Source: Patescibacteria group bacterium | GTDB lineage: Bacteria > Patescibacteriota > Microgenomatia > UBA1400 > PJMF01 | Length of the DNA stretch: 64,000 nucleotides | Direction of reading: 5' to 3' | NCBI GenBank assembly: GCA_041747555.1 | Contig: JBGTEY010000009.1 | Span: 26,473-90,472, forward strand | Part shown: one piece after another, positions 1-64,000 of the stretch | Layout: every line of letters begins with the position of its first letter | How positions within the stretch are numbered: the first letter of the stretch is position 1 | Made by a program: the position numbers and the translations under genes | The notes under the pieces: model-generated | Databases searched by the model: none | The model's input: the letters and a program-made list of their open reading frames with translations, nothing else | What the model was told of the DNA's origin: nothing

Positions 1-22
1 CTCGATTAACTACCTATCGGTA

Positions 23-2518
23 TTGAAAGAGTTGATGTTCTATAGCCGATTCTTTGTGCTTGTTGTCTTATTTTTAACATTTGATGCGATTAGAGTTCTG
101 GCAAATTTGTGGCCAATTAGATATATCACTAGACCGTTAGCTCCGATGACAAGCAAGATTCAGAGTACAGTACTTGGTGTTTTTAATTCGAATTCTGATG
201 GAGAAATTTCATCTCTGGATTTAGTGCATTTAGCGATTAGACATTTAAAAGCAAAAAAAGCCAGAACTCTGATTACCATTGGTGGCATGTCGATTGGTTT
301 TGGATCGGTGATATTTTTATTGTCATTGGGGTATGGAACACAGCGATTGGTGGTATCTCGAGTAGCTCGATTGGATGAAATGAAGCAGATCACTGTCACC
401 GTCGGCCAGGCTACCAACCTGAGCCTGAATGACGAAACGCTGGCTGCATTTCAGGATATGGAGAATGTGAGCGCGGCATTGCCGATGATATCTACTGTAG
501 CTAGGGTTAACTACAACAATTCAGTCTCTGACGTTGTGGTGTATGCCGTCAGTCGCGCATTTTTGGAAGAGTCCGCCATTCAACCAACAAGCGGCAAATT
601 GTTTGATGATGGCGAGGTAGTTTCTAGAATTGAAAGCATGACTGGCGAAGTGGCAGGTGTTGAGGACGAAGTACAAGTTGGTGCAAAAATGTATAAGGAA
701 TTGTCGCTGGTGCGTTACTCAATCCATCCTCAAATCTGGAAACCCGTCTATGTAGAACCAAGCGAGAAAGCAGAAATAGTAGGTTACACGAGCAGGGTTC
801 CGGGCGAGCAGGACTCGAGTGAGGTCTGGGGAGAGTTTTATAGCTCCGCAAGCGAAGTGCCAGAAGGTGTTGATTTATTCGAAAATAGATTTAGTGGGTG
901 GGTGCAAGATAGTTTTCCGTTGTGGGTTAAAAGTGTTTGTTCTACTGATGAACTTGATTGTGTAGATGGATCGCTTAAAATGCTCAAAAATGGCAATGCT
1001 CAGCAGTACACCAAAGGATACATCACTGAGGACGATCTAAACATATATCGCTACAAAATAGTTTCAGAAAAACCACAGCAGCTGACTGAGGGCGCGGTCA
1101 TCAGCTCAGTACAATTTTCCATTCCTGGCTCACGATTTCCACAAGTGTATGGCACTACTGAGCTAAATTCTGCAGTGACTACCATTCATGCCTCTCAATC
1201 GAATCCAGATGAGCTTTTCTCTGGAGATTTAGTTGTTGGCGATGCATATGCAGGCGGAAATGGATGGGGATCAGTGGGTGTTAATCAAAATGGTAAAAGC
1301 GTTGGTTTGTGGGTGAGAGCCAAGGTGCCTCTGTGGAGAAAGTTAGATTGCGGCGAGTGTGCCGATCAGTACTTGAAAGAACTGGATTCAAATGATTTAC
1401 AAGTAGTTTCACAGGCAGTTGTCAAGGCGGGCGACGTGTCAATTGAAGGATTACCAACTGCTCCAAAAATCGGATCGGTACTTGGAGAAACTACAGAAAA
1501 TGGTGGTTCCACTACGCAAGTAGCAAGTGCATCGGGCACCATTGGAAGGTCCCCGTTAGCTAGTGGTTCCGCAGCTTTACTAGAGGAAGAAGGCGATTTA
1601 GACGTCGGTGACGGTACACAAATTTCTGCAAGAACACTAGAAGACGGCAGTGTTGAATGGGTAAGCATCGCTTCTGATTCTGCGGCGCTGTCTACCGATG
1701 ATCGTGAAATAGTTCCCTTTACACCAAGTTCTAAACGAGAAGTTGTAGTCAATGAAGCGATGTTGAGTATGCTCGGTATTACACTCGATGAGGCACTTAA
1801 TAAAACTTTTGATGCTGTGTTTGTGTTAGATCAAGAATTTTTTAGTAGCCAAGACATGCAAATTGAATCAGAGTCTGCAGTATTCGCGATCATTGGTGTT
1901 ATACCTGGTGATAAAAATGCCGCCTATTATCTTCCATTCTCTGATCTGAAGGGAATGGGGATAGAAAATTACTCGCAGGTCAAGGTCGTGGTAGCTGATC
2001 AGTCGGCCCTTCCGGCAGTTCGCCAACAAATAGAGTCGCTCGGATTTAAAACTACCTCAGTGACCGATACCGTTGGAAAAATTAATAGCCTTTTTGACAC
2101 AATTCGTCTGGTACTTTCTGCTCTTGGAATGGTTGCTTTAAGCGTCGCGGCACTGGGTATGTTTAATACGCTGACCGTATCTCTGCTGGAAAAAACTAGA
2201 GAAGTCGGTTTAATGAAGACCATTGGCATGAAGTCGAACGAAGTTAAGAGACTCTTCATTGCAGAATCAATTGTCATGGGTTTGTCTGGCGGAATTTTTG
2301 GACTGGTGTTGAGCACTGGCGCAGGATATGCATTGAGTGCTGTCTTGTCGACGATATCTGTAACCAAGGGTTTGGGGTACATTAACATAGTTCACACTCC
2401 GTTGTATTTGGCAGTTGGAATTGTGGCGGTGGCATTCTTGGTCGGAGTGTTGACTGGGTTGTATCCGTCGCATCGTGCAACCAAAATCTCAGCGCTCAAC
2501 GCACTCCGCTATGAGTAG
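23..2518 (+). CDS. ABC transporter permease, FtsX/MacB-like, with large extracytoplasmic domain; the 5' end may lie upstream of the window (alternative TTG/ATG starts at 23/35)
   Basis: N-terminal TM segment (RTLITIGGMSIGFGSVIFLLSLGYG) follows the typical MacB/FtsX pre-TM1 motif. A long extracytoplasmic domain is followed by three C-terminal TM helices (LVLSALGMVALSVAALGMFNTL, ESIVMGLSGGIFGLVLSTGAGYAL, LYLAVGIVAVAFLVGVLTGLYP). The reading frame is open to the window start. Confidence 0.7.
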   Translation: MKELMFYSRFFVLVVLFLTFDAIRVLANLWPIRYITRPLAPMTSKIQSTVLGVFNSNSDGEISSLDLVHLAIRHLKAKKARTLITIGGMSIGFGSVIFLLSLGYGTQRLVVSRVARLDEMKQITVTVGQATNLSLNDETLAAFQDMENVSAALPMISTVARVNYNNSVSDVVVYAVSRAFLEESAIQPTSGKLFDDGEVVSRIESMTGEVAGVEDEVQVGAKMYKELSLVRYSIHPQIWKPVYVEPSEKAEIVGYTSRVPGEQDSSEVWGEFYSSASEVPEGVDLFENRFSGWVQDSFPLWVKSVCSTDELDCVDGSLKMLKNGNAQQYTKGYITEDDLNIYRYKIVSEKPQQLTEGAVISSVQFSIPGSRFPQVYGTTELNSAVTTIHASQSNPDELFSGDLVVGDAYAGGNGWGSVGVNQNGKSVGLWVRAKVPLWRKLDCGECADQYLKELDSNDLQVVSQAVVKAGDVSIEGLPTAPKIGSVLGETTENGGSTTQVASASGTIGRSPLASGSAALLEEEGDLDVGDGTQISARTLEDGSVEWVSIASDSAALSTDDREIVPFTPSSKREVVVNEAMLSMLGITLDEALNKTFDAVFVLDQEFFSSQDMQIESESAVFAIIGVIPGDKNAAYYLPFSDLKGMGIENYSQVKVVVADQSALPAVRQQIESLGFKTTSVTDTVGKINSLFDTIRLVLSALGMVALSVAALGMFNTLTVSLLEKTREVGLMKTIGMKSNEVKRLFIAESIVMGLSGGIFGLVLSTGAGYALSAVLSTISVTKGLGYINIVHTPLYLAVGIVAVAFLVGVLTGLYPSHRATKISALNALRYE

Positions 2519-2551
2519 GGATGTTGCAGCATTTGGATACGTTTTCACTCG

Positions 2552-3493
2552 TTACCGGGAAATCACCCCATGGACTGTTTGCGAAACTTCTCGAATGGCA
2601 TTTGTTTGTGCTTTTTTATCACTTCCTTTTGTCATGACGCATAAGACGTATGGCCGTGTTTCGTGATATATCACTCCGCAGTCGTGAAGTTGAGTGGTTG
2701 GATCTTCACTTGTTGGATTTTTTATTCCAAATTTATGTGCAACGGTTGTAGTTTCGGGAACGCCTGCAACTAACCCATCGGTGAATGTGCTCTGGGCCAA
2801 AAGCTGGAGTAAATACTCGGAATTTTTTCTGGTGAGATACGAAGAATTGTAGAGAACACGAAAAATAGAGGAGTAAGAACGTACAGAAACAAAGTCTGCT
2901 GGAGTAGAATTCGCGGGAAATGGAATATTCAAATCTTCATGCACTTTTTCAACAAATTTTAAGGGAATATTTTCTACCAAAAGCGTAAATGCGACGTTGT
3001 CAGAGAGAATTACGGTTCGTTCAATGAGTTGACGGGCGGTGTAAACTTCTCCAAGTATGAGGTTTTCTCCCTCTGGCAGGTTGGTGCTGATTTCCTGCTC
3101 ATACGTGATTTTTTCGTCAAGAATTAATGGATTTTCATCCGCTATCTTGAGATAAGCGAAGAGAATTGGAAGTTTAAGCAAACTTTGTGGAGCAAATGAT
3201 GTTAATTCGTTATGTCCATACCAAGGTCCGTTAAGCAGATCTCGGTAGTAGAGGCTTATCTCAATGGAGGGGTGATTCGCAATTTCTGTTTCAACTGCTT
3301 GTTTGAGATCGGAGAGCTTGGCATTGCCTTGATTGTTACCATATTCACATTCAAGGAGCGGATTAATCAATGAGTAACCACTCTCGCGTTTCTCTTGTTG
3401 CAGGTCGGTGTCTGACTCAGACGAACTAGGTTCACTACTACTCTTTTCTGCAAAAAAGTTTCCTAAATAAAACGATCCAGCAACCGAAAGCAC
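2552..3493 (-). CDS. Class A beta-lactamase-like serine hydrolase (Beta-lactamase2 family), probably membrane-anchored or secreted
   Basis: SxxK motif (APQSLLK), SDN loop (ILSDNVAFTLL), and a KTG-like triad variant (HKFG). The ORF starts at GTG. The upstream in-frame stretch encodes a hydrophobic KKFLVATAWVLSVAGS segment, which is signal/anchor-like, but no in-frame ATG is found. Confidence 0.55.
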   Translation of the reverse strand: MLSVAGSFYLGNFFAEKSSSEPSSSESDTDLQQEKRESGYSLINPLLECEYGNNQGNAKLSDLKQAVETEIANHPSIEISLYYRDLLNGPWYGHNELTSFAPQSLLKLPILFAYLKIADENPLILDEKITYEQEISTNLPEGENLILGEVYTARQLIERTVILSDNVAFTLLVENIPLKFVEKVHEDLNIPFPANSTPADFVSVRSYSSIFRVLYNSSYLTRKNSEYLLQLLAQSTFTDGLVAGVPETTTVAHKFGIKNPTSEDPTTQLHDCGVIYHETRPYVLCVMTKGSDKKAQTNAIREVSQTVHGVISR

Positions 3494-3623
3494 CCAAGCT
3501 GTGGCGACGAGAAACTTTTTGGTACTGATGTTGAAAGATGTGGTGTGCGTATGCGGTGCTATCTTGATGCGTTTGGGCAGGGTTGATCATAGCATGAGGG
3601 CAGACTGTTTGAGAAGTCGAAAA

Positions 3624-4289
3624 TTAGCGCCAATCAATGCCCTCTAACCCCTGTAGGGCCAAATACGAATTAGCTTGACTAAAATGATGCTTTCCATGAA
3701 ACAGTTGGGCAGAAAATGGTGAAGGGTGACCGGACTCTAGAACGAGGTTTTTTTCACGATCGATGTGCTGACCTTTTTGCTGTGCGTATTTTCCCCAGAG
3801 GAGATAGACGATGCCAGTGCGGTTATCATTTACTGCTTTGATAGTTTGATCGGTGAATATTTCCCAGCCTTTATTTTTATGTGAGGCAGGATTTTTGGCG
3901 AGCACTGTCAAAACACTGTTAAGGAGGAGCACTCCTTGCTTGGCCCAGCGTGTTAGGTCTCCAGAGTTGTGGGGGGTGACTTCAAGATCATGTTGAATTT
4001 CTTTAAAAATATTTGCCAAAGAAGGTGGAATTTTGGTCCCGTCGTTAACGGCAAAACTTAGCCCATTAGCCTGACCTGGTCCGTGATATGGATCTTGTCC
4101 GACAATTACAACTTTTACCTGATCAAGAGGGCAGAGGTCGTACGCTCTAAAAATATGTTTAGCGGGGGGAAATACATTTTTGGTTGAGTATTCCTCCCGA
4201 ACAAACGCGGTTAACTCCTGCCAATATTCTGCAGAAAATTCTTGCTTTAGCGCATTTTTCCAAGATTCATGGATGATAACTTGACTCAT
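3624..4289 (-). CDS. ung: Uracil-DNA glycosylase (family 1)
   Basis: GQDPYH motif (VVIVGQDPYHGPGQANG), LLLN motif, and HPSPxSA motif (HPSPFSAQ). The track ORF extends to 4430, but homology begins at MSQVIIHESWKNALK (ATG at 4289), giving a typical size of about 222 aa. Confidence 0.88.
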   Translation of the reverse strand: MSQVIIHESWKNALKQEFSAEYWQELTAFVREEYSTKNVFPPAKHIFRAYDLCPLDQVKVVIVGQDPYHGPGQANGLSFAVNDGTKIPPSLANIFKEIQHDLEVTPHNSGDLTRWAKQGVLLLNSVLTVLAKNPASHKNKGWEIFTDQTIKAVNDNRTGIVYLLWGKYAQQKGQHIDREKNLVLESGHPSPFSAQLFHGKHHFSQANSYLALQGLEGIDWR

Positions 4290-4364
4290 AACTATCCGTA
4301 CTGTATCACAAGTTTTTTTAAAATAACGCATTTTTAGAAAAATAGTATACAATATCCAAGTACT

Positions 4365-5462
4365 ATGCACGACGATACGTCTGATCCATTGCCTCCGGGT
4401 GTTTCCCCAAGAAAACAACCATCTAACCATGAATTGACGCGTGAATTACACTCGTTATTTTCTAACGTCGTGATTGTTCGAACCGATGTCCAGCGCGCAT
4501 ATTTTGCCACAGAAGATGCATACATTGCAGAAAAGGAATGTATTGTGCGCAGTGAGCAGGTTGCGGAACAATTAACGTCACTCGGTGTGCCAACGCAAAT
4601 TGTAATCGCAGATAAACTGCTGGCAGAGAATTTACTCAAGATCAAGCCAGATTTATGCATTAATTTTGTTGATACCGTCCGCGGTTCAGGCGCACTTGCC
4701 TCGGGAATTCCCGGTATTTTTGAGCTGTTGCAAATTCCGTATGTTGGTGCAGATACGCTCGCACTTTCACTCAATAATAATAAATTTCTAACAAAAACCT
4801 TGCTTGACGCCTGGGATTTGCCGACGCCTCAATCTCAATTATTTCGAGCAATTAATCAGCCGCTAGACAAATCATTGCGGTTCCCCTTGATCGTAAAATT
4901 AAATGAAGAGCACGGTAGTGTTGGAATTGATCAAGCATCGGTCGTAACCAATGAGAAAGAACTCAAAAAGCGCCTTGAATTCCTCATAGGTACATATCAA
5001 CAACCGGCATTAGTCGAAGAATTTATAGAGGGTGGACGAGAAATTACGGGTGTTGTGCTCGAGGCAAAGCAAACTGTAAAGGTTTTCCTTTCAGAGCGAT
5101 CGTATGAGGTGAAGAGCGGTGAATTTAAGCTGTTAACCTTTGATACAAAATGGGCAACTGATTTGGGCGAAGAAGAACCAGTGGAGTATGTACCGTTCAC
5201 TGACGCCAGTGAGTCGCAAATCAGAGAAATTAAGGAAGACCTTAGAAAAGCCTTTGAGATTTTGCGAATGGATGACCTAGGGCGATTTGATCTGATTATC
5301 GATAAATATGGAAATCACTATTTTATTGATAGTAACGCCAACCCATCACTCGGACCGGAGAGTTCGGTTGCGCGAGCAGTTCAGGCAAATGGCCAAAAAT
5401 TTTCTACCGTTATGCGCAATATTCTCGAGAGAAACTGGCGTGATATCACTCTCAACGAATAG
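4365..5462 (+). CDS. ATP-grasp enzyme, D-alanine--D-alanine ligase-like
   Basis: Central ELLQIPYVGADTLALSLNNNKFLTKTLLDAWDLPTP resembles the Ddl central region. C-terminal ATP-grasp signature (FDLIIDKYGNHYFIDSNANPSLG). The N-terminus is atypical and lacks the FGG motif. Confidence 0.55.
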   Translation: MHDDTSDPLPPGVSPRKQPSNHELTRELHSLFSNVVIVRTDVQRAYFATEDAYIAEKECIVRSEQVAEQLTSLGVPTQIVIADKLLAENLLKIKPDLCINFVDTVRGSGALASGIPGIFELLQIPYVGADTLALSLNNNKFLTKTLLDAWDLPTPQSQLFRAINQPLDKSLRFPLIVKLNEEHGSVGIDQASVVTNEKELKKRLEFLIGTYQQPALVEEFIEGGREITGVVLEAKQTVKVFLSERSYEVKSGEFKLLTFDTKWATDLGEEEPVEYVPFTDASESQIREIKEDLRKAFEILRMDDLGRFDLIIDKYGNHYFIDSNANPSLGPESSVARAVQANGQKFSTVMRNILERNWRDITLNE

Positions 5463-5477
5463 TATCACCACTGAAGA

Positions 5478-7034
5478 TTAGTTAGGATACTCGATCCAGT
5501 ATTCACCCTCAGGTGAAGTATCTGCGTCGTAGGCATCGTCTGTGGCACTTCCTCGATATGCTGCTCTACAAAAACCACTCGGGTTGCTGCATCCGCCAAC
5601 GGGGAAATTCTCTGCAACAGCAGGTATACAGTCGAGTCCGACTTCTGTACATCCACCGGTCACGTCGCCGTATCGGTTGGTGTAGAGGTTGAAGGTTACG
5701 AATCCATTTTTTGAGCCATCTTCGTCATATGCTGATCCGTCAAATTCAATAGGGATCTGTACCCAAGTTCTAAAGAGTGCAGCTGCGCTATTGTCATTAC
5801 CACAGGTGAAGAGATTCGTTTCTGGGTCTAGACACCAGAAGTGCATTTTGTCTGTCATGGTAGAACTTGGAGGCATACCGATATTACTCAATGTAATTTC
5901 GCCCGTGCTTTCCCCTTGGAGAAAGTGAATTCCATGTCCAACCCGTAAGCGATTTCTTCCTTCTGGATCGCTTGGTAAGTAATTGTAAACATTGCCTTCA
6001 CTTTGCCATGAGTCTAAGCTATTTTGCCCGACTGAGTGAATTCTGTAGGGAGCAAGTTCAGCTGGTGTATCTGCAAATTCTGCAGGATCACCAGGCATTG
6101 GCAGGTAGTCGCCACGCTGTGGGTAGTTGAGTCTGCCAAAGTCGAGCCAACCACCGCCTCGATAGATTCCGCAATTTTCTTCTGACAAGTCGCCTTGATT
6201 ACAAGCGCGTGCTTCGAGCCATACACTATGAAATCGGGTGAGAGCACCCATCTCGCCACCGATTTGGTGGTATTGGACGCGAGCATCAGTAATGGCATGC
6301 GTACCTAGAAGGAGTGCGCCATTAATACTTTCTTGTGAAGTTTTGTTTTTGTAACCCAGCCATTTGTAGCCTTCATGCTTGCAGGTGTTCTCTGTGCACG
6401 TGCCAGCTGCGTAACTCTCAAAAGAATCAGACGCACCGGCATAGGTTTGCCAAGGATACGATATTTCACCACCTGCCCATTCATAGACTTGGGTGCCAAA
6501 CACATCATCAAAATCATGGGGGTTCATCTTGTGTTCGTGGTCGTAGTGACAACCGAGTTCTTCATTCCATAAACCATGCCAAGAGGTTGCGTCATGGTCA
6601 GCATCTGCGCATTTTGGTGATCCTGCGACTGGTGTTGCACCAGGTTGCGCTGGACTTGCGGATGGTGTGGAACTAGGCGGAGAACTTGGTGTGGCTCCAG
6701 GTTTACCGACTATGATTGGATCTGGCAAGAGCGAAGGGAGTGGTTTTACAGAAGGATCAGTGACTGGAGGACGCAAGTGTTGTCGTTCTACACGAAGCGT
6801 TTCGCTATTCACCACCTCTGGTCTTGATATAGCCCGGATGGTAGATTTTTGTTTTTCTGGTGAGGTTTCTGCCTGTTGCTCGGTGAGAAGTCGTTTGAGC
6901 ATTGTTTCTCGATTACTAGGTTGAGATCTGGAGGAGCTTTGTCCTTGAGCTGCTTGAGGGAGCACAGCAAGAACGATCGCAACCATAAGGAGCAAAGAGA
7001 AGACAGCTTTTATTTTTTGAGGGGGGATTTTCAT
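5478..7034 (-). CDS. Secreted hypothetical protein (signal peptide, Pro/Ser/Thr-rich linker, Cys/Trp-rich domain)
   Basis: N-terminal signal peptide (MKIPPQKIKAVFSLLLMVAIVLAVLPQAAQG), a P/S/T-rich linker (PGATPSSPPSSTPSASPAQPGATPVAGSP), and many Cys and Trp residues. I do not recognise a catalytic motif. Confidence 0.5.
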   Translation of the reverse strand: MKIPPQKIKAVFSLLLMVAIVLAVLPQAAQGQSSSRSQPSNRETMLKRLLTEQQAETSPEKQKSTIRAISRPEVVNSETLRVERQHLRPPVTDPSVKPLPSLLPDPIIVGKPGATPSSPPSSTPSASPAQPGATPVAGSPKCADADHDATSWHGLWNEELGCHYDHEHKMNPHDFDDVFGTQVYEWAGGEISYPWQTYAGASDSFESYAAGTCTENTCKHEGYKWLGYKNKTSQESINGALLLGTHAITDARVQYHQIGGEMGALTRFHSVWLEARACNQGDLSEENCGIYRGGGWLDFGRLNYPQRGDYLPMPGDPAEFADTPAELAPYRIHSVGQNSLDSWQSEGNVYNYLPSDPEGRNRLRVGHGIHFLQGESTGEITLSNIGMPPSSTMTDKMHFWCLDPETNLFTCGNDNSAAALFRTWVQIPIEFDGSAYDEDGSKNGFVTFNLYTNRYGDVTGGCTEVGLDCIPAVAENFPVGGCSNPSGFCRAAYRGSATDDAYDADTSPEGEYWIEYPN

Positions 7035-7217
7035 AGTAATCCTTTATGTTATTACTATACAGAAAAGTATATATCAGATATGTACTAATTACAATGGCAT
7101 CAATTTATGCATCACGAGTTAGGATACACCTCGTGGTTGTGGATTCCGTGTACTTGGGGGATGTGATGCATGTCTGACAATTGTGTAGCCTCCAGTATTT
7201 GTGCTACAGTAACAATT

Positions 7218-8465
7218 ATGAAAACAAGACGTTTATTACTTGCAATTTTATTGGCGACCGGAGGACTGCTATTTTCTGTTTTAGGACTATCCCAAATAGT
7301 GAATGCCCAGCAATTAGTGAGCTGGAACAATCCAGGCTGGGGGTCATCTACAGATGTGATTCATTCAACTGTTAAAAGTCCTGCGATGGGTAATATTGAC
7401 GTTGGATACACTATATATTTACCACCTGGATACAACTCGAGTCAAAATAGATATCCTACCGTTTATTTTTTACACGGTATACAAGGTCATGAGTGGAATT
7501 ATCACAATAGTTTGGGAAGTAATCCCAACGGAATTGTTCAGCTGGTTAAATCTGGTGCTGTGGAACCGATGATTTTGGTTTTTCCAAATGGTGGTTCTGG
7601 ATTGAATTACATTGATGCACCAGGTAATTGTGCAGATACCAAAGCCTGTCCTGAATCAATGTTAATTAATGAATTGCTGCCCCATATCGATCAAACATAC
7701 CGAACCATTCCAGAGAAAGAATTTAGAGCAATTCAAGGATTCTCTATGGGTGGCATGGGTGCGACCTACCTTGGAACAAAATATCCAGAATTGTTTAGTT
7801 CAATTGCAACACAGTCAAGTGCCTGTCAACTGCTAGCAAACTGTGAATCCGTAAAAAATCACATTCAATCAAACATCTCATCAAATGCATCGTACTTAAG
7901 AGATACGGTGGCATTTAGAGTTTCATATGGATCTCAAGAAGGAAGTCCGAGTGGAAGTGGTATCGCCGGTTGGCAATCGTCCTTACACACCACGCTAAAT
8001 GGGTATGGAATCCAAACAGAATTACTCAGTTTATTAGGTACAGGTCATAATATGAGTGCGCAACACTCGGTGGTGAACCCAAGCACAAGTCGAACATTTG
8101 GTTTAGATACACTGATGTTCCATAGTGATAATTTTGGAAATGGCTCAACACCTCCTGGGCCGAGCGTACAACCATCAGCATCGCCAACAACAATTGCGTC
8201 GCCGGTTTCCTCTCCAGTTGCGTCACCGATCGCTTCCCCAGTGTCATCTCCAAACCCAACTGATGAACCTTCGCCGTCCCCCAGCACTGAGGAGCCACTA
8301 TTCCCTGACTACAATAGAGACGGATTAATTACGTATTCTGATTTCGAAATGCTGCTACCTGCGTTGTTTGGTTCGAATTGCGCCATTAACCTTTTGGGTA
8401 GCTGTGAGATTGACCTTTTTGACTACAACGCGTTTATGACTGCATATGAAAGTGAGAATCTATGA
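7218..8465 (+). CDS. Secreted esterase (alpha/beta hydrolase, putative esterase family) with a C-terminal dockerin-like module
   Basis: Signal peptide (MKTRRLLLAILLATGGLLFSVLG). Nucleophile elbow GFSMGG in an esterase-like context (TVYFLHGIQGHEWN). A P/S-rich linker is followed by a Ca-binding dockerin repeat DYNRDGLITYSD (D-x-N-x-D-G-x-I-x-x-x-D). The track ORF begins 16 codons earlier at 7170. Confidence 0.6.
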   Translation: MKTRRLLLAILLATGGLLFSVLGLSQIVNAQQLVSWNNPGWGSSTDVIHSTVKSPAMGNIDVGYTIYLPPGYNSSQNRYPTVYFLHGIQGHEWNYHNSLGSNPNGIVQLVKSGAVEPMILVFPNGGSGLNYIDAPGNCADTKACPESMLINELLPHIDQTYRTIPEKEFRAIQGFSMGGMGATYLGTKYPELFSSIATQSSACQLLANCESVKNHIQSNISSNASYLRDTVAFRVSYGSQEGSPSGSGIAGWQSSLHTTLNGYGIQTELLSLLGTGHNMSAQHSVVNPSTSRTFGLDTLMFHSDNFGNGSTPPGPSVQPSASPTTIASPVSSPVASPIASPVSSPNPTDEPSPSPSTEEPLFPDYNRDGLITYSDFEMLLPALFGSNCAINLLGSCEIDLFDYNAFMTAYESENL

Positions 8466-9304
8466 ACACTGCCAATACTACAGATCAGTCCACCCACACT
8501 AATCACACGACCTCAGAGCATTCGATAGGTTCACACGATCAGAGAACACATCATCCAGCCCATCTTGACCGATCAAAAAAAATTATGGCAGGACTTGCGA
8601 TTGCATTTTTTACTGTAATTGGCCTCGGAATTTTGGTTGTTAATTCACAACAAGCACAAGATCAAAGGACACAAGCAGATGTAATTGACGGTGCATCGCT
8701 GTATTTTCTTCCCCAACAAGTTACGCTCCAGTCTGGTACGACGAGTTCAGTATCACTGTTGATAGATCCAAAACAATATGAAGTGACAGCAGCTGACATT
8801 CGGTTGCAGTACGATCCTACCAAAATTGAGGTAGTCTCTGTCTCACAAGGGCAGTACTTTCCTTTAGAGTTACGGCCTTCAAGCATCAATGGGTTTGAGG
8901 GTGTGGTGACTACGACGCTTGGGCATCGACCAGGTGAAGTTTTGAGAATTTTGTCGGCTCCTGTACTTACAGTCGAGTTTCGAGCCCTTACAAGTGGAGA
9001 AAGTATGATTTCCGTGCTCGGAGAATCAGTTGTAACTGCTTTAGGTATCAACGAAGATGTGCTGACTGATTTAGGAAGCTTAGTCATCACTGCGCAGGGC
9101 GGAAGAGGTGAGGGAACAGGCGCCCAACCTACTTCAAATCCGACACGTCCAAGTCCCTCACTAGGACCTCGTCAACAACAGCAACAACAAACTCAACAGC
9201 CTGGATCATCATTTCAAGAAGCGCAAGTTGATGTAACTGTCGAAGATCAAATTATTGTTCCGAAGCCTCCTGAGGAGACAATCCCCCCAAGATTTCTCCA
9301 ATAA
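8462..9304 (+). CDS. Membrane-anchored cohesin-like domain protein
   Basis: His-rich cytoplasmic tail, a single TM helix (MAGLAIAFFTVIGLGILVV), then a beta-sandwich region ending ...AADIRLQYDPTKIEVVSVSQGQYF, matching the cohesin f-x-l-x-Y-D-p-x-x-L-e-v-v-s-v motif. Gln-rich C-terminal tail. Confidence 0.5.
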   Translation: MNTANTTDQSTHTNHTTSEHSIGSHDQRTHHPAHLDRSKKIMAGLAIAFFTVIGLGILVVNSQQAQDQRTQADVIDGASLYFLPQQVTLQSGTTSSVSLLIDPKQYEVTAADIRLQYDPTKIEVVSVSQGQYFPLELRPSSINGFEGVVTTTLGHRPGEVLRILSAPVLTVEFRALTSGESMISVLGESVVTALGINEDVLTDLGSLVITAQGGRGEGTGAQPTSNPTRPSPSLGPRQQQQQQTQQPGSSFQEAQVDVTVEDQIIVPKPPEETIPPRFLQ

Positions 9305-10355
9305 GTTGGGGTCCTTCGTAAATCATTCCCGTAATTAATTGCACTAAATCTGCACCGAGGTTGAGTTTGGTTTGCGCATCCTGCGGTGAAAAAATTCCTC
9401 CAGTGCCGATGATTGTGAAGCGGTTTTTGAATGTTTTTCTAGTGAGGGCTATGTGCGCGTTTGATCGCTTCCAGGTTGGCTTACCGCTTAAATTGCCTTG
9501 ACTTGTTGCCCAATTTCGTCGATCATTTTCGCTGATGTCTGGGTTTGCATGGTCTTTGGTGAGGTTTCCAAAATTAACACCTGCTGCAAAGGATTGTTGC
9601 GCGACTTTGAGTAGTGCTAGAGTTTGATCTTGGGGGAGGTCGATAGGCATTTTAATATAGACAGGGTGGCTAATCGGCACAATAGTGAGTGCAGTAAGTA
9701 AGTCACTGAGGCGATCTGGTGTGGTAAATGGTTGACCACCTTTTAAATTGGGGCAACTTATATTGAGTTCGTAAAAATCATGTTCAACCTCAGACTCCTC
9801 GAAGAGCTGAAAGCTGGCTACGATGTCTGCAATTTGCCCATATTGATGTGTATATTCACGATTGGTGCTGCCAATGCTTATGCCAATTGGAATTCTGAAA
9901 ACTCGATTTGAAAGTTTTTTGATAATTGCTGGCGCACCCTGACTTTTAAAACCTTTATTAACCAAAAGTGAGTTTGAATCAGGATACCTACCAAGTCTGG
10001 GACGTTGGTTTCCCCCATATGAACGAAGTGTCACTGTACCCATCATTGCAAATCCAAAACCAAGATCTGGCAAAATATCTGGAAGAGAGCCCGTGTAGTC
10101 AAATCCAGCGGCAAGTCCAACAGGGTTTGGAAAATAAATACCGTCAAGTGTTTTTCCTAGATCTCGATGTGGGACAGAAAATAAGGCTCTTGTTAGAGAC
10201 TGTGTCATTTTTGATGTACTCAATATCTCTCCAGTGCGAACACAATTGTTGTGGACTAACTCTGGATCTACTGCAAAAAATAGAGGTTTTGCGATAGTTT
10301 TGTATGCAGCTCGAATGAGTCGCTGTTTTGTAGTGGAGTTTGGTGGTACAGTCAT
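9252..10355 (-). CDS. pyrD: Dihydroorotate dehydrogenase (quinone), class 2
   Basis: Motifs LNISCPN and IIGTGGI, FMN-binding TIM barrel, and an N-terminal membrane-association region. The 3' end overlaps the convergent upstream gene by about 53 bp. Confidence 0.8.
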   Translation of the reverse strand: MTVPPNSTTKQRLIRAAYKTIAKPLFFAVDPELVHNNCVRTGEILSTSKMTQSLTRALFSVPHRDLGKTLDGIYFPNPVGLAAGFDYTGSLPDILPDLGFGFAMMGTVTLRSYGGNQRPRLGRYPDSNSLLVNKGFKSQGAPAIIKKLSNRVFRIPIGISIGSTNREYTHQYGQIADIVASFQLFEESEVEHDFYELNISCPNLKGGQPFTTPDRLSDLLTALTIVPISHPVYIKMPIDLPQDQTLALLKVAQQSFAAGVNFGNLTKDHANPDISENDRRNWATSQGNLSGKPTWKRSNAHIALTRKTFKNRFTIIGTGGIFSPQDAQTKLNLGADLVQLITGMIYEGPQLIGEILGGLSPQEASEQ

Positions 10356-10409
10356 AGTGTAGATTGTACTCTCATCGTCAATGATGTATGAGGTGAGATT
10401 AATAGAAAG

Positions 10410-11339
10410 GTGAATATGCAGTGCGATTCCAGAAAAGTTGTGATCGTTGGCCTTGGAAATGTTGGAGTGACGGCAGCTTTTACACTGTTATTATCAGACA
10501 GTGTAGATGAAATGGTGTTACTATCAAGATCAGTTGATAAGGCGTATGGCCATAAACTCGATTTAGAACATGGGATGCCATTTTTAAACCCTGTAACAAT
10601 AAGTGCGACGGATGATTACGCAGCTGTGGCTGGTGCAGATGTGGTGGTTTTGACTGCGGGGGTTGGTCAGAAACCAGGTCAGACTCGACTCGATTTGGTC
10701 GATGCGAATAAAAAGATTTTTGAAGATATTATTCCTCAATTAAAGCCGTATGTTCAGAATGCGACTATTTTAGTTGTCAGTAATCCAGTGGATATATTAA
10801 CGTATCATGCAACGAAGCTTTTTGATCTGCCCGCTGGAAGAGTACTCGGAACCGGAACAATGCTTGATACAGCACGATTTCGGTTTCATTTGAGTGAGTT
10901 TATGGATGTTAATTCAAGGAGTATCCACGCGTATATTTTGGGCGAACATGGTGACTCCTCCTTCCCAGTCCTATCGAGTGCAAATATTGGGGGCCAGCCA
11001 CTTGCAGAATTTCCCATTTATAGTGAAGCTAAGGCAATTGAGGCATTTGAGCAGGCGAAAACTGCTGCATACAAGATTATTGAGTCAAAAGGAGCGACAT
11101 TTTATGCGATAGCCGTGGTAATTCGTCAGGCCATACAGTCGATTTTGCACGATCAACGGTCTGTGTTGCCAGTGACATCGGTTTTGGCGAAACCGTATTA
11201 TGATCAGTCTGATGTTGCTATCAGTGTTCCGTGCGTAGTTGGCAGAAATGGGGTAGAACGTGTACTGTATATTCCATTTTCAGAAAAGGAACAGAAGCAA
11301 TTTGCTAAATCTGCTGTCACTATTAAGGAATTTTGTTAA
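10410..11339 (+). CDS. ldh: L-lactate dehydrogenase (LDH/MDH superfamily)
   Basis: Rossmann GxGxxG motif (VVIVGLGNVGVTAAF) and the catalytic-His motif ILGEHGDSS. Confidence 0.8.
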   Translation: MNMQCDSRKVVIVGLGNVGVTAAFTLLLSDSVDEMVLLSRSVDKAYGHKLDLEHGMPFLNPVTISATDDYAAVAGADVVVLTAGVGQKPGQTRLDLVDANKKIFEDIIPQLKPYVQNATILVVSNPVDILTYHATKLFDLPAGRVLGTGTMLDTARFRFHLSEFMDVNSRSIHAYILGEHGDSSFPVLSSANIGGQPLAEFPIYSEAKAIEAFEQAKTAAYKIIESKGATFYAIAVVIRQAIQSILHDQRSVLPVTSVLAKPYYDQSDVAISVPCVVGRNGVERVLYIPFSEKEQKQFAKSAVTIKEFC

Positions 11340-11378
11340 AATTGAAAAAAAGTCTTCAATTTGTAAGAAAGAACTGTC

Positions 11379-11747
11379 ATGATTTCTGAAGAAAACCAAC
11401 CACCGCTTTCCATCAAGAAATGTGTTCCTTGCACAGGTGCAGAGGATCCATTGGCTCAAGCAGAGATTGAGTTGTATCTTCAGCAAGTTCCAGCATGGAA
11501 ACTACTGCACGAGCCAGATAGGATTGCACGGACGATACAGACACAAGATTTTATGGATGCGGTGACTCAGATTCAAAACATCGCTCGGCTTGCGGAGCAA
11601 GAAGGACACCACCCAAATATAGCAATCAAAAATTACAACCAACTCACTATCGAACTATTCACACATAAGATTATGGGATTGCACGTGAATGATTTCATTC
11701 TTGCAACCAAGATCGATCAGGCTCTCAATCCTGATACAATAGACTAG
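11379..11747 (+). CDS. Pterin-4-alpha-carbinolamine dehydratase (PCD/DCoH)
   Basis: Signature EGHHPNI ([E]-x(3)-H-H-P); the protein is about 120 aa. Confidence 0.8.
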   Translation: MISEENQPPLSIKKCVPCTGAEDPLAQAEIELYLQQVPAWKLLHEPDRIARTIQTQDFMDAVTQIQNIARLAEQEGHHPNIAIKNYNQLTIELFTHKIMGLHVNDFILATKIDQALNPDTID

Positions 11748-12848
11748 ATGAAATGGCCACTTGTTCGACGATTAGCAATCATTGCCTTCTTTTTGGGATT
11801 GAATATTGTTTTGGGAATGCGTTTTTTGCGAGAAGCCCAGAGTCAGGTGCATCCAATTGTCACGACCATTTTGAGGCAATTTGGAGTGGCAACAAACCAC
11901 CCAGAATGGGTTGAGGAGTTCATTCCCGCTACTGATCTCGAAGAAATTACCATTGATCCACTTGAGGTGGCAGAAAGCGTAAATCGCAGACGAGTACTTG
12001 ATGGAGTCCCCGCGCTTGAGTTTAATACTAAGCTTGCATCTGCCGCGGCGATACTCCTCGATGAGTTGCGAGAGGATGAGTACAATTTAGAAAGAGAGCT
12101 CAATTCGGATTCATTGAAAGACGCACTTGATGAAACTGGGTACGAGTACGAATGGGTGAGCCACAATGCGCTAGTCGGACCGCTCTCAACTCAGGCGATT
12201 ATGACCGGTTGGTTCTCGAGTAACACTCAGACAGAGGCATTGCTCAATCCCGAATTTACCGAACAAGGAATTGCCATCGCTGTGATAAAAAATGACGAAC
12301 TTGGGACCGTTGGCGTCACCGTTCAACTACTTGCGCGGCCAATGGACGAGGGAGTTGTTCCGGCTGCAGGGGGAGCGACACAACCCAACACAGGTTCCCC
12401 AAGTAGTCAGCCAAAACCTACCGCTCCGCCCCCTAACATTGGTGATACAGAAGTACTTCTTGCGCTCAACGCATATCGACAGTCTCACGGTGTTCATCAG
12501 TTGGTTCAGCATGATCAGCTTTGTAGGTATGCAGAAAAAAGAGTTCAAGACTTGATAGCGCACGGTAGTTTAGATAGTCATGCAGGATTTAGGAGCGATT
12601 TTGATGGTGGATACCCGCCACAACTCGAAGGATATCCAGGTGGCACCATCGGTGAAAATTTGGCACACCAATTTTGCAGAAATATGACAACGGGAGATTC
12701 GTTTGTTGCTCAATCTGGCACTGCGCTTATTGAATGGTGTTTTGATTCATCTACTTCTGGGCATCGTGAGGCACAATTGAATCCTCGCTATAACAATGTC
12801 TGCGTTCGACATGGTGAGAATATGTATGTGATTATTTTTGGCGACTAA
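11748..12848 (+). CDS. Membrane-anchored CAP (SCP/PR-1/YkwD-like) domain protein
   Basis: N-terminal TM anchor. C-terminal SGHREAQLNPRYNNVCVRHG matches the CAP S-x-G-H-x-x-N-I-L-x-P motif, and a second CAP-like module lies upstream. Confidence 0.55.
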   Translation: MKWPLVRRLAIIAFFLGLNIVLGMRFLREAQSQVHPIVTTILRQFGVATNHPEWVEEFIPATDLEEITIDPLEVAESVNRRRVLDGVPALEFNTKLASAAAILLDELREDEYNLERELNSDSLKDALDETGYEYEWVSHNALVGPLSTQAIMTGWFSSNTQTEALLNPEFTEQGIAIAVIKNDELGTVGVTVQLLARPMDEGVVPAAGGATQPNTGSPSSQPKPTAPPPNIGDTEVLLALNAYRQSHGVHQLVQHDQLCRYAEKRVQDLIAHGSLDSHAGFRSDFDGGYPPQLEGYPGGTIGENLAHQFCRNMTTGDSFVAQSGTALIEWCFDSSTSGHREAQLNPRYNNVCVRHGENMYVIIFGD

Positions 12849-12866
12849 ATCCGTGTTTTTTTAGAG

Positions 12867-13961
12867 TCAAACTCGAATAAGGCACGATACTTTCCGGAAC
12901 GGAAAGGAAATCGTGAGGGTAAAACAATCGACTAGGGTTCGCAGAAATATGGAAATGTTTTCAGGAAACAGCCAGTATGATTGGTTAATGAAAACACTAG
13001 AGAATTCACTGAGGTTTGATAAATCAGATCCGGCAAAATTTAGACTTCATGTCTTGGAGCACTACTACAAATATGGCTGGAAGCCAACAGTTGAGGCTTT
13101 TAAAATTGGCAAATCAACTTTGTATGATTGGAAACAGGAATACGAAAAATCTGGTAAGAAGTTATTATCGCTTGTGCCCAAAAAGACACGACCAAAACGT
13201 GTCAGACAGATGACTACAGATTGGAGATTAATACAGTTTATTCGTGAATTTAGAGATCAACATGGCAATATTGGAAGAGAAAAGATAAAAATATTTCTCG
13301 ATGAATATGCTGTCGAATTAAGAATTAATTCAATTAGTCATCGCACCATCACAAAAATAATTAAACGAAAAAACTTGTATTTTGATCCACCCAAAAAAGC
13401 AAAGAGGAAGAATAAGTTTAGTCGAGATAGAACAAAAAAATCTCCAAAAGTAACAGCTCCAGGATATGTTGAAATGGACTCAGTTATAGTGTATATCGAC
13501 ACTATTCGACATAATTTTATGTGCTGCATTGATATTTTTACCAAATTTGCTCATGTCAGGAAAGTAAAAACGCTTTCAAGTTTACAAGCAAAAATCACAT
13601 TTGAAGAATTTCAACAATTATCGCCACATAAAATTCACACAGTACAAACTGATAATGGTTCTGAATTCTTCAAAACGTTTCATCAATATCTTGAAGGACA
13701 AGAAATCAAACACCAATTTATTTATCCCAAATCACCCAAAATTAATGGTGTAGTAGAGCGGTTTAATAGAACGATTCAAGAAGAATTTATCAACAGAAAT
13801 GATGAGATCTACTTTGATTTAGAAGCATTTCAAGTTAAACTAATTGAGTACTTAAATTGGTACAACAATAAACGACCACATGCGGCATTAAATTACCAGT
13901 CGCCAATGCAATTTATTAACAACAGTTTTCCGAAAAGTATGTGCCTCTAACAAAACTTTGA
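12867..13961. mobile_element. IS481-family insertion sequence (~1.1 kb), apparently complete
   Basis: Single rve-type transposase ORF flanked by imperfect terminal inverted repeats of about 31 bp: left tcaaactcgaataaggcacgatactttccgg, and right (reverse complement) tcaaagttttgttagaggcacatacttttcgg. The right repeat overlaps the transposase stop codon. Confidence 0.6.
12913..13950 (+). CDS. DDE transposase, IS481 family (N-terminal HTH plus rve integrase core)
   Basis: Catalytic-core motifs HTVQTDNGSEF and PKSPKINGVVERFNRTIQEEF (D, D-x-NG-x-EF, and the conserved E). Confidence 0.8.
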   Translation: MRVKQSTRVRRNMEMFSGNSQYDWLMKTLENSLRFDKSDPAKFRLHVLEHYYKYGWKPTVEAFKIGKSTLYDWKQEYEKSGKKLLSLVPKKTRPKRVRQMTTDWRLIQFIREFRDQHGNIGREKIKIFLDEYAVELRINSISHRTITKIIKRKNLYFDPPKKAKRKNKFSRDRTKKSPKVTAPGYVEMDSVIVYIDTIRHNFMCCIDIFTKFAHVRKVKTLSSLQAKITFEEFQQLSPHKIHTVQTDNGSEFFKTFHQYLEGQEIKHQFIYPKSPKINGVVERFNRTIQEEFINRNDEIYFDLEAFQVKLIEYLNWYNNKRPHAALNYQSPMQFINNSFPKSMCL

Positions 13962-14431
13962 CGACAGCCCCATTTTCTGATACTATAGGCATAAGCAGTT
14001 TTATACTGTCTTCCATGTCTAAAACAACAATCACCGAGCTCGAACAATCTGCAAACACCGTACTTCACCGATGCGCTACTATTTTTCCATTTAAAATTTT
14101 CCCTACAACTATAGAAGTCACACCGACCAAAGTAAGCATCAAAGAAATGATTCTGCCATTTTCATCGACGCTCAATCATATTCTCATTAAAGATCTAGTA
14201 AATGTTCAGGTGGAGACGAATCCGTTTTTTGCTCGACTACAATTTGAAATACGATTCAAAGAGAAGAACCCTAACCCCATTTCATTTCTCGAAAAAGAAA
14301 GCGCTAAAGAATTAGCAAATATCGTAACGGGACTCATTGAAGCTCGTGGCGAAGATGTCGATGTTTCTGATGTTGGTGACCCTGTTGAAAGAGAAAAGTT
14401 GCGATCTGCAGGTGATTCTCAAACGTTATAA
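13958..14431 (+). CDS. Hypothetical protein (possible bacterial PH-like domain)
   Basis: ORF only. Contains a PFFARLQF motif reminiscent of the graspetide leader motif, but the ORF is 157 aa and has no adjacent MdnC-type ligase. Confidence 0.35.
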   Translation: MTTAPFSDTIGISSFILSSMSKTTITELEQSANTVLHRCATIFPFKIFPTTIEVTPTKVSIKEMILPFSSTLNHILIKDLVNVQVETNPFFARLQFEIRFKEKNPNPISFLEKESAKELANIVTGLIEARGEDVDVSDVGDPVEREKLRSAGDSQTL

Positions 14432-14646
14432 GCGTTCCTCAAAAAAATCAACCGTCCGGCTCATTGCTTGGGAAAAAGCGGTTCCGGTTATGTTGTGTCC
14501 ACTAAGTGCAATAAACTCATGGTAAAGCCACACGCTAATACCCAATGATAGTAAAAAAAGAGCAATACTGAATAGATTTCTATAGATAGTCATTGTGATT
14601 TGCTATCCTTAGCGTGAGGTATGCCAGAAAATGAGTAGACCATCAG

Positions 14647-15921
14647 GTGTATACTATAGCGATGCAATCACCAAACGTTGTCGGCTATGTGGGGAAACCT
14701 TATCTTGAGTTTATTCAGTGGCTTCATGAGCATGGTTTTGAAGTTCATTTATTTCATGATGCCAAGCAGCCAATTCGTGGGGAAGACAGCCTAACTGATC
14801 TCATTAGTGCTACCCACTTACTAGATTTTTCTAACCGCGAAATATTCCTAAAACAAGTGGAGTTGCTCACGGTTTCACCTGCTTTTTTTGTAAACGTTTT
14901 TGAAAATGCAGTGGTACCAAAAACATGGCTCACAGAGCATTTTTCATTACCTGGAATCACCCTTGAGGCAGCTGAGCGTGCTACAGATAAAAGTTTGATG
15001 AGACAGGCCTTTGCGACTCAGTGCGCAGAGTACTCTGCGTACTTCAAAACAATTACTAGCTGGGAAGATATTGAATCAGCGCTTGAAAATAAATCATTTC
15101 ATTTCCCGCTGATTCTCAAACCAACTAATCTTTTTAAAAGTTTACTAGTTACCAAGAGCAACACCGCAAAAGAGCTCAAAAAAAACTTTGATGACAGCCT
15201 CGCCATCATTCAATCAATCTATACAAAAGAACATGTCAGTCGAACTCCAAGTTTTGTTCTAGAAGAGTATCTTGATGGTCCATCCTTCTCGCTAGAAGTG
15301 TTTGTTAATGGTGAGGGAAAAATGGTTAGTGCGCCTTCACCAGTTGATTTGGTGATGGGTAAGGATCTTTCAATAGATGACAACTACAATTATTCAAGAA
15401 AGTTGCCAACCACACTCACAACCAATGAACAACAAGAACTACAACAAGCAGCGTTTGCTGGTGTTCGGGCACTTGAACTTTTTAATAGTCCAGCTCACGT
15501 TGAGCTGGTGTATACCAAAAATGGACCCAAAATTATTGAAATTGGCGCTCGAACTGGTGGATACAGAGCAAGAATGTATAAGCTTGCCCACGGTGTCGAC
15601 TTGTTCCAAGCTCAAATAGATGTTGCACAGGGAAAACTCCCCAATTTAGCTCCCCAAGTAGCAAACTACTGCGCCGTGTATGAATTATTTCCACTTTCGA
15701 AGGGGCATTTTCAGGCCATATCGGATATAGACCAAGTCATGCAAAGTAGCACGTTGTATTATTCTGCTGTACCAGCGAAGTTTGGTGAGTTGGTTGGTCC
15801 ATCAAAAGACGGTTTTCGTTTCAGTGGAGTCTTTATTTTTGCGTCAAATGACGAAGTCTTATTTAAGGAAGAAACTAGTTTCTTCGAACAGCATGCCAAA
15901 GTACTTACGTCATCAGTGTAA
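14647..15921 (+). CDS. ATP-grasp domain ligase (L-amino-acid-ligase/PurK-like)
   Basis: FHFPLILKPTNLFKS, EEYLDGPSFSLEVFV, and HVELVYTKNGPKIIEIGARTGG (the ATP-grasp C-terminal signature). Confidence 0.65.
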   Translation: MYTIAMQSPNVVGYVGKPYLEFIQWLHEHGFEVHLFHDAKQPIRGEDSLTDLISATHLLDFSNREIFLKQVELLTVSPAFFVNVFENAVVPKTWLTEHFSLPGITLEAAERATDKSLMRQAFATQCAEYSAYFKTITSWEDIESALENKSFHFPLILKPTNLFKSLLVTKSNTAKELKKNFDDSLAIIQSIYTKEHVSRTPSFVLEEYLDGPSFSLEVFVNGEGKMVSAPSPVDLVMGKDLSIDDNYNYSRKLPTTLTTNEQQELQQAAFAGVRALELFNSPAHVELVYTKNGPKIIEIGARTGGYRARMYKLAHGVDLFQAQIDVAQGKLPNLAPQVANYCAVYELFPLSKGHFQAISDIDQVMQSSTLYYSAVPAKFGELVGPSKDGFRFSGVFIFASNDEVLFKEETSFFEQHAKVLTSSV

Positions 15922-16899
15922 GTGATTAAACGAAAAAATTTCCCGCATTCTGTTTAAATACTTTTTTTCATCTGATAGAAATGGTGGTAGGTACGCAGGC
16001 TCTGCAACATTTGCTTTTAGAGTGTTGATATCAGCAATCGCAATTTTTCCTAAGTATAAAAATTTCACTAACGTTGGATTCAGTGTGATCCACTCAGCAA
16101 CTGCAATCGCTCCACTGAGATAGGTCTGATCCTTAAAAAAACCACCGGGCTGACTTGTATCGGTCAACCCTCTTTTAGCGCGGACACTTAACTCCCATCG
16201 TCTCCCAGGATCAGCAACAAATTTTTCTAAATCAGAAAAAAGTGAAGAAAATGATTTTTCTTTTGCTGTTGCTACCGTGTAGTAGTACAAAGCTGGCGTC
16301 CAGAGATACGGTGCTTTATTTTCTAGTAATGTATGAAATGAAGCTAAGCCTTCTTCTGTTTCACGAAAATCATGCAAATCTGGTGATCTTTCGATCTGTT
16401 GCCAAACGAGCTCATCATTCCGCCATCGGTACAGATGGGTTCCAATTTCATGATGGAGCATGCCTCGCAGCGAAAATGCTCTGTACTCAATAGGTTTTCT
16501 AATTCTTAACTCATATCCAGATTCAACTTTTTCTAATGCTGTTCGAGAAGAATAATCGGTAGAAAGAACTAAATTGACTATATTGTGTACGCCACTTTCA
16601 GTTAAATAGGAATTAATTTGAGATAAAACGCTTTCTTCTGGCAGTACATCACCCTCTGTTTTAAATAAATAAGCTTCTTCAGTGCCAAACTGAGCCAATG
16701 TATCTTCTAAAGTGCGAGTTGCTACTGCAAGATGTGTCGTCTCTAGTAATCCTTGGTACGGCGGTTGATCAAAAGAGATGGGTATACTGTACTTAAATTG
16801 TGGATTATAATTTTGATCAGTAAAAAAACGCTCTTTTTCTTCAAGTATATTTGTGGGGACTAAGTTGCGTAAATAATTTTGAAATATAGCTAAAGACAT
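15913..16899 (-). CDS. DUF1704 / QEGLA-motif protein (putative Tyr/Phe carboxypeptidase-like metallohydrolase)
   Basis: HHEIGTH (HExxxH-like) motif and an EEGLA motif, matching the QEGLA family hallmark. Confidence 0.65.
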   Translation of the reverse strand: MSLAIFQNYLRNLVPTNILEEKERFFTDQNYNPQFKYSIPISFDQPPYQGLLETTHLAVATRTLEDTLAQFGTEEAYLFKTEGDVLPEESVLSQINSYLTESGVHNIVNLVLSTDYSSRTALEKVESGYELRIRKPIEYRAFSLRGMLHHEIGTHLYRWRNDELVWQQIERSPDLHDFRETEEGLASFHTLLENKAPYLWTPALYYYTVATAKEKSFSSLFSDLEKFVADPGRRWELSVRAKRGLTDTSQPGGFFKDQTYLSGAIAVAEWITLNPTLVKFLYLGKIAIADINTLKANVAEPAYLPPFLSDEKKYLNRMREIFSFNHLH

Positions 16900-16928
16900 A
16901 GAGTGATAGTATACTTTATGTTTGATAT

Positions 16929-17963
16929 ATGCGACACCTTTTTAAAAATTTTACCGAAAATATTGAGTCAAATATTATCCTGACCGCAGCAGAACTAAGG
17001 GGGTGGGAAGTAAGTGTTTTACTCAATGGAACAACTCCATTATCTGAAATTCGGAAAAATGAACTTGTGTATCGAGTTCTTGGAGGTCGTTTTTCGGTGA
17101 ATAGTAGTATTTCGACGAGCATCTCAAACAATAAATTTCTAACACAATCTCTTTTGGAGAAAGCTCATGTATATGGCACCAATGCCAAGTTGTATTCTAT
17201 TTCAGAATTAAGTGACCAAGAATGCCAAGCACTTTTAGAAAAATTTTCTAAACTGGTGGTAAAGCCTGTTGATCAAAACAACGGTGTTGGTATAACAGTT
17301 GGTTTAATAGACCTGGCCTCGATCAAACGAGCGATCAATAAAGTAAGTGAGCTTGGTTCTAAACAAGTGTTGATTGAGCAGCATATCGACACCATTAGTG
17401 AGTATCGCATTATTTTGTGGAAAGGTGAAATTATTGATGTTTTGCATCGTATTCCTGCCTTTGTAGTAGGTGATGGTGTAAGTACGATTCAACAACTTAT
17501 TGAACAGAAAAATGCGTATCGTTTTGAGAATTTTGGCACCGTGTTTGAACCAATTATTATTGATGAGGATTTGAGCATGCTTCTTGCAGGCACTGGCAAT
17601 AGTCTTGATTCTGTACTACCCGAGAACGGGTACCTTAGTGTGAAAAACACCTGCAATCTTTCTCAAGGAGGTGAAGTTAAGCGCATCGATCCTTTAAGTG
17701 TTCATCCAGATTACAGAGATATTTTTAAAAGAATATATGAAAAAACTTGGTTAAATTATTGCGGCGCTGATCTCATCACACCAGATATACACGCGGCGCC
17801 AATTCCAGGAAAATCTGCTATCAATGAACTCAATGGAGGGCCGGGGATTACCCTTGCGTTTTATGATGATGTGGCTACGAATCGAATGTATTTTGGTATG
17901 TTTCAGTTGCTTGCAAAGATGGAAAGTGATCCGGTTCAGGTGTTTGGAGCAGGGGGGATCTGA
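16929..17963 (+). CDS. RimK/cyanophycin-synthetase-like ATP-grasp ligase (alpha-L-glutamate-ligase-related)
   Basis: KLVVKPVDQNNGVGI and VVGDGVSTIQQLIEQKN, with cyanophycin-synthetase N-terminal-like ATP-grasp architecture. Confidence 0.65.
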   Translation: MRHLFKNFTENIESNIILTAAELRGWEVSVLLNGTTPLSEIRKNELVYRVLGGRFSVNSSISTSISNNKFLTQSLLEKAHVYGTNAKLYSISELSDQECQALLEKFSKLVVKPVDQNNGVGITVGLIDLASIKRAINKVSELGSKQVLIEQHIDTISEYRIILWKGEIIDVLHRIPAFVVGDGVSTIQQLIEQKNAYRFENFGTVFEPIIIDEDLSMLLAGTGNSLDSVLPENGYLSVKNTCNLSQGGEVKRIDPLSVHPDYRDIFKRIYEKTWLNYCGADLITPDIHAAPIPGKSAINELNGGPGITLAFYDDVATNRMYFGMFQLLAKMESDPVQVFGAGGI

Positions 17964-17975
17964 GTGCTGTGAAAT

Positions 17976-17992
17976 CGGAAGCGGTGGGATTC
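17976..17992. repeat. attL: 17-bp exact direct repeat (CGGAAGCGGTGGGATTC), the displaced 3' end of tRNA-Ser(GCT)
   Basis: Identical 17-mer at about 35716..35732 inside the 3' end of tRNA-Ser(GCT). It lies 12 bp downstream of the ATP-grasp stop codon. Confidence 0.65.
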
Positions 17993-18203
17993 ACCCGACT
18001 CAGGCACAATGCGGAGCACCTGGGTCTGGAACCCAACTGTCCTTATAACACTGTCTCATTCCAGAAGGCAACTCCAGGCTAATTGTATCAAAAATGAGAC
18101 AAATGGGACACTATAAAAAAGGAGTGTCTTAGAACCAGATGATATGGTTTGATATCTTTATGGCTGGCATCCAGGCTAATCAATGCGATACAATTAGGAA
18201 AGT

Positions 18204-19229
18204 ATGAGCACATCCTATAAACAAATTTCTTTGCTTCCCTGGTTAGAACTTGTAGATATTCAGATTGGCAATGCTATTTTTTGGAAATATGATACCTCGG
18301 TCATAAGTGACGGTGACACTAAAGCATATTTGGATGAGTATGTGAGGTGTTACGTCGATAAGCACCAGAAACCAGTAAAAACGCTCAGTATTGCTTCATA
18401 CAAGTATAAGAACTACTTTGAACCACTGACTGCTGAAGAGTATCAGGAACTGAATTTTGCCCGCAACATCCTGTGTTTCCTATGTGTCGGCGAACAATCA
18501 AGAATTGCTTTGGCAAACAAAAATAGCAGCATTGGCCCCCCAAGTAGTGATATCTTTGACATGGTTTCTCAGAACTTTATACCCGGAACGAAAGATATTG
18601 CAGTTAAATCTGGAAGCATGACGAGCGGAGGGTGGACGTTGGACGAAATTCATTTTCAGGAGCCTTGGTCTACTGGTGGATTTTTCAAAAATCTAAACAG
18701 ACATGTACTGGAAGCAATTAATAAGCTTCTTACTCTTCCAGAACACGAAGATTTTAAAAATAGACTATTGCGATCTAGCGAATGGTTTCGACTAGCCCAT
18801 CTAGAAAATGGGTCAATATCTCCATTCTTTAGAGCAGTAATGATGGCAACTGCGTTTGAAATTATTTTTGACATTCCTAATGTTAGAGACAAGGCAGGCT
18901 TTCTCTCGGATAAAATTGATGAGACGATTGCTCGAGACAGTTTCATTCAAGCTACTAGGCAATATGGAAAGAATAACGAGAAAAGTAAGACAAGAAGTGT
19001 TGCCGCTTGGTGGGGATGGGATTTCTATAAACTAAGAAATTCAGTTGTCCATGGAGATAATATCCCCATGAGCGATTTGATTTATTCAGACTGGATTACT
19101 CACACTATTGTCGCAGATATGATGTTTTACGCTTACGTTGTTTACTTATTGCAAGAGGCTGGTTGTATGACTGACAAATATAAGGCGCCAGAATTTTCCG
19201 AGGTGTTTAAACTGTTTAAGTGGTTATGA
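18204..19229 (+). CDS. Hypothetical protein, possible Abi-like/HEPN-type abortive infection protein
   Basis: C-terminal LRNSVVHGDN fits the HEPN R-x4-6-H motif seen in the Abi_2 family. The assignment is weak. Confidence 0.4.
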   Translation: MSTSYKQISLLPWLELVDIQIGNAIFWKYDTSVISDGDTKAYLDEYVRCYVDKHQKPVKTLSIASYKYKNYFEPLTAEEYQELNFARNILCFLCVGEQSRIALANKNSSIGPPSSDIFDMVSQNFIPGTKDIAVKSGSMTSGGWTLDEIHFQEPWSTGGFFKNLNRHVLEAINKLLTLPEHEDFKNRLLRSSEWFRLAHLENGSISPFFRAVMMATAFEIIFDIPNVRDKAGFLSDKIDETIARDSFIQATRQYGKNNEKSKTRSVAAWWGWDFYKLRNSVVHGDNIPMSDLIYSDWITHTIVADMMFYAYVVYLLQEAGCMTDKYKAPEFSEVFKLFKWL

Positions 19230-19763
19230 ACCAAATCCGAGAGTTATGCTTCCGCCAGCTTTAGCACCTCTAAAATCGATATTTGCCATGATTCCTTCTC
19301 TTTTAATATCAACGTAGCGAAATTCTGCAATATTATCCGTCGGGTTAATAATCGGTTGATCGGCGAGAACTTGAGTTAGCGTAGCCATAAAGACTAACCA
19401 ATTACTATCTTTTTTACAAAAATCGTTTGGTAAACCATACTCTTCAAGTAGCTTTGTTAACTCCTCTCGAAATTCTGGCAATACAAGAAATTCAATGTTC
19501 CCGTCTTTAGGATAGGTATCTATAGATTCATCGATCTTTTTCATTATCTCCTTTATGGGAGCTGTAATATGTCGTTTGTCTGTGTGAAGTACCCAATCAG
19601 CATGAAAGCGTACCAAGGAGTCTTTGTTTTGACGATTCTGTTCTCTCTCTCGATCAAGAAGTTTCCTTAACTCAACCATCAAGTAAACAACTTCAAACTC
19701 TTCCTTTATTTGAGGCCGTTCACTAAGAAATTTATTCAACTTTTCAACTATTTGTATCTTCAT
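19224..19763 (-). CDS. Hypothetical protein (last gene of a minus-strand operon on the island)
   Basis: ORF only; the spacing to the upstream HNH gene is about 12 bp. Confidence 0.45.
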   Translation of the reverse strand: MKIQIVEKLNKFLSERPQIKEEFEVVYLMVELRKLLDREREQNRQNKDSLVRFHADWVLHTDKRHITAPIKEIMKKIDESIDTYPKDGNIEFLVLPEFREELTKLLEEYGLPNDFCKKDSNWLVFMATLTQVLADQPIINPTDNIAEFRYVDIKREGIMANIDFRGAKAGGSITLGFGS

Positions 19764-19774
19764 AAAATTTGTAG

Positions 19775-20386
19775 TTAATACATTTCAACCATAAACATTA
19801 ACCCATCATAAAAAACATATACCCATACACTTTTTGCTCCCATATCCTTAACAAACATTCTCCACATCCTAAATACACCATTCCCTTTCTCGACATAAAA
19901 GAATTTCTGATACAACATGTCCACAATCTGCTGATTAGGGATTATGTTATTAATTTTAAATTTTGCATGAGAATAATCTATCTCTGGATTAAAATGTTTG
20001 GTAAAACCCTTAGTAAGCCTGACAAGATATTCTTTTGTTTTTTTGATTGGATAAGTCATGCCTGTTTGTTGAACTTTTATTCCATTAATTTCAGATTGAA
20101 GAGGAACGAGGCTCTTCACGGTAGCCCGTTTTAACTTGGGACTTCTTTTGAAAGAAGACCTCATTACTTTATTGTCCCAAATCCATTCACCAGATTTTGA
20201 CCTGTTAATTACGGATGATGTAAATACTCTAAATGACTCATCAATTAAACTGAATTTTTCGTTACACCCCCTACAACACCATATAGTAATGAGGTCTGTT
20301 GGCTTTGGAAAAGGAAAAAGATTCTTAGGAGGAATATGATCTTTTGTAAGATTTTCAGTTGAGCCGCATAAATAACAACTATTCAT
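19775..20386 (-). CDS. HNH endonuclease family protein
   Basis: CYLCGS...TKDHIPPK...WCCRGCN, i.e. C-x2-C, DH-x2-P, and C-x2-C-N. Confidence 0.55.
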   Translation of the reverse strand: MNSCYLCGSTENLTKDHIPPKNLFPFPKPTDLITIWCCRGCNEKFSLIDESFRVFTSSVINRSKSGEWIWDNKVMRSSFKRSPKLKRATVKSLVPLQSEINGIKVQQTGMTYPIKKTKEYLVRLTKGFTKHFNPEIDYSHAKFKINNIIPNQQIVDMLYQKFFYVEKGNGVFRMWRMFVKDMGAKSVWVYVFYDGLMFMVEMY

Positions 20387-20392
20387 AAAAAT

Positions 20393-21691
20393 TCAGCCAA
20401 TGCTTTCCCTAAGCTTCTTATAACCTTCAAACCCATCTTGGAACTTATCTGTGTAGTCAAAAGTTGTAAATGTGTAGTCCTGTACAGTACCGGTAATTAC
20501 CATTTGACGTATTTTTCTGAACCCTAGCTCCGAAAGAGCATTCTTAACTTGTTCATCGGTTGTGAATCCCCATACTGCCAAAAGAGTTCTACTGATTCTA
20601 ATCTTTGTAAGAGTGTTGTCTTTTAATCGAAATCTGGCCTCTGAATAATCTCCAGCCGTTATTATATCCCAGCTATCGAATAATACCCCGTCATTTTGTA
20701 GTAAAACTGGTGGGTGGTATGCACCGATCTCATTTGCTACAAGCTCAAAGAATGCTCCTGAGGGGACTCTTCGTTGTGTCAGTTCTCTTCTGGCAAAAAA
20801 CCTGTTTCCATTAATATCTGAGAATTCTACAAAAACGTTCAGATCTCTTATTTCTTCATTGAAAATTTGAGTAGTAGAGATAGGAAATTCAACCTCTTTT
20901 TCCTTTTGTGGATCAAGAATAAAAGGTGTTATTCCAGATCTCCACTCGAATGCAAATCCTCGTATGCCCCAAACGATATCGACCGCATTGTGAGCACTTA
21001 CGTTTTTAATGGTAAAGTAAGCAAAATGACCGTTTGGGCCACCACTGGCTCCGATATTTGGAGTAATAAAAAGTGTGGGAACTGATTGTTCCTTTTTCTC
21101 CTCAACGAACTCCACGCTTGATTGAACACCGTTCGTAGAGGCCTTTACAAGATAACCGTGCTTTGTGGTGATACTTACAACCTTCTCAATCAACTCTTGC
21201 GGTGCTTTGTCCTCAGGGTCAATGCGAATTTCGCCAGTTTGACCAACAATAAAATGGACATGCTCTCCAGATTTTTCCGAACGGTCGCCAATAATGATAT
21301 GAAAATCTTTCCCTTGATCAACGGTTCTTACCCATAAATTATCGTTTTTCAGATTCTTAATTATCCGCTCTCTCTGATCAACACTCTTGTCGTCGATTAC
21401 ATACACATCCATTTCTTCAACCCTGCGACTAATGAATGACAACATGTCTACAAGACAATTTTCAATGAGATCCTTTCTTTTTCCTGCACGCGCCCACTTT
21501 TGAAACTCTTTAAATGAGTTTTCTAATCCTTCACCCACGTCCGAAGAAAAATTCCTAAAAATCGCAATTATTCTATTGATCTTTTCAATCTGTTTGATGT
21601 CGTTTGGACTTTTAATGAAGGTGTCCATTTCAAGAGAGGAATATATCCCCCTTATCTCAGCTACATATTTTGGTTTATCCACTGCTTTCAT
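20393..21691 (-). CDS. Hypothetical protein (432 aa)
   Basis: ORF only; tightly spaced with the flanking genes. Confidence 0.45.
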   Translation of the reverse strand: MKAVDKPKYVAEIRGIYSSLEMDTFIKSPNDIKQIEKINRIIAIFRNFSSDVGEGLENSFKEFQKWARAGKRKDLIENCLVDMLSFISRRVEEMDVYVIDDKSVDQRERIIKNLKNDNLWVRTVDQGKDFHIIIGDRSEKSGEHVHFIVGQTGEIRIDPEDKAPQELIEKVVSITTKHGYLVKASTNGVQSSVEFVEEKKEQSVPTLFITPNIGASGGPNGHFAYFTIKNVSAHNAVDIVWGIRGFAFEWRSGITPFILDPQKEKEVEFPISTTQIFNEEIRDLNVFVEFSDINGNRFFARRELTQRRVPSGAFFELVANEIGAYHPPVLLQNDGVLFDSWDIITAGDYSEARFRLKDNTLTKIRISRTLLAVWGFTTDEQVKNALSELGFRKIRQMVITGTVQDYTFTTFDYTDKFQDGFEGYKKLRESIG

Positions 21692-21693
21692 AT

Positions 21694-21882
21694 TTAATTA
21701 TTTCCTTTAAGCAAATTTAATACTTCTTCCTTTTTATATTTTCTATCCATTCTCGCTCCAAACCGAACCGCTTTAAGAATGCCTTTTTTATCCCACTGCC
21801 TGAGAGTGTTGGCGTGAACTTTGAGAAGTTCACACGTTTCCTTCATGCCTAAAAGTTCTGGTATTTTTTCGTCGGTTTTCAT
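21694..21882 (-). CDS. Excisionase/MerR-type HTH DNA-binding protein
   Basis: 62-aa HTH protein (TCELLKVHANTLRQWDKKGILKAVRFG), resembling the Xis excisionase family. Confidence 0.55.
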   Translation of the reverse strand: MKTDEKIPELLGMKETCELLKVHANTLRQWDKKGILKAVRFGARMDRKYKKEEVLNLLKGNN

Positions 21883-21939
21883 TGTGTTATGACTTACTAT
21901 TTGTTACCATTAGCTTACTATAAATACCCATAAATTTCA

Positions 21940-22734
21940 ATGGAAGAAAAATACATTCTAAAAACCAAATCACATGAGGACTGGCGTAACTATCTATTAG
22001 TAAACAGCTTCTTCTTTGCAGTCCTTATCCAACATTTCAGAAAAAGACTTGAGATTCCCCCGGACGGGATTGGGTCTGCAACTGAGATCATTTTATGGGA
22101 GCGTCATAATATGCAGCAGCTTGCAGACACTTTACGCAACAAATCAAAAGGCGGAACAAAATCAGTAACACGACAGATGGAGGAATATTATGGATTAGAT
22201 TTCGTTATTCGACAAAAGTTGTTCGAGCCAATATATGAGTTAATTGAAAAGTTTCACAATTTCAATCTGAATTTTGAACTACTAAAAGTATACACATTAG
22301 GTCATACAAACATGTCGTTTCCTGGAAGTACTAAGGTTTTACTTGTAACTTCTCCGAGCGATCCAATTACTGAAACAGGAGTATATATAAAGTACACTCC
22401 TGAATTAACAAATAAAGAGCTAGCAAATTTGAAAAAACAGGCTGCGGAGGGCTACCAAACTCTTTCGAGAACTAAAGGATTTAAGATTAAGGGGAATGAA
22501 AAAAGTCGAAAAGCCCCTAAAAAAGATAGCTTAGAAGTATATTTAACTATTGAGAAATATCTTATTGAACAAAAAATATCAAAGCCTAATTCATTTAATA
22601 TTAATCCTATCTTTGAGATTGTCGCTGAAAAGTTAAAGACTAAGCCAGGTACCGTCAGAAGAAAATATTATTCAATAATTAATAACTTTCAACTCCCATC
22701 ACTCCATGAAGTAAGTCTTATTCCAACAAATTGA
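21940..22734 (+). CDS. Hypothetical protein
   Basis: ORF only. Confidence 0.4.
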   Translation: MEEKYILKTKSHEDWRNYLLVNSFFFAVLIQHFRKRLEIPPDGIGSATEIILWERHNMQQLADTLRNKSKGGTKSVTRQMEEYYGLDFVIRQKLFEPIYELIEKFHNFNLNFELLKVYTLGHTNMSFPGSTKVLLVTSPSDPITETGVYIKYTPELTNKELANLKKQAAEGYQTLSRTKGFKIKGNEKSRKAPKKDSLEVYLTIEKYLIEQKISKPNSFNINPIFEIVAEKLKTKPGTVRRKYYSIINNFQLPSLHEVSLIPTN

Positions 22735-22794
22735 CTCAACTTCTTGGAATACCTCGACCGTGACGCAACAAATACTCCTTGAGATAATGTTGGT

Positions 22795-24087
22795 ATGCAA
22801 AACATATCAATTCAAACAGTCGAAGTTCCAGTCAAAGACTTATTTCCAGCAGATTATAACCCAAGATATTGGGATGAAAAAGCTATCCGTGATCTTACAA
22901 AAAGTATTCAAGAGAATGGCTTTGTAATACCTATTCTGGCAAACAGTAATAAATCTCGATATGGGACTGTAATAGCAGGTCACTTTCGTCTCAAGATTGC
23001 AAAAGATTTAAAGTATAAAACTGTACCTGTAAATTTCATCGACATTAGCGACGTAGAGAAAGAAAAAAAGTTAAACCTAACATTAAATCGTGTCTCTGGA
23101 GATTGGGATTATGAACTCTTAAAAAGCTTTGATATTGAGTTGCTTTTGGGATCTGGATTTAACGACCTTGATTTCGGTCATATTTTCGATGACGCACTTG
23201 GAATTGAAGATGATGATTTCGATGCTGAAAAAGAAGCTGCTAAAATCAAGACTCCACGAACAAAACTAGGTGACCTGATCTATCTTGGAGGACTTAACTC
23301 CCATCGGCTCATATGTGGTGATAATAATAATCCGGAAGTCGTAGTAAGACTCATGGGTTCAGATAAAGCCAATATTCTACACTTCGATCCCATCTACAAT
23401 ATCGACCTTAATTACAACAAAGGAGTTGGTAATAAAGGGACGTATGGAAGTCGAAAGGTAAACGATAAGAAACCAGATGATGAATACAGAGCCTTTCTTA
23501 AAACTGTATTTCAAAATGGCTTAACTCATACCCATCCAGACTGTCATGTTTTTTCCTTTTGTGATCAGTCATATATTTGGATGTTGCAAGAATTGTTTGC
23601 CGAACTTGGAATAGATAAGAAGCGTGTGTGTCTGTGGATCAAAAATAATGCCAATATGACACCCCAAGTAGCTTTCAATAAATGCTTTGAGCCCTGCATA
23701 TACGGAACTAGAGGTAATCCATATCTATCTCATATTCACAACCTGAATGAAGTTCTGAATAAAGAAGTTGGTACTGGCAACAGATTAACTGACGACATCA
23801 TGGATCTTTTTGATATTTGGCTTGCAAAGCGTGTTGCTGGGCAAGACTATGAACATCCTACACAAAAGCCTCCTACCTTGTATGAAAAAGCCTTCCGCCG
23901 TTGTACCAAGGCTGGTGATATTATTCTTGATCTTTTTGGCGGTTCAGGAAGTCAGCTAATAGCGGCTGAACAACTGAAACGACGAGCCTTCTTATGTGAA
24001 ATAGATCCCGTCTTCTGTGATGTGATCGTCGCTAGATATCAGCAACTGACTGGAAAGGAGGCCACGTATGTTAATCCAAAAGAATGA
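22795..24087 (+). CDS. ParB-like nuclease domain fused to a DNA methyltransferase (N6-adenine/N4-cytosine)
   Basis: N-terminal ParB/Srx-like region (DLFPADYNPRYWDEKAIRDLTKSIQENGFVIPIL). C-terminal MTase SAM-binding region DLFGGSGSQLIAAEQLKRRAFLCEIDP. Confidence 0.65.
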   Translation: MQNISIQTVEVPVKDLFPADYNPRYWDEKAIRDLTKSIQENGFVIPILANSNKSRYGTVIAGHFRLKIAKDLKYKTVPVNFIDISDVEKEKKLNLTLNRVSGDWDYELLKSFDIELLLGSGFNDLDFGHIFDDALGIEDDDFDAEKEAAKIKTPRTKLGDLIYLGGLNSHRLICGDNNNPEVVVRLMGSDKANILHFDPIYNIDLNYNKGVGNKGTYGSRKVNDKKPDDEYRAFLKTVFQNGLTHTHPDCHVFSFCDQSYIWMLQELFAELGIDKKRVCLWIKNNANMTPQVAFNKCFEPCIYGTRGNPYLSHIHNLNEVLNKEVGTGNRLTDDIMDLFDIWLAKRVAGQDYEHPTQKPPTLYEKAFRRCTKAGDIILDLFGGSGSQLIAAEQLKRRAFLCEIDPVFCDVIVARYQQLTGKEATYVNPKE

Positions 24088-24811
24088 CATTTTTGAGTTA
24101 GGATCACACTATCTTGCCTGCGGTGATGCGCTAGACACAAAAATTGTGAACCGTCTTCTTGGTGATAGGAAAGTTTCTCTAGTTTTGACTGATATGCCGT
24201 ACGGCGTTGGATATGTAGAGAACAAGTTTGAATTTAATCACATCAGTAAGTCGAAAATTATCACGAACGACCACGAACAGACTGACCAAGAATATCGAGT
24301 GTTTACTAAAGGTTGGCTCAATTTGATAAAGCCATACTTGGCCGAAAAGAATAGCTACTATCTTTTTAATTCAGATAAGATGCTTTTTGCCATGCGGGAG
24401 GGGCTGGTTGAGGAAGGATTTAAGTTTGCCCAACTTCTTATCTGGGTTAAAAATCATGTTGTCCTTGGGAGGCTTAATTATCTTCCACAACATGAATTAA
24501 TTGCGTATGGCTGGTATGGCAGACATGCATTCCAGAAATCACAAGATAAAAGCGTCTTGTTTTATCCAAAACCAAACAAGAGCCCACTACACCCAACAAT
24601 GAAACCAGTCGGGTTGCTTCGCAACCTTATCCTAAACAGCTCAAAAACCGATGACTGGGTATATGACCCGTTTCTGGGTTCAGGATCTACTTTGGTGGCG
24701 TGTGAGCAAACCAAGCGAAGGTGTTTGGGGATAGAGCTTGATCCCGAATACTGCCAAGTCATTATTGATCGTTTTGAAAAAGTTACCAATAAAAAAGCTA
24801 AAAAACTATGA
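24068..24811 (+). CDS. DNA methyltransferase (N6-adenine/N4-cytosine, DPPY-type)
   Basis: DMPY motif (LVLTDMPYGVGY) and SAM motif DPFLGSGSTLVACEQTKRRCLGIELDP. Confidence 0.7.
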   Translation: MLIQKNDIFELGSHYLACGDALDTKIVNRLLGDRKVSLVLTDMPYGVGYVENKFEFNHISKSKIITNDHEQTDQEYRVFTKGWLNLIKPYLAEKNSYYLFNSDKMLFAMREGLVEEGFKFAQLLIWVKNHVVLGRLNYLPQHELIAYGWYGRHAFQKSQDKSVLFYPKPNKSPLHPTMKPVGLLRNLILNSSKTDDWVYDPFLGSGSTLVACEQTKRRCLGIELDPEYCQVIIDRFEKVTNKKAKKL

Positions 24812-25245
24812 ATAACAAAGATAACCAAATTACAGTCAGAGATCGTATAAAAGTTGAACAGGATCTATTGGTTGAGCAATTGAAGAAAACTCCAATCGTC
24901 CAAGTAGCCTGTGAGAAATGTGGCGTGGGTCGCTCGACCTACTATCGTTGGAGAAAAGAAGATGCGGAATTTACTCAACAGAGTGACCAGGCATTACTCG
25001 ATGGAAGCCTGTTGGTTAACGATATGGCAGAGTCACAACTGATGAGTGCTATTAAAGATAAAAACATGACGGCTATTATTTTTTGGTTAAAACACCATCA
25101 TCCTGCGTACCTTACTAAGGTCGAGATTACTTCAAGTCAAATGAAAGACCCGATGCTAACAGCAGAACAAGAAGACTCAGTCAGGAAAGCTTTGCTCATG
25201 GCAGGAATCATTAAACCAGAGGTGCAAAAAATAGAAAATGAATAA
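24808..25245 (+). CDS. Putative terminase small subunit (HTH)
   Basis: HTH segment (ACEKCGVGRSTYYRWRKED) directly upstream of the terminase large subunit, with a 4-bp overlap. Confidence 0.45.
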   Translation: MNNKDNQITVRDRIKVEQDLLVEQLKKTPIVQVACEKCGVGRSTYYRWRKEDAEFTQQSDQALLDGSLLVNDMAESQLMSAIKDKNMTAIIFWLKHHHPAYLTKVEITSSQMKDPMLTAEQEDSVRKALLMAGIIKPEVQKIENE

Positions 25246-26770
25246 CACTATATTAGATCAATTATTTGCAGATCAGTCTGTTCGGAGAGAATCAGCAAGA
25301 CAAAGCCATATTCTCTTCTTTCATATGTATTTTAGTGAGTATGTAAAATATCCAACTGCCGACTTTCAAAAGACGATTTTTAAACTTACACAGAAAAGTA
25401 ACTGTCCAGAAGTATTCATTATGGCTTTTCGTAGTTCAGGTAAAACAACCATCCTAAGTAACTCGTACCCAATCTGGGCAATTATTGGTGAGCAACAGAA
25501 AAAGTTTGTTGTTATCGTGAGTCAAACACAAAGCCAGTGTAGGCAAATCCTTAACAATATAAGGAGAGAATTAGAATCAAACGATCTTCTCAAAAAGGAT
25601 TTTGGACCATTTACTGATGGGACTGGCGAGTGGAGTTCAAGCTCACTTGAACTAACTAAATATGGTGCAAGAATTACTGCTGTATCTACTGGGGAAAGTA
25701 TACGTGGACTCAGGCATGGCCCTCATCGACCAGACCTGATAATTCTGGATGACGTAGAGGATATCAATTCGGTCAAGACATTAGATAACAGACAAAGCAT
25801 TTATCGTTGGTTTACCAGTGAAATTAAACCCCTTGGTGATATTGGAACGAGAATTGTCGTGGTTGGGAATCTCCTCCATGAGGATTCATTAATGATGAAG
25901 CTTAAAGAATATGACAATAATATTGGGCAAAATAGTGTATTTATTGAATTCCCACTTGTTGATGAGGATGGTGTAATTCTTTGGCCGCAAAAGTTTACAC
26001 AAGAAAGAATTGATGAACTGAGACGCGAAACAATTGATAGTGGTTCATTTGAGCGAGAGTACTTGCTTCAGATTGTTCCAGATGATCAGCAAATCATACA
26101 AAGATCGTGGATCAAGAAGTACAGTATTATTCTTCCAGCGAGAGAGATTCCAAGACCGAGAATGATTTTGATTGCAATTGATCTTGCTATCAAAAAGGGT
26201 GATGGGCGAGATTTTACCTCGATGGTTCCAATGTATGTAACAGGATATGATAAAACTCTCCAAGCATATGTTCTGCCTAACATAATCAATAAACAACTAG
26301 ACTTTCCTGAAACCGTTGAAGCAATTAAAAAATTACATGCGGAATTGAAAGAAACCTTTGGCATCATTCCTAGGATTTTTGTAGAAAGTGTTGGATATCA
26401 GGATGCGGTGGTACAACAATTATTTTTGGTAGAGAAACTCATGGCAGAACCAGTATCAGTTGGGCACCTCGATAAAGCTTCTCGATTGAGGCTTGTTTCT
26501 CCATATGTGCAACTTGGAAAGGTATTCTTCCCTGAATTGGGAGCCGAGCCATTGATAAATCAGTTGCTCAACATTCATTCCACTAAACATGATGATCTGG
26601 CAGATGCCTTTACTATTGGATTAAGCAAAATTATTGAAAGTGATCAGCCTTATTATTCAACCAGGATTAAGACTGAGGATAAGCCACATTATGTACTAAA
26701 TGAGATTACTGGACAATGGCACGATCTATCAAAACCATTCACAGCTGGTATGTTAGATATGAAGTATTAG
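25238..26770 (+). CDS. Phage terminase large subunit
   Basis: Walker A motif (AFRSSGKTTIL), Walker B motif (DLIILDDVED), and a C-terminal RNaseH-like nuclease half. Confidence 0.75.
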   Translation: MNNTILDQLFADQSVRRESARQSHILFFHMYFSEYVKYPTADFQKTIFKLTQKSNCPEVFIMAFRSSGKTTILSNSYPIWAIIGEQQKKFVVIVSQTQSQCRQILNNIRRELESNDLLKKDFGPFTDGTGEWSSSSLELTKYGARITAVSTGESIRGLRHGPHRPDLIILDDVEDINSVKTLDNRQSIYRWFTSEIKPLGDIGTRIVVVGNLLHEDSLMMKLKEYDNNIGQNSVFIEFPLVDEDGVILWPQKFTQERIDELRRETIDSGSFEREYLLQIVPDDQQIIQRSWIKKYSIILPAREIPRPRMILIAIDLAIKKGDGRDFTSMVPMYVTGYDKTLQAYVLPNIINKQLDFPETVEAIKKLHAELKETFGIIPRIFVESVGYQDAVVQQLFLVEKLMAEPVSVGHLDKASRLRLVSPYVQLGKVFFPELGAEPLINQLLNIHSTKHDDLADAFTIGLSKIIESDQPYYSTRIKTEDKPHYVLNEITGQWHDLSKPFTAGMLDMKY

Positions 26771-27177
26771 AGTCCTAGAATTTGTTTTTTCTTTTTATCA
26801 AACTCTTCTTGAGAAATAATACCTTTTTCTTTCAGATCAGCTAGTTTTTCAAGATCACCTACGCCGGAATTAGAATTCTGCTCAGAGGTGCCACCTAATG
26901 CTTCTTTTCTAATAAAATCCTGTGCTTGTTCAGACCAAGGTTTAGGCAACTCAACTTCAGCAAGAATAGTTCCTCGTCCATTTACTTTAATAATATTTTT
27001 ACCCATTCCACCTTTATCAAGACTGACACTTTCGATATCTTTTCTGAGTACCCTGAAAGACTTTCCATACATGCTTTGGTAGGAAACATAGTCGTCATTA
27101 GCGGTAAATTTATAACCACCTAAAGCAAAAGAAAGCTTTCTATCAGTTTTATTTCCGAATAATCCCATTTTGTTCAC
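26767..27177 (-). CDS. SHOCT-domain protein with N-terminal PH-like domain
   Basis: C-terminal LEKLADLKEKGIISQEEFDKKKKQIL is a SHOCT domain. Confidence 0.55.
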   Translation of the reverse strand: MNKMGLFGNKTDRKLSFALGGYKFTANDDYVSYQSMYGKSFRVLRKDIESVSLDKGGMGKNIIKVNGRGTILAEVELPKPWSEQAQDFIRKEALGGTSEQNSNSGVGDLEKLADLKEKGIISQEEFDKKKKQILGL

Positions 27178-27257
27178 CTCCAGTCACAAGTTAATTGCTT
27201 AGTCTAACTTAGCATAAAATATGCCTGTTTTCAAGGCTAACTGCTAAGTGTGGCATT

Positions 27258-27506
27258 GTGGATAACCCAAGCATCTCTTTAGAGAATAAGAGTATGCGAA
27301 AAAATGCAAAGCTGCCTAAGCTTTTGGGCAAGCGAATACAGAAACGCCGAAAGGAAATTGGCTTAAGCCAAGAGAAGCTCGGTGACAAGATCGGTATTAG
27401 CCGTGCGTACATGGGCTACATCGAACAGGGTCGATATGGACCCTCTTTAGAGGTTTTGGAGAAAATTGCCAAAGCCATCGGTATTCCACTGAAACAACTA
27501 TTCTAA
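27258..27506 (+). CDS. XRE-family HTH transcriptional regulator
   Basis: RRKEIGLSQEKLGDKIGISRAYMGYIEQGRYGPSLEVLEKIAKAIG. Confidence 0.7.
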   Translation: MDNPSISLENKSMRKNAKLPKLLGKRIQKRRKEIGLSQEKLGDKIGISRAYMGYIEQGRYGPSLEVLEKIAKAIGIPLKQLF

Positions 27507-27714
27507 TCCTGATTTGTCCTTATAGTATCTTCAGCCTGGACTTCCAGAATAATTGGGGTATCTTGTGTTTTGACAATGCTAGCTAGAAATAAGTACAAAA
27601 TAATAACTCTTGCACTAGACGCAAAAATATTTCTATAAATATCTCCTTAAACACGTAAATCTTAACAACGAAGCACAAAGTCAAAAAGGAGTGTAAAAAA
27701 TAAACACTTGCAAA

Positions 27715-27729
27715 CGCAACTAAGTTGCG
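27715..27729. promoter_or_regulatory. 15-bp palindrome (CGCAACT-A-AGTTGCG), candidate operator upstream of the Fur-family regulator start
   Basis: Perfect 7-1-7 inverted repeat about 15 bp upstream of the likely ATG at 27744. It lies inside the TTG-initiated long version of the ORF. Confidence 0.35.
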
Positions 27730-27743
27730 GTAACATATGGTCT

Positions 27744-28148
27744 ATGAAACAGGCCAGTGTCGATAAATTACTAAAAGAGAGCAACCTCAAGAACACAAAA
27801 GTTCGCAGGGAAATTTTTCAGATATTTGGAGATACGGATAACCCCATAGATGCCTTAGAGTTTACGGAAAAAATTAAGGTCAACAAGACCAGCATTTACA
27901 GAGAATTGAAGATTTTACTTGCTAAAGGTCTTATTTTAGAAATCGATTTTGGCGATGGAAAGAAACGATACGAGCTATCCTCTCTAGATCACCACCACCA
28001 CCTTATCTGCACGAGCTGTAAGTCAGTCAGTGATGTTCAACTTAAACAGGACTTGTCTTCAGAAGAAGAACGTATAGAAAAAGAAGAGTCATTCAAGGTT
28101 CAACGGCACAACCTTGAGTTTTTTGGATTATGTGCCGGTTGTAGATAA
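27744..28148 (+). CDS. Fur-family metalloregulator (Zur/Nur-like); alternative TTG start at 27708
   Basis: HHHHLICTSC motif and a C-terminal CAGC (two CxxC pairs), plus a winged-helix N-terminus. It is the first gene of a translationally coupled six-gene operon ending in a COG0523 GTPase. Confidence 0.65.
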   Translation: MKQASVDKLLKESNLKNTKVRREIFQIFGDTDNPIDALEFTEKIKVNKTSIYRELKILLAKGLILEIDFGDGKKRYELSSLDHHHHLICTSCKSVSDVQLKQDLSSEEERIEKEESFKVQRHNLEFFGLCAGCR

Positions 28149-28152
28149 ATTT

Positions 28153-29100
28153 ATGAGAATAGCATTTGTTGGAAAAGGTGGAGCAGGTAAAAGTACTTTC
28201 TCTACTTTGTTTTTTCTAAACCTAATCAAACAAAACAAAAAGGCCATGTGCTTTGACGCTGACTTAAATATTCATGTTCCAAAATTATTAGGAATGGACT
28301 TTCCTGAGAAAAAATCTCTCTCTTCAAATGAAAACACGAAGAAAATAAGAAAATACTTAATTGGCAAGAGCAAGAAAATACAAAGCGTTGACCATTTTTA
28401 TAAAACAACTCCACCTTCAAAGGGGGTTAATTTATTCGAAATACATCCAGATAATGAAGTCATCATAGAGTTTGCTGAACCATATAAAGACGGCTATGTG
28501 GCAGTAGTAGGAACTTATGAGGAAGGTGAAATTGGAAGAAGCTGCTATCACACCAACCTCTCAGTCTTAGAAAATTTACTTACGTTTGCAAAATTAAGCG
28601 ATGACGACTGGATTGTCACAGACATGGTAGCTGGAATCGATGCATTTTCTAACACACTTCATAAACAATTTGATGCACTTTTTTTGATAGTTGAGCCGAC
28701 ACAAGAAAGCATCACAGTTTACGACCAGTATTTGAAGCTTGCCAAGCATGCAGGTATTAATGATCGATTATTTGTCATTGGTAACAAAATAGAAGATAAA
28801 GAAGACGAAAAATTTATAGCCTCAAATATTCCAGCAGATAAATACTTAGGATCACTTAAGAAAAGTCCTGAGCTTAAAAAACTCAGGCAGCAAGGTTCGC
28901 CTCTAAACACAGATATCCTTTCTTCCCTTGACCAGCCATTATTTGAAAAATTAGTCGAACTCAGTAAAAAACTTCGCAAAGATCCTAATGATAGATTGAA
29001 AGAACTATATCAATTGCACCTGAAGTATATTGATCAAGATTACGTCAAAAACGCTGTTGGAGATCTCTCAGGTCAAATCGATAAGGAGTTCCAACTTTAG
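28153..29100 (+). CDS. MinD/ParA-superfamily ATPase, CooC-like (metallocentre-insertion type)
   Basis: Deviant Walker A motif (AFVGKGGAGKSTFS). The likely start MRIAFVG lies 4 nt after the Fur stop; the track ORF begins at 28114. Confidence 0.6.
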   Translation: MRIAFVGKGGAGKSTFSTLFFLNLIKQNKKAMCFDADLNIHVPKLLGMDFPEKKSLSSNENTKKIRKYLIGKSKKIQSVDHFYKTTPPSKGVNLFEIHPDNEVIIEFAEPYKDGYVAVVGTYEEGEIGRSCYHTNLSVLENLLTFAKLSDDDWIVTDMVAGIDAFSNTLHKQFDALFLIVEPTQESITVYDQYLKLAKHAGINDRLFVIGNKIEDKEDEKFIASNIPADKYLGSLKKSPELKKLRQQGSPLNTDILSSLDQPLFEKLVELSKKLRKDPNDRLKELYQLHLKYIDQDYVKNAVGDLSGQIDKEFQL

Positions 29101-29103
29101 CGT

Positions 29104-30525
29104 ATGTTTACATTAACACCTTTAGTCGCTTCACATATCCAAGACACTTTGTCTGATAAAAATAAGATTTTCGAATGGATTAATGCCTTTGGCTCACCCC
29201 TAAACATTATTTACCCTAGAACTGTCACTGACAATATTACTAAATTTCAGAAAGTCTTTTCATCTCACAAACTTAAGGGTGAAATTTTCTACGCCTACAA
29301 AGCGAATAAGTCAGTAGCTATTCTAAAACAACTTGCAATTTCAAACGGAAAGATTGATGTTGCCTCAGAGAAAGAGCTTCAAAAAGCCCTCTCAGCTGGA
29401 TTTGTAGGACAAAGGATAGAGGCCACAGGTCCTAAAAATGACTCATTTATTAAGCTTGCACTACTTCATGGCGTTACCCTCAATGTCAATAGTCCACAGG
29501 AGCTGGAGACAATTAAGCAGTTAAAGAAGGATCTTGTTGTAACTGACTTCACTCAGATATTTATTAGACTAAAAGAGTTTAAATCGAACAAAATTGACAT
29601 AGTTCAGAAAGATGCGAAGTTCGGTTTTAGCATAGAAGAAGCACAAAAAGCAATTGAAATATTAAAAAACTCTGAGATGTTGGAATTTTATGGATTTTCT
29701 TTTCATCTACCTACAATAAGTGAGCAAGAAAGAGTTGTCGCAATTGAACAGTCTCTTGACCTAACTCTGCAAGCGATTAAAGCCGGATTGAACCCTAAAG
29801 GAATAAACATAGGTGGTGGCTTCAGTGCGAACTTCTTAAAAAACGAGAAAGAATGGCACAACTATATTTCCGCCATTAAAGATTCCCTTATCGACCCCTA
29901 TAAGCCTTCCATGAGCTGGAATCAATCAGGACTTGGATATTGGGCTGAAAGAGGAAAAATACGAGGCTCCGCAAAATTCTCGGACTTCTATCGATCCTCT
30001 GATCAGTTTGAGGAGCTCGATAAGATTCTCAATGCAAAAACTCCAACTTTTAGAAAGATTGACCAATTCCTTCAAGAAAACATGCTGACTTTATTTATAG
30101 AACCAGGCAGATCATCACTTGATCAAGCTGGAGTAACTTTGGCAAAAGTAGTTTCTATAAATAAATCTCTCAAAGGCGAAACAGTAGTCTTTCTTGATAT
30201 GAACAGATCACATATAAATTCCATTGAGCTTGAGTTCATGGCTGACCCAATAGTAATTTCTTCAAAAGAAAAAACTTCAAAACCAGCAACCAATGGGGTT
30301 TTCTTGAGTGGAAACTTATGCTTGCCACATGATTTTATTTGTAGAAGAAAAGTATTTCTCAAAGAGAACTTAGAACCCGGAGATATTTTAGCATTCATAA
30401 ATACCGCAGGTTATTTTATGGACTTTACGGAAAGTGAAACCATTCAACACCCAACGGCTTACAAAATTGCTGTCGATTCATCAACATGGTCACTTGATGA
30501 GAAATATGAACCTAAATTTAATTGA
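29104..30525 (+). CDS. PLP-dependent decarboxylase, fold type III (Orn/DAP/Arg decarboxylase family; SbnH/LysA-like)
   Basis: PLP-lysine motif YAYKAN (similar to YAVKAN) and the two-domain alanine-racemase-like barrel architecture. Confidence 0.65.
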   Translation: MFTLTPLVASHIQDTLSDKNKIFEWINAFGSPLNIIYPRTVTDNITKFQKVFSSHKLKGEIFYAYKANKSVAILKQLAISNGKIDVASEKELQKALSAGFVGQRIEATGPKNDSFIKLALLHGVTLNVNSPQELETIKQLKKDLVVTDFTQIFIRLKEFKSNKIDIVQKDAKFGFSIEEAQKAIEILKNSEMLEFYGFSFHLPTISEQERVVAIEQSLDLTLQAIKAGLNPKGINIGGGFSANFLKNEKEWHNYISAIKDSLIDPYKPSMSWNQSGLGYWAERGKIRGSAKFSDFYRSSDQFEELDKILNAKTPTFRKIDQFLQENMLTLFIEPGRSSLDQAGVTLAKVVSINKSLKGETVVFLDMNRSHINSIELEFMADPIVISSKEKTSKPATNGVFLSGNLCLPHDFICRRKVFLKENLEPGDILAFINTAGYFMDFTESETIQHPTAYKIAVDSSTWSLDEKYEPKFN

Positions 30526-31829
30526 AACCTATGTTAGTTCAATCTATCACCGATTTAATCGGAAACACACCATTATTGAAAATCCCATCACATGTGCATG
30601 GGCTTAAGAATATTGAAGTTTATGCCAAGCTTGAGCTCTTTAACCCTTGGGGATCGGTAAAGGACAGAACCGCATGGGGTATTCTGAAACCTCACTTAGA
30701 CGAACTTAAGAATAAGCTTGTCATCGAAAGCTCTAGTGGAAATACCGCAAAGGCATTACAGATGATCGCTTCCTTGCATGGAAGTAGCCTTAAGACAATC
30801 ACTAACCGCATCAAAGTTCCTGAAGCTAAAGATGTCTTGAAACTAATTGGAGCTCAAATACAAGAACTACCGGGTAAAAGTGATTGCTACGATCCTCACG
30901 ACCCAAATGACCCGATAGTGTATATTCAACAGGAAATCGCCAAGGATCCGGATAAATACATTTATAGTGACCAATACTTCAATGACTTAAATCGCAAAAT
31001 TCACTACGACACTACGGGCAAGGAAATAGTTGATGATCTTGGAAAAGTAGACTACTTCATCGGCGGTCTTGGAACTACTGGCTCTACTCTCGGGGCAGCC
31101 CAAAGAGTAAAAGAACACAACCCTGAACTTATAGCCGTTGGTGTTGTGGCCGAGAAAGAAGACTATATTCCAGGTATTAGAAATCACGATGAAACTCTTG
31201 AAGTAGGCCTGTTTAAGCCAGAATTTTACTCAGAGATCGTAACTGTTAACTCTCATGATTCCTTAGAAGCAATGATGAAGTTGATAAAAGGGGCCGGCCT
31301 TCTTGCAGGCCCAACTACTGGAGCATCGTTTCTTGGTGCATTGCATTATTTAAAGAAAATTGACCACACACTAACTGAAACAAAGAAAGCTGTATTTATA
31401 GCTTGTGACCGAGTTGAATGGTATACCTCATACGTTAGGGAACGAAAACCCGAATGGTTAGGTGAAGCTAATTCTGAAAGCTGGAAGGATAAAGTAACAA
31501 TTGATACAAGTGCCGACATCTCAACGGATGAAATTGTTAAATGGATTGATGACAATCTACCTCTAATTGTTGATTTGAGACAGCCAATTTCATTTAAAAC
31601 AGCTCATATTCCAGACTCAATTAATTTACCTTATGACCATTTGGATTCTATGTTGAACACCACAAATCCATTTTGTACTAAACAGAAGATATTGTTGGTT
31701 TGCCCATTAGGAGAAAAATCTGCTTTAGTAGCAAGTTATCTAAAAACTAAAGATATTGACGCTTATAGTTTAGGAGGAGGCATTAACGCCTGGAGAGATC
31801 AAAATTTATCACTTGAGAGAGATTTATAA
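30522..31829 (+). CDS. CysK/CysM/SbnA-family PLP enzyme (fold type II) fused to a C-terminal rhodanese domain
   Basis: PLP-lysine motif SVKDR, SSGNTAKAL, and GGLGTTGSTLG. C-terminal rhodanese with active-site Cys (LLVCPLGEKSA). Overlaps the upstream gene by 4 nt. Confidence 0.7.
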   Translation: MKPMLVQSITDLIGNTPLLKIPSHVHGLKNIEVYAKLELFNPWGSVKDRTAWGILKPHLDELKNKLVIESSSGNTAKALQMIASLHGSSLKTITNRIKVPEAKDVLKLIGAQIQELPGKSDCYDPHDPNDPIVYIQQEIAKDPDKYIYSDQYFNDLNRKIHYDTTGKEIVDDLGKVDYFIGGLGTTGSTLGAAQRVKEHNPELIAVGVVAEKEDYIPGIRNHDETLEVGLFKPEFYSEIVTVNSHDSLEAMMKLIKGAGLLAGPTTGASFLGALHYLKKIDHTLTETKKAVFIACDRVEWYTSYVRERKPEWLGEANSESWKDKVTIDTSADISTDEIVKWIDDNLPLIVDLRQPISFKTAHIPDSINLPYDHLDSMLNTTNPFCTKQKILLVCPLGEKSALVASYLKTKDIDAYSLGGGINAWRDQNLSLERDL

Positions 31830-33045
31830 TAATATGCTAAACATAAAAAACCAATTCCCATTTTTCACTAATAACCCAGGGGTCACTTATATGGATAGCG
31901 CTGCTACTACTCAGAAGCCACAGTTAGTATTAGATGCACTCACAGACTTTTATACGAGATACAATACTAACGCTGGTCGGTCTTCATACCCAATTGCAAA
32001 CAAACTAACAAAAGAGGTTGAGGAAGTAAGGGAGAAAGTTAGAAAGTTTATTAATGCGAAAGAAAAAGATGAAATTATTTTTACCTCTGGATCGACTGAT
32101 GGCTTCAATAAGGTAGCTTATACCCTAGGACTGCATTACCTTAAAGATGGCGATGAGGTTCTCTATTGTCCCCAAGACCATAAGTCATTTGTCCTTCCTT
32201 GGTTTAACGTTCAGAAACTATTAAAAAAGATAGGAATTACGATTAACCTCGTTCCTTTCAAAGTAAACAAAATGGGAAGTATTGATAGGGACGATTTATT
32301 TTCCAAAGTCACCAATAAAACAAAAATTATTAATACCACACACATTCACAACATTTATGGCGCTGATAGCGATATAAACAAAATCAGAGATTGGTTGGGA
32401 GATAAGGATATACTAATCAATGTAGATGCAACTCAAAGCGTTGGCCATCGGCTTGTTGATGTACAACAACTTGGAGCAGATACTCTCTCTTTCTCAGGTC
32501 ATAAAATGTTTGCAATTCAAGGTGTCGGGGCAACTTTTATTACCAAGAAGATTCACGAATTTATGGAGCCTGTCTTTGTAGGCGGAGGTAATGGAGTTAA
32601 ACTACATGACGGAGAAGTCAAAGTTACCAACTTCTCTCAGGCTTACGAATCTGGTACCCAAAACTATGCTGGTATATTGACGCTTGGAAAAGCCATCGAA
32701 TTTATAGAGCAAATTGGAATTGAAAACATCTATATCCATCTTTCTGAGTTAACTCAATACCTCCTGAAAGAACTGAGGGAGTTGAAGAAAATAGTATTTG
32801 TGTATGGCCCCAATTTTTGGAGTTGTGCTGATGGCGCGGGAATTCTATCATTTAAAGTAGATGGATTATCTGCTAGTGAGGTAGGCTTTATTCTCGCTGA
32901 AAACGGCATTTTAGTAAGAACTGGAGATCACTGTATAAGTAGTCGTGATGAATTTGATGACACAGTGAGAGTGAGTATGCATGTTTATAACACAACAGAA
33001 GATGTTGATAAATTAATTATAATACTCAAGAAAATGTTATCTTAA
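31813..33045 (+). CDS. Cysteine desulfurase / class V aminotransferase (NifS/SufS-like)
   Basis: PLP-lysine motif SFSGHKMF and an aminotransferase class V fold. Confidence 0.7.
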   Translation: MREIYNNMLNIKNQFPFFTNNPGVTYMDSAATTQKPQLVLDALTDFYTRYNTNAGRSSYPIANKLTKEVEEVREKVRKFINAKEKDEIIFTSGSTDGFNKVAYTLGLHYLKDGDEVLYCPQDHKSFVLPWFNVQKLLKKIGITINLVPFKVNKMGSIDRDDLFSKVTNKTKIINTTHIHNIYGADSDINKIRDWLGDKDILINVDATQSVGHRLVDVQQLGADTLSFSGHKMFAIQGVGATFITKKIHEFMEPVFVGGGNGVKLHDGEVKVTNFSQAYESGTQNYAGILTLGKAIEFIEQIGIENIYIHLSELTQYLLKELRELKKIVFVYGPNFWSCADGAGILSFKVDGLSASEVGFILAENGILVRTGDHCISSRDEFDDTVRVSMHVYNTTEDVDKLIIILKKMLS

Positions 33046-33046
33046 A

Positions 33047-33994
33047 ATGACAAAAAGAGTACCAATACTTCTAGTAACTGGCTTTTTAGGAGCTGGGAAG
33101 ACAACGTTCCTTAATTGGCTTATTCATACACACCCTCAACTGAAAGTGTCACTCATTTTGAACGAGTTTGGTGATGTAAAACTTGAAAGCCAGTTTATTA
33201 AACAAGGTTCTGGCGGAGAAGTAACGGAACTTGCTAATGGTTGTATGTGTTGTGTGGCTAAAAGCGATATACCTCGAGTTATTAACTACATTTTAGATAA
33301 TTCACCACAAACTCAATATATTCTGATTGAAGCATCAGGTCTCTCCGACCCAGATCCTATTCATGAAGCATTGCAAAATTCAGAACTTACTAAGCGGATA
33401 CGTTTAGATTCAATTTTGTGCATTGTAGATGCAGTTAACTTTGAGAAAAACAGTAAGGAACATTCAATCGTAATGTCACAAGTTGGGGATGCGGATATTG
33501 TACTTGTCTCCAAAGTAGCTGAAGCTGGAGAAGAAACAGTAGCAAAGATTAAAAATCTGTTAACTGGAATAGGAACTGGAACAAAAGTTCTTGAGTTTAG
33601 CGATGATCTCGATCCACGACTATTTTTGGATCCAGATATAAAAACAGAGGGCGATAAATACGAAAACGAGAATGTTGACACAAAGGAAGAGCATCACCAT
33701 CACACTCACGAACAAATGCAGGAATATTGGTTCAAAAGTGAGAACGACATTGACATTAATAAGCTTCAAGACGTAATGAGATCAGCTCCCATGGGGATTA
33801 TACGAGCCAAGGGATTTGTAAAATCTGGGAGTAACAAATACCTGTTCCAATATGTGGGGACAAAATTAGAATTAGAAGAAAGTAGCTGGCAGATTCTCGA
33901 ATACAAAAGCACAAAACTACTGTTTCTTGGCAAAAACTTTGACGAGAAAGACTGGCAGATTAAACTACAATCTACGGAAATCGTTAATCCTTAA
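33047..33994 (+). CDS. COG0523 (CobW/ZigA/YeiR-like) G3E-family GTPase metallochaperone
   Basis: P-loop (GFLGAGKTT), GCxCC motif (NGCMCCVAK), and a His-rich stretch (EEHHHHTHEQ). Confidence 0.75.
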   Translation: MTKRVPILLVTGFLGAGKTTFLNWLIHTHPQLKVSLILNEFGDVKLESQFIKQGSGGEVTELANGCMCCVAKSDIPRVINYILDNSPQTQYILIEASGLSDPDPIHEALQNSELTKRIRLDSILCIVDAVNFEKNSKEHSIVMSQVGDADIVLVSKVAEAGEETVAKIKNLLTGIGTGTKVLEFSDDLDPRLFLDPDIKTEGDKYENENVDTKEEHHHHTHEQMQEYWFKSENDIDINKLQDVMRSAPMGIIRAKGFVKSGSNKYLFQYVGTKLELEESSWQILEYKSTKLLFLGKNFDEKDWQIKLQSTEIVNP

Positions 33995-34150
33995 GATTTT
34001 TGAGGGTGACACTCAGTGCAATGCTTTCCATTAGGATGCTCACAGGTTTCCTGTTCACAAAGTACCTGAGTAATATCGGGCATTTTTTGTGTTGGTTATA
34101 GTAATCTTGCGACTAGACTTCCTCGCCCCTTCCCGATACCTTGTGTCCTG

Positions 34151-35464
34151 ATGAAAGATAATATCAGGCTAAAATACTGCTTATACGCCCGTAAATCAAG
34201 CGAATCGGACGAACGACAAGCAATGTCCATTGACGGTCAGCTCAAAGAAATGCAGCTTCTTGCCAAGAGAGAGAAGCTCGACATTACGGAAACAATTACA
34301 GAAAGCCACTCTGCCAAAGAATCAGGACAACGACCAGAGTTTAATAATCTTCTCCATGGAGTAATCGAAGGAAGATATAACAGCATCCTCACATGGGCAC
34401 CCGATCGGTTATCTCGAAATGCTGGTGACTTAGGACGAATCGTTGATTTAATGGATCAAGGCAAACTGACTCATATCAAAACTTATTCTCAATCTTTCAC
34501 AGACAATCCAAATGAGAAATTCTTACTGATGATTCTCTGCTCACAAGCAAAGCTGGAGAATGATAATCGAGGCGTCAATGTTAAACGAGGATTACGGAAC
34601 AAATGCCAGATTGGGATTAGACCAGGGGTTGCACCGATCGGCTATCGAAACGTGCTGAAAGTAAATCGCATCTCAACAGTGGAGCTAGATCCTGAACGAG
34701 CACCCGTCATTAAGCAGATATTTCACAAAGTTGCTGATCAAGGGTTCTCTGGTCGAATGGTTAAAAAATGGCTGGACGATATCGGATTCACCACAAAGAG
34801 TGGATGCAAAATGCCACTGAGCAAAATCTATGTCGCCCTCCAAAATGCTTTTTACTACGGCGAATTTCAGTATGGAAACATATGGTACAAAGGCACCTAC
34901 GAGACACTCATCACAAAAGCGTTATTTGAAAGAGTCCAAATCCAACTCCAAGTTGCACCGAGACAATGGAATAAACAACTGTTTCCGTTCAAGAAAATTT
35001 GTATTTGCGGATCATGCGGTGGAAGTGTTACGGCAGAACTCAAATATAGAAGAACCAAAGCAAACATCGTTAACTCACATATTTATTATCACTGTAATCG
35101 AATCAAGAAATATGATTGTCCTGAGCCCTATATTACGGAGCAGGAGTTGATCAAACAACTCATCGGTTATTTACCAAAAATTAAACTCAACACCTCGTAC
35201 TTAATGCAGGAGTTCGAGATAGAAGTGAAACGGTTACAACATTTTAAAGCAACCGTGACTAGTGACTATATACCCCGAGTTGAGATTACTCCTCATAATA
35301 CTGGCGACCAAAATCCCAGAGAATATAACGAAACACATACAGAGATGCTTAAAGAATACCTTCTCCATGTCCTTCAGTTTGGAACTCCAGAGGAACGACT
35401 CAAAATCCTCAAAGGAGTTACTTCAAAATTCAGTCTGAGAGACAGACAACTTAATCTCCAGTAA
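34151..35464 (+). CDS. Large serine recombinase (integrase of the island)
   Basis: N-terminal resolvase/invertase catalytic domain (YARKSSESDERQAMSIDGQL), recombinase domain, and Zn-ribbon Cys cluster (CICGSCGGSV...CNRIKKYDC). It lies about 250 bp from the tRNA-Ser(GCT) 3' end. Confidence 0.8.
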   Translation: MKDNIRLKYCLYARKSSESDERQAMSIDGQLKEMQLLAKREKLDITETITESHSAKESGQRPEFNNLLHGVIEGRYNSILTWAPDRLSRNAGDLGRIVDLMDQGKLTHIKTYSQSFTDNPNEKFLLMILCSQAKLENDNRGVNVKRGLRNKCQIGIRPGVAPIGYRNVLKVNRISTVELDPERAPVIKQIFHKVADQGFSGRMVKKWLDDIGFTTKSGCKMPLSKIYVALQNAFYYGEFQYGNIWYKGTYETLITKALFERVQIQLQVAPRQWNKQLFPFKKICICGSCGGSVTAELKYRRTKANIVNSHIYYHCNRIKKYDCPEPYITEQELIKQLIGYLPKIKLNTSYLMQEFEIEVKRLQHFKATVTSDYIPRVEITPHNTGDQNPREYNETHTEMLKEYLLHVLQFGTPEERLKILKGVTSKFSLRDRQLNLQ

Positions 35465-35715
35465 ATCTGCAAAAAGTACGCAATTTCTTCAAAAGAAAAA
35501 GATTCGAACGAGCGTATTTCATTAAAATAGGGCTAAAAGTAGCTCTTTTCATCAAAAGATTAGAACCGAGCGCAAATGCCTTGAGGGTCATTTAGGCGAT
35601 TTTCAACATTACAGGCTATGTTTGGGATACTTGCGATTTCTCTCGCTTTTTTAGCAAGCCACATCAAACTAATCGAGCATAGTAGATGGGTCTTGGAGCA
35701 ACCGAAGACCTTCTG

Positions 35716-35800
35716 CGGAAGCGGTGGGATTCGAACCCACGAACCGGAAACCCGGTCAAGGTTAGCAACCTTGTGCAATTGGCCACTATGCGACGCTTCC
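35716..35800 (-). tRNA. tRNA-Ser (anticodon GCT), with attR in its 3' end
   Basis: Acceptor GGAAGCG/CGCTTCC. Anticodon stem CAAGG/CCTTG with loop TTGCTAA. Long variable arm CCGG-gttt-CCGG. T-arm GTGGGTTCGAATCCCAC. Discriminator G. Confidence 0.8.
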
Positions 35801-35934
35801 ACGTTTCAAGAATTGCATTATATCAGCTCTCGCAGCGGTTTTTGAAACGGAATCTCCATGACGCATCAAAAAGGTGTGCACACGCATCCAAAAATAGCGT
35901 AAGATAGATATAGTTACATACAATAAAGGTAAAT

Positions 35935-37074
35935 ATGTTTGATCCAACTCTTTCACTAGTATCTAGAGCGCAACCTGGTCTGGCCGCAGAAGAATTAGAA
36001 ACACCAATTGGCGTTGAATCAACACCCCAACCCCCAGACAGTGAGCAACTTTTGGAGCAATCGACACACCTCTATGATATGGCACAAAAATACTGGGATT
36101 CAGTGCTTGGGCGAAAAAGAAGTCCAGAATATGGTTTTAACAGCAAAACCACCCAAGATAGGGAATCTTTATTATTAAGAAAATTTGACATATTAAAGAC
36201 GCCAAGCCCTAACGGTATGGAGATAGACCCAGAAACAGGTGAAGAGGTAGATCGCGACACACTCATTCTTAGTACCCACGAACTCCTCATTGAGCAGATT
36301 CTTTCAGATATGGTTGAAGCCACAAAGCAGCAGGCTGCTATTACTAATGAAATAACTAGACAGCGAGAAAAACTGACAAGTGATGATTTGCAGCATCTAA
36401 AAATAGCTCGTGCTGAACTTTTACAGCTAGCTACTGCCCAATCTGGTTTAGAAAAGTATCTTAGTGCAGCAAAAAAAGGTGTAGAAAACTATGAATTGCA
36501 CGCACATGCAATTGACAAGGATAGTAAATATAACTCGTTCATGAAAAAAATGCTTGGCCTGTATCGGGAGCAAGCAGGAGCTGAATTTGACGAAATGCAA
36601 AGAGACGGCTCTCAGTTGACTGGGACCTTTGGTTGGCAAACTGATGCACTTCTAGGTGGTAGCAAAATCCAAGCATTATATGAAGATATGGATGACCGAA
36701 TTACAAGGTTGGAAGCGGGTGAGCAGAGCGTAGAGGTGATACACACTGATTTGAGCGAGGAGGATCAGGGCGAGGTTGCTGAGGAGGTTCACGATGAAGC
36801 AGCACCTGTTCCTGGTGCGGAAGAAGCACCCGTAGTACCTGCTTCTCAAGCTGAAGTAGAGCCAGCAGTGAGTCCGCAGGAAATATCAGCTGAAATTCTA
36901 GAAGAACGCGCATCTATTTCACAGGAACAAACGTCGGCACCTTTAGACGCTAGTGCACCGAATGAGCGGTTTCATGTAGAGCAAGGCAACCAAGAACTTT
37001 CAGATCCTGAAGTACCAGTGCCACCTGTAGAAGAAGTAGCACCGGACGATCCAAATCACAGACTAGCATCATAA
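35935..37074 (+). CDS. Hypothetical acidic protein
   Basis: ORF only, with an Asp/Glu/Pro-rich C-terminal half. Confidence 0.45.
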   Translation: MFDPTLSLVSRAQPGLAAEELETPIGVESTPQPPDSEQLLEQSTHLYDMAQKYWDSVLGRKRSPEYGFNSKTTQDRESLLLRKFDILKTPSPNGMEIDPETGEEVDRDTLILSTHELLIEQILSDMVEATKQQAAITNEITRQREKLTSDDLQHLKIARAELLQLATAQSGLEKYLSAAKKGVENYELHAHAIDKDSKYNSFMKKMLGLYREQAGAEFDEMQRDGSQLTGTFGWQTDALLGGSKIQALYEDMDDRITRLEAGEQSVEVIHTDLSEEDQGEVAEEVHDEAAPVPGAEEAPVVPASQAEVEPAVSPQEISAEILEERASISQEQTSAPLDASAPNERFHVEQGNQELSDPEVPVPPVEEVAPDDPNHRLAS

Positions 37075-37176
37075 GATTTTTTTATTAATTTCTCTCACTT
37101 CGTCACGCGATCAAGTCAGGGTGAGGAATAGCAATTACATTTCATTTGAATACGCTATAATACGAATCTACCAATT

Positions 37177-37260
37177 GGAGGTGTCGCGTAGTGGTCTATC
37201 GCAAACGCCTGGAAAGCGTTGGCTCCTTGAGCCCCGTGGGTTCGAATCCCACCACCTCCG
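37177..37260 (+). tRNA. tRNA-Ser (anticodon GGA)
   Basis: Acceptor GGAGGTG/CACCTCC. Anticodon stem AACGC/GCGTT with loop CTGGAAA. Long variable arm GGCTC-cttg-GAGCC. T-arm GTGGGTTCGAATCCCAC. Discriminator G. Confidence 0.8.
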
Positions 37261-37424
37261 CATTGATAAAAATTTGGCTTTAGCCAAATATTTATCAATA
37301 TTGCATAGGATGAGAAGTTTATGCCCGATCAAGCGAAATCATTCAGCTTATGGAAATTTGAGCCTGACGAGGGTAAATCCCACCACCTCCGCATTGATAA
37401 AAATTTGGCTTTAGCCAAATATTT
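37245..37424. repeat. 49-bp perfect direct repeat (two copies, 37245..37293 and 37376..37424) spanning the last 15 nt of tRNA-Ser(GGA) plus a downstream hairpin
   Basis: The sequence aatcccaccacctccgcattgataaaaatttggctttagccaaatattt occurs twice, about 82 bp apart, and contains a TTGGCT..AGCCAA hairpin. Confidence 0.7.
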
Positions 37425-37521
37425 TAACAAATCAATGCCTCAAAATACATGCTTATAGTTTGTAATAATAATTCATTCGTGTATACTAAAATTAGTAATA
37501 AGATAGTAAGGGAACACTACT

Positions 37522-37650
37522 ATGTTCGACACAGAAAACCCAACTTTTGCGGTTTCACTTCAAGAGAGTGAAGCACCAATGCCACCCGCAGAAGGTAAAG
37601 AAACATCAGGACCGACAAACCCAGAGTGGGCTGATCCTGATAACGATTAA
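37522..37650 (+). CDS. Graspetide (microviridin-like omega-ester peptide) precursor, 42 aa
   Basis: MFDTENPTFAVSLQESEAPMPPAEGKETSGPTNPEWADPDND. The leader carries PTFAVSL (similar to the PFFARFL recognition motif), and the core is Thr/Ser- and Asp/Glu-rich. The stop lies 5 nt before the ATP-grasp maturase start. The ORF is too short to appear in the ORF track. Confidence 0.55.
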   Translation: MFDTENPTFAVSLQESEAPMPPAEGKETSGPTNPEWADPDND

Positions 37651-37655
37651 GCTAT

Positions 37656-38651
37656 ATGAAGTTTTTAGTCCTTTCTCATAAAAAGGATCTACACGTCAGA
37701 GCTGTTCAGAAGCATTTCTTGAACAGCTCTGATTTTTTGTTTATAAATCCAGCGTCCAAATCTGATCTTCGATATACCTATACCAGTGATGGTATGCAGG
37801 TTTTTTGCAATAATGAACTAATTCCGCTGTCTGACATACAGGCGGTTTGGACACGGAAGTATTCTTCTGCCGCATTTAGAGATCTCTATACTGAGCAAGA
37901 TACTGATCTAGAAATTCTCCAAAAGAAGCACAAGAGTATGACACAAGTAGCTTTTTTGAGAGAGTTGAGTGCTCATATAAAATTTGCAAATCCAAGCTGC
38001 TTATTTGTTAATTTTTTTCTGGATAACTTGAGAAATGAGTACAGACTGCTCCAACTTACCATGGCAAAAGACATTGGATTTACTATTCCCAACACATTGG
38101 TGTCTGAAAATAAAAAAGAAATTTTGCAGTTCTTAAATAGTCATGCATCCGTCACAAAGAGACTCTATCAGGGGGGTGTCTCATTTGGCAAAATCGGTCA
38201 TTCTTTTGGAACACTTGCGATAACTGCTTCAGATATTAAAAATCCTGATCAAAAATATTATGATTCACCTGTTTTTTTGCAAGAAAACGTTTCAAAAGAA
38301 TATGAATTACGAGTTACCGTGATTGGAAAGAAGATATTTGCCTGTAAGTTCGACAACCAGCGAGATAATTTAGCAGAAAAATCAAAACTCGATTGGAGGT
38401 TTGGCATACGGTCAATTCCGCATACTACTTACAAACTCCCTGAGCAAATTAAAGAAATGTGTTTCACATTACTAAAAAAAATGGGCCTACAATACGGCGC
38501 CATTGACATGATTAAAACCAAAGATGGACGGTATGTTTTCTTAGAAATAAACGCAAACGGCCAATTTCTTTGGATTGAAGAAGCTACGGGCATGGAAATG
38601 AGCAAAGCAATGGCGGAGTTATTGATGAACCCGAAGAAAAATAGACTTTGA
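37656..38651 (+). CDS. ATP-grasp ribosomal peptide maturase (MdnC/MdnB-like graspetide ligase)
   Basis: 331 aa. YELRVTVIGKKIFACKF...DWRFG...YGAIDMIKTKDGRYVFLEINANGQFLWIE closely parallels the MdnC segment LELRITIVGEQIF...DWRK...YGAIDMIVTPDERYIFLEINPVGEFFWLE. Confidence 0.75.
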   Translation: MKFLVLSHKKDLHVRAVQKHFLNSSDFLFINPASKSDLRYTYTSDGMQVFCNNELIPLSDIQAVWTRKYSSAAFRDLYTEQDTDLEILQKKHKSMTQVAFLRELSAHIKFANPSCLFVNFFLDNLRNEYRLLQLTMAKDIGFTIPNTLVSENKKEILQFLNSHASVTKRLYQGGVSFGKIGHSFGTLAITASDIKNPDQKYYDSPVFLQENVSKEYELRVTVIGKKIFACKFDNQRDNLAEKSKLDWRFGIRSIPHTTYKLPEQIKEMCFTLLKKMGLQYGAIDMIKTKDGRYVFLEINANGQFLWIEEATGMEMSKAMAELLMNPKKNRL

Positions 38652-38710
38652 TGTATTAAAATATATAAAAACCCCTTTGTATCTGTTATAATGGTCGAAA
38701 ATAGGACCAT

Positions 38711-39184
38711 ATGAGATCAACAGAACGCAGCTACGGATTTCTCCTTAAACCCATCGACGCAGAGCAACAACCGCTTCGTATCACTGCTGGTGAGCTTCAC
38801 AAGAATCGAGAAGCGTATAAAGACATGGTGGTTGAGGTTTCTGGTATTCTCAGAGCAATTCATTATCAAATGGGCGGGGACAGTAGAATTTCTGTCGTGG
38901 CTGAAGAGTTAGTAGTCAGTAGCGGTTGGCGTCAGTTTTATGTCGTTATTGACGGTTCAGACTTGTCTGTTATGCCTGTTGCCGAACCCCTTAATCGAAA
39001 TCAATGGAAAGATCTTGAGGGAAAGCGAGTTACCATGAAAGTAGCAGTTAGAGAAATCAAGGGTCCGATGAAACTTCTCACCAAACTGAGAAACTCACTC
39101 GTCTCTGATGAGCACAAAGTAACCTGCATTCCTCAAATTTTAGAGTTAGCTGAAGATGACGGTATAAAAATCGAATTGCTGTAG
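38711..39184 (+). CDS. Hypothetical protein
   Basis: ORF only. Confidence 0.4.
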   Translation: MRSTERSYGFLLKPIDAEQQPLRITAGELHKNREAYKDMVVEVSGILRAIHYQMGGDSRISVVAEELVVSSGWRQFYVVIDGSDLSVMPVAEPLNRNQWKDLEGKRVTMKVAVREIKGPMKLLTKLRNSLVSDEHKVTCIPQILELAEDDGIKIELL

Positions 39185-39235
39185 TAAGGCGCAAAGTTCG
39201 TTGCGGCACTCTACAGGACTTTCCGATAAGCTACA

Positions 39236-42200
39236 TCACCCACCCTGAACATACGAATTCTTAATTCGAATTTTTCCGCGCTTAAACTCGATTTTGATGT
39301 CAATTTTTGGATCTCTTCCTCTTCTTGAATTGAGTAAACTGACCGCGAAGCGTTGGAAATCTTGGTCAGCGAGACATTTTTTTACAATCAAAGCAAAATC
39401 TTGAGAGAGGCCATCGCTGGTGTCTGTAAGTTGAGCTGAAAACGTTTTTCCATCTGGTTGTATTCTTAGTGCTATTTCCAAATTTTTTGTGAGTGAATCG
39501 CCACTAGCATCGGTAAACGTACCTACATCTGTGGTTAGATTATAAATAAGAAGTGAGCTCAAGATTATTTCTTCTCGATACATCATGTCATTTCTTAACA
39601 TTAAATTTTCTTGATCGACGGTAATTTGTTCTTCAACTGATTGTATTGGTCCCTCTGCATTTATGGGTGGTTTCTCTGGTGCTTCTGCTGCGTCAAGTTG
39701 AACATCGCGTTCATTCAGCCAGATGTTAACTCCTGCCTGGACATCGGGGCCTCTGAAGCCAAGAGCCACGGCATTTTCAACGCCATTTCTAAGGAGTGCC
39801 TCTCTGGCTTTGGTGGGCAGCTGGGCGAGTTTTAACTTGCTAAACGGTGAGGATGAGTCAAAATTCGCTGCTGCTGCAGTGCCTAAGAACATAATATTTG
39901 GATGATTTTTGAGCGTGTCTGCTACTGGTACTGCTTTCCCTGGTAGTGTCAGGGGTTCTCTGGCTGAAGTGGGTGTGTTTGCTTTTCTTATATCCATGGT
40001 GTCGCCCTGCTCAAGGAGTGGTGCAAGTACTTTATCCAAATTTGGTTTAAAGCCAGCAGTTGATACAACACGGTCTGCTTTTATGACGTTGCCAATTTTA
40101 TCTTTGATCGCCTGACCGCTGCCATCGAACACTGAGAGTTTTTCTGGATCATCCTCTGCCTCATCAACATCATCCACTCTAGTTCTGATTTGTTCGACCA
40201 ACGCTTTGTTTCCGTTCCTGCCTTTGACGTCGGTAATTCTTGCGTATCTAGGTCGTTTACTGAGATCTGTATTCGAGATTATATATATTTTCTCTATATT
40301 TCTGATAGCGTTGTTGTCCCCTTGAGCGAATATCCCTGCAAGATATTCGATGAGTACGTCTGCAGAGTTACCACTACCAATGATTACGATAGTTTCTCCA
40401 ATGTCTCTTTCTTTCTCACCCTTTCTATTGGCTATCTCATTGAAGTAATCAAGGGTTGAGGAGAGTAGTTTTTTGCCTTTTCGAGTCGTTTTGTTTACGA
40501 TTTTTTCTGCACGCTTACCTTTGGTGTCAAATCCTAGCGTTGACTCTCCGAGACCTGATGAAATAAATACGCCATCCGTTCGCACAGTTTTTGTAAGAAC
40601 TGTTCCATCTGCCTGAGTTATTGCTAGATCTGCGAGGTACATTCCTCGTTGGTTTGAATCCGTGTTTTCTCGAATGCTGGTAACTACTGTTTTTAGTAAT
40701 GCTTTTTTAACAAGAAGTGCAGCTTGTGCTTGTACTAACGCTGCCAATTCTTCGTTGGTGGGATACTGATTTAAGGATAAATTGTCAGTGGTGGGTAGAA
40801 AATCGACTGTAGTATTGATGCTCCCCGTTCGTACTGCACTGCCCTCATTTCTTTCACCCGGATAAATTCTCAAGGGGGAACCAAACCCTCGCACTGTTTC
40901 CTTTTCGGGCACTGGTGGTAAATCGGGCAACCGAATTCCTTCTTTTCTTCTATTTGCACTGTTAAGTTCCCATGCAGCACCTCCAGGAATCGCAAACGGT
41001 CCACCGGGTTGTTCACCTTGATCCACAAACAGTGTATTAGCGAGTAAGCCAGGGTTTTGTCGCGCAAGTTCACCAGCAGCATTCACACCATTTGGCCCAA
41101 GTCCGATTTGTAGGAGCGGAACATAGTCATTGTCATTGAGTGATTCTTCAGTTTTTTTAGATAGTGATTCAAAGTGGTGCCGTAAGTAGGTATCTGTGAC
41201 CGCAAATTCTTGACTAAGAATTGCTACAAGGTGTGGGTTCATGACAGTCATCAATTCCACTGATCGAATATATTCTTCCTCAGTAGGAGAAAGCTCTCTT
41301 TGCGCGCGAAGCTCATTGAGTCGCTGGGTATATAAGAGTTTTGGATCAGATCCGGTGACACGTCCGGTGATCGGATCAATTTCTCTCATTAAATAGCGAT
41401 TAATTTGAGTCGCCGATGTTGGTGATGCTCTTAAAGTTTGAAACAGAGGCTGAAACACTTCAGAAAAATTACCGCCTAAAAACCTGAGAGCTGCTTTATT
41501 TCTATCTAAGCTCGGCTCAAGATACCTGATCGCAAGTTGATCTTGGAGTTGCTGTCTAAGATCGCCGGCGATACTTGTATCAAAGAAATCAGCATCTTCT
41601 GCAGCGATGAAGGTTGTGAATTCAGATTCAAGTAAAGTTTGAATTTGAGAAGCTACAACTCTAGATTCTTTTAGATTTGGATTTGGAACAAAACCAGATC
41701 GAATACGATCGAGTACTGCTTGCGGATTTCCAGACCGAAATTGACTCCGAATCTCATTTGCCTCTGCTAGTAATTTGTAGACCATAAGTTGGTTGGACAG
41801 CTCAACAGCGTCTTCTCTAATTTTTTGCACCTCACCAAAAAAATCGTATCCATTTACACTTGGCTGAATTGGAAATGAATCTAAAGCAAGCAGAACTGCT
41901 TCTGGAGAAAAGGCAATTCCATTTGAAAACTCATTAGAAATTGTTATCTTCAGGTCATTTATTAATCGTTTATACATTATTACTCGCAAAAAGTTTCCGA
42001 GTTTTACGTCATTTGGTGATTCGCTTTTCTCAAGCTGAGTGACCGTTACTAGGCCGGTGCCTCCATTTTTGATCTCTTGAGCAAAAGAAATGATTTTTCT
42101 TCTTCGTCTAGATTGGTAGGCAATAACAATTAATTCACGAACGACGGCGGTTTCTTCACTATTTCGTGCGTTAAATGAATTTACTGCATTTATTTGACTG

Positions 42201-43441
42201 TCGAATGGATCGCTTTCAGTTCTTTCAAATGAGAAAAAAACTTGCTCTAAGTTCAGTATTCGGATGAGCGAGGCGACTTCGGTAAAGATGGCTACTGCTT
42301 CTTCATATAATGCAATGGACTCTCTCCTGATAATGAGGAGAAAACTATCCATTGTTTTGGGTGCTTCAGTTAATTGAGCAAATTCATTTTTTACGAGGTC
42401 AAACGAGGCTTTATATTGTGGGGAGAGTTTAGTTTCAAAATCTGCTACACGGTTTCCTATTTCCAGCAAGTCAGATTGATTTTCGCGTAATGCATTAACA
42501 CTCTCTACACTCGGCTCGTCTTCATAATCTGTGCCAGCCATCTCAATTCCAAAAGTTCTTTTAATAGTAGCTGGTATGGTGATGTCGTTTCCATCTGAGC
42601 TAGCGAAATATTCGTTACCTCTTTGATTTCTTTTTATAAAATTTGATTGAAAAAGCACATCTTTAACACGAGGAGTGAGTAATTCATTACCTAATAGTGC
42701 CTTTAAGAAAAAAATTGAGGCTTCCACATCAGTCTGACTTTTTCCAGACGCTTGTTCGTCTAAAACGGAGTCAATGAGTTCTAAAATCTCTTTCTGATTT
42801 TCTCGAAGTACATTGACGCTATCTTCGGTCGGCTCGTCGTCATAGTCAAGCCGAACCATTTGTATTCCATACTTACTTCTCACTTGAGTTGATATAAAGA
42901 CATCGTTTCCATCTGAATTTGCGTAATAATCTTCTCCAGTATTTGTTTTCCTGACAAAAGTAGATCGAAATAGTACATCCTGAACTGGTGGAGAGAGTTT
43001 GCCTTCAAGTCTATCTTCAATGAGGCTGAGAGACGTTTCAATCTGCCTCTTTTCATCTAGCAGGGACATTTTTTCACTCAAAATTTTTCGGAGAACGTCG
43101 AAGACTTCGGCATTCTTCTGTCTAAATCGATCAACACTTTCTACCGTGGGCTCGTCGTCAAATTCAGTCCGAACCATTTCTATACCAAGCGTTCTTTGAA
43201 GTGGTGGGGGAAAGTTAACGTCGTTTCCTGTATCAGAAATATAGTACCTGACACCTCCAACGACATTAATTCGTGTCGAGGTAAGAAGTATATTGACTTG
43301 CGCAGCAGATAGCCGAGAGTTTAGTATTGCATCCAAAACAAACAAACTTTCCTGACTTTTATTTAGCAGTTTAGCCACTTCTGGTGAAGATTGTTCCTGT
43401 TCTTGTAGAGGTTCTCGGAGCGTAAAAGTGTTTTCAAGCAT
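39236..43441 (-). CDS. Giant multidomain protein (1401 aa): N-terminal 3x ~110-aa tandem repeats plus a C-terminal class-B flavoprotein (N-hydroxylating monooxygenase-like) domain
   Basis: Three tandem units share ...DGNDV.I......G I(E/Q)M.....(D/E)DEP(T/S)(V/E)(E/D)SV...R(E/Q)N.... FAD-like motif IGLGPNGVNAAGELA (GxGxxN/G). NAD(P)-like motif IVIIGSGNSADVLIEYL (GxGxxA). ATG-like motif VVSTAGFKPN. These three match the SidA/PvdA/IucD-type NMO fingerprints. Confidence 0.6.
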   Translation of the reverse strand: MLENTFTLREPLQEQEQSSPEVAKLLNKSQESLFVLDAILNSRLSAAQVNILLTSTRINVVGGVRYYISDTGNDVNFPPPLQRTLGIEMVRTEFDDEPTVESVDRFRQKNAEVFDVLRKILSEKMSLLDEKRQIETSLSLIEDRLEGKLSPPVQDVLFRSTFVRKTNTGEDYYANSDGNDVFISTQVRSKYGIQMVRLDYDDEPTEDSVNVLRENQKEILELIDSVLDEQASGKSQTDVEASIFFLKALLGNELLTPRVKDVLFQSNFIKRNQRGNEYFASSDGNDITIPATIKRTFGIEMAGTDYEDEPSVESVNALRENQSDLLEIGNRVADFETKLSPQYKASFDLVKNEFAQLTEAPKTMDSFLLIIRRESIALYEEAVAIFTEVASLIRILNLEQVFFSFERTESDPFDSQINAVNSFNARNSEETAVVRELIVIAYQSRRRRKIISFAQEIKNGGTGLVTVTQLEKSESPNDVKLGNFLRVIMYKRLINDLKITISNEFSNGIAFSPEAVLLALDSFPIQPSVNGYDFFGEVQKIREDAVELSNQLMVYKLLAEANEIRSQFRSGNPQAVLDRIRSGFVPNPNLKESRVVASQIQTLLESEFTTFIAAEDADFFDTSIAGDLRQQLQDQLAIRYLEPSLDRNKAALRFLGGNFSEVFQPLFQTLRASPTSATQINRYLMREIDPITGRVTGSDPKLLYTQRLNELRAQRELSPTEEEYIRSVELMTVMNPHLVAILSQEFAVTDTYLRHHFESLSKKTEESLNDNDYVPLLQIGLGPNGVNAAGELARQNPGLLANTLFVDQGEQPGGPFAIPGGAAWELNSANRRKEGIRLPDLPPVPEKETVRGFGSPLRIYPGERNEGSAVRTGSINTTVDFLPTTDNLSLNQYPTNEELAALVQAQAALLVKKALLKTVVTSIRENTDSNQRGMYLADLAITQADGTVLTKTVRTDGVFISSGLGESTLGFDTKGKRAEKIVNKTTRKGKKLLSSTLDYFNEIANRKGEKERDIGETIVIIGSGNSADVLIEYLAGIFAQGDNNAIRNIEKIYIISNTDLSKRPRYARITDVKGRNGNKALVEQIRTRVDDVDEAEDDPEKLSVFDGSGQAIKDKIGNVIKADRVVSTAGFKPNLDKVLAPLLEQGDTMDIRKANTPTSAREPLTLPGKAVPVADTLKNHPNIMFLGTAAAANFDSSSPFSKLKLAQLPTKAREALLRNGVENAVALGFRGPDVQAGVNIWLNERDVQLDAAEAPEKPPINAEGPIQSVEEQITVDQENLMLRNDMMYREEIILSSLLIYNLTTDVGTFTDASGDSLTKNLEIALRIQPDGKTFSAQLTDTSDGLSQDFALIVKKCLADQDFQRFAVSLLNSRRGRDPKIDIKIEFKRGKIRIKNSYVQGG
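42286..43336. repeat. Three in-frame tandem DNA repeats (~330 bp each) encoding the N-terminal repeat units of the giant protein
   Basis: Recurring DNA blocks, for example ...gacgctatcttcggtcggctcgtcgtcatagtcaagccgaaccatttg... and ...cactttctaccgtgggctcgtcgtcaaattcagtccgaaccatttc.... These are coding repeats, not CRISPR. Confidence 0.6.
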
Positions 43442-43515
43442 AAGACATCAAATAAAATCCATACAATCACTATATAGATTGATACGTGCTGTGTGAAGAA
43501 GATTTATGGGAATAT

Positions 43516-44745
43516 TTAATTATCGCCAACGTGTGGAGTAGTGCATACAACTCGTGACACTTCCTCAGCAAGGTTGGGTAAAAAGACACTCGGGATAATC
43601 TCTGATTCTGTAGGGTTTGGAACGAGTCCTGCGATCGCATTTGATGCTGCAATTTTCATCTCATCAGTTATGACGGTCAATTTATGCGCAACAACTGCTT
43701 TAAAAATCCCAGGAAATGCCAAAACGTTATTTATTTGATTTGGAAAATCACTTCTCCCCGTGGCAACAACTTTTGCTCCTACCGCATACGCTTCATCGGG
43801 CATGATTTCTGGTGTAGGGTTGGCAAGTGCAAAGACAATTGGATTATGTGACATGCTGACAACCATTTCTGAAGTAATTGTTCCTGGTCGAGAAACACCA
43901 ATTACTACATCTGCGTCAACTACAGCATCAGCCGCCGATCCATCAATGTTGCGTCTGTTCGAAATTTCTGCAAAAGATTCTTTAAACGTATTCAGATTAG
44001 ATCTTCCAGAAACAATCGTCCCTTGAGAATCAACCAGGATGATATCAGAAACAGGACCTGACGAATGGAGCAAAAATTTGGCAACAGAAAGACCTGCCGC
44101 TCCAGCACCAATCACGACTACTTTCAATGATGAATAGGGTTTGTTGACGACTTTGGCAGCATTAATGAGTGCTGCTCGTACAACAATCGCCGTCCCGTGC
44201 TGATCATCGTGGAATACGGGAATACCAATATCTTGTAGCGCAGTCTCAATGTAAAAACACTTGGGTGCCGCAATATCCTCGAGATTGACTCCTGCAAAAG
44301 TAGGCGCAACTTGCCGCACAAACTTGATAATCTCATCTGGATCTTGCGTATCAATCACCAGTGGAAATGCATCGACACCACCAAATTGCTTGATGAGAAG
44401 TGCTTTTCCCTCCATGACGGGGAGTGCAGCTTCCGCACCAATGTTTCCAAGACCGAGCACTGCTGAGCCGTCTGAGATGACGGCAATGGTTCTGCCTTTG
44501 AGCGTGAGGTCGTAGGCTAATTTTTTATCAGTTGCAATTTCACGACTGGGGTCTGCGACACCTGGAGTATAGGCAAGGGGTAGTGTGTCTTTGGTGAGGT
44601 GGCCATTGAGGCTGACCACACCTAGTTTGCCTTGATGGGTTTGGTGGTACAGGAGCGCAGGGTTGGTGTTGTTATTCACAAAGGGAGTATACATCATTCT
44701 GCTGACTGGTAAATCTTCTAGAAAATGCGGTATACTAAGCACCAT
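43516..44745 (-). CDS. NAD(P)-dependent malic enzyme (short, MaeB-like form)
   Basis: YTPGVADP, the NAD(P)-binding motif VVIGAGAAGLSVAKFL, and the malic-enzyme core FHDDQHGTAIV. The true start is probably MMYTPF at about 44697. Confidence 0.8.
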   Translation of the reverse strand: MVLSIPHFLEDLPVSRMMYTPFVNNNTNPALLYHQTHQGKLGVVSLNGHLTKDTLPLAYTPGVADPSREIATDKKLAYDLTLKGRTIAVISDGSAVLGLGNIGAEAALPVMEGKALLIKQFGGVDAFPLVIDTQDPDEIIKFVRQVAPTFAGVNLEDIAAPKCFYIETALQDIGIPVFHDDQHGTAIVVRAALINAAKVVNKPYSSLKVVVIGAGAAGLSVAKFLLHSSGPVSDIILVDSQGTIVSGRSNLNTFKESFAEISNRRNIDGSAADAVVDADVVIGVSRPGTITSEMVVSMSHNPIVFALANPTPEIMPDEAYAVGAKVVATGRSDFPNQINNVLAFPGIFKAVVAHKLTVITDEMKIAASNAIAGLVPNPTESEIIPSVFLPNLAEEVSRVVCTTPHVGDN

Positions 44746-44750
44746 CCAGA

Positions 44751-45788
44751 GTGGATATAAAGTATTTTACGAAACACAGTATGAGCAAAGCATCAATTTC
44801 TTCACATCTAAAAAGTTCAATTCGCCTCTTCCTGACTGGTTTTGGGATGGGATCGGCCGATATCGTGCCTGGAGTATCGGGAGGAACAGTTGCGTTTATC
44901 ATGGGTATTTATGAAGAATTGATTCAAAGTATCAAAACAGTGAGCGGCGAAGTTCCCAAGCTATTTTTGCAAGGCAAATTTCGTGAAGCTTGGGAGAAAA
45001 TTCCATTTGCATTCTTGATTCCGCTCGCGATTGGGTTGTTTACCGCAGTGTTATCTCTTTCGAATGCTGTTTCCTATCTTTTGCAAACGTATCCCGAATT
45101 TTTATGGTCATTCTTCTTTGGATTGATCGTCGCGTCGGTGATGATCGTACGCAAGCGTGTTGTAACCTGGAATACACATGATTATGCTGCAGTAGTGTTA
45201 ATGACAGTTGTTGCCTATGTAGTAGTTGGTGCAGTTCCTGTGGAAACCCCAAACACGTTATTAGCGCTTTTTCTCAGCGGTGCGATTGCAATTTGTGCCA
45301 TGATTTTACCTGGTATATCAGGTTCTTTCTTGCTGGTGATTATGGGAAAGTATGAGCAAGTTTTAATGGCGATTAATTCACGCGACTTCTTGTCACTTGC
45401 TGTTTTTGGCCTTGGTACGGTGGTAGGTCTTGGATTATTTTCTCGCGTACTCAGTTGGCTGTTCAAAAAGCATCATGACGTGGTAATTGCGATGCTCATG
45501 GGATTCATGGTGGGTTCACTCAGAAAAGTCTGGCCATGGAAAGAAGTCCTTTTGACCAGAATTAATAGTCATGGGGAACTGGTTCCGGTGGTTGAGCAGA
45601 ATATATTGCCTGGGCAATTTAATACTGATGTTCTGTTTTCAATTGCATTAATGATTCTTGGATATCTTCTCGTAACCATGCTCGATAAAGTTCACGTTAC
45701 CAAAGAGTATGTCAAAGACATCGATGACAAACAATTCGTCAAAGAGCACGCAGAGGCCATCAAATCTCAAAAATCTGGTGAGTTATAA
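44751..45788 (+). CDS. DUF368-family integral membrane protein
   Basis: GFGMGSADIVPGVSGGTV and ILPGISGSFLLVIMG (PGxSxSG motifs), with multiple TM helices. The start may be at 44781 (MSKASISS). Confidence 0.55.
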   Translation: MDIKYFTKHSMSKASISSHLKSSIRLFLTGFGMGSADIVPGVSGGTVAFIMGIYEELIQSIKTVSGEVPKLFLQGKFREAWEKIPFAFLIPLAIGLFTAVLSLSNAVSYLLQTYPEFLWSFFFGLIVASVMIVRKRVVTWNTHDYAAVVLMTVVAYVVVGAVPVETPNTLLALFLSGAIAICAMILPGISGSFLLVIMGKYEQVLMAINSRDFLSLAVFGLGTVVGLGLFSRVLSWLFKKHHDVVIAMLMGFMVGSLRKVWPWKEVLLTRINSHGELVPVVEQNILPGQFNTDVLFSIALMILGYLLVTMLDKVHVTKEYVKDIDDKQFVKEHAEAIKSQKSGEL

Positions 45789-45799
45789 TCCCCAGTATC

Positions 45800-46972
45800 A
45801 TGGTCGCCAAAAAAACACTCACGCTCCTCAAAAAATACTGCAATCTCGATACGTCGCGTGCTGATGGTGCAGAATACAGCGCAGTTGTTGATCTTCTGGA
45901 ACCTGAACTGCAAAAATCAGGGTTCATCACGGAGCGCATCGAAATTCCCGAACAAGTCGCACGCGCCAAAAATCGTGTCAATCTCCTGGCAGAACTAATC
46001 CGTGACCCAGAATTACCAACGCTCCTAATTTATAACCACATCGATGTCGTTCCGGCAAATTATGACGGTGCCTTTGATCTGCAGATTAAAAACGGTCGCG
46101 CCTACGCTAGAGGCACGGCTGATCATAAGGGTTCAACGGTGGCCGTGCTCGACGCACTTTCCAAAATCGATCGCACTAAACTCCGATTTAATCTCAAGCT
46201 CATCCTCACAACAGACGAAGAAACCGATCAACTTGCACAGCTAGAATATTTAGAAAAATACCTTCACATCAATCCAAAAAACACTCTTTGTTATGACCCA
46301 GACACCTTTGCGGGAGGTATTACCACTGCGCATTTGGGTTTATATCAGGCGGTGATTACGGTAATTGGTACATCGGTACACAGCGGTATGAGCCACATGG
46401 GAGAGAATGCAATCGAGCAGTTGATGAGTTTGTATCCGACCTTCGCGAAACTTTCAAAGCAGTATTCAAGCATCAAAAGTAATGCAGTTACATTTCCAAA
46501 AGATGGCAAGAGTGATGTGGTGCGTTCGGGCTTCAACTGCAATGTGATTGCGGGAGGATTGGCCGGAAATATAATTCCAGATCAAGTAGCCCTCACAATA
46601 GACGCACGCTTTGCACCAGAATTGGATGTTGAGGAAGAAGTTGCAAAGATTAAAAAGGAAGTTGCAGCAGCGGCCAAAAAACAAAACGTCCAACTCTCAA
46701 TCCAAGATGGTGAGCAGTTCGAAGGCCACGCCTCGGCTCACCCAGAAATCAAAAAACTTGAGAACGTTCTCAAATCATGCACCGGAGAAAGCGGCCAGTT
46801 CTGCGTACCGGGTTCAACGCCCGTCGCTCAGTGGACCAAAAATCTAGGCATACCGCACTTTGGTTTGGGAGTGGCGCGGTATGAATCAAACATGCATGGA
46901 ATCGACGAAAATTGCGAACTTTCCGACATCGAAGCGCTCAGTACTATTCTGCGCATGTATTTGACAGAGTAG
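45800..46972 (+). CDS. M20-family metallopeptidase (ArgE/DapE/succinyl-DAP-desuccinylase-like)
   Basis: HIDVVP, RGTADHKG (similar to RGAADDKG), and an acidic TTDEET stretch. Confidence 0.7.
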   Translation: MVAKKTLTLLKKYCNLDTSRADGAEYSAVVDLLEPELQKSGFITERIEIPEQVARAKNRVNLLAELIRDPELPTLLIYNHIDVVPANYDGAFDLQIKNGRAYARGTADHKGSTVAVLDALSKIDRTKLRFNLKLILTTDEETDQLAQLEYLEKYLHINPKNTLCYDPDTFAGGITTAHLGLYQAVITVIGTSVHSGMSHMGENAIEQLMSLYPTFAKLSKQYSSIKSNAVTFPKDGKSDVVRSGFNCNVIAGGLAGNIIPDQVALTIDARFAPELDVEEEVAKIKKEVAAAAKKQNVQLSIQDGEQFEGHASAHPEIKKLENVLKSCTGESGQFCVPGSTPVAQWTKNLGIPHFGLGVARYESNMHGIDENCELSDIEALSTILRMYLTE

Positions 46973-47023
46973 CCTATTTTGATGCTATAATAATTTTGCA
47001 TAGTAACCTAGTATAGGAACAAT

Positions 47024-49510
47024 ATGGCAAAACCCCCGTTTGAGTCTCGAGAAGGTAGTCAAGGTGAAATGGCTGCTGTCAATTCTCATGACTTGGATAT
47101 CGAAGGTGTACGCAGTATTTCCCTAGAGAACTACCCCCTAGGACCCCACCAAGAAGAATTAACAGAGTATATAACGGGGCTCATCGAAGACGTATATCTG
47201 CAAGCTGAAAACCAAGCTGATCAAGGCAAAGCAGAACATTCACTTATTTTACTTTTCACTGCTTTAGCTATTCTGTCAGGAGCTGGAATTGCAGCATTGA
47301 AAATATATTTCGACATTATTCCCAAGCGAAAACAAGCCAAAGAATCAAACGCAATAATTATCGACTCTGTCCAACGGCTCATCGCCGAGGCTGAGCAAAC
47401 ACTCTTATTCCACGATACTCGACGAGTTGAAGTTGCGCTCGATACATTGGTGAATTTGCATGAGCCACATTCTCAAGGGAGAAACGATATCGACTATCGA
47501 CAGGAACGCTATCACAAGAATGTGCAACTACTTCTTCAAGAGCTCAGAAGACTTCAGCATGATCCAGTCGAACTCTCAATGAAGGGTGATGAAAGAGAAA
47601 CTGTGAGGCGCCACCTCTATTCTGTATCCACCATTCTTAATGAATCTCAAAATCAAATGGACACCATCGTTGCTGAGGAGCAATACGTACTTCAGACTAT
47701 ACAAGCTGTTCCTGAGAGACTTTCTACCGCTAAATTGTTGCAATCTGACTCTCCAACATTTTTCCAGGGAGATGGTTCTCAATTATCACCTAAATTAACC
47801 GACAACCTTCGTTCAAAATATACTGCACTCGCGACATATTTGCTTCGCGCTGAATCTGCACTCAAGGCAGAGCAACCACTCGAAAGCAACAGAATACTAG
47901 ATAGCTTTTTTGAAAAAAGAACCCAACTTTTGGAAATCGCACAATCTCTTAGTGAACTAGAGCGTATGTACTACGAGGTAAGAGATAGAGGTGAAATGGT
48001 CGATCCATCTCTCCACACAATAGTTAACCCGACACTATTACTGGAAAACTCCTTACGTATAGTAAAGGTAATTTCAAAAAAACTGGGCCAAAAGAATCCA
48101 CCCTATGTCCAGATCAGTGAGCACTTACATGATCTTGAAACTGACCTATCAGATATAAATAGATTCATCACAGAGTTTTCAGAAATAATGGAAGTCAGAG
48201 AATACTGTGAAAAGCGACATACCCATTTTGTGAATCAAGGATACAAACCAGCTCATGGAATTCAAGCCAAGCTTAAGGCAGAGGCGTTGTTTGACGAAGC
48301 AGGAATAGTAGCTCGAACTGGCGATTGGACGCGTGCCACAGGATTATTGCGAGCCGGCGATTATTATCTTAACCATACTATAACATTGTTCGAACAGATG
48401 GAATCGTTAGATGCAGAAAATAAACAAAACATTGCATCCCTGAAAATAGAATCCGTTGCTGCTGGCCTAAAACTGACTAATTGTGGGAAGAAGCGAGAGA
48501 AAATCCTAGAGGATATCAAAGGAATGCAGGTCGAAGCAAATCAAAAATACAGTGTTTCATACAACTATATTGAAGATAGAATTGGCGAAGTCACCCAGCA
48601 TCTCTCAGACATTGATCGAGTGCTGACAGAGGTGCAAAACCAAAATGGACCAGAAAATCAAAACTATCAATCAGCAAATATCTCGATACTGCACGCATTC
48701 CATGGATATCATGCGGTGAGAATGGAACTCATTGCGTTGGAGCATGAGATTGATTCATTAAGTCTTGATATTGCTTCAGAAAATGAGACTGGGGATACTT
48801 CTGCAACAGCAGAGGTGCTTATCAAATCAATCGAGCGAGTTGATGTGACAGCAGGTAATAGAGTGTTTGAAATCAGAAAGACAATTGATGGTTTATTGCC
48901 CGGTCAACTTTCTACCACTATTTATGAGGCTGCAGAAGATCTTCAGAAAAGATTATTTGCACTTCGAATGAGACTCAGCCAGTCTAGATACCTCAAAGGC
49001 GAAAATCACCATACCGACCTCAGACTGCTTAACGCAGAATATCTTGCTTTTGCTGAACAAGAATGTGAACGTGTTGAGCACTTAATTGACGTTCAGAAAT
49101 ATAATCATGGACTTACGGTGGAAAGAGGCATAGCTCAGGTGCGTAAGGCGAAAGACAAGCTGAAAAGTGCAGCAATTCTGGTGAGCGACCCCAGTACCGC
49201 AGAAGCTGGAAAAGGTCTCTATGAGCAGGCGCTGGAGATCCCACTTGAGATGCCAAAAATAGATGACTATCCAGTCGATGTCACGAGAAAATTAAGCGAT
49301 GCAGCGTTGGCGCAAGTATTGGCCCAAAATGCACAAACAACTGCAAAATACCATCGAGACAAGGCGAAGGATTCTTCTGACACGAAACAACTATTGAGAA
49401 ATAGACGCAGTCAGTCAGGCGAACAACTTGCAGCACAAAAACAAGCGCGCATTGAACAAAACAAATTGTTGGCAAGAGGTGCGCGAATGAGCTATGGCAC
49501 GATTCAATGA
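47024..49510 (+). CDS. Hypothetical membrane-anchored coiled-coil protein (828 aa)
   Basis: One TM helix (SLILLFTALAILSGAGIAALKIYF) followed by a long helical, charged region. Confidence 0.45.
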   Translation: MAKPPFESREGSQGEMAAVNSHDLDIEGVRSISLENYPLGPHQEELTEYITGLIEDVYLQAENQADQGKAEHSLILLFTALAILSGAGIAALKIYFDIIPKRKQAKESNAIIIDSVQRLIAEAEQTLLFHDTRRVEVALDTLVNLHEPHSQGRNDIDYRQERYHKNVQLLLQELRRLQHDPVELSMKGDERETVRRHLYSVSTILNESQNQMDTIVAEEQYVLQTIQAVPERLSTAKLLQSDSPTFFQGDGSQLSPKLTDNLRSKYTALATYLLRAESALKAEQPLESNRILDSFFEKRTQLLEIAQSLSELERMYYEVRDRGEMVDPSLHTIVNPTLLLENSLRIVKVISKKLGQKNPPYVQISEHLHDLETDLSDINRFITEFSEIMEVREYCEKRHTHFVNQGYKPAHGIQAKLKAEALFDEAGIVARTGDWTRATGLLRAGDYYLNHTITLFEQMESLDAENKQNIASLKIESVAAGLKLTNCGKKREKILEDIKGMQVEANQKYSVSYNYIEDRIGEVTQHLSDIDRVLTEVQNQNGPENQNYQSANISILHAFHGYHAVRMELIALEHEIDSLSLDIASENETGDTSATAEVLIKSIERVDVTAGNRVFEIRKTIDGLLPGQLSTTIYEAAEDLQKRLFALRMRLSQSRYLKGENHHTDLRLLNAEYLAFAEQECERVEHLIDVQKYNHGLTVERGIAQVRKAKDKLKSAAILVSDPSTAEAGKGLYEQALEIPLEMPKIDDYPVDVTRKLSDAALAQVLAQNAQTTAKYHRDKAKDSSDTKQLLRNRRSQSGEQLAAQKQARIEQNKLLARGARMSYGTIQ

Positions 49511-49547
49511 TCTTGCCAATACTGCACTGTGATAGAATCACCACACA

Positions 49548-50033
49548 ATGCTTGTAATCAGTTCACATAAAAAGCTACTTCTCATTCTGTCGGTACTTAT
49601 TTTGGTGGCAGGACTTATGGTTTGGTTCACCCAAATCCAGGTTGCAGAAATTAATTCAGAACTAAATTCACCAGATGTAGAAGCGCCGGCAGTTATTGAA
49701 ACGACCCCGACAGTGGATAGCACTGATGAAATATGGGAACAGCCCGATCAAAATCAGTTGGTTGAGCAAAATGATGAAATAGAATACTCATTTACCGCGT
49801 CTGAAGAAATGACCGCAGAAGAACTGCTTGATCAGAGTGCGACGGTTGAGTATCAGGATTTTGGCAGTGCTGGTAAATTTGTCCAGTCAATTGACGGTGT
49901 CGCCTCTAATGAAAATTATTTTTGGGGTTATTATGTAAATGGGACATTTGCAGAGTTGGGGGTTTCGCAGACTCAATTACAACCAGGAGATACAATTACA
50001 TTCCGGTATGAAAAAATTGAACCACTTCAATAG
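49548..50033 (+). CDS. DUF4430-like (transcobalamin-like fold) membrane-anchored protein
   Basis: N-terminal TM anchor. C-terminal NYFWGYYVNG...PGDTITFRY resembles the DUF4430 signature. Confidence 0.4.
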   Translation: MLVISSHKKLLLILSVLILVAGLMVWFTQIQVAEINSELNSPDVEAPAVIETTPTVDSTDEIWEQPDQNQLVEQNDEIEYSFTASEEMTAEELLDQSATVEYQDFGSAGKFVQSIDGVASNENYFWGYYVNGTFAELGVSQTQLQPGDTITFRYEKIEPLQ

Positions 50034-50514
50034 TTCGCATATTTTGGTTGCCGCTGGGATATTTTTAACCCGTGCAGCAAGAATTATTCCTAATGTGAGT
50101 CCTTTGGGGAGTTTTGGATTTTTTGGTGGAACGCCGGTGTTATTTTTACTTTCAATTGTGCTGTTTGATTGGCTGGTAGGTGGTTTTTATGCTGGATTTA
50201 TGTGGACGTATCTGGGATTTTTGATGTACCCATTGATGGGATATTTTGCTAAAAATAGCACTAAGCGACAACTTGCATTTCTTCCTGCAGCGTCATTTTT
50301 GTTCTTTCTTATTTCTAATCTTGGTGTGTGGTGGCATTGGTATCCGCAAACAATTTCTGGATTATTTGCATGTTATCTAGCTGCGGTGCCGTTTTATGCG
50401 CGAACACTAATCGGAGATTTGGTGTTTGGATATGGATATATGGTGATCAGATATTTTCAGAGTAATAAGTTTAGTGTGAAAACACTTAGACTTATGTTGC
50501 GTCCACAAACTTAG
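50008..50514 (+). CDS. Small polytopic membrane protein (ECF-transporter S-component-like)
   Basis: Five to six hydrophobic helices. Start taken at the MKKLNHF ATG, which overlaps the upstream stop; the track ORF begins at 49939. Confidence 0.35.
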   Translation: MKKLNHFNSSHILVAAGIFLTRAARIIPNVSPLGSFGFFGGTPVLFLLSIVLFDWLVGGFYAGFMWTYLGFLMYPLMGYFAKNSTKRQLAFLPAASFLFFLISNLGVWWHWYPQTISGLFACYLAAVPFYARTLIGDLVFGYGYMVIRYFQSNKFSVKTLRLMLRPQT

Positions 50515-50568
50515 CGCAAAGCCTAGTCATGTAAAAGACCCTGGATGTACTGAACTTAGACACTTAAT

Positions 50569-51129
50569 TTGCTCATGTCACAAGAACATCTTCAAATTAG
50601 CATTGATTGGAACTCCCCAAATGTTCAGTACCAAGAGGGGCAAGAAAAACGTGTTTGTAAAGTTTCTTTACGCAGTGGCGATTATGCGTATAAAGAGTAT
50701 CTGCAAGAGAACTCAGTTACCGACGAACCAATTGATGGGCCAGCTTCAACTATCACAGAATTTCAACTCTATCGGGCAGCTGCGCAACATCCAGACCTAA
50801 GGATTTTTGTACCCAAACCACATCAAATTGTGTTCGCTAACAACAAACCAGTTGGTTTCTTAGTTGAATGGAGAGAGGGGCATATTTTAGCTGATACTCC
50901 AAGAATTGCTGTCCCTAAATTACTGCTTGAACAGCTAAAACGAGTTCTTTTAAATCTACCCTCAGACCTTTGGCTGAGCGATGATTGTTTTACTGACAAT
51001 AATCTAGGTTGGGATGGAAAAAGACTTTGGCTAGCTGAACTCGCACTTGGTGATTATGACTCAGAAGCACTTTGGCAACGCGTTGTGCACAGGGTGATTG
51101 AGAGAAGTTTAAAGGAATATGGCACCTAA
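50569..51129 (+). CDS. Hypothetical protein
   Basis: ORF only. Confidence 0.4.
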   Translation: MLMSQEHLQISIDWNSPNVQYQEGQEKRVCKVSLRSGDYAYKEYLQENSVTDEPIDGPASTITEFQLYRAAAQHPDLRIFVPKPHQIVFANNKPVGFLVEWREGHILADTPRIAVPKLLLEQLKRVLLNLPSDLWLSDDCFTDNNLGWDGKRLWLAELALGDYDSEALWQRVVHRVIERSLKEYGT

Positions 51130-51146
51130 CAGATTAGGGTCATTAA

Positions 51147-51515
51147 TTACGTTTTTGGCCTATCCTGACGCTTCAAAACCTTTTCCAAAGAATACATAAT
51201 CCGTTCGTCTAGGTTGATTTTCTTAATTCGGGCAAAACGGAGGATTGAGACGAGCAAGTCACCAAGTTCTTCGGTGTAGGTTTCATCCATTTGGGCTGCT
51301 AGGTTGCTGCGTTTTCTGCCGTGTTCGGCCAAGTAGGCGCGTGCCATTTCACCAACTTCTTCGACGAGGCTCAAGATAAGAATAGATCCAAATTCTTTGG
51401 AGTATCGCTTATTTTTATCGATGTCACTCAAAATATTAAAGTATTTTGAGAACGGCGTGTTGTGATATTTTTGGTCGCTGTCGGTTTGTGAATCGTCTCG
51501 TGGGTCATCAGTCAT
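51147..51515 (-). CDS. MazG-like nucleotide pyrophosphohydrolase
   Basis: LVEEVGEMARAYLAE...EELGDLL, i.e. the EExxE...E..D MazG motif. Confidence 0.6.
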   Translation of the reverse strand: MTDDPRDDSQTDSDQKYHNTPFSKYFNILSDIDKNKRYSKEFGSILILSLVEEVGEMARAYLAEHGRKRSNLAAQMDETYTEELGDLLVSILRFARIKKINLDERIMYSLEKVLKRQDRPKT

Positions 51516-51648
51516 ATGTCCTTAGTATAAATCATGATCCAAATATGTACAGCGAACCCATTGTGAATCTCTGATTCTAATGAGGCAGCTACAGGTTCGG
51601 TTTTATTCAACTTCCTCAAGCAGAAGTGCGGTACAATAGAAATACTCT

Positions 51649-53472
51649 ATGTCTCAAATTCAAGAAGTAAAGGACGCGACCGATATCGTGACCATCATTG
51701 GTGAACGCTTGACGTTACAGCGCGCAGGCAGTTATTACAAGGCGAATTGTCCGTTTCATAGCGAGCGGTCACCGTCTTTCTTTGTAAATGAGGTAATCCA
51801 GAGATATAAATGTTATGGTTGTGGCGAGCATGGGGATGTGTTTGAGTTTCTAGAAAAATACGAGGGGCTCACATTTTATGAAACGCTCAAGTATTTGGCT
51901 GAAAAGGCCGGCGTCACGCTTAAGGAGCAAGTCAGAACCAAAGACGATGAGCTGCGCGACGAAGTACTCGCGGCACTCAATCTAGCAAAAGAGTATTATC
52001 ATTACCTACTAATCACGCACGAAGTTGGCGCACCCGCGCGGGAGTATCTCAAGAATCGTGGAATTTCTACTGCCATGATCAAGCATTTTGGTGTCGGATA
52101 CTCACTCGATTCCTGGGATGGGCTACTGACATTTTTAGAGAAAAAGAAGAAAATTTCACCGAAAGTATTGCTCGCGGCTGGTTTGGTAATTACAGGGAAA
52201 ACGAATCGGTCATACGATCGATTTAGGGGCAGAATTATGTTTCCGCTCAAGAATAATCGCGGTCAAGTGGTTGGTTTTTCTGGTAGAACGCTTGACTCAG
52301 ATGCGAAGGAAGCCAAATATATCAACTCACCAGAAACAATGGTATATCACAAGAGCTCGCTCCTCTTTGGGTATTCTGAACAACTGCAAGAAATTCGAAA
52401 AGCTAAAACCATGATCGTGGTTGAAGGCGAGTTTGATGTAATCTCATCTGTCCAGGCACACGTGCCCAATATAGTTGCCATCAAAGGATCGGCGTTTACC
52501 AAAGAACAAGCGCGACTCGTCGCCCGATTGGTAGAGACGGTGTATCTGAGTCTTGATACAGACGCTGCAGGTGTGAAGGCCACCAAAGAAGCACTAAAAG
52601 TCCTCAAACCACATGAAATTGACGTTCGTGTTATTAAGATTCCAGAAGGAAAAGATCCTGACGAATTAGCCCGACACCATCCTAAAGAATGGCGTGAGGC
52701 CACCAAGCGAAGTATTTCTGTGTATGAATTTTTGTTAGAGTCCGCACTCAAGCAACACGATCACACCGCACCAGAAGGTAAGCGGGCAATCATGAAAGAA
52801 ATTGCACCATACATCAGTGAAATAACTCATGCAGTAGAGCGTGAGCATTACATTACCCTGTTGGCAAGTGCGCTCAAGGTCAAGCAAGATGTAGTTCGTA
52901 GTGACGTGGCAATGTATAGTTCTAAAAAGCCAAAAGTAGCTGAGCGGGCAGCAGACCAAGATCAACGGGCTACAACAGATAACGCCAAAGCTGAGCAACG
53001 CCCACTTTCTGGAAGAGAACGAAATGAGCGGTACTCACTTTTCCTGCTGTTTTTGCATGAAGAATCCGATATTCCTATTAAGGCTCTTGAGCTAAAAGAA
53101 CTCCAGTTCACCTATCCCGGCGCACAGAAATTAATTACCTTACTCCAAGAATATGGTAAAAAACTCGCCAACACCCAACAAAAATTTTCACTCAGGGCAT
53201 TTTCGCAGCAATTGCCCTCTGATTTACAGCAGTTGTTGCTAGAGGTAACAACCAATCCCGAATTAATCTCACTCTCACAATCACTTGATCTCTCCAAAGA
53301 ATGGAAACATACCATCAAGGATCTTAAACAGAGCTCAGCACAACTAGAAGTAGAACGAATCGCCGCTCGGCTTGAAGAACTGGATGAAATAAGCGAGCTT
53401 TCACCAGAAGAAGAAGCCGAACAACAAGAGCTGCTCCAAAAAATTGTGACGCTTAAACATCAGTCGGTGTAA
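51649..53472 (+). CDS. dnaG: DNA primase
   Basis: Zinc finger (CPFHSERSPSF...CYGCGEHGD) and a TOPRIM domain (IVVEGEFDVIS...DTDAAG). Confidence 0.9.
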   Translation: MSQIQEVKDATDIVTIIGERLTLQRAGSYYKANCPFHSERSPSFFVNEVIQRYKCYGCGEHGDVFEFLEKYEGLTFYETLKYLAEKAGVTLKEQVRTKDDELRDEVLAALNLAKEYYHYLLITHEVGAPAREYLKNRGISTAMIKHFGVGYSLDSWDGLLTFLEKKKKISPKVLLAAGLVITGKTNRSYDRFRGRIMFPLKNNRGQVVGFSGRTLDSDAKEAKYINSPETMVYHKSSLLFGYSEQLQEIRKAKTMIVVEGEFDVISSVQAHVPNIVAIKGSAFTKEQARLVARLVETVYLSLDTDAAGVKATKEALKVLKPHEIDVRVIKIPEGKDPDELARHHPKEWREATKRSISVYEFLLESALKQHDHTAPEGKRAIMKEIAPYISEITHAVEREHYITLLASALKVKQDVVRSDVAMYSSKKPKVAERAADQDQRATTDNAKAEQRPLSGRERNERYSLFLLFLHEESDIPIKALELKELQFTYPGAQKLITLLQEYGKKLANTQQKFSLRAFSQQLPSDLQQLLLEVTTNPELISLSQSLDLSKEWKHTIKDLKQSSAQLEVERIAARLEELDEISELSPEEEAEQQELLQKIVTLKHQSV

Positions 53473-53505
53473 TCAACTGTGTACCGCTCCAGATCAAATT
53501 GACCG

Positions 53506-53535
53506 TTGACAATGCATACCCCCAGGGGGTATATT
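53506..53535 (+). promoter_or_regulatory. Sigma-70-type promoter (-35 TTGACA at 53506-53511, -10 TATATT at 53530-53535) overlapped by a perfect 17-bp palindrome operator ATACCCCCAGGGGGTAT (53516-53532)
   Basis: The palindrome matches the CsoR/RcnR-type operator architecture (ATACCC-n-GGGTAT). It lies between the -35 and -10 elements, immediately upstream of the CsoR-family gene. Confidence 0.6.
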
Positions 53536-53541
53536 GAAGCA

Positions 53542-53823
53542 ATGAAAGCCCAAGCTATAAAACCAGAAGCTCAATCACATCCTACTCGAGAAAAAGACGT
53601 AATTGTCAAACAACTCAAGCGCATTCGCGGTCAACTCGATGGCGTGATTTCCATGTATGAATCAGAGCGCGCTTGTGTGGATATTGTCCGTCAAGTTGCG
53701 GCTGCCAGGAGTTCATTAGGTAGGGTGGCTCGTGATCTTTTAACTGGAGAAGCAAATCGATGCTCAAAAGAACGTAGAATTTCTGATCTTGATGATATTT
53801 TGAAAGAAATTTTTCGCAATTAG
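53542..53823 (+). CDS. CsoR/RcnR/FrmR-family metal/persulfide-sensing repressor (Cys-x29-Cys, no His; CstR-like)
   Basis: 93-aa DUF156 helix-bundle protein with ERACVDIV...ANRCSKE. The track ORF begins at a TTG at 53506, but that start would place the operator and promoter inside the coding sequence. Confidence 0.7.
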   Translation: MKAQAIKPEAQSHPTREKDVIVKQLKRIRGQLDGVISMYESERACVDIVRQVAAARSSLGRVARDLLTGEANRCSKERRISDLDDILKEIFRN

Positions 53824-53907
53824 TGATGAAATTTCAAAAAATTTAATAAAATTTGGGAAAAAACAACAGTAAGCGTATAGTAGCAATAAAAGACAAGAAA
53901 GGTATCT

Positions 53908-54261
53908 ATGTCAGATGATCAACAAAAAGGAGCGGCCCACTGGACCGACGACACATTTGAAAGTAACTTAAAAAAAGCCACAGAAAGCGGCAGACCAGTT
54001 ATGGTCGATTTCTATGCAGATTGGTGTGGTCCATGCAAAATGGCAGCGCCAATTATCGATAAACTTGCAGAAGAATTTGCTGGCAAAGTTGAAATTGTAA
54101 AAGTAGATGTTGATACCAACAATGCTACTGCAGGCAAGCATCAGATCATGAGCATTCCTACAGTCATCATGTTTGACTCAGAAGGAAAAGAAGCACAAAA
54201 GCAAATTGGATTTCCTGGTGAGCAGGGATATCGCAACATGATTGATGGAGTACTTACCTAA
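53908..54261 (+). CDS. trxA: Thioredoxin
   Basis: WCGPCK active site. Confidence 0.9.
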   Translation: MSDDQQKGAAHWTDDTFESNLKKATESGRPVMVDFYADWCGPCKMAAPIIDKLAEEFAGKVEIVKVDVDTNNATAGKHQIMSIPTVIMFDSEGKEAQKQIGFPGEQGYRNMIDGVLT

Positions 54262-54274
54262 TTGAAATTTATTT

Positions 54275-55339
54275 ATGACCAAAACGAAACTTGCAATTAT
54301 TGGTTCAGGTCCGGCTGGGTATACGGCTGCGGTATATGCGGCCCGAGCACGGCTCGAGCCGCATATCTTCGCCGGCTTTAAATCTGGTGGACAACTGATG
54401 TGGACCACCGAGGTCGAAAACTACCCTGGGTTCACAGACGGAATCATGGGTCCAGACCTAATGATGCAGTTTCGTGGTCAAGCAGAGCGGTTTGGTGCAC
54501 ACGTTGAAGATATTTTTGTGACTGCAGTTGATTTCAGTCAGCGACCATTCAAGCTGTGGACTGCTTTACCAGACAACATGGCGCCTGATTTTTTTGAAAC
54601 TGCATCTCCAGAAGACATCAAAGCACTCACAATTCGTATTAAAAAAGAGCTCGAACCCGCGTGCGAAGCAGAATCAGTCGTCGTTGCCACTGGTGCATCG
54701 TCAATTATGGTTGGCGTTCCTGGTGAAAAAGAATTTCTCGCCAGAGGTGTCAGCACCTGCGCGGTGTGCGACGCAGCTTTTTTCCGTGATAAAGTCACGT
54801 ACGTTGTTGGCGGTGGTGATAGTGCTATGGAAGACACAATGGCACTCACCAAATTTGCCAAGAGTGTGACCGTTATTCATCGCAGAGATGCATTTCGCGC
54901 CAGCCAAATTATGCAGGAGCGCGTTTTAAACAATGAAAAGGTCAAAGTACTCTGGAACACCACTCTCGATGCAGTTACAGGAGATGACAAAGTAACCGGC
55001 ATCACCATCACCGAAAACGGTGAGAAAAAAGAACTTCCTGCAGATGGCGTATTTATTGCCATCGGTCACAAGCCGATGAATCAAATTTTCCAGGATCAAT
55101 TACAGCTTGATAATCATGGGTACATTGTTACGCGTCAAAGCGGCACTAAAGCAGGTGTTGAGGCCGCAAGCGCAGCTGTCGATGATGCAGGCATTGTCAC
55201 GTTCCCAAGTATGACGTCTGTCGAAGGCGTTTTTGCTGCAGGTGATAACGTCGATGTTCGATACAAGCAAGCGGTGACAGCAGCCGGTCAAGGATGTAGC
55301 GCTGCACTCGATGCAGAGCGGTGGCTCGAACGACAGTAA
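54275..55339 (+). CDS. trxB: Thioredoxin-disulfide reductase
   Basis: FAD motif GSGPAGYTAA, redox-active CAVCD, and a GGGDSAME NADPH motif. Confidence 0.85.
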   Translation: MTKTKLAIIGSGPAGYTAAVYAARARLEPHIFAGFKSGGQLMWTTEVENYPGFTDGIMGPDLMMQFRGQAERFGAHVEDIFVTAVDFSQRPFKLWTALPDNMAPDFFETASPEDIKALTIRIKKELEPACEAESVVVATGASSIMVGVPGEKEFLARGVSTCAVCDAAFFRDKVTYVVGGGDSAMEDTMALTKFAKSVTVIHRRDAFRASQIMQERVLNNEKVKVLWNTTLDAVTGDDKVTGITITENGEKKELPADGVFIAIGHKPMNQIFQDQLQLDNHGYIVTRQSGTKAGVEAASAAVDDAGIVTFPSMTSVEGVFAAGDNVDVRYKQAVTAAGQGCSAALDAERWLERQ

Positions 55340-55408
55340 TTTTTTTTGAACAGCGCTTTTTAGTAGTACATTTTAGTAAAAAAATCATTTCTGCCCAAGA
55401 AAGACTCT

Positions 55409-56692
55409 ATGAACGATCCGCACCTTCAGGCAATTCAGCAACTCAAGCAAGTGGCAAGACTTTTAAAGCCGCAGTATGAGGAACCTGACCGATTTGATGC
55501 GGCAATCGAACAACTGACAGAACCAGACTTGCTCCTCAGCGGAGAACTCGAAATTAAACTCGACAACGGCAAAACCAAAACCTACACCGCGTACCGCAGT
55601 CAACACAACAACGCTCGCGGTCCCTACAAAGGTGGCATTCGATTTCATCAAGATGTGAGCGAGTCTGAGGTCAAGGCACTTTCAACATGGATGACCTGGA
55701 AATGCGCCGTGACGGGCATTCCATACGGTGGCGGAAAAGGTGGCGTAATCGTGAACCCGCGTGAGTTAAGTGACGCAGAATTGCAGCGACTGAGTCGTGC
55801 CTATGCACGATTTTTGGCTGATGACGTTGGACCGTGGCGCGATGTGCCCGCACCTGACGTCAACACCACGCCTCAAATAATGGCGTGGATGGTGAATGAA
55901 TATGAACAGATTATGGTCGAAAATGGCACGTTGCTAGAGAATCCACGCGCTACTTTTACCGGGAAACCCCTTGAATACGGCGGTTCAGAAGGCCGAACTG
56001 AGGCAACGGGCCTGGGTGGTGTCATGATTTTGCAAGAATTAGCCAAGGCACGTTCACTTGAGCCAAAAGAAACAACAATTGCTATCCAAGGATTTGGAAA
56101 TGTCGGTTATTGGTTTGCCAAGCACTCGCATGATTTGGGATATAAAATTGTCGCAGTTTCTGACTCAAGCACTGCAGTGTATGACCCATCGGGTCTTGAC
56201 CCAGTGAAAGTATTGGAAACAAAAGAAAAGAGTGGATCATTCAAAAAAGCAGAATTTAAAACTGCAAAAAAAATAACAAACGAGGAATTGCTGGAGCTAG
56301 ACGTTTCTGTTTTGGTCCCGTCAGCACTAGAAAATGTCATCCACGCCAAAAATGCCAGCAGGCTAAAAGCTAAATATGTCATCGAAATGGCAAATGGCCC
56401 CACCACGCCTGAAGCAGATGCAATACTTGAGAAAAAAGGCATTCTCGTCATCCCCGATGTCCTGGCAAATGCGGGTGGCGTGACTGTTTCTTATTTTGAA
56501 TGGGTTCAAAACTTGCACGGATATTACTGGAGTCGTGATGAAGTGGTTGCTAAGCTCGAGCCACTGATGGAGCGAGCGTTTGCTGATATGTGGCGATTTC
56601 ATCAAACTGACAAGCTGGCACTACGAATGTCAGCCTACATGAGCGCGGTCAAAAAGGTGGTAGACGCCATGATGATCTCTGGTGTAGTATAA
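55409..56692 (+). CDS. gdhA: Glutamate dehydrogenase (Glu/Leu/Phe/Val dehydrogenase family)
   Basis: GGGKGG (PYGGGKGGV) and the NAD(P)-binding motif GFGNVGYWFA. Confidence 0.85.
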   Translation: MNDPHLQAIQQLKQVARLLKPQYEEPDRFDAAIEQLTEPDLLLSGELEIKLDNGKTKTYTAYRSQHNNARGPYKGGIRFHQDVSESEVKALSTWMTWKCAVTGIPYGGGKGGVIVNPRELSDAELQRLSRAYARFLADDVGPWRDVPAPDVNTTPQIMAWMVNEYEQIMVENGTLLENPRATFTGKPLEYGGSEGRTEATGLGGVMILQELAKARSLEPKETTIAIQGFGNVGYWFAKHSHDLGYKIVAVSDSSTAVYDPSGLDPVKVLETKEKSGSFKKAEFKTAKKITNEELLELDVSVLVPSALENVIHAKNASRLKAKYVIEMANGPTTPEADAILEKKGILVIPDVLANAGGVTVSYFEWVQNLHGYYWSRDEVVAKLEPLMERAFADMWRFHQTDKLALRMSAYMSAVKKVVDAMMISGVV

Positions 56693-56783
56693 ATTATTAT
56701 CACGCAACTTAGCACAAATGGTGTTGAGGGCTAGATCTTTGCGTGATTCCGCGCTATAATGGCGCTCACGTTTTTTACACATT

Positions 56784-57881
56784 ATGACTGACCAAACCGT
56801 CCCCAAAGCTCTCACAAGCGACATTAAAAAGCTCCTCAAAAAAGCACGTCAACGAGGCCACGTTACCCAAGAAGAAATCTTGGATGTATTTGTTGAGCCA
56901 GAATTGTATGTTGATCAGCTCGATGACTTTTATGATGAAATTATTAAGAAAAATATCGATGTTTTCGAGTCTGTTGCAGAGGAAAATGACGACGACAGCG
57001 TTGATTCACTCACCGAAGAGCTAGAAACCTTAAGTACTTTAGGAGACAAAAGCGTCACTGATCCAGTACGCATGTACCTCAAGGAAATTGGCCGCATTCC
57101 GCTCCTCAATAGAGAAGAAGAAATTCGTCTCGCTCAGCAAGTTGAGGCTGGTGACAAAATGGCTAAAAAGCATCTTATCGACGCTAATTTACGGCTTGTG
57201 GTTTCTATTGCCAAGAAATATATCGGTCGTGGCATGAACTTTTTGGACCTGATCCAAGAGGGAAATAAAGGATTGATTCGGGCAGTTGAGAAATTTGACT
57301 GGACTAAAGGATTTAAATTCTCTACCTACGCAACTTGGTGGATAAGACAAGCAATTACTCGATCCATTGCTGATCAAGCGAGAACGATTCGTATCCCTGT
57401 GCACATGGTCGAGACGATCAATAAATTAATGCGAACTGCCAGAAGATTGATGCAGGATCTCGGACGTGAGCCCACACCAGAGGAAATTGGTGAGGCGATG
57501 GAGATGGATCCAGATAAGGTACGAGAAATTTTGAAAATCTCACAAAATACCACGTCTCTCGAGTCACCAGTTGGTGATGGCGATGACGACAGTACGCTTG
57601 GTGACTTTATTGCTGATGACCGTCAAGTGACTCCCTACCAGGCGACAAGCCAACAAATGTTGCGCGAAAATGTTGAAGAAGTGCTTGAGGCGCTGTCCGA
57701 CAGAGAAGCCAAAGTCTTGCGGATGCGATTCGGCCTGAGCGGTAACAAAATGATGACACTCGAGGAAGTTGGTCGTAAATTTGGTGTTACTAGAGAGCGA
57801 ATTCGTCAAATTGAAGCCAAAGCCCTCAGAAAACTAAAGCATCCTTCACGCCGCAAAATGCTCCAGGACTTTTTGGAGTAA
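56784..57881 (+). CDS. rpoD: RNA polymerase sigma-70 factor
   Basis: Region 2 ([43 protein letters not shown]), plus regions 3 and 4 ([20 protein letters not shown]). Confidence 0.9.
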
Positions 57882-57961
57882 TTTTCCCCATAACGATTGA
57901 TATTTTGATATTATAGGATATAATACTTAGGTTATTATTATCTATATCAAAAGACATCAAA

Positions 57962-59299
57962 ATGTTGGCTGTTCGCACTCTTTTTGCCACAATCCTCTCA
58001 ACCTTGTCTGAAACTCGACTGTTTCGCGAGGGCGGATTTCTGATCGCTGCATCCTTGACGACAAACGTTTTGATGTTGGTCTATAACTTGTACCTTGGGC
58101 GACAGCTCGATTTTGGAGAATTTGGCCTGGTGGTGGCGATTATCAGCGTTTTGAATTTGCTGCAACTTCCACTAACTGCCTACGCACGAGCCATCACTCA
58201 CCGCGCGGCATATTTTACGGGTAAAAATGAGGCCGCGCTCCCCACTCAATGGCGCTATTTCAGAAAAACAGCTTATTTTATCTCTGCACTCTTGACTCTA
58301 GGCTGGCTACTTGCTACACCTTGGTTGATGGAATTTTTCCATGTTAAGCGTGCGCTCCCATTTCTTCTAGTCAGTCCCATGTGGATTGTGAGCGTAGCGG
58401 CGGCTGTGGATACGGGGTTTTTGCTGGGGATGCATCGATTTAAGCGAGTCGCACAAATAGTGTTTATTGATACCATTTTGTATGTCTCGTGGACGGTGTT
58501 GCTGGTCGAGTTGGGAATGGGAAGATTTTTGTATACGGCATTGCCGCTGTCATCATTTGTGTCATTTTTCTTGGGATGGTGGGCAATTTCTGTTGAGATT
58601 AAAGCAATTGATGTCGTTAAAAAACGCGTGGTGCAGATTTTGGATTTCCCGTGGAAGTTTTTTGTGAATTCTGGATTGGCAGAGTTGGCGACGATGGCGT
58701 TTATTACGTTTGATGTGTTGCTCGTAAAACATTTTCTACCTCCTGCACAGGCTGGTCGATACGTGACGCTGGCTGTTGTTGGCAAAATGGTGTTCTATGC
58801 AAGTTCATTGATGGGTCAATTCGTTGTGCCGATTGTGAGTAAAGAAATGGGGTCGGGAAAAAATCCTAAGGGTGCGTTTGTGATCTTGTTTGGATTGGCC
58901 GCGATGTTGCTGACTGGGGCGTTGCTGGTTTTGGGATTATTTGGGCATATTACTGTTCCGTTACTCCTTGGCGAAAAAGCGAACTCGATTGTTGGTTTAT
59001 TGCCCTGGTATTTAGTTGGAATGAGTTGTTTTGGTCTAGCGCACATGATTGTGAGCTTTTATCAGGCTAAACAAGAATTTGCCATGACTTTAAATAGCAT
59101 TTTGGCGTCTGCCATGGTGGCAATTGGAATAGTTCTCTGGCATGACAGCGTTCGTGAAGTAAGTTGGGTGATGGGCGCGAGCGGTGTGCTGAGCTTGGCG
59201 TTTGCCTTGGCTCAGGTTTCTTTGCGAAGGACCAACTTGAGCAAAAATTTTGAGAAATTAGTCCGTACGAGTAAGGAATTTGTAAGGTTGGGACGATAG
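57962..59299 (+). CDS. MOP-superfamily flippase (Wzx/MurJ-like polysaccharide or lipid-II flippase)
   Basis: About 14 TM helices with polysaccharide-biosynthesis-protein topology; adjacent to polysaccharide-modifying genes. Confidence 0.55.
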   Translation: MLAVRTLFATILSTLSETRLFREGGFLIAASLTTNVLMLVYNLYLGRQLDFGEFGLVVAIISVLNLLQLPLTAYARAITHRAAYFTGKNEAALPTQWRYFRKTAYFISALLTLGWLLATPWLMEFFHVKRALPFLLVSPMWIVSVAAAVDTGFLLGMHRFKRVAQIVFIDTILYVSWTVLLVELGMGRFLYTALPLSSFVSFFLGWWAISVEIKAIDVVKKRVVQILDFPWKFFVNSGLAELATMAFITFDVLLVKHFLPPAQAGRYVTLAVVGKMVFYASSLMGQFVVPIVSKEMGSGKNPKGAFVILFGLAAMLLTGALLVLGLFGHITVPLLLGEKANSIVGLLPWYLVGMSCFGLAHMIVSFYQAKQEFAMTLNSILASAMVAIGIVLWHDSVREVSWVMGASGVLSLAFALAQVSLRRTNLSKNFEKLVRTSKEFVRLGR

Positions 59300-59300
59300 T

Positions 59301-60548
59301 ATGAACGTACCTAAGCACTACTTACTACCAAATATCACCAGTGCCGCAAATGTCGGTGACGAGGCAATGCTTGAGGTGGTGATGGGACTGATTCGTGAAG
59401 AGCACGAAGATGCTGCCATCACTATTCATGGTTTTGAGCCAGAGACGCATGCCGATCTAGACGTGCATGCGAATCGGCCATCGTTGTATTACTGGGCAGT
59501 GTTTGAGGATGAGCGGGCTATTGTGCGAGCGGCACGGTTGGTGCTGATGGTGCTTGGATGTTTGGCGGTGTGGTTATCTGTCACGCCTTTGTTGCAGCTC
59601 TTGAAATGGATCAGTCCAGCATTGACAAGTATTTTGGATGACTATCAAAAAGCCGATGTAATTGTATTTGTCGGTGGAGGGTACTTGCGGTCGAAAAAGG
59701 GAGTTTCTCAATCGCTAAACTTCTTGCTTCATCTGGTGCCGTTTGCACTCTCGACCACAACTGCGGCAAAAACTGTGGTTGCACCAATTAGCGTGGGGCC
59801 GTTTGGGTATCAGTGGCAGGCTCGATTGACCGCGTGGGTCTTTAAGAAGCTTGATGTAGTTACCGTGCGCGAGCGATTTTCGCACAAAGTTTTGGCAGAG
59901 GCAGGTTTAGAAGGACATGTGTTGGCGACTGATCATGCGTTGTTGATGACGCCACTCAAGGTACACTCAGGACCAGGATCAAAGCAATCGCGCCCTCCGG
60001 TAATTGGTTTTACCATCAGAAACTGGCTTGATGCAGATACACAGAGTCAGTTGGAGCGCAGTTATGCATTGGCTTTGGCTGCTGTTTCGAAAGAGACGGG
60101 AGCCACAATTCAGCCAATTATCCAAGTAAGTGCACCGCGATTTGGCGAAGATGATGGTGCGGCAACTGCTCGGGTGGTGAAATTGCTGCACTCAATGAGT
60201 GTGAAGGTTGAAGAAACGGTTCAGATACAAGGCGTTTCGCACGGCAAAGCAGTCTACGGCAAGCTGACCGCATTAGTCGGCATGCGCATGCACTCGAATA
60301 TTTTTGCTGGCACTCAATTTGTACCGTTTGTGCCAATTTCGTACGAATACAAAACAGAAGGCATTTCAGAAGATTTTGAACTAGATGCGTACTGCATTCG
60401 ATCAGAAGATGTCACAGCAGAAAAACTGACCACGAATCTCTCTGCAGTCTTTACCAACAGTCAAACACTCTCAAAAAATATTGCCCGCACTCTCGCGCGA
60501 ATCCAAAAACGCGAGCATGCTCGCTGGCAGAAAGTTTTTAGGTCATGA
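59301..60548 (+). CDS. Polysaccharide pyruvyl transferase family protein
   Basis: N-terminal NITSAANVGDEAMLEVV, a GNxGDeail-like motif. Confidence 0.5.
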   Translation: MNVPKHYLLPNITSAANVGDEAMLEVVMGLIREEHEDAAITIHGFEPETHADLDVHANRPSLYYWAVFEDERAIVRAARLVLMVLGCLAVWLSVTPLLQLLKWISPALTSILDDYQKADVIVFVGGGYLRSKKGVSQSLNFLLHLVPFALSTTTAAKTVVAPISVGPFGYQWQARLTAWVFKKLDVVTVRERFSHKVLAEAGLEGHVLATDHALLMTPLKVHSGPGSKQSRPPVIGFTIRNWLDADTQSQLERSYALALAAVSKETGATIQPIIQVSAPRFGEDDGAATARVVKLLHSMSVKVEETVQIQGVSHGKAVYGKLTALVGMRMHSNIFAGTQFVPFVPISYEYKTEGISEDFELDAYCIRSEDVTAEKLTTNLSAVFTNSQTLSKNIARTLARIQKREHARWQKVFRS

Positions 60549-61729
60549 AAGTTTTTGAACCAACCCTCCAGACAAATGGTGCGATCAGTCGCGTAGAGTG
60601 CCAAGTTGAGTATCGTGGGACTCGGGACACGCTTTGGATTGAGTTTGACAGTAAGTACGCGCCATTCGTAACACTCGATGCAACGGCGGTGGCTAGTCCA
60701 TTTGTGATGCCGGCCTCGAGAAGAAATGAGTCACTAGAGATTGCAGGCAGCGTTTCAACGCAGTGGCTCGAAGGCGCAAACGCGATCATTGATCGCGCGG
60801 TGAGTTGGGATCATGGTTTCAAAAAAACTACTATAGCTGCACAAAAATCACAGCCAGACGCTGATAGAATTGCCGATCACGTCGGCGCGTTTTTCTCTGG
60901 TGGAATTGATTCTTTTAGCACCCTGATCAAGTACACAAATGATAAAAATACCCCGCTCAGCCACCTATTTTTTGTCCATGGATTTGATATTGCGATTGAT
61001 AATGAAGAGCTGATCAACGAGGTCCGCCCACGAATTCAAGAAATTGCTCAGAAATCAAACATGGAATTGATCGATATTAGAACCAATATTAGACAGATCT
61101 CCGACACGATCCTGGGCTGGGAAATGGCGCACGGTGGTGCACTGGCGATGGTGGCATTGCTTTTTAGACGAGGTTTTAAAACAATTATTATCCCTGGAGC
61201 TGGAGCAAACACTTGGGCAGAACCTTGGGGGAGCAGTCAGTACCTTGACCCACTTTGGAGCACCGAAACCTTAGAAGTTGTGCACGACATGGATCACATG
61301 CATCGCTACGACAAGGTCAGGGAGCATATCGCAAAATCACCGCTCGCACTCGCTCATGCCCGTGTGTGTTGGCGAAATACTGCTTATAATTGTGGTGTGT
61401 GCGATAAGTGCATGATGACGATGGTGGAGCTGAGGATGGCAGGTGCGCTTGAGAAATGCAGGACTTTTCCTGATGAACTTGATCTGGAGCGACTTTCTAA
61501 CATGTACTCAACGCCATTTAGTGTGCGGATGCAGGTTGAGGAAGCAGCAGAGTATTTGCAAAAAACAGGGAATGATCCAGAGTTACTGGAAGCGCTCGAG
61601 TCGAGCCTTGAATATAGCGATCGTCCTGGGATACTGAGGCAGATTATTTCTGTTGCCCAACAGCTTGACTGGAAGTATAACGAGAGTCGATTGTTTGTGT
61701 TTTTGCACAAGCGGCTGCGGTGGAGTTAA
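60545..61729 (+). CDS. PP-loop ATP pyrophosphatase superfamily protein (possible N-acetyl-sugar amidotransferase)
   Basis: SGGxDS motif (AFFSGGIDSF) and a C-terminal Cys cluster (CWRNTAYNCGVCDKC). Confidence 0.5.
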   Translation: MKVFEPTLQTNGAISRVECQVEYRGTRDTLWIEFDSKYAPFVTLDATAVASPFVMPASRRNESLEIAGSVSTQWLEGANAIIDRAVSWDHGFKKTTIAAQKSQPDADRIADHVGAFFSGGIDSFSTLIKYTNDKNTPLSHLFFVHGFDIAIDNEELINEVRPRIQEIAQKSNMELIDIRTNIRQISDTILGWEMAHGGALAMVALLFRRGFKTIIIPGAGANTWAEPWGSSQYLDPLWSTETLEVVHDMDHMHRYDKVREHIAKSPLALAHARVCWRNTAYNCGVCDKCMMTMVELRMAGALEKCRTFPDELDLERLSNMYSTPFSVRMQVEEAAEYLQKTGNDPELLEALESSLEYSDRPGILRQIISVAQQLDWKYNESRLFVFLHKRLRWS

Positions 61730-61744
61730 GAACAACCATTCACG

Positions 61745-62623
61745 CTATTTGTGATTTTTTGACGCTAAATTGTATCCAGCACGCAGTAATCGATTCCAAA
61801 TCGGATACGGCAGTACTTTTCTGGTCAAATAAAACACCCATGCATCCACGCCGATCAGATACCTGAGTCGCGGGTTAGGATACTCTGCAATTTTTAGAAA
61901 TAAATCTGAAACACGCTGCGGATCTTGTAATGAACTCGTGATTCTTGCAAACAGATGGTCTTTGACACTGCTCCAACGATTGAGCATGTTTGTGATCATT
62001 TTCCCATGCGGCGTGTGTTGGCCCATTTCATCAGCAAGTTTTCTTTTTTTGCCAAAATCAGTGCGAAAATGCCCGGGTTCTACGAGCACTGCCGTTACGA
62101 CTTCTGCTGCGAGTTCAAAACGCATAGATTCGGTGAGGGTTTCTATGGCGAACTTGGAGGCAGAGTAGACGCCATAGAGCGGGAACGAGACTCTGCCGTT
62201 TATGGAACTGAGGTTGATGATCGTGCCTTTTGATTTTTTGAGGAGTGGTAAGAATGCTTTGGTAACGCGCAAAACTCCATAAACGTTGGTATCAAATTGC
62301 GTTTGGATTTCTTCTATTGAGAAATCAAGAACCGGGCCAATGTAGCCGAAGCCGGCGTTGTTGATGAGTACTGAGAGTGAGTCGGTGTGTTTTTTGACCT
62401 CTGTCAGGGCAGAATCAATTGATTTTTGATTGGTGACGTCGAGTTCTAGGACGTGGAGATTGGGCAGATTGCGGTCGGTGAGCTCTTTTGCACCAGAGGA
62501 ATTGAGGTCGCGGAGGGTGGCAAAGGTGAGGTAGCCTGCTTCTGCAAATTGAATCGCGGCCAGAAAGCCAAATCCAGAGCTGCAGCCGGTGATGAGGACG
62601 GATTTAGGGGTAGTTTTTGACAT
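61745..62623 (-). CDS. Short-chain dehydrogenase/reductase (SDR)
   Basis: TGxxxGxG motif (VLITGCSSGFGFLAA), NNAG, and YxxxK (YSASKFAIE). Confidence 0.8.
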   Translation of the reverse strand: MSKTTPKSVLITGCSSGFGFLAAIQFAEAGYLTFATLRDLNSSGAKELTDRNLPNLHVLELDVTNQKSIDSALTEVKKHTDSLSVLINNAGFGYIGPVLDFSIEEIQTQFDTNVYGVLRVTKAFLPLLKKSKGTIINLSSINGRVSFPLYGVYSASKFAIETLTESMRFELAAEVVTAVLVEPGHFRTDFGKKRKLADEMGQHTPHGKMITNMLNRWSSVKDHLFARITSSLQDPQRVSDLFLKIAEYPNPRLRYLIGVDAWVFYLTRKVLPYPIWNRLLRAGYNLASKNHK

Positions 62624-62774
62624 AGTTCAGTATAGCAAGGGTCCCATGAAATTGTAGGACCGCACAAACCCGCTCGATCTGTAGTAAAAGCGGTGTTTGT
62701 TTGTTACAATACAGTTCGCTATCTGATGTGCCGGCAGCGACGCCGACACTGACGAGGCACTTAACAAGTGAAGA

Positions 62775-63096
62775 TCCCCTGTAGCTCAACGGCAGAGCGC
62801 CCGGCTGTAAGATATTGCAGCTTCCGTCAGAAATGGCGGAATGATAATTGGGTGAACTGCGGGAAGCCTAACCTTTGTATCGCGAAGTATGGTAATCCGC
62901 AGCCAAGCCGTGTTGAAAGACACGGAAGGTTCAGAGACTAGGTGTGTACACCCAGACCCCGCAAACTGCGGGGCAGAGCGCCCGACACCTTCATTGACAC
63001 CGTCAATAAGGTGATGAGATAGTCCATGCCAGCCAGAAATGGTTGGGTCACGTGTAACCGGTAGGTTGGAGGTTCGAATCCTCCCGGGGGAGCCAT
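62775..63096 (+). tRNA. tRNA (most likely Asn-GUU; alternative Thr-UGU) interrupted in the anticodon loop by a group I intron
   Basis: 5' exon TCCCCTG-TA-GCTCAACGGCAGAGC-G-CCCGG-CTGT. 3' exon TAACCGGTAGGTTGGAGGTTCGAATCCTCCCGGGGGAGCCA (T-arm, acceptor, discriminator G, encoded CCA). The candidate P1 pairs exon GGCTGT with intron GCAGCT, with U.G at the splice site. Confidence 0.7.
62809..63055 (+). ncRNA. Group I self-splicing intron (~247 nt) within the tRNA
   Basis: Canonical core elements: P (TGCGGGAAG), Q (AATCCGCAGC), R (GTTCAGAGACTA), and S (GAGATAGTCC). P7 pairing GACTA/TAGTC. P9 hairpin CCAGCC-agaaa-TGGTTGG. Terminal G before the 3' exon. Confidence 0.7.
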
Positions 63097-63140
63097 ATAG
63101 ATCTTATCCGAACTAAATTTTCTGCCCAGAAAGTTGACCT

Positions 63141-63731
63141 ATGGGTTCAGAGAGTTTAGCAATTCCTAACGACGAGAGTAATCTCCTATTTTTACTCTTA
63201 GGAGCATTAATCACTTTTATAAGTGCGTATTCAATTGAAATAATAAAGAACTGGCTTCGTAAAAGAGAAAAGTCAAAGAATTTTAAGCTTTTCATTAGGT
63301 TAGAGTTAGTTGTTATTGCAAAGACATTGGAAAAGCTTCAAACTGGCTTAGAGTACGGTGCTTATTATGATTATCTATTGTTAGATAGAATTGCTGAAAG
63401 CATAAAAAGTTTAGATAAAGCTAGAACTGATGTAATTTATCTGACAGACTCAGTTTTAAAAGAGAAATTTGTTGATGTTATTTCCGAAATATCAAATTAC
63501 ATCGCAGTTGTCAGGCAAATTCAACAACTTTTTTATAGTGATAGAGATAAAGCTCAAGAATCTAAATCAAAATCTTCCAAAAATCCAAAGACAAAAACTC
63601 AAGAGGCTACGGAATCTCTAACAATAGAAGGGGCTGTAGAGCTTTTTCATAACAGAAAAATCGAAAAAAATATTATTTATGTAGAGATTAAAAGAAAACT
63701 TGAAGATCTAATTAATGATCTAGAAAATTAA
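63141..63731 (+). CDS. Hypothetical membrane-anchored protein
   Basis: ORF with one N-terminal TM helix; the region is AT-rich. Confidence 0.4.
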   Translation: MGSESLAIPNDESNLLFLLLGALITFISAYSIEIIKNWLRKREKSKNFKLFIRLELVVIAKTLEKLQTGLEYGAYYDYLLLDRIAESIKSLDKARTDVIYLTDSVLKEKFVDVISEISNYIAVVRQIQQLFYSDRDKAQESKSKSSKNPKTKTQEATESLTIEGAVELFHNRKIEKNIIYVEIKRKLEDLINDLEN

Positions 63732-63912
63732 TATTTAGTTTTCAAAATAAGATTCGGATAAAGTTCTATAAAGGGACCAAAATACCCTCAAATTTTCCCC
63801 TCAATAAAATTTTTAAAAATGGGTTTAAACATACCCCACCCCAAACTCACACGCTTGAGCCTCAACCATTTTCTGTAGTAAAATGTACTTATTAAATTAT
63901 TAGGAGTAAAAA

Positions 63913-64000
63913 AATGAGTAAACTAATTACATGTATCTGGTTTGCGAACAATGATGGAGAAGAAGCAGCAAATTACTATATTGATACGTTCAATTCAGCT
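63913..64000 (+). CDS. PhnB/VOC-like (3-demethylubiquinone-9 3-methyltransferase-domain) protein, 5' fragment truncated by the window end
   Basis: MSKLITCIWFANNDGEEAANYYIDTF matches the ITPCLWF...AEEA..FY N-terminus of the PhnB-like family. Confidence 0.4.

Follow-up and report, generated by a model that had tools for sequence, protein, structure and literature searches.

A gene for a 42-aa peptide and the ATP-grasp gene that follows it form, in our reading, a minimal graspetide (omega-ester peptide RiPP) cassette, probably a functional one, in a CPR bacterium of the Microgenomates group, an interpretation to which we assign a probability of about 0.8. The window, by which we mean the whole stretch of DNA analysed, is 64,000 nucleotides long. 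What carries the interpretation is the gene pair itself, its coding potential, the family and fold of the enzyme, its catalytic positions and the CPR host. The original prediction had proposed a graspetide precursor with a graspetide-type ATP-grasp macrocyclase, and profile, PDB and fold matches uphold this, favouring a graspetide-type enzyme over RimK. Its view that finding a graspetide in an episymbiont would be notable has been overtaken by the literature: CPR loci were reported by Makarova et al. 2022 (PMC8939145), who distinguished two CPR branches of graspetide loci, and by Carter et al. 2026 (PMC13097080), where some groups are rich in candidate phyla. Since CPR graspetide cassettes have already been described, the present one is a divergent further example and not a new kind of system. 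Coordinates are collected in Table 1.

Table 1. Features of the cassette and its surroundings, numbered from the first letter of the window.
Feature	Position	Strand	Remarks
Acidic 379-aa ORF	35935-37074		Upstream of the precursor gene; candidate alternative substrate, as is the 157-aa ORF
Promoter-like site TTGTAA-16 nt-TATACT	37460..37487	+	35 nt before the precursor start; consensus match only
Shine-Dalgarno-like AAGGGA	37508..37513	+	8 nt before ATG 37522; read directly, putative function
Precursor peptide gene	37522..37650	+	42 aa plus stop, MFDTENPTFAVSLQESEAPMPPAEGKETSGPTNPEWADPDND; ORF confirmed
Putative leader recognition motif P7-T-F-A-V-S-L13	37540..37560	+	4/7 positions identical to PFFARFL
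Putative core T28-S-G-P-T32-N-P-E35-W-A-D38-P-D40-N-D42 (TSGPTNPEWADPDND)	37603..37647	+	Fits TxxxTx(6-10)Dx(1-4)D
Precursor stop codon TAA	37648-37650	+	
Graspetide-type ATP-grasp macrocyclase gene	37656..38651	+	331 aa; HMM, PDB sequence and fold matches
157-aa ORF	38711..39184	+	59 nt downstream of the ATP-grasp gene, same orientation

The 42-codon ORF and the enzyme gene were found with the coordinates and sequences originally proposed, the two being separated by a spacer of 5 nt (gctat, 37651-37655) that leads directly into the enzyme ATG. Under a codon-usage model trained on the 37 long ORFs of the window, the precursor ORF scores +16.9 bits in frame, or 0.40 bit per codon, and the remaining five frames of the same stretch score between -50 and -0.2 bits. 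For comparison, 42-codon stretches of true genes score 9.8 +/- 4.2 bits on average, and the highest value among 314 wrong-frame ORFs of 30-80 aa is 0.32 bit per codon, short of the precursor's 0.40. By this measure the ORF is very likely coding, and its codon usage is host-like. It had been described as unannotated, a point that needs correction: the exact 42-aa protein is present in a protein collection derived from NCBI and Logan, and a gene caller had called the ORF on a Logan contig, which run SRR28170463 carries. The promoter-like site upstream is supported by its position and not by statistics, because the number of such sites in the region (8) resembles that in shuffles (6.0 +/- 2.5).

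An exhaustive HMMER search detected no relatives of the peptide among 1.84 billion representatives, and the peptide did not occur in the part of the Carter et al. 2026 data set with which it was compared (PMC13097080). As the precursor has no homologues, conservation cannot confirm its leader, its core or purifying selection. Repeats in two giant proteins (TIYVSLYDxGGPxPP..ET..NNFxW) were considered as relatives of the peptide and set aside as repeat-inflated chance matches that leave its acidic tail uncovered.

Sequence and structural model together place the enzyme with the graspetide macrocyclases and not with RimK. Its best-matching families are four graspetide-maturase NCBIfams, although it is a member of none: it scores 157.8 bits (E 3.6e-46) with TIGR04187 (GRASP_SAV_5884, cut-off 350), 149.2 bits with TIGR04184 (MvdD, cut-off 475), 134.9 bits with TIGR04185 (MvdC, cut-off 425) and 104.7 bits with TIGR04192 (grasp-with-spasm, cut-off 230). 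Scores with TIGR00768 rimK_fam (38.4 bits, cut-off 143.4) and with the glutathione synthase model (12 bits, cut-off 299) are also below threshold, the graspetide-maturase bits standing 4-fold above those of RimK. The check suggested at the outset, TIGR04187/MvdD against RimK, thus came out on the graspetide side, though under the curated cut-offs. Queried with the enzyme, the PDB returned by sequence only MdnC (1.6e-30), CdnC (8.5e-27), MdnB, AMdnB, PruB and PsnB (1.3e-5, a weak match). The AF2 model is confident (pLDDT 89.1, pTM 0.89), and in a Foldseek search of the PDB the same six solved ligases, MdnC, PruB, CdnC, AMdnB, PsnB and MdnB, occupy ranks 1-32 (E 4.8e-24 to 6e-16), with RimK structures starting behind them at rank 33; the best match, MdnC-MdnA, has an E-value of 4.8e-24, a TM score of 0.76-0.79 and 26% identity.

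It is exceedingly unlikely that the enzyme instead belongs with RimK, GshB or Ddl among the non-RiPP ATP-grasp ligases, extending a C-terminus by amino acids or producing a small metabolite; the peptide's acidic tail would then be a coincidence or a RimK-like tailing substrate. Such a ligase would fit the one Pfam match above threshold in the enzyme, a generic RimK ATP-grasp domain at 27.9 bits (the Pfam MvdD pre-ATP-grasp domain model found no match in it), and it would fit the acidic run at the end of the peptide, reminiscent of ribosomal protein S6, a RimK substrate with an acidic terminal run. However, RimK models reach at most 38 bits against 105-158 bits for the four graspetide-maturase models, no RimK, GshB or Ddl chain appeared at E 0.01 in the PDB sequence search, RimK structures rank under all six graspetide ligases, and the graspetide-typical DWR loop is present.

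The residues expected of a working macrocyclase are in place. The enzyme keeps each of the 22 columns that show no variation across 40 relatives, including K168, K214, E217, R219, D246, R248, D284, E297 and N299, as well as the nearly invariant W65 and R67; the ATP-grasp ligand positions (Mg ligands D...ExN) are intact, and the blocks quoted in the original prediction, ELRVTVIG, DWRFG and YGAIDMIKTKDGRYVFLEINANGQFLWIE, are all present. D246-W247-R248 corresponds to the D(F/W)R loop, which is essential in PsnB. Residue roles are taken from the PsnB study, and motif context suggests that R219 and R67 are the equivalents of PsnB Arg213 and Arg72.

In sequence terms the enzyme is an orphan. Across 5.8 billion proteins, GTDB genomes and JGI metagenomes, its best identity is 36% over the full length of a trimmed alignment and 45% where only 62% of its length is aligned; with the CPR enzymes compared, identity is 29-33%. 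Neighbour joining of 165 sequences with bootstrapping resolves only a three-member clade, in which the two nearest enzymes, both metagenomic (P0002 and P0003), group with it in 89/100 replicates; in the tree itself the adjoining clade is formed by enzymes of thuringinin-like systems (groups 3-6, Makarova cluster 13), a placement seen in 9/100 replicates, and the next neighbour is a Buchananbacteria enzyme in 25/100 and a Paceibacterota enzyme in 9/100. In both of the nearest relatives the enzyme gene is preceded, at a distance of 8 or 19 nt, by a small ORF on the same strand. The encoded peptides combine a Thr/Ser-Gly stretch with an acidic tail (...KATKTGRYPHPDIVDD and ...RGSGPTVTISTTGKEIDDQILTE) and do not match the core expression TxxxTx(6-10)Dx(1-4)D.

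The putative precursor is adjacent to the enzyme gene and co-oriented with it, and Thr/Ser donors (T28, S29, T32) precede C-terminal Asp/Glu acceptors (E35, D38, D40, D42). A six-frame survey of the window gives 498 ORFs of 30-80 aa. Of these, the precursor alone shows TxxxTx(6-10)Dx(1-4)D within its C-terminal 25 residues (as TxxxTx7DxD), and only two contain three or more Thr/Ser together with four or more Asp/Glu in the final 15. In 163 related loci the core pattern occurs in 8 of 6036 small ORFs. The leader is less distinctive. The proposed likeness of PTFAVSL to PFFARFL holds for the four identical positions (P, F3, A4, L7), with the Arg and two aromatics missing; the strict signature Phhx(1,2)h failed as a regular expression because Thr8, which follows Pro7, is not hydrophobic, and a looser motif that the precursor does match is non-specific, occurring also in 49 of 498 null small ORFs (~10%). 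The leader nonetheless resembles published CPR leaders (PLTFEF, PFALRA, PFAALF, PILVDLEQE), and leader and C-terminus together recall the published CPR precursors LPLTFEFGE...GYDSD, VPFALRACE...GYDGDID and IPILVDLEQE...QTTDPD.

We must also weigh whether the enzyme is a true graspetide macrocyclase for which the 42-aa ORF is not the substrate, the real precursor lying elsewhere or being a neighbouring unknown protein such as the 379-aa or 157-aa ORF. Makarova et al. (PMC8939145) found no precursor alongside many CPR branch-2 enzymes, and a further source (PMC12291112) describes graspetide synthetases able to cyclise proteins; moreover, the precursor has no confirming homologues, and the 379-aa ORF likewise begins MFD..PT. 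We nevertheless regard another substrate as highly unlikely, given that none of the other 498 small ORFs equals the 42-aa ORF in coding signal or shares its donor-then-acceptor tail, that it lies in the canonical position 5 nt upstream, and that a small ORF likewise precedes the enzyme gene in the two nearest relatives. The N-terminal likeness of the 379-aa ORF is not significant: paralogy with the precursor, with which it also shares a 23-nt DNA repeat, was rejected, BLASTP aligning no N-termini and 315/2000 shuffles scoring equally.

The region contains tRNA-Ser genes, a serine integrase and several ORFans, with integrase and phage-like genes upstream of the cassette; 98 nt before the precursor there is an exact, att-like 49-nt duplicate of the 3' end of tRNA-Ser. 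An Rfam scan of 33-44 kb yielded two tRNAs and nothing else. Within 33-43 kb the only family matches are the cassette ATP-grasp, a serine recombinase and CobW, the other ORFs having no confident family, and the ORFs neighbouring the cassette are all ORFans. As originally observed, no GNAT, peptidase or exporter gene is adjacent: none of the ORFs within 33-43 kb is a GNAT, family searches of neighbouring ORFs revealed no leader peptidase, exporter, transporter or known accessory gene near the cassette, and none of the neighbours is lipoprotein-like. A second ATP-grasp gene, BacD-like and unrelated, lies 22 kb away at 14647-15921. The 157-aa ORF may be co-transcribed with the cassette; it has no family in Pfam, NCBIfam or PHROG and no relative among 5.8 billion proteins, its single-sequence AF2 model is unusable (pLDDT 33), and it begins MRSTERSYGF, by inspection without a signal peptide.

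A setting of this kind raises the alternative that a variable, mobile-element-rich region carries the cassette as a silent or decaying passenger, with no mature product. The tRNA-Ser duplicate, the upstream integrase and phage-like genes, the ORFan neighbours, the orphan status of both enzyme and peptide and the missing leader peptidase and exporter would all be in keeping with it. Against this, both ORFs are intact, the enzyme keeps 22/22 invariant positions and has a confident fold model, the peptide gene is host-like in codon usage and strongly coding, and synthetase plus precursor alone is a recognised architecture (groups 27, 28 and 35; PMC13097080). We therefore hold decay or silence to be highly improbable.

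For a functional graspetide cassette, the following pathway can be proposed. The 42-aa precursor would be translated from its own promoter and ribosome-binding site, and the ATP-grasp gene, because it begins 5 nt after the precursor, is probably co-transcribed and translationally coupled with it. By analogy with MdnC-MdnA and PsnB-PsnA2, the leader (approximately residues 1-25, including the patch P7-T-F-A-V-S-L13 with Phe9 as its likely anchor) may dock on the central domain of the ATP-grasp enzyme and thereby activate it. The enzyme would then use ATP to phosphorylate the core carboxylates of E35, D38, D40 and D42, and macrolactones would arise as the hydroxyls of T28, S29 and T32 react with the resulting acyl phosphates. 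With up to three rings formed, the unmodified peptide of 4547.95 Da (monoisotopic, Met1 included) would lose 18 Da per ring. A fourth linkage, a lactam from K26, is conceivable. The hairpin-type graspetides and the TxxxT...DxD pattern of CPR branch 1 suggest T28/T32 with D40/D42 as the likeliest pairs, nested or crossed; the leader/core boundary is likewise putative. Removal of the leader and export would depend on functions not encoded locally. The usual role of the graspetide class is protease inhibition, and the product may share it.

The prediction that a single ligase installs only esters stands as regards the one ligase; the restriction to esters is not secure because Lys26 lies near the core. 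The core as drawn does lack Lys, as had been claimed, but Lys26 is situated just outside it, two residues before Thr28.

CPR branch 1 of Makarova et al. (PMC8939145) is among the closest known systems. Its hosts are Woesebacteria, Gottesmanbacteria, Yanofskybacteria, Parcubacteria and CPR1. Its signatures are the leader motif Phhx(1,2)h, located in the first 30 residues and present in only ~50% of precursors, and the core TxxxTx(6-10)Dx(1-4)D; a cluster-23 lipoprotein is often adjacent to the ATP-grasp. Like these loci, the present cassette has a CPR host and pairs a small precursor with one ATP-grasp. The precursor shows a Pro-hydrophobic patch within 30 residues of its start, lacks a canonical GG cleavage site and has a core that fits the branch-1 pattern with an Asp-rich C-terminus, and the product is likewise uncharacterised. 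Unlike them, it departs from strict Phhx(1,2)h, it has no cluster-23 lipoprotein, TPR protein or metallopeptidase gene nearby, and its precursor sequence is unrelated to the published clusters.

The microviridin system comprises the MdnA precursor, the MdnB and MdnC ligases and the GNAT MdnD (structure 5IG9), and its group 1 core, TxKxPSDx(D/E)(D/E), is cross-linked by two esters and a Lys amide. Among solved structures, MdnC comes closest to our enzyme in both sequence and fold, the leader P-x-F-A-x-x-L is comparable to PFFARFL, and ATP-dependent side-chain esterification should be expected of the cassette enzyme as well. In contrast, the cassette has a single ligase where microviridin has two, and it lacks a GNAT; the group 1 core is absent from TSGPTNPEWADPDND; the Arg of PFFARFL is missing; the leader-Phe pocket of MdnC is not conserved, its L196, L199 and F206 aligning with P197, K200 and L208; and the enzyme scores far under the MvdC and MvdD equivalog cut-offs. 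Judged by these sequence features, the cassette is not a microviridin system, so that of the initial label "microviridin-like" the graspetide-type assignment survives and the microviridin part, with no group-1 core, a single ligase and NCBIfam cut-offs missed, does not.

With the hairpin-type graspetides, namely plesiocin (group 2, PsnA2/PsnB, core TTxxxxEE) and the thuringinin-like precursors, the cassette has in common a single ligase, Thr donors placed before downstream acidic acceptors, a putative ester-only chemistry, the conserved Arg and the D(F/W)R loop. Unlike them, it has one core without repeats, which is Pro-rich, uses Asp and not Glu as acceptors and is differently spaced, and its leader is not of the MRPLILEF type. 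Carter groups 27, 28 and 35 consist of synthetase and precursor only (PMC13097080), the same minimal two-gene architecture, and group 27 holds many candidate-phylum genomes; the group 27 representative (Ca. Angelobacter) differs in its leader, LARMQARVL...GG, and in its Cys-containing cores.

A bolder interpretation would make the cassette the founder of an undescribed graspetide group, with a new ring topology on a Pro-rich single core (TSGPTNPEWADPDND) and a non-canonical leader, PTFAVSL, without the Arg and second aromatic, travelling on a tRNA-Ser-linked mobile island of a CPR episymbiont, with the 157-aa ORFan as partner or immunity protein and a product directed against host or competitor proteases. 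We consider this unlikely. In a class with >21,000 predicted members (PMC13097080), the cassette adds one orphan example and leaves knowledge of the class unchanged. At 129 + 996 bp with a single core, it is about as small as graspetide systems can be, which makes it convenient for heterologous reconstitution and for studies of divergent leader recognition. The literature searched contained no CPR/Patescibacteria graspetide that had been characterised by experiment, and Makarova et al. 2022 (PMC8939145) raised the question of a role for graspetides in episymbiosis.

The expectation of a small-genome host agrees with the DnaG encoded in the window, which is 89% identical to a protein of a 'Microgenomates group bacterium'; by this marker the host is a CPR bacterium of the Microgenomates group. 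The contigs of two DnaG relatives (P0096 and P0109) stop ~3.4 kb upstream of dnaG. The next named DnaG matches are from Pacebacteria and Woesebacteria.

The original prediction read a 42-codon ORF and the ATP-grasp gene behind it as a graspetide precursor and its macrocyclase, and coding signal, enzyme family, fold and core pattern all support that reading. We conclude that the pair is probably a minimal graspetide cassette of a CPR bacterium, predicted to be functional. Both ORFs and every quoted sequence block were found in the window. Open frames of 42 codons are no rarity in DNA of 40% GC, and the content of the precursor ORF was therefore tested. Scored against codon log-odds learned from 37 long window ORFs, it reached +16.9 bits (0.40 per codon) in its own frame, as against -50 to -0.2 bits for the remaining five frames of the same stretch and a mean of 9.8 +/- 4.2 bits for genuine 42-codon gene windows; the 314 wrong-frame ORFs of 30-80 aa peaked at 0.32 bit per codon. 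AAGGGA lies 8 nt 5′ of the precursor ATG, a good position for a sequence that is not statistically distinctive, and the ligase ATG is the earliest start available downstream of an in-frame stop. The precursor is also predicted by an independent gene caller on a Logan contig, and the exact 42-aa protein is present in an NCBI-derived collection, so that the original label "unannotated" does not hold for public data.

Features of the cassette and its surroundings (window coordinates)
Feature	Position	Strand	Remarks
ParB-domain/DNA-methyltransferase ORFs, two	within 22795-26770	+	
Terminase small subunit	24808-25245	+	
Terminase large subunit	25238-26770	+	phrog_38, E 6.9e-81
Large serine recombinase/integrase	34151-35464	+	Resolvase, Recombinase, Zn_ribbon_recom domains; phrog_95, E 3.9e-56
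tRNA-Ser(gct)	35715-35800	-	adjoins serine integrase
379-aa ORFan	35935-37074	+	no family; very acidic; C-terminus Pro/Glu-rich
tRNA-Ser(gga)	37177-37261		
Exact 49-nt direct repeat	37245-37293 = 37376-37424		last 17 nt of tRNA-Ser(gga) plus next 32 nt
Sigma-70-like site	37460-37487	+	TTGTAA, 16 nt, TATACT; well positioned, statistically undistinguished
Precursor ORF	37522-37650	+	42 codons; MFDTENPTFAVSLQESEAPMPPAEGKETSGPTNPEWADPDND; stop TAA
ATP-grasp ORF (ligase)	37656-38651	+	331 aa; ATG 5 nt past precursor TAA
157-aa ORFan	38711-39184	+	59 nt downstream of ligase
1401-aa ORF	39236-43441	-	convergent with cassette

Had the enzyme belonged with RimK or GshB, the original prediction would have been refuted. 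Its best NCBIfam match is TIGR04187 (157.8 bits, E 3.6e-46), with other graspetide maturases next (MvdD 149, MvdC 135, grasp-with-spasm 105 bits), versus 38 bits for RimK and 12 for glutathione synthase. It falls under the curated cut-off of each NCBIfam family matched (TIGR04187, MvdD, MvdC and grasp-with-spasm) and is thus a member of none of these named families; in Pfam it matches only the generic RimK-type ATP-grasp domain. A PDB sequence search returned graspetide ligases exclusively: MdnC (5ig9, 1.6e-30), CdnC (7mgv), MdnB, AMdnB, 9bou and PsnB. AlphaFold2, given 40 relatives, returned a confident model (pLDDT 89.1, pTM 0.89), whose top Foldseek match was MdnC bound to MdnA (E 4.8e-24, TM 0.76-0.79, 26% identity), followed by PruB, CdnC, AMdnB, PsnB and MdnB, with RimK appearing from rank 33 on. 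All 22 columns invariant across the 40 relatives are retained, including K168, K214, E217, R219, D246, R248, D284, E297 and N299, and D246-W247-R248 corresponds to the D(F/W)R loop, which the PsnB study found to be essential and to typify graspetide ligases. The maturase HMMs, PDB matches, fold and DWR loop together thus argue against a RimK/GshB assignment.

The cassette is a divergent orphan of a well-known RiPP class that has already been reported from CPR. Graspetide loci of two CPR branches were described by Makarova et al. 2022 (PMC8939145), who gave Phhx(1,2)h as leader signature and TxxxTx(6-10)Dx(1-4)D as the core signature of branch 1; the precursors usually lack a GG cleavage site. 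The window core, T28-SGP-T32-NPEWADP-D40-N-D42, fits the branch-1 core signature; among 498 window ORFs (30-80 aa, six frames) the precursor alone carries it in the last 25 residues, and only one other ORF shares its content of at least three Thr/Ser and at least four Asp/Glu in the last 15. The leader, NPTFAVSLQE, is similar to the published CPR leaders LPLTFEFGE, VPFALRACE, LVPFAALFADF and IPILVDLEQE, and its end, DPDND, resembles GYDSD, GYDGDID and TTDPD. The strict leader expression fails because Thr8 is not hydrophobic; a looser P-x-h-h pattern, which the leader does match, is also found in 10% of null ORFs, which makes the leader motif weak evidence by itself. Carter et al. 2026 (PMC13097080) predicted 21,584 graspetides in 43 groups. 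Three of these (27, 28 and 35) have no genes besides synthetase and precursor, and candidate phyla are abundant in groups 27 and 42. The window peptide does not resemble the group 27 representative and is absent from the examined part of their table. In the literature searched, we found no report of an experimentally characterised CPR graspetide.

MdnC is the nearest solved structure, but the label "microviridin-like" overstates the likeness. Judged by motifs and gene content, the cassette is not a microviridin system: the core TxKxPSDx(D/E)(D/E) is missing, and there is one ligase, without a second, and no GNAT. The claimed likeness to the leader motif PFFARFL extends to four of seven positions in PTFAVSL, but the Arg is missing and, as noted, the strict CPR signature fails. 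The leader-Phe pocket of MdnC (L196, L199 and F206; PsnB study) maps in our alignment to P197, K200 and L208.

By sequence comparison the ligase is an orphan. Among 5.8 billion proteins, the closest match shares 45% identity with it across 62% of the length, identity to every relative is at most 36% in a trimmed alignment of 165 sequences, and neither GTDB genomes nor JGI metagenomes yielded a closer one on scanning. Two metagenomic proteins, P0002 and P0003, form a clade with it in 89 of 100 NJ bootstraps, the only grouping of the ligase that these trees resolve. Each of their genes has a small co-oriented ORF immediately upstream, one (...KATKTGRYPHPDIVDD, its 5′ end truncated by the contig edge) stopping 8 nt short of the enzyme gene, the other (MPKNEGPSPEIAPIQSPLAKKDFVKPKQRGSGPTVTISTTGKEIDDQILTE) 19 nt short of it. 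Their peptides are not alignable with the window peptide as homologues; in all three, an acidic tail follows a Thr/Ser-Gly(-Pro-Thr) stretch. The 42-aa peptide is without relatives in 1.84 billion representative proteins. Its sole non-self matches are ~104-aa tandem repeats (TIYVSLYDxGGPxPPxxGxET..NNFxW, 37-47% identical to residues 8-39) in the giant proteins P0214 (1902 aa) and P0215 (2654 aa), which leave the acidic tail uncovered and are probably chance matches inflated by repetition. Separately, three loci in Woesebacteria/Microgenomatus-type genomes (L023, 3720-3932; L044, 3452-3634; L087, 139-297) have a conserved small ORF, ...TTLDFRFxLxLPxxRxVxIITxRDxYGRII..., upstream of graspetide-type ATP-grasp genes; it lacks an acidic tail and may represent a different, unrecognised precursor or partner family.

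By analogy with family chemistry (PMC13097080; PsnB study), the leader would dock on the central domain of the ligase, probably via Phe9, and activate the enzyme. A conserved Arg would hold a core carboxylate for phosphorylation by ATP, a Thr/Ser hydroxyl would expel the phosphate to form a macrolactone, and the cycle would recur. The core has three hydroxyl donors followed by four acceptors, enough for at most three esters, or four linkages if K26 joins; the proposal that a Lys-free core permits esters only depends on the chosen core start, Lys26 lying two residues before Thr28. Going by the branch-1 signature, T28 and T32 would pair with D40 and D42. Ring connectivity, leader removal, export and biological role of the product are putative. 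As originally predicted, family searches of neighbouring ORFs found no GNAT, peptidase or transporter adjoining the cassette; an M20 enzyme 7 kb away is of ArgE/DapE type. The cassette is a good small target for reconstitution, of modest surprise.

The suspicion of a small-genome, possibly episymbiotic host agrees with the DnaG matches, which identify a CPR bacterium: the window DnaG shares 89% identity with a partial protein labelled "Microgenomates group bacterium" and 50-59% with many others, the named ones being from Pacebacteria, Woesebacteria and Patescibacteria. The surrounding stretch has a mobile flavour and many ORFans. Two inverted tRNA-Ser genes, whose 3′ ends are 93% complementary over 28 nt, bracket the 379-aa ORFan. 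The copies of the 49-nt repeat start 131 nt apart, the second ~100 nt before the precursor gene and immediately preceded by degenerate T-arm similarity (TTGAGCC...); the 32-nt part is a hairpin downstream of tRNA-Ser(gga). The repeat looks like an att-type scar of integration or excision at a tRNA 3′ end. Beyond the ligase, the 157-aa ORF has no family and no relative among 5.8 billion proteins. For the 1401-aa ORF, no family could be assigned with confidence and the PDB sequence search gave no match; three ~318-nt tandem DNA repeats (42489-43228) lie in the region coding its N-terminal part, and residues ~771-1137 show weak FAD/pyridine-nucleotide-oxidoreductase likeness. The terminase-bearing, phage-like block may be what is left of a prophage in this CPR genome, and between it and the integrase lie metabolic genes: ParA-like, Orn/DAP decarboxylase, PALP-rhodanese, cysteine desulfurase and CobW genes. 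A second, unrelated ATP-grasp gene (14647-15921, + strand) lies 22 kb from the cassette; its best NCBIfam match is the alanine-anticapsin ligase BacD model, at 67 bits, far under cut-off.

Follow-up and report, generated by a model that had tools for sequence, protein, structure and literature searches.

The 1401-aa protein described here, encoded in the window (the whole stretch of 64,000 nucleotides that was analysed), belongs to a previously unannotated family of giant flavoproteins. The family is found chiefly in CPR bacteria and also in Vampirovibrionia/Melainabacteria. With a probability slightly above even (about 55%), these proteins are soluble, cytoplasmic NAD(P)H/FAD oxidoreductases that are carried on a helical stalk and have exchangeable multivalent targeting modules. 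They are very probably not siderophore N-hydroxylases. From the N- to the C-terminus, the family layout is a short peptide motif, 2-4 lineage-specific tandem modules of 78-106 aa, a conserved, helical-looking region of ~350 aa, a redox domain for FAD and NAD(P)H with two dinucleotide-binding folds (compact TrxR / YpdA / SMFMO type; unique, strongly conserved insertions), and a small alpha/beta domain. We infer both the chemistry and the targeting role from this architecture. The fusion of repeats to a flavoprotein had been described in an earlier note on this DNA as unexpected. The fusion itself stands; it is not unique to this genome, and its architecture defines a whole unannotated family.

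Gene and locus

The ORF is uninterrupted and starts with ATG. The 1401-aa product that the earlier note placed at 39236-43441 is correct according to the ORF list and translation, and the identical protein is also encoded in an independent Logan assembly of SRR28170463. The GC content is 0.412 for the gene vs 0.416 for the window. The features are listed below; the conservation of residues was scored across 42 family members.

43469..43497, minus strand: candidate promoter, TTCACA, 17-nt spacer, TATAGT (consensus match only, 10/12 positions)
39236..43441, minus strand: complete CDS, 1401 aa and stop codon (ORF list, translation)
43415..43429, minus strand: N-terminal peptide TFTLR, residues 5-9, fitting [AST]F-x-[PL]-[RK]
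43046..43357, minus strand: repeat 1, residues 29-132 (repeat analysis, BLASTP between copies)
42728..43042, minus strand: repeat 2, residues 134-238 (same evidence)
42410..42727, minus strand: repeat 3, residues 239-344 (same evidence)
41345..42409, minus strand: middle region, residues 345-699, family-conserved from about residue 380
39707..41344, minus strand: two long helices (700-770), then two-Rossmann FAD/NAD(P)H domain (771-1245)
41087..41104, minus strand: FAD-binding GxGxxG motif, GLGPNG, residues 780-785; G780 and G782 invariant, G785 in 41/42
40361..40378, minus strand: NAD(P)H-binding GxGxxA motif, GSGNSA, residues 1022-1027; G1022 and G1024 invariant
40244..40255, minus strand: RPRY, residues 1063-1066; R1063, R1065 and Y1066 invariant
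40043..40075, minus strand: ATG motif, DRVVSTAGFKP, residues 1123-1133; G1130 invariant
39752..39790, minus strand: RNGVENAVALGFR, residues 1218-1230, the family's most conserved stretch; N1223, V1225 and A1226 invariant
39239..39706, minus strand: C-terminal part, residues 1246-1401; linker, then small alpha/beta domain (about 1290-1401)

The malic-enzyme gene is followed by a gap of 74 nt, which holds the candidate promoter; no Shine-Dalgarno sequence can be seen ahead of the ATG. The motif that TFTLR fits is found in 14 of the 52 long members scanned, and 13 of these 14 have it inside their first 17 residues. Near the N-terminus it is a trait of the subfamily closest to the window protein, and the match therefore supports the annotated start codon.

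The neighbours of the gene in the window are malic enzyme, an ATP-grasp protein, unknown ORFs and tRNA genes. No neighbour gene is recurrent among 36 homologue loci, where the flanks are housekeeping genes, and none of the window's own neighbours recurs there. The giant gene is stand-alone and lies outside any operon. Transmembrane or signal-like segments, which the earlier note proposed to look for, are absent from the window protein and from all 52 long members checked; the protein is soluble and probably cytoplasmic.

An unannotated family with variable repeats

An exhaustive HMMER search retrieves 121 cluster representatives (85 at E<1e-30), most of which are 1100-1500 aa long and show 35-41% identity over residues ~380-1401. 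The new family is recognised by homology over this range (including GSINTTVDYLP, RPRY and RNGxENAVAxGFR), by the repeat array and by the lack of transmembrane or signal segments. In a genome scan, carriers are 24 CPR/Patescibacteria MAGs, 3 Vampirovibrionia/Caenarcaniphilales MAGs, 3 MAGs labelled Gammaproteobacteria or Pseudomonadales, 1 Kapaibacterium and 6 unclassified MAGs; this list of lineages is biased because the scan used two peptide patterns, one of them the stretch at residues 1218-1230, over species representatives. In one MAG from a long-read assembly, the homologues (L017, L037) are split by frameshifts. No Pfam or NCBIfam model exists for any member, distant ones included, and source annotations give 'hypothetical protein' or no name. 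The family is absent from IMG/VR, and a literature search found no paper describing it.

The window protein has three diverged tandem repeats of 106 aa each (residues 29-344). The earlier note counted three in-frame repeats, which holds, with a period of ~330 bp, which does not: the measured period is 318 nt (106 aa), at 42410-43357. The DGND, GI(E/Q)M and DEP..SV motifs that it described as common to the repeats are present. The copies share 31-45% protein identity (BLASTP, E = 1e-12 to 1e-20), and at the DNA level 69-72% over the best 81 nt.

Across the family, N-terminal repeats of 78-106 aa occur at the same position in 28 of 52 long members, in 2-4 copies each. One repeat type is common to 16 members, while the types of the others, including that of the window protein, are mutually undetectable by sequence comparison. 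By hhalign the window repeat aligns in register but weakly with the shared type (P = 0.003, probability 10.7%) and with the SD3109 repeats (P = 0.05). Repeat identity within a protein ranges from 30 to 100%. The SD3109_NP MAG has two paralogues whose DNA is 95.9% identical from where repeat 3 ends through to the stop codon (~3.5 kb) and has no detectable similarity across the repeat array, where each paralogue carries three near-identical copies of its own repeat type. An array that is homogenised within the protein, different between lineages and cleanly swapped between near-identical paralogues, beside a highly conserved catalytic half, is the signature of a fast-turnover specificity module. 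A housekeeping enzyme of the cytoplasm would not be expected to show such rapid turnover.

Putative stalk and flavoprotein domain

For the middle region, profile matches are restricted to designed helical bundles, an MCP and vinculin, all proteins of the helical-bundle or coiled-coil kind, and its ~350 conserved residues look helical, as a putative stalk. The AlphaFold model of residues 700-1401 (pLDDT 91.9, pTM 0.93) has hundreds of structural matches, all of them flavoproteins with two dinucleotide-binding domains. With two Rossmann-type domains, GxGxxG/A in each and a matching fold, the protein falls in the tDBDF superfamily. The GLGPNG, GSGNSA and STAGF (residues 1127-1131) motifs pointed out in the earlier note are present, and its view of the C-terminal half as a flavoprotein of this kind is borne out by the model and the invariant glycines. 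The family consensus of the ATG motif is ADxVIAATGFxP. D807, the acidic residue that ends the first beta-strand pair, is kept in 41/42 members. RPRY follows strand 2 of the NAD(P)H domain and is a candidate binder of the NADPH 2'-phosphate, to judge from the analogous HRRxxxR motif in TrxR. The invariance of the glycines, RPRY and the ATG glycine across 42 members argues for real cofactor binding. The family has no conserved cysteine; the single Cys of the window protein, C1356, is unique to it. The C-terminal domain, with the order helix-strand-strand-helix-helix-strand-strand, is confidently modelled by AlphaFold and moderately conserved.

The only HMM match of the window protein is a sub-threshold Pyr_redox_2. 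Searched against all PDB sequences, the core-domain profile recovers none of the solved N-hydroxylases, FMOs or TrxRs; its best match, phenol hydroxylase (E = 1.5), covers the GxGxxG motif only. The domain holds highly conserved, family-specific insertions at about 820-900 and 1140-1180, and the conserved insertions include the invariant Asn/Arg residues N827, R864 and N876. About 150 residues of these insertions have no counterpart in solved enzymes, and the active site may therefore differ from that of every solved enzyme.

Proposed function and alternatives

NADPH would reduce the bound FAD. No redox-active cysteine would take part: the reduced flavin would itself act on the substrate, either by YpdA-like reduction or FNR-like electron transfer (slightly favoured), or by class-B-like oxygenation. 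It is reported for YpdA that a cysteine near the flavin is not needed for substrate reduction by this fold (10.1101/2020.12.02.408641). The stalk and the three repeats would dock the enzyme multivalently on a lineage-specific partner, probably a macromolecule or oligomer; we propose that target choice therefore rests with the repeat array and catalysis with the C-terminal half.

The earlier note placed the C-terminal half in the SidA/PvdA/IucD family, as a class-B N-hydroxylase of ornithine, lysine or a diamine in siderophore or amine metabolism, fused to repeats. This is very improbable. The GxGxxG, GxGxSA and D-x3-x-ATG-[FY]-x-P pattern and its spacing do resemble N-hydroxylases, but TrxR- and YpdA-type enzymes share both the GxGNSA and ATG motifs, which are therefore not specific to N-hydroxylases. 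PF13434 matches neither the window protein nor 18 relatives at E<=1, and a weak Pyr_redox_2 match in its place is the outcome that the earlier note itself named as speaking against its reading. Phmmer gives no match to characterised or solved N-hydroxylases, the family profile retrieves none from the PDB by sequence, and as structural neighbours they rank below the TrxR-like group. Neither the gene nor any of 36 homologues has siderophore or amine-pathway genes beside it, and no NIS synthetase, NRPS, acyltransferase or transporter is found among the 104 flanking ORFs of the 36 loci. A Fur / PLP-decarboxylase cluster about 5-10 kb away in the window speaks for the reading, but it lies on the opposite strand, separated from the gene by two tRNA genes and a recombinase, and is not found again beside homologues. 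Moreover, most hosts are CPR bacteria, whose metabolism is minimal.

An O2-dependent class-B-like (SMFMO-like) monooxygenase that reaches a macromolecular target through its repeats, as a bacterial analogue of MICAL-type protein oxidation, is a doubtful but serious alternative. It fits the absence of a catalytic cysteine, and N827, R864 and N876 could stabilise a flavin-peroxide intermediate. By inspection, however, the FMO/BVMO fingerprint FxGxxxHxxx[YFW] is missing before the NADPH motif, where the family has FPKxSTTLxAF, and most hosts belong to CPR lineages, which are generally fermentative and often anaerobic. It is unlikely, though conceivable, that the protein is a redox effector which episymbiotic or predatory bacteria (CPR, Vampirovibrionia) aim at a host or partner. 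In that case the conserved N-terminal peptide would serve as a signal for non-Sec export or for targeting, the trivalent, hypervariable and internally homogenised repeats would recognise a lineage-specific macromolecule of that host or partner, and the flavin domain would oxidise or reduce it in a MICAL-like manner with the recipient's NADPH; the paralogues with swapped cassettes would be alternative specificities in an arms race. A non-catalytic scaffold, in which the flavoprotein-like domain has a structural or nucleotide-sensing role within a large assembly, like the corresponding domain of CFAP61, is quite unlikely: the protein is mostly helical scaffold and repeats and pathway context is absent around the gene and its homologues, but both glycine motifs, D807 and RPRY stay wholly or almost unchanged even between very distant lineages, as expected of an active cofactor-binding enzyme. 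Hardly any credence can be given to an assembly or gene-calling artefact affecting the repeats or the whole fusion. The earlier note had allowed for collapsed or expanded repeats, and the copies are too diverged for that. Two independent assemblies give the same product, the ORF is unbroken and dozens of homologues have the same full-length architecture; apart from the frameshift-split homologues elsewhere, nothing favours it.

Significance

Many CPR/Patescibacteria keep this 3.5-4.5 kb gene despite genomes of about 1 Mb. Among the flavoproteins with two dinucleotide-binding domains, the family is a deep branch of the superfamily that no model covers, and since ~150 invariant-rich insertion residues surround the expected active site, its chemistry may be new. 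The pairing of a highly conserved catalytic half with a fast-changing repeat array is unusual and offers handles on partner recognition in largely uncultured symbionts.

Comparison with known enzymes

MICAL and CFAP61 are eukaryotic, cytoskeletal giants with a flavoprotein or flavoprotein-like domain, and no evidence points to homology with them beyond the superfamily fold. The flavin domain of MICAL is class A (PHBH-like), and CFAP61 is a 1274-aa axonemal protein with an FAD/NAD(P)-binding-like domain. The N-hydroxylases SidA (4b63), PvdA (3s61), DesB (6xbb) and NbtG (4d7e) have insertions that differ from those of the window family. Class-B FMO/BVMO enzymes carry their fingerprint where the family has, by inspection, GFPKxSTTLxAFxALA with no conserved His or Gly, and Pfam FMO-like and Pyr_redox_3 models match no member except one at E = 0.18. 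SMFMO from Stenotrophomonas maltophilia (PDB 4a9w) is 17% identical and differs in size and architecture.

The closest known systems are YpdA and related low-Mr TrxR-like flavoenzymes, including TrxR-type FNRs. Low-Mr TrxR has a redox-active CxxC in its NADPH domain, unlike the window family; in an hhalign comparison with the window's own TrxR, the ATG motif alone aligns (probability 1.3%). YpdA/Bdr (bacillithiol disulfide reductase, PDB 7a76) has the closest fold, and neither it nor the window protein has a flavin-adjacent cysteine. Identity is 14%, with no HMM-level similarity and no shared membership by Pfam, NCBIfam or PDB profile. The YpdA domain has 326 aa vs about 480 aa here, ~150 residues of which are the family-specific insertions. 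While YpdA is a stand-alone tetramer of bacillithiol-producing bacteria, the domain here is built into a 1401-aa protein together with repeats, a stalk and a C-terminal domain.

Architecture of the 1401-aa protein

The giant gene, ORF 39236..43441 (-), is uninterrupted and has an ATG start in the ORF list. Its translation gives the 1401 residues that had been claimed for it, and the identical protein is found in an independent Logan assembly of run SRR28170463. The protein consists of N-terminal repeats, a middle region that looks helical, a FAD/NAD(P)H domain, and a C-terminal alpha/beta domain. Its N-terminal quarter carries three tandem repeats, whose period is 318 nt (106 aa).

Tandem repeats of the giant protein
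43046-43357 (-), repeat 1, residues 29-132
42728-43042 (-), repeat 2, residues 134-238
42410-42727 (-), repeat 3, residues 239-344

The earlier note described three in-frame repeats of ~330 bp at 42286..43336. While their number and frame are right, the unit is 318 nt long and the array lies at 42410-43357. The motifs noted as shared (DGND, GI(E/Q)M, and DEP..SV) all fall in invariant columns. In pairwise protein comparisons the copies show 31-45% identity (E 1e-12 to 1e-20), and the best 81 nt of their DNA are 69-72% identical. Copies this diverged indicate old duplications and not a collapsed or expanded assembly, the artefact that had been considered; because of the same divergence, Tandem Repeats Finder missed all three. 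The modules are acidic (Asp+Glu 17% vs Lys+Arg 11%), and nucleic-acid binding is therefore unlikely.

The protein is soluble: transmembrane or signal-like segments, for which the earlier note suggested a check, are absent from it and from 52 long members of its family. TFTLR (window 43415-43429) is its version of an N-terminal motif, [AST]F-x-[PL]-[RK], which is matched in 14 of these long members (in 13 within the first 17 residues) and recurs in the closest subfamily. It might act as a signal for targeting or processing. Judged by eye only, the N-terminus of a second subfamily seems instead to consist of a Pro-rich stretch and, after it, DFxS[YF][LV].

A family found mostly in CPR bacteria

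An exhaustive HMMER search with residues 202-1401 gave 121 cluster representatives, 85 of them below 1e-30. Most of the matches are 1100-1500 aa long, and their alignments cover the protein from about residue 380 onward to its C-terminal end, at 35-41% identity. Phyletic counts come from a pattern scan of GTDB species representatives, a set that excludes the window's own genome, and total 37 loci.

Loci in the pattern scan (taxon labels as in the record)
24 loci, CPR/Patescibacteria MAGs (Paceibacteria, Saccharimonadales, Gracilibacteria, Doudna-, Uhr-, Specht-, Magasanikii-, Adlerbacteria)
3 loci, Vampirovibrionia / Caenarcaniphilales
3 loci, Gammaproteobacteria / Pseudomonadales
1 locus, Kapaibacterium
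6 loci, unclassified

No member, distant relatives included, has a Pfam domain or a name beyond 'hypothetical protein'. A homologue search with the giant protein alone, or with a 42-sequence alignment, returned only the query; with a core alignment it returned just 12 members, all unnamed. The family is absent from IMG/VR. Neither the giant protein nor its neighbours of unknown function matched PHROGs or PADLOC, so it is not recognisable as a phage or defence protein. No description of the family was found in the literature. The fusion had been proposed as an undescribed architecture, and indeed it was not found described in the literature or databases; it is not, however, peculiar to one protein but defines a sizeable family. 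The fold is a known one, but Pfam, NCBIfam, PHROGs, PADLOC, the PDB, and the literature searched contain no description of the family, of its insertions, or of its architecture. The family is a lead into CPR 'dark matter'.

Hypervariable repeats

N-terminal tandem repeats are a family trait. Of the 52 long members, 28 have them: 2-4 units, each 78-106 aa long, that lie within about residues 20-340, with outlying periods of 54 aa in one member and 146 aa in another. Sixteen members have a repeat type in common (consensus resembling FxSYLxDIxxGxIxSxxELxARL...G..V), which iterative search detects in 32 of 83 N-termini. The other members' types are not detectable from one another. An HMM of the window's repeat matched no other protein, and the HMMER search with residues 202-1401, which include all of repeat 3, matched nothing through the repeat beyond the giant protein itself. 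In hhalign comparisons with the repeat types of 27 other members, the probability was at most 5.3%. Alignments of the window's unit with units of other members were in register but without significance (P = 0.003 against the shared type, P = 0.05 against the SD3109 repeats).

Within single proteins the copies are 30% to 100% identical, a sign of either repeated homogenisation or recent duplication. L017 and L037, two paralogous family genes in MAG SD3109_NP, are 95.9% identical in DNA across 3.5 kb that start at the end of repeat 3 and reach past the stop codon. They are about 80% identical over roughly 220 nt that take in the start codon and the first ~50 codons. Between their repeat arrays no similarity is detectable. 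Each array is built from three nearly identical copies of a unit of its own, 93 aa long in one paralogue and 90 aa in the second. The flanking helices are common to both unit types, whereas the central ~30 residues differ. Therefore the repeat array acts as an exchangeable cassette on a constant body, and the repeats are hypervariable. Note that in this long-read assembly (JAYQSH01) frameshifts break each gene into three ORFs. The two genes are surrounded by numerous dispersed copies of a ~220-nt repeat (80-98% identical), and an IS3-like transposase related to the one at window 12913-13950 lies nearby.

Genomic context

Upstream of the giant gene, and transcribed from its strand, lies a malic-enzyme gene; the 74-nt gap between the two contains a promoter-like site. 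The giant gene is convergent with a 157-aa ORF (38711-39184) and an ATP-grasp gene (37656-38651). These two were considered as partners and rejected because neither adjoins any homologue. The giant gene stands alone: none of the window's genes recurs beside a homologue, and all-against-all clustering of ORFs at the 37 loci revealed no conserved neighbour. A Pfam census of 104 flanking ORFs of the homologues found housekeeping genes (e.g., EF-Ts and S2) and no siderophore, NRPS, or amine-pathway genes. A link to siderophore or amine metabolism, which the earlier note proposed to look for among the neighbours, is therefore not borne out.

Several elements nearby raised the idea that the giant gene is cargo of an integrated element.

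Features near the giant gene
34151-35464, large serine recombinase
35715-35800 (-), tRNA-Ser(GCU), the second tRNA-Ser gene
37245-37293 and 37376-37424 (+), perfect 49-nt direct repeat: the 3' end of tRNA-Ser(GGA) and its terminator hairpin, copied 131 nt downstream like an att scar

This was rejected because the GC of the gene (0.412) equals that of the window (0.416), the homologues have housekeeping flanks, and the duplicated att-like segment does not include the gene. The Logan contig terminates around the 49-nt repeat region.

Other features of the window
12913-13950, IS3-type transposase
14647-15921, 16929-17963, and 37656-38651, three ATP-grasp genes
15913-16899 (-), MATCAP-like peptidase
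21940-26770 (+), prophage-like block: ParB-N-fused DNA methylase, second N6/N4 methylase, HTH small-terminase-like protein, weak large-terminase match
27708-33994 (+), co-directional cluster: Fur, CobQ/ParA-like P-loop protein, Orn/DAP/Arg-type PLP decarboxylase, PALP enzyme-rhodanese fusion, class-V aminotransferase/cysteine desulfurase, and CobW
35935-37074 (+), 379-aa ORF
47024-49510 (+), 828-aa ORF
62775-63108 (+), group I intron (Rfam RF00028, 81 bits) within the anticodon loop of a tRNA gene

The ATP-grasp genes and the MATCAP-like peptidase may form a peptide-ligation and trimming set. The cluster at 27708-33994 resembles one for metal homeostasis or for a metal-regulated small molecule (metallophore-like) and bears no relation to the giant gene. 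The 828-, 379-, and 157-aa ORFs, all (+), are negative in Pfam and PADLOC. The first has one weak PHROGs match (E = 0.0077, a function-unknown family); the other two are negative in PHROGs and are singletons at 90% identity in a 15-billion-protein collection. ARAGORN did not report the intron-bearing tRNA gene. Given U-ending 5' exons and G-ending introns, the spliced product would be tRNA-Thr(UGU) or tRNA-Asn(GUU), not the classical tRNA-Leu(UAA), tRNA-fMet, tRNA-Ile, or tRNA-Arg.

The flavoprotein domain

The earlier note assigned the C-terminal half to the SidA/PvdA/IucD N-hydroxylases from three motifs, all of which are present where it placed them.

Cofactor motifs of the giant protein
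residues 780-785, GLGPNG
residues 1022-1027, GSGNSA
residues 1127-1131, STAGF

The GxGNSA and ATG motifs are found also in TrxR- and YpdA-type enzymes and so do not mark an N-hydroxylase. The proposed PF13434 (K_oxygenase) scan gave no match in the giant protein, for which the sole Pfam match was sub-threshold Pyr_redox_2 (E = 0.0046, 16.9 bits vs a cut-off of 26.1), or at E<=1 in any of 18 relatives scanned one by one, five of which matched Pyr_redox_2 weakly. NCBIfam gave only noise, and phmmer against all PDB sequences gave no match. A core-domain profile (residues 765-1250, 15 members) matched nothing in the PDB past the first GxGxxG motif (best E 1.5), and hhalign against the window's bona fide thioredoxin reductase (54275-55336) aligned only the ATG motif. 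Judged by sequence, the domain is an orphan, and the N-hydroxylase assignment fails the check that the earlier note itself had proposed.

That it is a flavoprotein is upheld by structure. An AlphaFold model of residues 700-1401 from the family alignment is confident (pLDDT 91.9, pTM 0.93, 558 residues >=90); with a single sequence, residues 733-1401 gave pLDDT 35. Foldseek against the PDB matched the former only to flavoproteins with two dinucleotide-binding domains (FMOs, TrxR-type FNRs, YpdA, SidA, and PvdA), all at 11-14% identity.

Structural ranking figures
21.1, YpdA/Bdr 7a76 (310/326 residues aligned)
20.7, SMFMO 4a9w
20.2, Thermoplasma TrxR 3cty
19.8, 3d1c
16.3-16.5, N-hydroxylases SidA, DesB, and two lysine monooxygenases

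By this ranking the fold is closest to the compact TrxR-like group. Across 42 members there is no variation in the glycines of the two dinucleotide motifs, in RPRY (1063-1066), or in the ATG glycine; D807 is kept in 41 of them. This invariance argues that the domain really binds its cofactors. From their position after the second strand of the NAD(P)H domain, where TrxR binds the 2'-phosphate, the RPRY arginines probably confer NADPH specificity. About 150 residues of insertions (WELNSAN, YPGER, GSINTTVDYLP, RNGxENAVAxGFR) have no counterpart in solved enzymes and are the most conserved parts of the protein.

Proposed mechanism and comparison with known enzymes

NADPH would reduce the bound FAD, and the reduced flavin would act on a substrate directly, with no cysteine relay. 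Multivalent docking of the enzyme onto a lineage-specific partner may be the role of the helical stalk together with the three repeat modules. As for the chemistry, a TrxR-type dithiol mechanism is ruled out by the lack of any conserved cysteine in the family. Reduction is still allowed because YpdA functions without a cysteine near the flavin (10.1101/2020.12.02.408641). The structural ranking does not discriminate between reductase and oxygenase, SMFMO scoring almost level with YpdA. We lean slightly toward reductase or electron-transfer chemistry over oxygenation because YpdA, TrxR, and FNRs are among the nearest folds, the FMO/BVMO fingerprint FxGxxxHxxx[YFW] is absent by inspection, and the hosts are mostly members of the CPR, a commonly anaerobic group.

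Among known enzymes, YpdA/Bdr has the fold nearest to this domain, with 310 of 326 residues aligned at an identity within 11-14%. The N-hydroxylases (SidA, DesB), to which the domain had been assigned, rank below the TrxR-like group, as a second tier.

Follow-up and report, generated by a model that had tools for sequence, protein, structure and literature searches.

Sequence analysis of a 64-kb stretch of DNA from a Patescibacteria group bacterium (64,000 nucleotides, here called the window) points to a csoR-like gene at the head of a cluster with the genes for thioredoxin, thioredoxin reductase and glutamate dehydrogenase (Table 1). We read this locus, with a probability of roughly 60%, as a self-repressed csoR-like-trxA-trxB(-gdh) operon with a leaderless mRNA, which would be switched by thiol oxidation of the repressor and reset by thioredoxin, and which would thus place the main disulfide-reducing system of the cell under redox control. 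In the proposed mechanism the reduced (dithiol) form of a CsoR-family tetramer would bind a single 17-bp TAC-N9-GTA operator and cover the spacer and the -10 hexamer of the sole conserved promoter, by which RNA polymerase would be blocked. Thiol oxidation, which might come from disulfide stress, from peroxide or from a thioredoxin pool that has become oxidised, would join C45 to C74' of the partner protomer through a disulfide or a sulfur-bridged link; the cross-linked repressor would lose its affinity for DNA and the operon would be de-repressed. Newly formed thioredoxin and the NADPH-dependent thioredoxin reductase would then re-reduce the repressor, giving a negative feedback loop. We infer DNA binding, repression, cysteine oxidation as the signal and the reset by thioredoxin from sequence comparisons, and the same applies to the effector, whether disulfide/peroxide, persulfide or metal.

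Table 1. Features of the csoR-like-trxA-trxB-gdh region (window coordinates)
Feature	Position	Strand	Basis
dnaG, upstream neighbour, context only	51649..53472	+	gene annotation
-35 hexamer TTGACA of the putatively regulated promoter	53506..53511	+	sequence read; 11/12 promoter match
Candidate operator ATACCCCCAGGGGGTAT, 17 bp, TAC-N9-GTA with G/C tract	53516..53532	.	sequence read, motif match
-10 hexamer TATATT	53530..53535	+	sequence read, promoter scan
Predicted CsoR/RcnR-family repressor, 93 aa, X-Y-Z = C45-E70-C74	53542..53823	+	PF02583, PDB alignments
RBS GAAAGG, 5 nt before the trxA ATG	53897..53902	+	sequence read
trxA, thioredoxin, WCGPC active site	53908..54261	+	PF00085; TIGR01068 108.2 bits vs cut-off 96.8
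trxB, thioredoxin-disulfide reductase	54275..55339	+	PF07992; TIGR01292 344.4 bits vs cut-off 343.45
gdh, glutamate dehydrogenase, fourth cluster gene	55409..56692	+	PF00208 and PF02812

Promoter, operator and translation start

The 17-bp sequence ATACCCCCAGGGGGTAT is a perfect palindrome (8+1+8) with the layout A-TAC-CCCCAGGGG-GTA-T (53516-53532). The flanking hexamers are separated by 18 nt, and the palindrome fills this spacer and overlaps the -10 hexamer, its last three bases being the first three of TATATT (53530-53532). In a promoter scan the site at 53506-53535 scored 11/12, the highest value in the region 53200-55700. TTGACA, ATACCCCCAGGGGGTAT and TATATT are one combined promoter/operator, as a first-pass annotation of the window had already read it when it placed a perfect 17-bp palindrome of the CsoR/RcnR operator type between the two hexamers. 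The motif described for CsoR operators is TAC-X9-GTA with a G/C tract (PMC3902906), and the predicted site combines both with the promoter overlap that is typical of the CsoR/RcnR superfamily. Within the window ATACCCCCAGGGGGTAT is the single match to its own sequence, even with up to 3 mismatches allowed; the chance expectation for palindrome matches in 64 kb is 0.04 and two matches occurred in 0/100 shuffles.

The site was compared over 43 orthologous loci, i.e. the window locus and 42 others. The first-pass annotation had hung its proposal on conservation of the palindrome upstream of orthologues, and a TAC-N9-GTA site within a TTGACA promoter is present in all 43 loci, always 17 bp long and once per locus, with the consensus ATACCCCCTAGGGGTAT. 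The operator has an information content of 1.71 bits per position, the flanks one of about 0.2. In 37/43 loci the -35 hexamer is exactly TTGACA and in the other 6 it differs at one position, the promoter spacer measures 17-18 nt in 35/43, and TATATT is the commonest -10 hexamer (13/43). Distant trx-linked members have a TACT-G6/7-AGTA site, which is the exact RcnR type-1 form. The motif lies at the regulator promoter in the window, in all 42 orthologous loci and in the distant loci of which upstream DNA was read. Further copies, for which the earlier annotation had recommended a scan, were found neither in the window nor in any of 62 trx-linked loci (about 480 kb), 55 of which contain the motif once; the operator scan covered the 64-kb window and, for the relatives, flanks of about 8 kb.

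The public gene call (P0001) starts at ATG 53512 and gives a protein of 103 aa; the other candidate starts are TTG 53506 (105 aa) and ATG 53542 (93 aa), the last located 6 nt downstream of the -10 hexamer. Across the 43 loci the distance between the palindrome and the conserved protein core falls into the three reading frames 18/13/12 times, i.e. with no preference, and in 35/43 loci an in-frame start upstream of the operator is absent. Because of this lack of frame preference and the scarcity of upstream in-frame starts, the predicted start of the repressor is, by the comparative data, ATG 53542, which agrees with the start proposed earlier. The public call of 103 aa begins upstream of the promoter, and the comparison corrects the protein to 93 aa. 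In 26/43 loci the first start is found 5-9 nt past the -10 hexamer. Since ATG 53542 lies only 6 nt past the -10 hexamer, at the predicted +1, the repressor mRNA is probably leaderless.

Two other explanations of the palindrome were considered and rejected. It is not an intrinsic terminator of dnaG, since it is not followed by a T-run and a plus-strand terminator was not called there. Neither is it coding sequence (MHTPRGY of the 103/105-aa open reading frame), in view of the frame distribution and of the upstream start that most orthologues lack.

Sequence, fold and sensor residues of the repressor

The 93-aa protein scores 65.9 bits with PF02583 (CsoR/RcnR, formerly DUF156), for which the cut-off is 22.8, and the match spans positions 2-71 of the 78 in the profile. 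An AF2 model (pLDDT 85.8) consists of three helices (15-40, 45-76 and 80-91), and in this monomer the residue at position X is located at the N-terminus of helix 2, as in the all-alpha three-helix protomers of the family. The top 20 Foldseek matches of the model in the PDB are all CsoR, CstR, InrS or FrmR proteins, and the closest ones, by sequence and by fold, are the Cu(I) CsoRs 4m1p and 2hh7. Among the orthologues the N-terminus differs in both length and sequence and is frequently missing; the core comprises about 78 aa.

In the alignments with CsoR, InrS and CstR structures from the PDB, C45 and C74 correspond to Cys36 and Cys65 of the Mycobacterium tuberculosis CsoR; both proteins have the spacing Cys-x28-Cys, which replaces the Cys-x29-Cys counted previously. 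The position of the copper-ligand His (His61 in M. tuberculosis) is occupied by E70. The absence of this His had been recognised in the first-pass annotation, with the reservation that the ligands might still align with those of His-containing CsoR/RcnR proteins; the alignments place a Glu at position Y instead. C45, E70 and C74 are invariant in 37/37 close orthologue sequences. The x-C-H-C ligand set of Cu(I) CsoRs is thus absent, with Glu at Y, and the second-shell Tyr of CsoR is replaced by A44 (Ala/Gly/Ser among the orthologues).

A metal sensor, binding Cu(I) through the two Cys or Zn/Cd/Co/Ni through Cys2 and Glu70, with thioredoxin induced to repair the thiol damage that the metal causes, is a rather improbable alternative. 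It would fit the closest relatives, both those with solved structures and the nearest sequence neighbours, since the latter are copper-type C-H-C CsoRs among the 150 nearest family representatives. The operator core is also common to the copZA operators of Streptomyces, as those of S. lividans have the same core as the orthologue consensus (PMC3902906), and the invariance of Glu70 is what one expects of a ligand; a Glu at Y could bind a harder metal. Against this reading, the His at Y has been called allosterically essential for the response to Cu(I) (PMC8643695) and is missing together with the second-shell Tyr. Cu(I) is therefore not expected to be the inducer, its ligand His being replaced by an invariant Glu. 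Cu(I) does not dislodge CstR, another protein without this His, from DNA (PMC8643695, PMC11672702). The W position in the N-terminal region is not conserved either, which excludes RcnR- or InrS-type sites (H-C-H-H or H-C-H-C); the RcnR NCBIfam model gave 27.3 bits, its cut-off being 138.

The family resemblance, with a reactive Cys at position X, also raises the possibility of a sensor of aldehydes or other electrophiles of the FrmR type (P-C-H-x). In FrmR, Pro2 is required for the Cys-Pro methylene bridge (PMC11672702). A conserved Pro2, or a conserved N-terminal His, does not occur in the proteins studied here, and the FrmR NCBIfam model, with its cut-off at 133, scored 26.8 bits. With an aldehyde dehydrogenase also lacking next to the regulator in the four loci that were annotated with Pfam, we give this explanation hardly any credence.

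More weight, even if it is still on the unlikely side, is due to a CstR-type sensor of persulfides or other reactive sulfur species, in which C45 and C74' would form tri- and tetrasulfides and the thioredoxin system would act as a persulfide reductase. The protein shares with CstR the two Cys at X and Z without a His at Y (x-C-x-C), and the ATACCC...GGGTAT layout of the candidate operator in the window recurs in CstR operators, for instance in ATATACCCTTATGGGGTATAT of the Streptococcus mitis cst operon (PMC8643695). Passages in two reports (PMC6196236, PMC6831875) state that thioredoxin-like proteins reduce protein persulfides and that OxyR induces trx and grx genes on sulfane sulfur. The residue at Y speaks against it: the structure of S. 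pneumoniae CstR led to the description of a wedge Asn at this position (PMC11672702), and in our alignment this residue (N55, 7mq1) corresponds to E70, so that the x-C-N-C signature is replaced by one with an invariant Glu. Proteins of the C-N-C type make up only 2/150 of the nearest family representatives. Of the earlier label 'CstR-like', the lack of His is retained, whereas the Glu at Y and the C-H-C CsoRs as nearest neighbours do not agree with it. The persulfide reading overlaps with the preferred one, a switch responding to thiol oxidation, because CstR itself reacts with H2O2: di-, tri- and tetrasulfide cross-links and a fast reaction with H2O2 in vitro have been described (PMC8643695, PMC11672702).

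In the AF2 model C45 and C74 are located at opposite ends of helix 2 (45-76), and a link between them would thus be possible between subunits only. In M. tuberculosis CsoR, Cys36 and Cys65 bridge subunits (PMC11672702). The proposed C45-C74' bridge cannot be universal in the group, since some trx-linked members have a single Cys (C-E-F, C-E-M and C-S-V). One trx-linked sub-clade of three sequences has lost C45 and gained C80, with an additional C39 in two of them. Conservation of the Glu at the E70 position exceeds that of either Cys, and this Glu is kept in variants without C45 or C74. Shifted Cys positions with maintained linkage to trx fit better to a thiol switch than to a fixed metal chelate, and this drift in the sub-clade weakens the metal-sensor alternative.

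Linkage to the thioredoxin genes

The placement of the regulator ahead of trxA-trxB, which had attracted attention in the single sequence, is maintained in near and distant relatives. In all orthologous loci with downstream sequence the regulator is followed by trxA-trxB and then usually gdh. For the loci with a C-E-C protein, trxB lies within 1.8 kb in 51/51 and trxA was detected in 48/51 by an ORF-based search; with tblastn, trxA was found wherever an orthologous locus has downstream DNA. Relatives of 35-50% identity, also without the His, have trxA-trxB(-gdh) downstream as well, and in trx-linked loci, whether near or distant, gdh comes after trxB. In contrast to this downstream order, dnaG is conserved upstream only in close orthologues and not in distant ones. 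Other neighbours of the trx-linked loci are genes for malic enzyme and DsbD_2-like or DsbA-like proteins. Trial splicing of an intron-containing tRNA gave no clear anticodon.

The same neighbourhoods bear on the effector. In none of 67 loci of C-H-C (copper-type) relatives was trxA or trxB found nearby, and copA and copZ are absent from the four Pfam-annotated loci; both results count against a metal sensor. A motif search for copA/copZ in 58 trx-linked loci yielded two spurious small ORFs and one partial P-type-ATPase-like ORF. The latter belongs to the distant locus L063, which has a P-type-ATPase-like hydrolase domain and a cupredoxin-like ORF upstream (the cupredoxin assignment is by sequence only) and counts in favour of metal sensing. 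As regards a persulfide sensor, genes for rhodanese, persulfide dioxygenase, SQR and CoA-persulfide reductase were found neither in the four Pfam-annotated loci nor in the conserved synteny, and in this respect the CstR comparison of the first-pass annotation does not hold.

Transcription of trxA and trxB

The translation of trxB contains a CAVC redox centre and the NADPH-type motif HRRDAFR. The gap between trxA and trxB is 13 nt in the window, and trxA is preceded by GAAAGG or AAGGAG in the orthologues. A terminator scan of the plus strand gave no terminator between the genes of the cluster, including trxB and gdh, and gdh is possibly co-transcribed with csoR-like-trxA-trxB. The gap between the regulator and trxA is 84 bp in the window and ranges from 12 to 172 bp across loci.

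It is conceivable that the repressor regulates only its own gene, that its adjacency to trxA-trxB is inherited synteny and that thioredoxin is expressed constitutively. The 84-bp gap indeed contains a weak promoter-like match (TTGGGA-17-TATAGT, 53853-53881, score 9/12), and the whole dnaG-...-rpoD block is syntenic in close relatives. An independent trxA promoter was nevertheless rejected: ahead of trxA a sigma-70-like match was seen in no more than 7/42 loci, each time a weak one, as compared to strong matches upstream of the regulator in 35/42, and in 12 loci the gap is 12-25 bp, which leaves no room for a separate promoter. The promoter of the regulator thus appears to be the sole conserved one, with a conserved trxA promoter being absent on the sequence data. 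The linkage moreover persists in distant relatives where dnaG no longer adjoins, and a repressor without another target is unlikely to be kept in genomes of about 1 Mb. Regulation of the own gene alone is for these reasons very improbable. Some expression of thioredoxin independent of the operator could still result from read-through from dnaG or from promoters inside the regulator gene.

Comparison with known regulators

The Cu(I)-responsive CsoRs of M. tuberculosis, Bacillus subtilis, Geobacillus thermodenitrificans and Streptomyces lividans belong to the same Pfam family as the repressor described here, with the same three-helix protomer and the same positions and spacing of the Cys residues. 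They also have a promoter-overlapping operator and an autoregulated gene heading the operon, both of which are predicted here. The differences are the His at Y with the second-shell Tyr, and the targets, copZ/copA in those systems and trxA-trxB(-gdh) in the present one. The CstR proteins of Staphylococcus aureus, Enterococcus faecalis, S. pneumoniae and S. mitis have the x-C-x-C pattern without His and a thiol-based inter-subunit switch such as we propose, and the fold (7mq1-3) and operator type are similar. Unlike the window protein they possess the wedge Asn (N55) and neighbouring genes for sulfur detoxification, they are not the nearest clade by sequence, and the host in the present case is a member of the ultra-small Patescibacteria. 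The RcnR/InrS/FrmR branch has the same fold; its conserved N-terminal His or Pro and its His at Y or Z are missing here.

Thiol-based regulation of thioredoxin genes is known from RsrA-SigR (trxBA in Streptomyces), Spx (trxA and trxB in Bacillus) and OxyR (trxC in Escherichia coli). The logic that we propose is the same: a Cys-containing sensor is oxidised, thioredoxin is induced and the sensor is re-reduced. These regulators, which are unrelated in fold and mechanism, are an anti-sigma factor, an RNA polymerase-binding factor and a LysR-type activator, respectively, whereas the present one would be a simple repressor encoded in the transcript of its targets. A literature search for CsoR-family regulators of trxA/trxB gave nothing relevant, and one on leaderless mRNAs in Patescibacteria yielded no paper of direct use. 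We rate the trx-linked repressor as a variant of a known regulator family that is specific to Microgenomates-type Patescibacteria.

A review from 2024 on the CsoR family states that an H2O2-specific sensor has not been characterised among its members, and that this limits the understanding of how oxidants and persulfides are discriminated (PMC11672702). The C-E-C clade, which is tied to the thioredoxin system, suggests itself as a candidate for such a sensor and offers a ready test case. Somewhat tentatively, the clade may be regarded as an oxidant- or disulfide-specific sensor within the CsoR family and the locus as a minimal, self-contained redox homeostat with the resetting genes in one transcript. 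If so, a His-to-Glu change would have made a thiol switch out of a copper site, and the sensor would share its transcript with thioredoxin, its reductase, the NAD(P)H-producing gdh and sometimes malic enzyme as resetting set. Microgenomates-type Patescibacteria have genomes of about 1 Mb and presumably few transcription factors. If the proposal is correct, the repressor could be their principal redox regulator. The circuit is a rare one in the uncultivated Patescibacteria in that the sensor and its targets, together with the operator, the promoter and the leaderless start, can all be predicted from sequence.

Another member of the family that has been recruited to sulfur or thiol metabolism rather than metal efflux is TTHA1953 from Thermus thermophilus, which represses the sox cluster and with it the gene of the thioredoxin SoxW (PMC10318464). 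Its operator, TACNNTACNNNNGTANNGTA, is without the G/C tract, and its targets are periplasmic Sox enzymes, whereas TrxA and TrxB are cytoplasmic.

Identity of the regulator and its sensor residues

The 93-residue product belongs to the metal-sensitive repressor (CsoR/RcnR) family PF02583 (65.9 bits, cut-off 22.8) and reached none of the NCBIfam models of characterised members (score/cut-off: RicR 42.9/175, RcnR 27.3/138, FrmR 26.8/133). Its best alignments to solved structures were with the CsoR proteins of Geobacillus (4m1p) and M. tuberculosis (2hh7), InrS (5fmn) and S. pneumoniae CstR (7mq1-3). Both cysteine positions correspond in every alignment to C45 and C74, which are separated by 28 residues rather than the 29 stated in the first-pass annotation. 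The counterpart of the His ligand of the H-x3-C motif is E70, which also replaces the wedge Asn55 of CstR; the His of Cu-sensing CsoR is thus absent, as had been claimed, and at this position the protein departs from the His-containing CsoR/RcnR proteins. An AlphaFold model (pLDDT 85.8) has helices at residues 15-40, 45-76 and 80-91, and the 20 top-ranking PDB fold hits belong without exception to the CsoR family. In this model helix 2 has C45 at one end and C74 at the other, so that the two would be able to make contact only across the subunit interface; the Cu(I) site of CsoR is subunit-bridging (PMC11672702). C45, E70 and C74 are invariant in 37 aligned sequences with a variable N-terminus. 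Conservation of E70 exceeds that of the cysteines, one of which is missing in a few members. The regulator is a CsoR/RcnR superfamily member that does not match the definition of Cu-CsoR, CstR, RcnR/InrS or FrmR.

Among 1.84 billion cluster representatives, a profile search identified 4665 family members. The highest-scoring ones mostly carry C-E-C at the X-Y-Z sensor positions, and lower in the list the canonical copper type Y-C-H-C prevails. Among the best 150 of the 4665, C-E-C occurs 49 times, C-H-C 60 times and C-N-C only twice, so that by sequence the C-E-C clade neighbours the copper sensors rather than CstR. A CstR-like persulfide sensor, the resemblance first suggested, would agree with the missing His and overlaps with the thiol-based reading preferred below, but the substitution of Asn55 by E70 and the proximity to copper sensors speak against that assignment.

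Promoter, operator and start codon

The perfect palindrome reported between TTGACA and TATATT is present (Table). The regulator promoter matches the consensus at 11 of 12 positions, ranking first in the region in a promoter scan, and a search of the 64-kb window for further copies of the palindrome returned this single match at up to three mismatches (0.04 by chance). A terminator was rejected as an explanation of the palindrome: no T-run follows it and no terminator-like site was called there. Because 35 of 43 loci lack an upstream in-frame start and the first start lies 5-9 nt past the -10 in 26 of 43, comparison across these loci places the regulator start at ATG 53542, in line with the earlier correction of the annotated start. 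Transcription is expected to begin at this same ATG, which makes a leaderless mRNA probable; trxA, unlike the regulator, has a ribosome-binding site (GAAAGG/AAGGAG).

Table. Coordinates of features in the window and in related loci.
Locus	Feature	Position	Strand	Remarks
Window	Mechanical ORF start, TTG	53506		105 aa
Window	-35, TTGACA	53506-53511		Sequence read
Window	Public gene call P0001	53512-53823		103 aa; ATG 53512 upstream of -10, inside operator-bearing promoter
Window	Operator, ATACCCCCAGGGGGTAT	53516-53532		Perfect 8+1+8 palindrome; sequence read
Window	-10, TATATT	53530-53535		First half is right arm of palindrome; spacer 18 nt
Window	Regulator	53542-53823	+	ATG 53542, 6 nt past -10; 93 aa
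Window	trxA	53908-54261
Window	trxB	54275-55339
Window	gdh	55409-56692
Window	Intron-bearing tRNA region with flanks	~62770-63100		Not called by ARAGORN
Window	Group I intron	62799-63046	+	Rfam RF00028, 81 bits; between two tRNA gene halves
L006	Malic enzyme gene	5445-6632
L007	Regulator start region	~3940-4010		Sole in-frame start is TTG of TTGACA
L063	Cupredoxin-like ORF and PF00702 domain	1121-1660 and 1788-2666		Upstream of regulator
L063	DsbD_2/SfLAP-like membrane protein	2736-3461
L064	DsbD_2/SfLAP-like membrane protein	2656-3411
L067	DsbD_2/SfLAP-like membrane protein	1425-2186
L143	DsbD_2/SfLAP-like membrane protein	2577-3329
L143	DsbA-like gene	7054-7980		After gdh
L145	Regulator P0139	1314-1553

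Conservation of the operator

A search of 5.8 billion proteins yielded 220 relatives with 60-85% identity, whose organism names, where given, are mostly Patescibacteria, Woesebacteria or Pacebacteria; Vitreimonas or Pseudomonadales stands on a few of them, which look wrongly labelled. Scanning gave 42 orthologous loci (one genome per species), 43 with the window. The palindrome is conserved upstream of the orthologues: ATACCC-N5-GGGTAT is found in 43/43 loci, invariably 17 bp long and once per locus. TTGACA lies upstream of it (exact in 37/43), and in 35/43 a spacer of 17-18 nt leads to a -10 starting with the element's own TAT. The element carries 1.71 bits of information per position as compared to 0.16-0.21 in the flanks, and the distance from element to protein core is spread over the three frames (18:13:12), which indicates conservation as DNA and not as codons.

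The element fits the CsoR operator definition of TAC-X9-GTA around a G/C tract, and the orthologue consensus ATACCCCCTAGGGGTAT shares its core with the S. lividans copZA sites (PMC3902906). Since the streptococcal cst operator also belongs to this type (PMC8643695), the operator cannot separate CsoR from CstR.

In one orthologous locus (L007) no ATG, GTG or TTG start is found downstream of the -10; translation of a leaderless mRNA may begin at ATT or CTG there, or the sequence may contain an error. Many record titles of the orthologous loci read 'uncultured Pseudomonadales bacterium' or 'Vitreimonas sp.' despite belonging to small-genome Patescibacteria MAGs. This looks like taxonomic mislabelling, since both the gene content and the closest named relatives point to Woesebacteria, Pacebacteria or Patescibacteria.

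Linkage to the thioredoxin genes

The trxA product is a thioredoxin (WCGPC; TIGR01068 passed) and the trxB product a thioredoxin-disulfide reductase (CAVC, HRRDAFR; TIGR01292 passed). The placement of the regulator ahead of these genes, noted at first for the window only, recurs in each of the 41 orthologous loci whose downstream sequence is available. The order is dnaG, regulator, trxA, trxB, with gdh and rpoD usually next, and tblastn detected trxA in every one of them. The regulator-trxA gap is 12-172 bp (25 bp or less in 12 loci) and the trxA-trxB spacing mostly -20 to +70 bp. A strong promoter match precedes the regulator in 35/42 loci, whereas by the same criteria only 7/42 have a match within 150 nt before trxA, each weak (9/12) and including TTGGGA-17-TATAGT in the window. 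The thioredoxin genes therefore have no conserved promoter other than the operator-controlled one, and we assign a probability of roughly 0.85 to an operator-controlled, self-repressed regulator-trxA-trxB operon.

The gdh gene follows trxB in the window and in near and distant trx-linked loci. In eight loci (L002, L006, L008, L012, L019, L021, L026 and L039) the trxB-gdh gap is ca. 1.2-1.6 kb. In L006 it holds a malic enzyme gene (Pfam), whose N-terminal sequence is shared by ORFs of L002, L008 and L019. Two NAD(P)H-producing dehydrogenases beside a TrxB with an NADPH-type motif suggest that reductant supply may be co-organised with the thioredoxin system.

Mere synteny with trxA-trxB is an unlikely rival reading. 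Distant C-E-C members, which share 35-50% identity with the window protein, served as seeds for a metagenome scan that returned 80 loci. All members without the His for which downstream DNA is available have trxA directly after the regulator, often with trxB and gdh too: ten C-E-C, two C-D-C, and single C-A-C, C-E-F, C-E-M and C-S-V members. None of the 55 C-H-C members does. With all loci pooled, trxB lies within 1.8 kb in 51 of 51 C-E-C loci, and an ORF-based search found trxA in 48 of them; for 67 C-H-C loci both counts were zero. The upstream neighbour in the distant loci is not dnaG, so the trx link is not just frozen synteny. Three more members with Pfam-annotated contexts, one from a Microgenomates-group genome, show the same pattern. 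Their operators, still 17 bp, are ATACCCC...GGGGTAT or ATACT-G6/7-AGTAT, the latter shaped like the RcnR type-1 site TACT-G6-N-AGTA, and sit in the spacer/-10 or -10/+1 region of a TTGACA promoter. Overall the motif occurs once in 55 of 62 trx-linked loci (ca. 480 kb) and twice in none.

Proposed mechanism

A negatively autoregulated operon is the reading with the best support. The repressor would bind the single site filling its own promoter, and transcription of the thioredoxin genes, probably together with gdh, would begin at the regulator's start. Thiol oxidation would be the signal, and the co-encoded thioredoxin would re-reduce the repressor, closing a feedback loop. RsrA-SigR and Spx provide analogous loops. 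We consider this full mechanism, including the oxidation signal, somewhat favoured.

Several observations point indirectly to a thiol switch and away from a metal signal. The Y-position His, described as allosterically essential for the Cu(I) response (PMC8643695), is absent; no copper-efflux or sulfur-detoxification genes are adjacent in the loci examined; the targets are disulfide-reducing enzymes; and the subunits of CstR, which shares the fold, become joined by S-S and S-Sn-S links, the protein also reacting rapidly with H2O2 (PMC8643695, PMC11672702). Furthermore, a sub-clade (P0135, P0138 and P0139) has lost C45 and gained C80 (RCxDxxC), with C39 also in P0135 and P0139, and retains E70, C74 and the trx linkage: P0139 still precedes trxA-trxB-gdh, with operator ATACCCCACGGGGGTAT. 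A metal sensor using a Cys2-Glu site is the rival to which these points are opposed; of 58 trx-linked loci, only L063 hints at metals in its neighbourhood, with a cupredoxin-like ORF (sequence look only) and a stand-alone P-type-ATPase-like hydrolase domain upstream of the regulator.

No description of the C-E-C clade, or of any CsoR-family regulator of trxA/trxB, turned up in full-text literature searches. Uncharacterised clusters are mentioned in a CsoR-family network paper, and according to a 2024 review an H2O2-specific CsoR-family sensor is not yet characterised (PMC11672702). The observation in the first-pass annotation is confirmed and its interpretation supported.

Additional observations

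In four distant loci (L063, L064, L067 and L143) a DsbD_2/SfLAP-like membrane protein, possibly a thiol-disulfide electron conduit, is encoded one or two genes upstream of the regulator. With its DsbA-like gene, L143 forms a small thiol-redox island.

Elsewhere in the window, a tRNA gene is split by a group I intron that apparently lies within its anticodon loop; depending on the exact splice sites, the anticodon would be Thr UGU, Asn GUU or Tyr GUA.

Follow-up and report, generated by a model that had tools for sequence, protein, structure and literature searches.

Structure of the tRNA-Asn gene

A tRNA-Asn(GUU) gene lies at positions 62775-63095 on the forward strand of the window (the whole stretch of 64,000 nucleotides that was analysed), and a group I intron separates bases 35 and 36 of its anticodon. 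Very probably, the gene is functional and the intron, a 246-nt insertion of subgroup IA between U35 and U36, is self-splicing; we infer its catalysis and its tertiary contacts. The intron is a new example of the published tRNA-Asn 35/36 class and no new kind.

The 5′ exon (62775-62808) contains the acceptor strand, the D arm, the 5′ strand of the anticodon stem and C32 U33 G34 U35, its last base being the splice-site U. The intron follows at 62809-63054. The 3′ exon (63055-63095; UAACCGG...GGGGGAGCCA) contains U36 A37 A38, the 3′ strand of the anticodon stem, the variable loop, the T arm, the acceptor strand, the discriminator base G73 and an encoded CCA. These features, and all intron elements given below, are on the forward strand. 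The exons were delimited by ARAGORN with introns allowed and by cloverleaf pairs (pair counts for the 5′ exon), supplemented by an exon regular expression and the alignment of 38 homologues for the 5′ exon and by an intron-less homologue, L059, for the 3′ exon.

When introns were permitted, ARAGORN reported a tRNA-Asn(gtt) whose intron follows position 35 and is 246 nt long. The gene was missed by the Rfam tRNA model and by ARAGORN under default settings, both of which called only two tRNA-Ser genes in the window. A genome of this kind would therefore appear to lack tRNA-Asn and would receive too low a completeness score, or the gene may be taken for tRNA-Thr by tools that allow introns. The main relevance of the locus is for annotation, and no new question is opened by the intron alone.

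The preliminary description had proposed that a group I intron splits a tRNA gene, probably tRNA-Asn(GUU), and the intron-aware ARAGORN search, Rfam, the pair counts and L059 all agreed with this. Its intron of about 247 nt is real, with an actual length of 246 nt. Two of its boundaries needed correction: the 3′ exon begins at 63055, not 63056, and the last base of the tRNA, encoded CCA included, is 63095, not 63096.

The cloverleaf was 95.9% paired by pair counts in alignment A1 (38 sequences, described below). Four anticodon-stem pairs, which span the intron, were compensated in 38 of 38 sequences; thus both tRNA halves belong to one gene. U1-A72 and G73 were invariant. The top pair of the anticodon stem (A1 columns 28/465; tRNA positions 27/43) was non-standard in 33 of the 38 sequences and is C.U in the window, so that the mismatch itself is conserved.

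A promoter and terminator scan called no site upstream of the tRNA and only chance-level sites within and after the gene. An extended -10-like motif, TGTTACAAT, is found at 62702-62710, about 65 nt before the tRNA begins, with no -35 match. It may be the pre-tRNA promoter, although the consensus scan did not call it.

Homologous introns and covariation

The P7-P7.1 signature CAGAGACTAGGTGNGTACACC was found at 55 loci when we scanned the species-representative genomes of GTDB. At 37 of them, mostly in metagenome-assembled genomes (MAGs) of Microgenomatia (Patescibacteria), the tRNA-Asn exons were clean, the arrangement was CTGT|intron...G|TAA and the introns measured 173-280 nt. The other 18 loci were left out of the alignment because the exon regular expression failed, in some cases probably since the contig ends within the gene. 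The same signature had no match in the viral contigs scanned.

Alignment A1 was made with MAFFT from the window sequence and these 37 relatives, and the structure was drawn by hand on the window sequence. In A1, 93.3% of the cells were paired, compared with 37-46% when the partners were slid by 1-3 columns, although a window-drawn structure on a non-structural alignment makes the paired fraction too high in some helices and too low in others. Changes on both sides were seen for 52 of the 87 pairs, and none of 500 shuffles attained any of the five measures used. In P2, P6a, P8 and P9, every pair changed on both sides. Because the search pattern prescribed P7 and P7.1, their invariance in the 38 sequences gives no independent support. 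In the P3-P8 core, including the P3/P7 pseudoknot, two-sided changes were found in P3, P4, P6a and P8. For the Microgenomatia branch, A1 supplies comparative evidence in favour of the fold.

Several relatives carried insertions. At L002:1674-1993, L022:4634-4966 and L034:5318-5669, the P1 loop, which separates the 5′ splice site from the guide, carries an insertion of 40-55 nt. The published HNH endonuclease genes of other tRNA-Asn introns sit at this place. These insertions may be remnants of lost endonuclease genes. At L003:7615-7944 and L029:3954-4292, an insertion of about 40-50 nt with two small hairpins aligned within the J3/4-P4 5′ strand of the catalytic core, an unusual place for expansion.

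Secondary structure of the intron

The Rfam model Intron_gpI (RF00028) matched 62799-63046 (+) over its full length (1-253) with 81.1 bits (gathering score 50) and an E value of 4.8e-19, a match far beyond chance. The Rfam check suggested in the preliminary description was thus positive, and the P, Q, R and S core that it had listed was found in full: P (TGCGGG, 62858-62863), Q (TCCGCA, 62896-62901), R (GTTCAGAGACTA, 62929-62940) and S (GAGATAGTCC, 63016-63025), together with its GACTA/TAGTC pairing for P7.

Support for the intron as a whole came from this match, from the pair counts (n = 38) and from folding. The minimum free energy (MFE) of the window sequence was -93.2 kcal/mol against a shuffle mean of -69.9 (z = -4.67), and the unconstrained MFE fold recovered P2, P3, P4, P5, P6a, P7.1, P7.2, P8 and P9.

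P1 (62803-62822) is formed by exon GGCUGU (62803-62808; tRNA positions 30-35) and guide GCAGCU (62817-62822) around an 8-nt L1 loop. The wobble at the 5′ splice site, U62808.G62817, was U.G in 38 of 38 sequences, and the terminal guanosine (omega-G, 63054) at the 3′ splice site directly preceded TAA in 38 of 38; the P1 pairing, its U.G pair and the terminal G had all been read correctly at the outset. Four P1 pairs, C32-U35 with GCAG, were invariant (n = 38). Beyond them, P1 showed no covariation with the anticodon stem, and columns 31-32 were unpaired in 13-17 of the 38 sequences.

P2 (62823-62840) is a hairpin with a GAAA tetraloop, recovered in the MFE fold, in which 7 of 7 pairs changed on both sides and 95% of the cells were paired. 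P3 pairs its 5′ strand (62848-62854) with 62979-62985; it was 96% paired by pair counts, with double changes in three pairs. P4 (62858-62863 with 62896-62901) encloses P5 within 62858-62901, and G-C/C-G and C-G/A-U swaps were seen there in 16 of 38 sequences each. The P5 motif CCUAAC...UAUGG (62867-62872, 62888-62892) resembles the 11-nt tetraloop receptor. P6 and P6a (62903-62929), again with a GAAA tetraloop, were supported by pair counts and the MFE fold.

P7, the guanosine-binding helix, pairs GACUA (62936-62940) with UAGUC (63020-63024), the latter within the S element. It is followed by two hairpins, P7.1 (GGUG UGUA CACC, 62941-62952), seen in the MFE fold, and P7.2 (CCCCGC AAACU GCGGGG, 62957-62973), seen in the MFE fold and the alignment. 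P7.2 is optional: only 3 of the 38 members have the hairpin, and the three copies differ by fully compensated changes. P8 with P8a (62986-63013) was recovered in the MFE fold and had double changes in 12 of 12 pairs; its cells were only 75% paired because its length varies and MAFFT is not structure-aware. P9 (63029-63046) is a hairpin with a GAAA tetraloop, also in the MFE fold, with double changes in 7 of 7 pairs and 94% pairing. The tail after P9 is 8 nt long and ends in the terminal G.

Subgroup IA is marked by additional helices, P7.1 and P7.2, located between P7 and the P3 3′ strand. Judged from these predicted hairpins and from its similarity to published IA1 and IA2 members, the intron appears typical of subgroup IA. 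P7.1 and P7.2 are among the features used to classify group I introns (review, PMC3984707), and the published tRNA-Asn 35/36 relatives are labelled IA1 or IA2 (Table S5 in Nakagawa et al. 2026, PMC13011429).

Identity of the host tRNA and an intron-less allele

The same sequence could be read as tRNA-Thr(UGU) with the intron two nucleotides upstream, at 33/34, so that the 5′ exon ends at U62806 and the 3′ exon starts at 63053. ARAGORN takes the shifted product as Thr(tgt), as it does many family members, which it reports as Thr(tgt) i(33); Nakagawa et al. 2026 (PMC13011429) documented this ambiguity too. At the tRNA-Thr boundary, however, the splice-site U would be in a Watson-Crick U-A pair in 38 of 38 sequences, whereas U35 forms the canonical U.G in 38 of 38. 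The splice-site U of the Rfam consensus aligns to 62808. A homologue that was spliced in vitro, the tRNA-Asn intron of GCA_016700035.1, was precisely self-spliced and sequenced as Asn at 35/36 (PMC13011429).

Further results also argue for asparagine. L059 (Ga0206126_10077844), a 1.7-kb metagenome contig, contains an intron-less tRNA at 458-532 (-) that was called Asn(gtt); 74 of its 75 bases agree with the predicted spliced product, including all those across the junction. Among five listed rows of full-length matches in E. coli, three were annotated tRNA-Asn and the top two tRNA-Arg; full-length matches occurred at a median of four places per E. coli genome. U1-A72 with G73 fits the identity elements of bacterial tRNA-Asn. 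From the position of the U.G pair, L059 and the E. coli matches, we rejected the tRNA-Thr(UGU) assignment as extremely improbable.

The ORF downstream of the L059 tRNA had a protein-level match to that of the intron-bearing locus L018. L059 is therefore probably a relative of the intron-bearing lineages, as judged from these sequences, and the presence of the intron varies within the group.

Predicted splicing pathway

The intron almost certainly self-splices by the standard two-step guanosine pathway; the steps proposed here follow that pathway and the tested homologue. In the precursor, P1 would form between GGCUGU (tRNA positions 30-35) and the guide in the intron, GCAGCU. A free guanosine in P7 would attack after U35, the position marked by the U.G wobble. 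The terminal G63054 would next occupy the guanosine site, and the 5′ exon would attack after G63054. Joining of CUGU to UAA would give the anticodon loop CUGUUAA with the anticodon GUU. The three GAAA loops (L2, L6a and L9) and the receptor-like P5 motif probably hold the compact fold.

Could the intron instead be a decayed relic that no longer splices, the locus being a tRNA pseudogene with an intact tRNA-Asn elsewhere in the genome? An intron-less allele does exist in a related organism (L059), and the visible portion of this genome is 64 kb. All the core helices, the U.G pair, the omega-G and the exon cloverleaf are nevertheless intact, and the compensated changes in core and cloverleaf across 38 lineages point to purifying selection acting on the structure. 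According to Nakagawa et al. 2026 (PMC13011429), a genome with such an intron seldom has an uninterrupted tRNA gene for the same anticodon as well. Decay of this kind is thus very unlikely, and we prefer an active intron in a functional tRNA-Asn gene.

No ORF in the intron was long enough for a homing endonuclease. The lack of an endonuclease gene suggests that the intron is inherited mainly vertically.

Comparison with known introns

Classes of known tRNA introns rose from 4 to 21 with tFind (Williams 2020, bioRxiv 10.1101/2020.01.27.920355); one of them is the tRNA-Asn class, which PMC13011429 cites as class Asn.4Ug of that work. Nakagawa et al. (mSystems 2026, PMC13011429) reported 15 group I introns at 35/36 of tRNA-Asn(GUU), nearly all of subgroup IA, in 95 complete Patescibacteria genomes. 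Of the 22 intron-bearing tRNAs that they found in Patescibacteria, 15 were tRNA-Asn, the commonest host, and annotation tools often missed these genes or called them Thr. In the light of these two studies, the earlier remark that tRNA-Asn would be an unusual host is outdated.

The window intron agrees with the published Patescibacteria class in its host tRNA, insertion point and CUGU|...G|UAA boundaries. It also has in common with that class the internal guide sequence (GCAGC), the Q, R and S blocks and the ...CACGUG 3′ end (Table S3 in PMC13011429), the IA-type extra hairpins after P7, the absence of an endonuclease gene, as in most members, and the failure of default annotation with its Thr/Asn ambiguity. 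The precursor was 70-74% identical, over aligned columns, to five published Patescibacteria tRNA-Asn precursors, including that of GCA_016700035.1. It differs in belonging to a Microgenomatia-type sub-lineage with a GGUGNGUACACC P7.1, for which the closest P7.1 type is that of GCA_016700135.1, and in adding the optional P7.2. Its 5′ junction string was not found in the part of the supplementary sequences of PMC13011429 available to us. The window thus adds one lineage to a recently described intron class that persists in very small genomes.

The classical bacterial tRNA introns, of subgroup IC3, are those of tRNA-Leu(UAA) at 34/35 in cyanobacteria, tRNA-fMet at 33/34, Azoarcus tRNA-Ile and Agrobacterium tRNA-Arg at 36/37. 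Like the present intron, they are small, ORF-less and self-splicing, are inserted in the anticodon loop, form P1 from bases of the anticodon loop and stem, and have a core stabilised by GNRA loops. In contrast to it, they lack P7.1 and P7.2, and their insertion positions and host tRNAs differ. In aligned columns, the window precursor was only about 64% identical to the Nostoc tRNA-Leu precursor, and most of this agreement fell in the universal core.

The phage IA introns (T4 td, nrdB and sunY; Twort) have the IA architecture in common with the window intron, including the additional helices that follow P7 and precede the P3 3′ strand; Michel and Westhof are said to have described this architecture in 1990. 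Unlike the window intron, they interrupt protein-coding genes, are of greater size and frequently contain genes for endonucleases.

Short family members without P9

Eight members have introns of only 173-191 nt and no P9, with 6-8 nt from the 3′ strand of P7 to the terminal G: L013:1-245 (-), L035:5362-5607, L010:2245-2495 (-), L028, L038, L012, L055 and L023. The exons of these members are intact; the introns of L013 and L035 are 173 and 174 nt long. The four of the eight that were scored had 53-67 bits, all above the Rfam gathering score. The minimum reported for a bacterial tRNA intron is 184 nt (Nakagawa et al. 2026, PMC13011429), and L013 is shorter. If active, such introns would fall below this minimum and be among the smallest natural group I ribozymes.

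We put forward, as less likely than not, a composite proposal: that these P9-less mini-introns are active, that a P1 of four bases, CUGU, explains the restriction to GUN hosts, and that the introns may spread without an endonuclease by reverse splicing. The invariant part of P1 is only C32-U35 (CUGU), which would explain why 35/36 introns are found only in tRNAs with GUN anticodons (Asn, Asp and Tyr). Such a short requirement, together with the intron-less allele in a relative, leaves room for reverse splicing as a route of endonuclease-free spread.

Genomic context

Upstream of the tRNA gene, the window contains dnaG (51649-53472) and rpoD (56784-57881). RpoD was 84-87% identical to those of 'Patescibacteria group bacterium BroJett025' (L046), L047, L014 and L011, and 59-72% identical to those of Woese-, Beckwith-, Davies- and Shapirobacteria MAGs. 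In these relatives, an intron-bearing tRNA-Asn is found 0.6-2.7 kb downstream of rpoD; the gap in the window is 4.9 kb. By these comparisons, the source of the window is probably a Patescibacterium of Microgenomatia type. Between rpoD and tRNA-Asn, the window has a four-gene block (57962-62623; GC 0.47 against 0.42 for the window). It encodes a 445-aa multi-pass membrane protein, a CsaB/WcaK-like polysaccharide pyruvyl transferase, a 394-aa protein and, on the opposite strand, an SDR oxidoreductase. No homologues of the four genes were found in the fetched loci of the relatives, and the ORF at 60545-61729 had no match in Pfam or NCBIfam.

Downstream of the tRNA, GC falls to 0.31 (63097-64000) against 0.42 for the whole window. 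The only complete ORF there (196 aa, 63141-63731) had no Pfam or NCBIfam match and no homologue in the relatives' loci, and a further ORF from 63915 runs off the window. Two short Logan contigs from one run, SRR28170463, which holds DNA identical to the locus, added about 156 bases downstream. The preliminary description had suggested that this AT-rich region marks an integration site. The low GC content and the ORF lacking homologues and family matches would fit a mobile element at 63097-64000 that used the tRNA gene as its attachment site. However, a search for repeats of the tRNA 3′ end across the window found no copy, its sole match being the T-loop of a tRNA-Ser, and the 905 bases visible downstream of the tRNA contain no integrase. 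Relatives differ in the upstream DNA (57962-62623) as well, which means that variation is not confined to the 3′ side. Integration here is thus unlikely, the suggestion being unsupported rather than refuted.

The intron signature also occurs in many third-party-annotation (TPA) MAG records whose titles read 'uncultured Gammaproteobacteria' or 'Pseudomonadales' (L004, L007, L011, L013-L021, L026, L028, L032, L033, L036-L038, L040, L047, L048, L051, L054 and L055). Possibly the same holds for L009 (Pedobacter), L035 (Eisenbacteria) and L043 (Nevskiaceae). Most such TPA records have the rpoD-tRNA-Asn-intron arrangement, with an RpoD up to 87% identical to that of a Patescibacteria genome. The titles of these TPA MAG records are probably wrong taxonomic labels.
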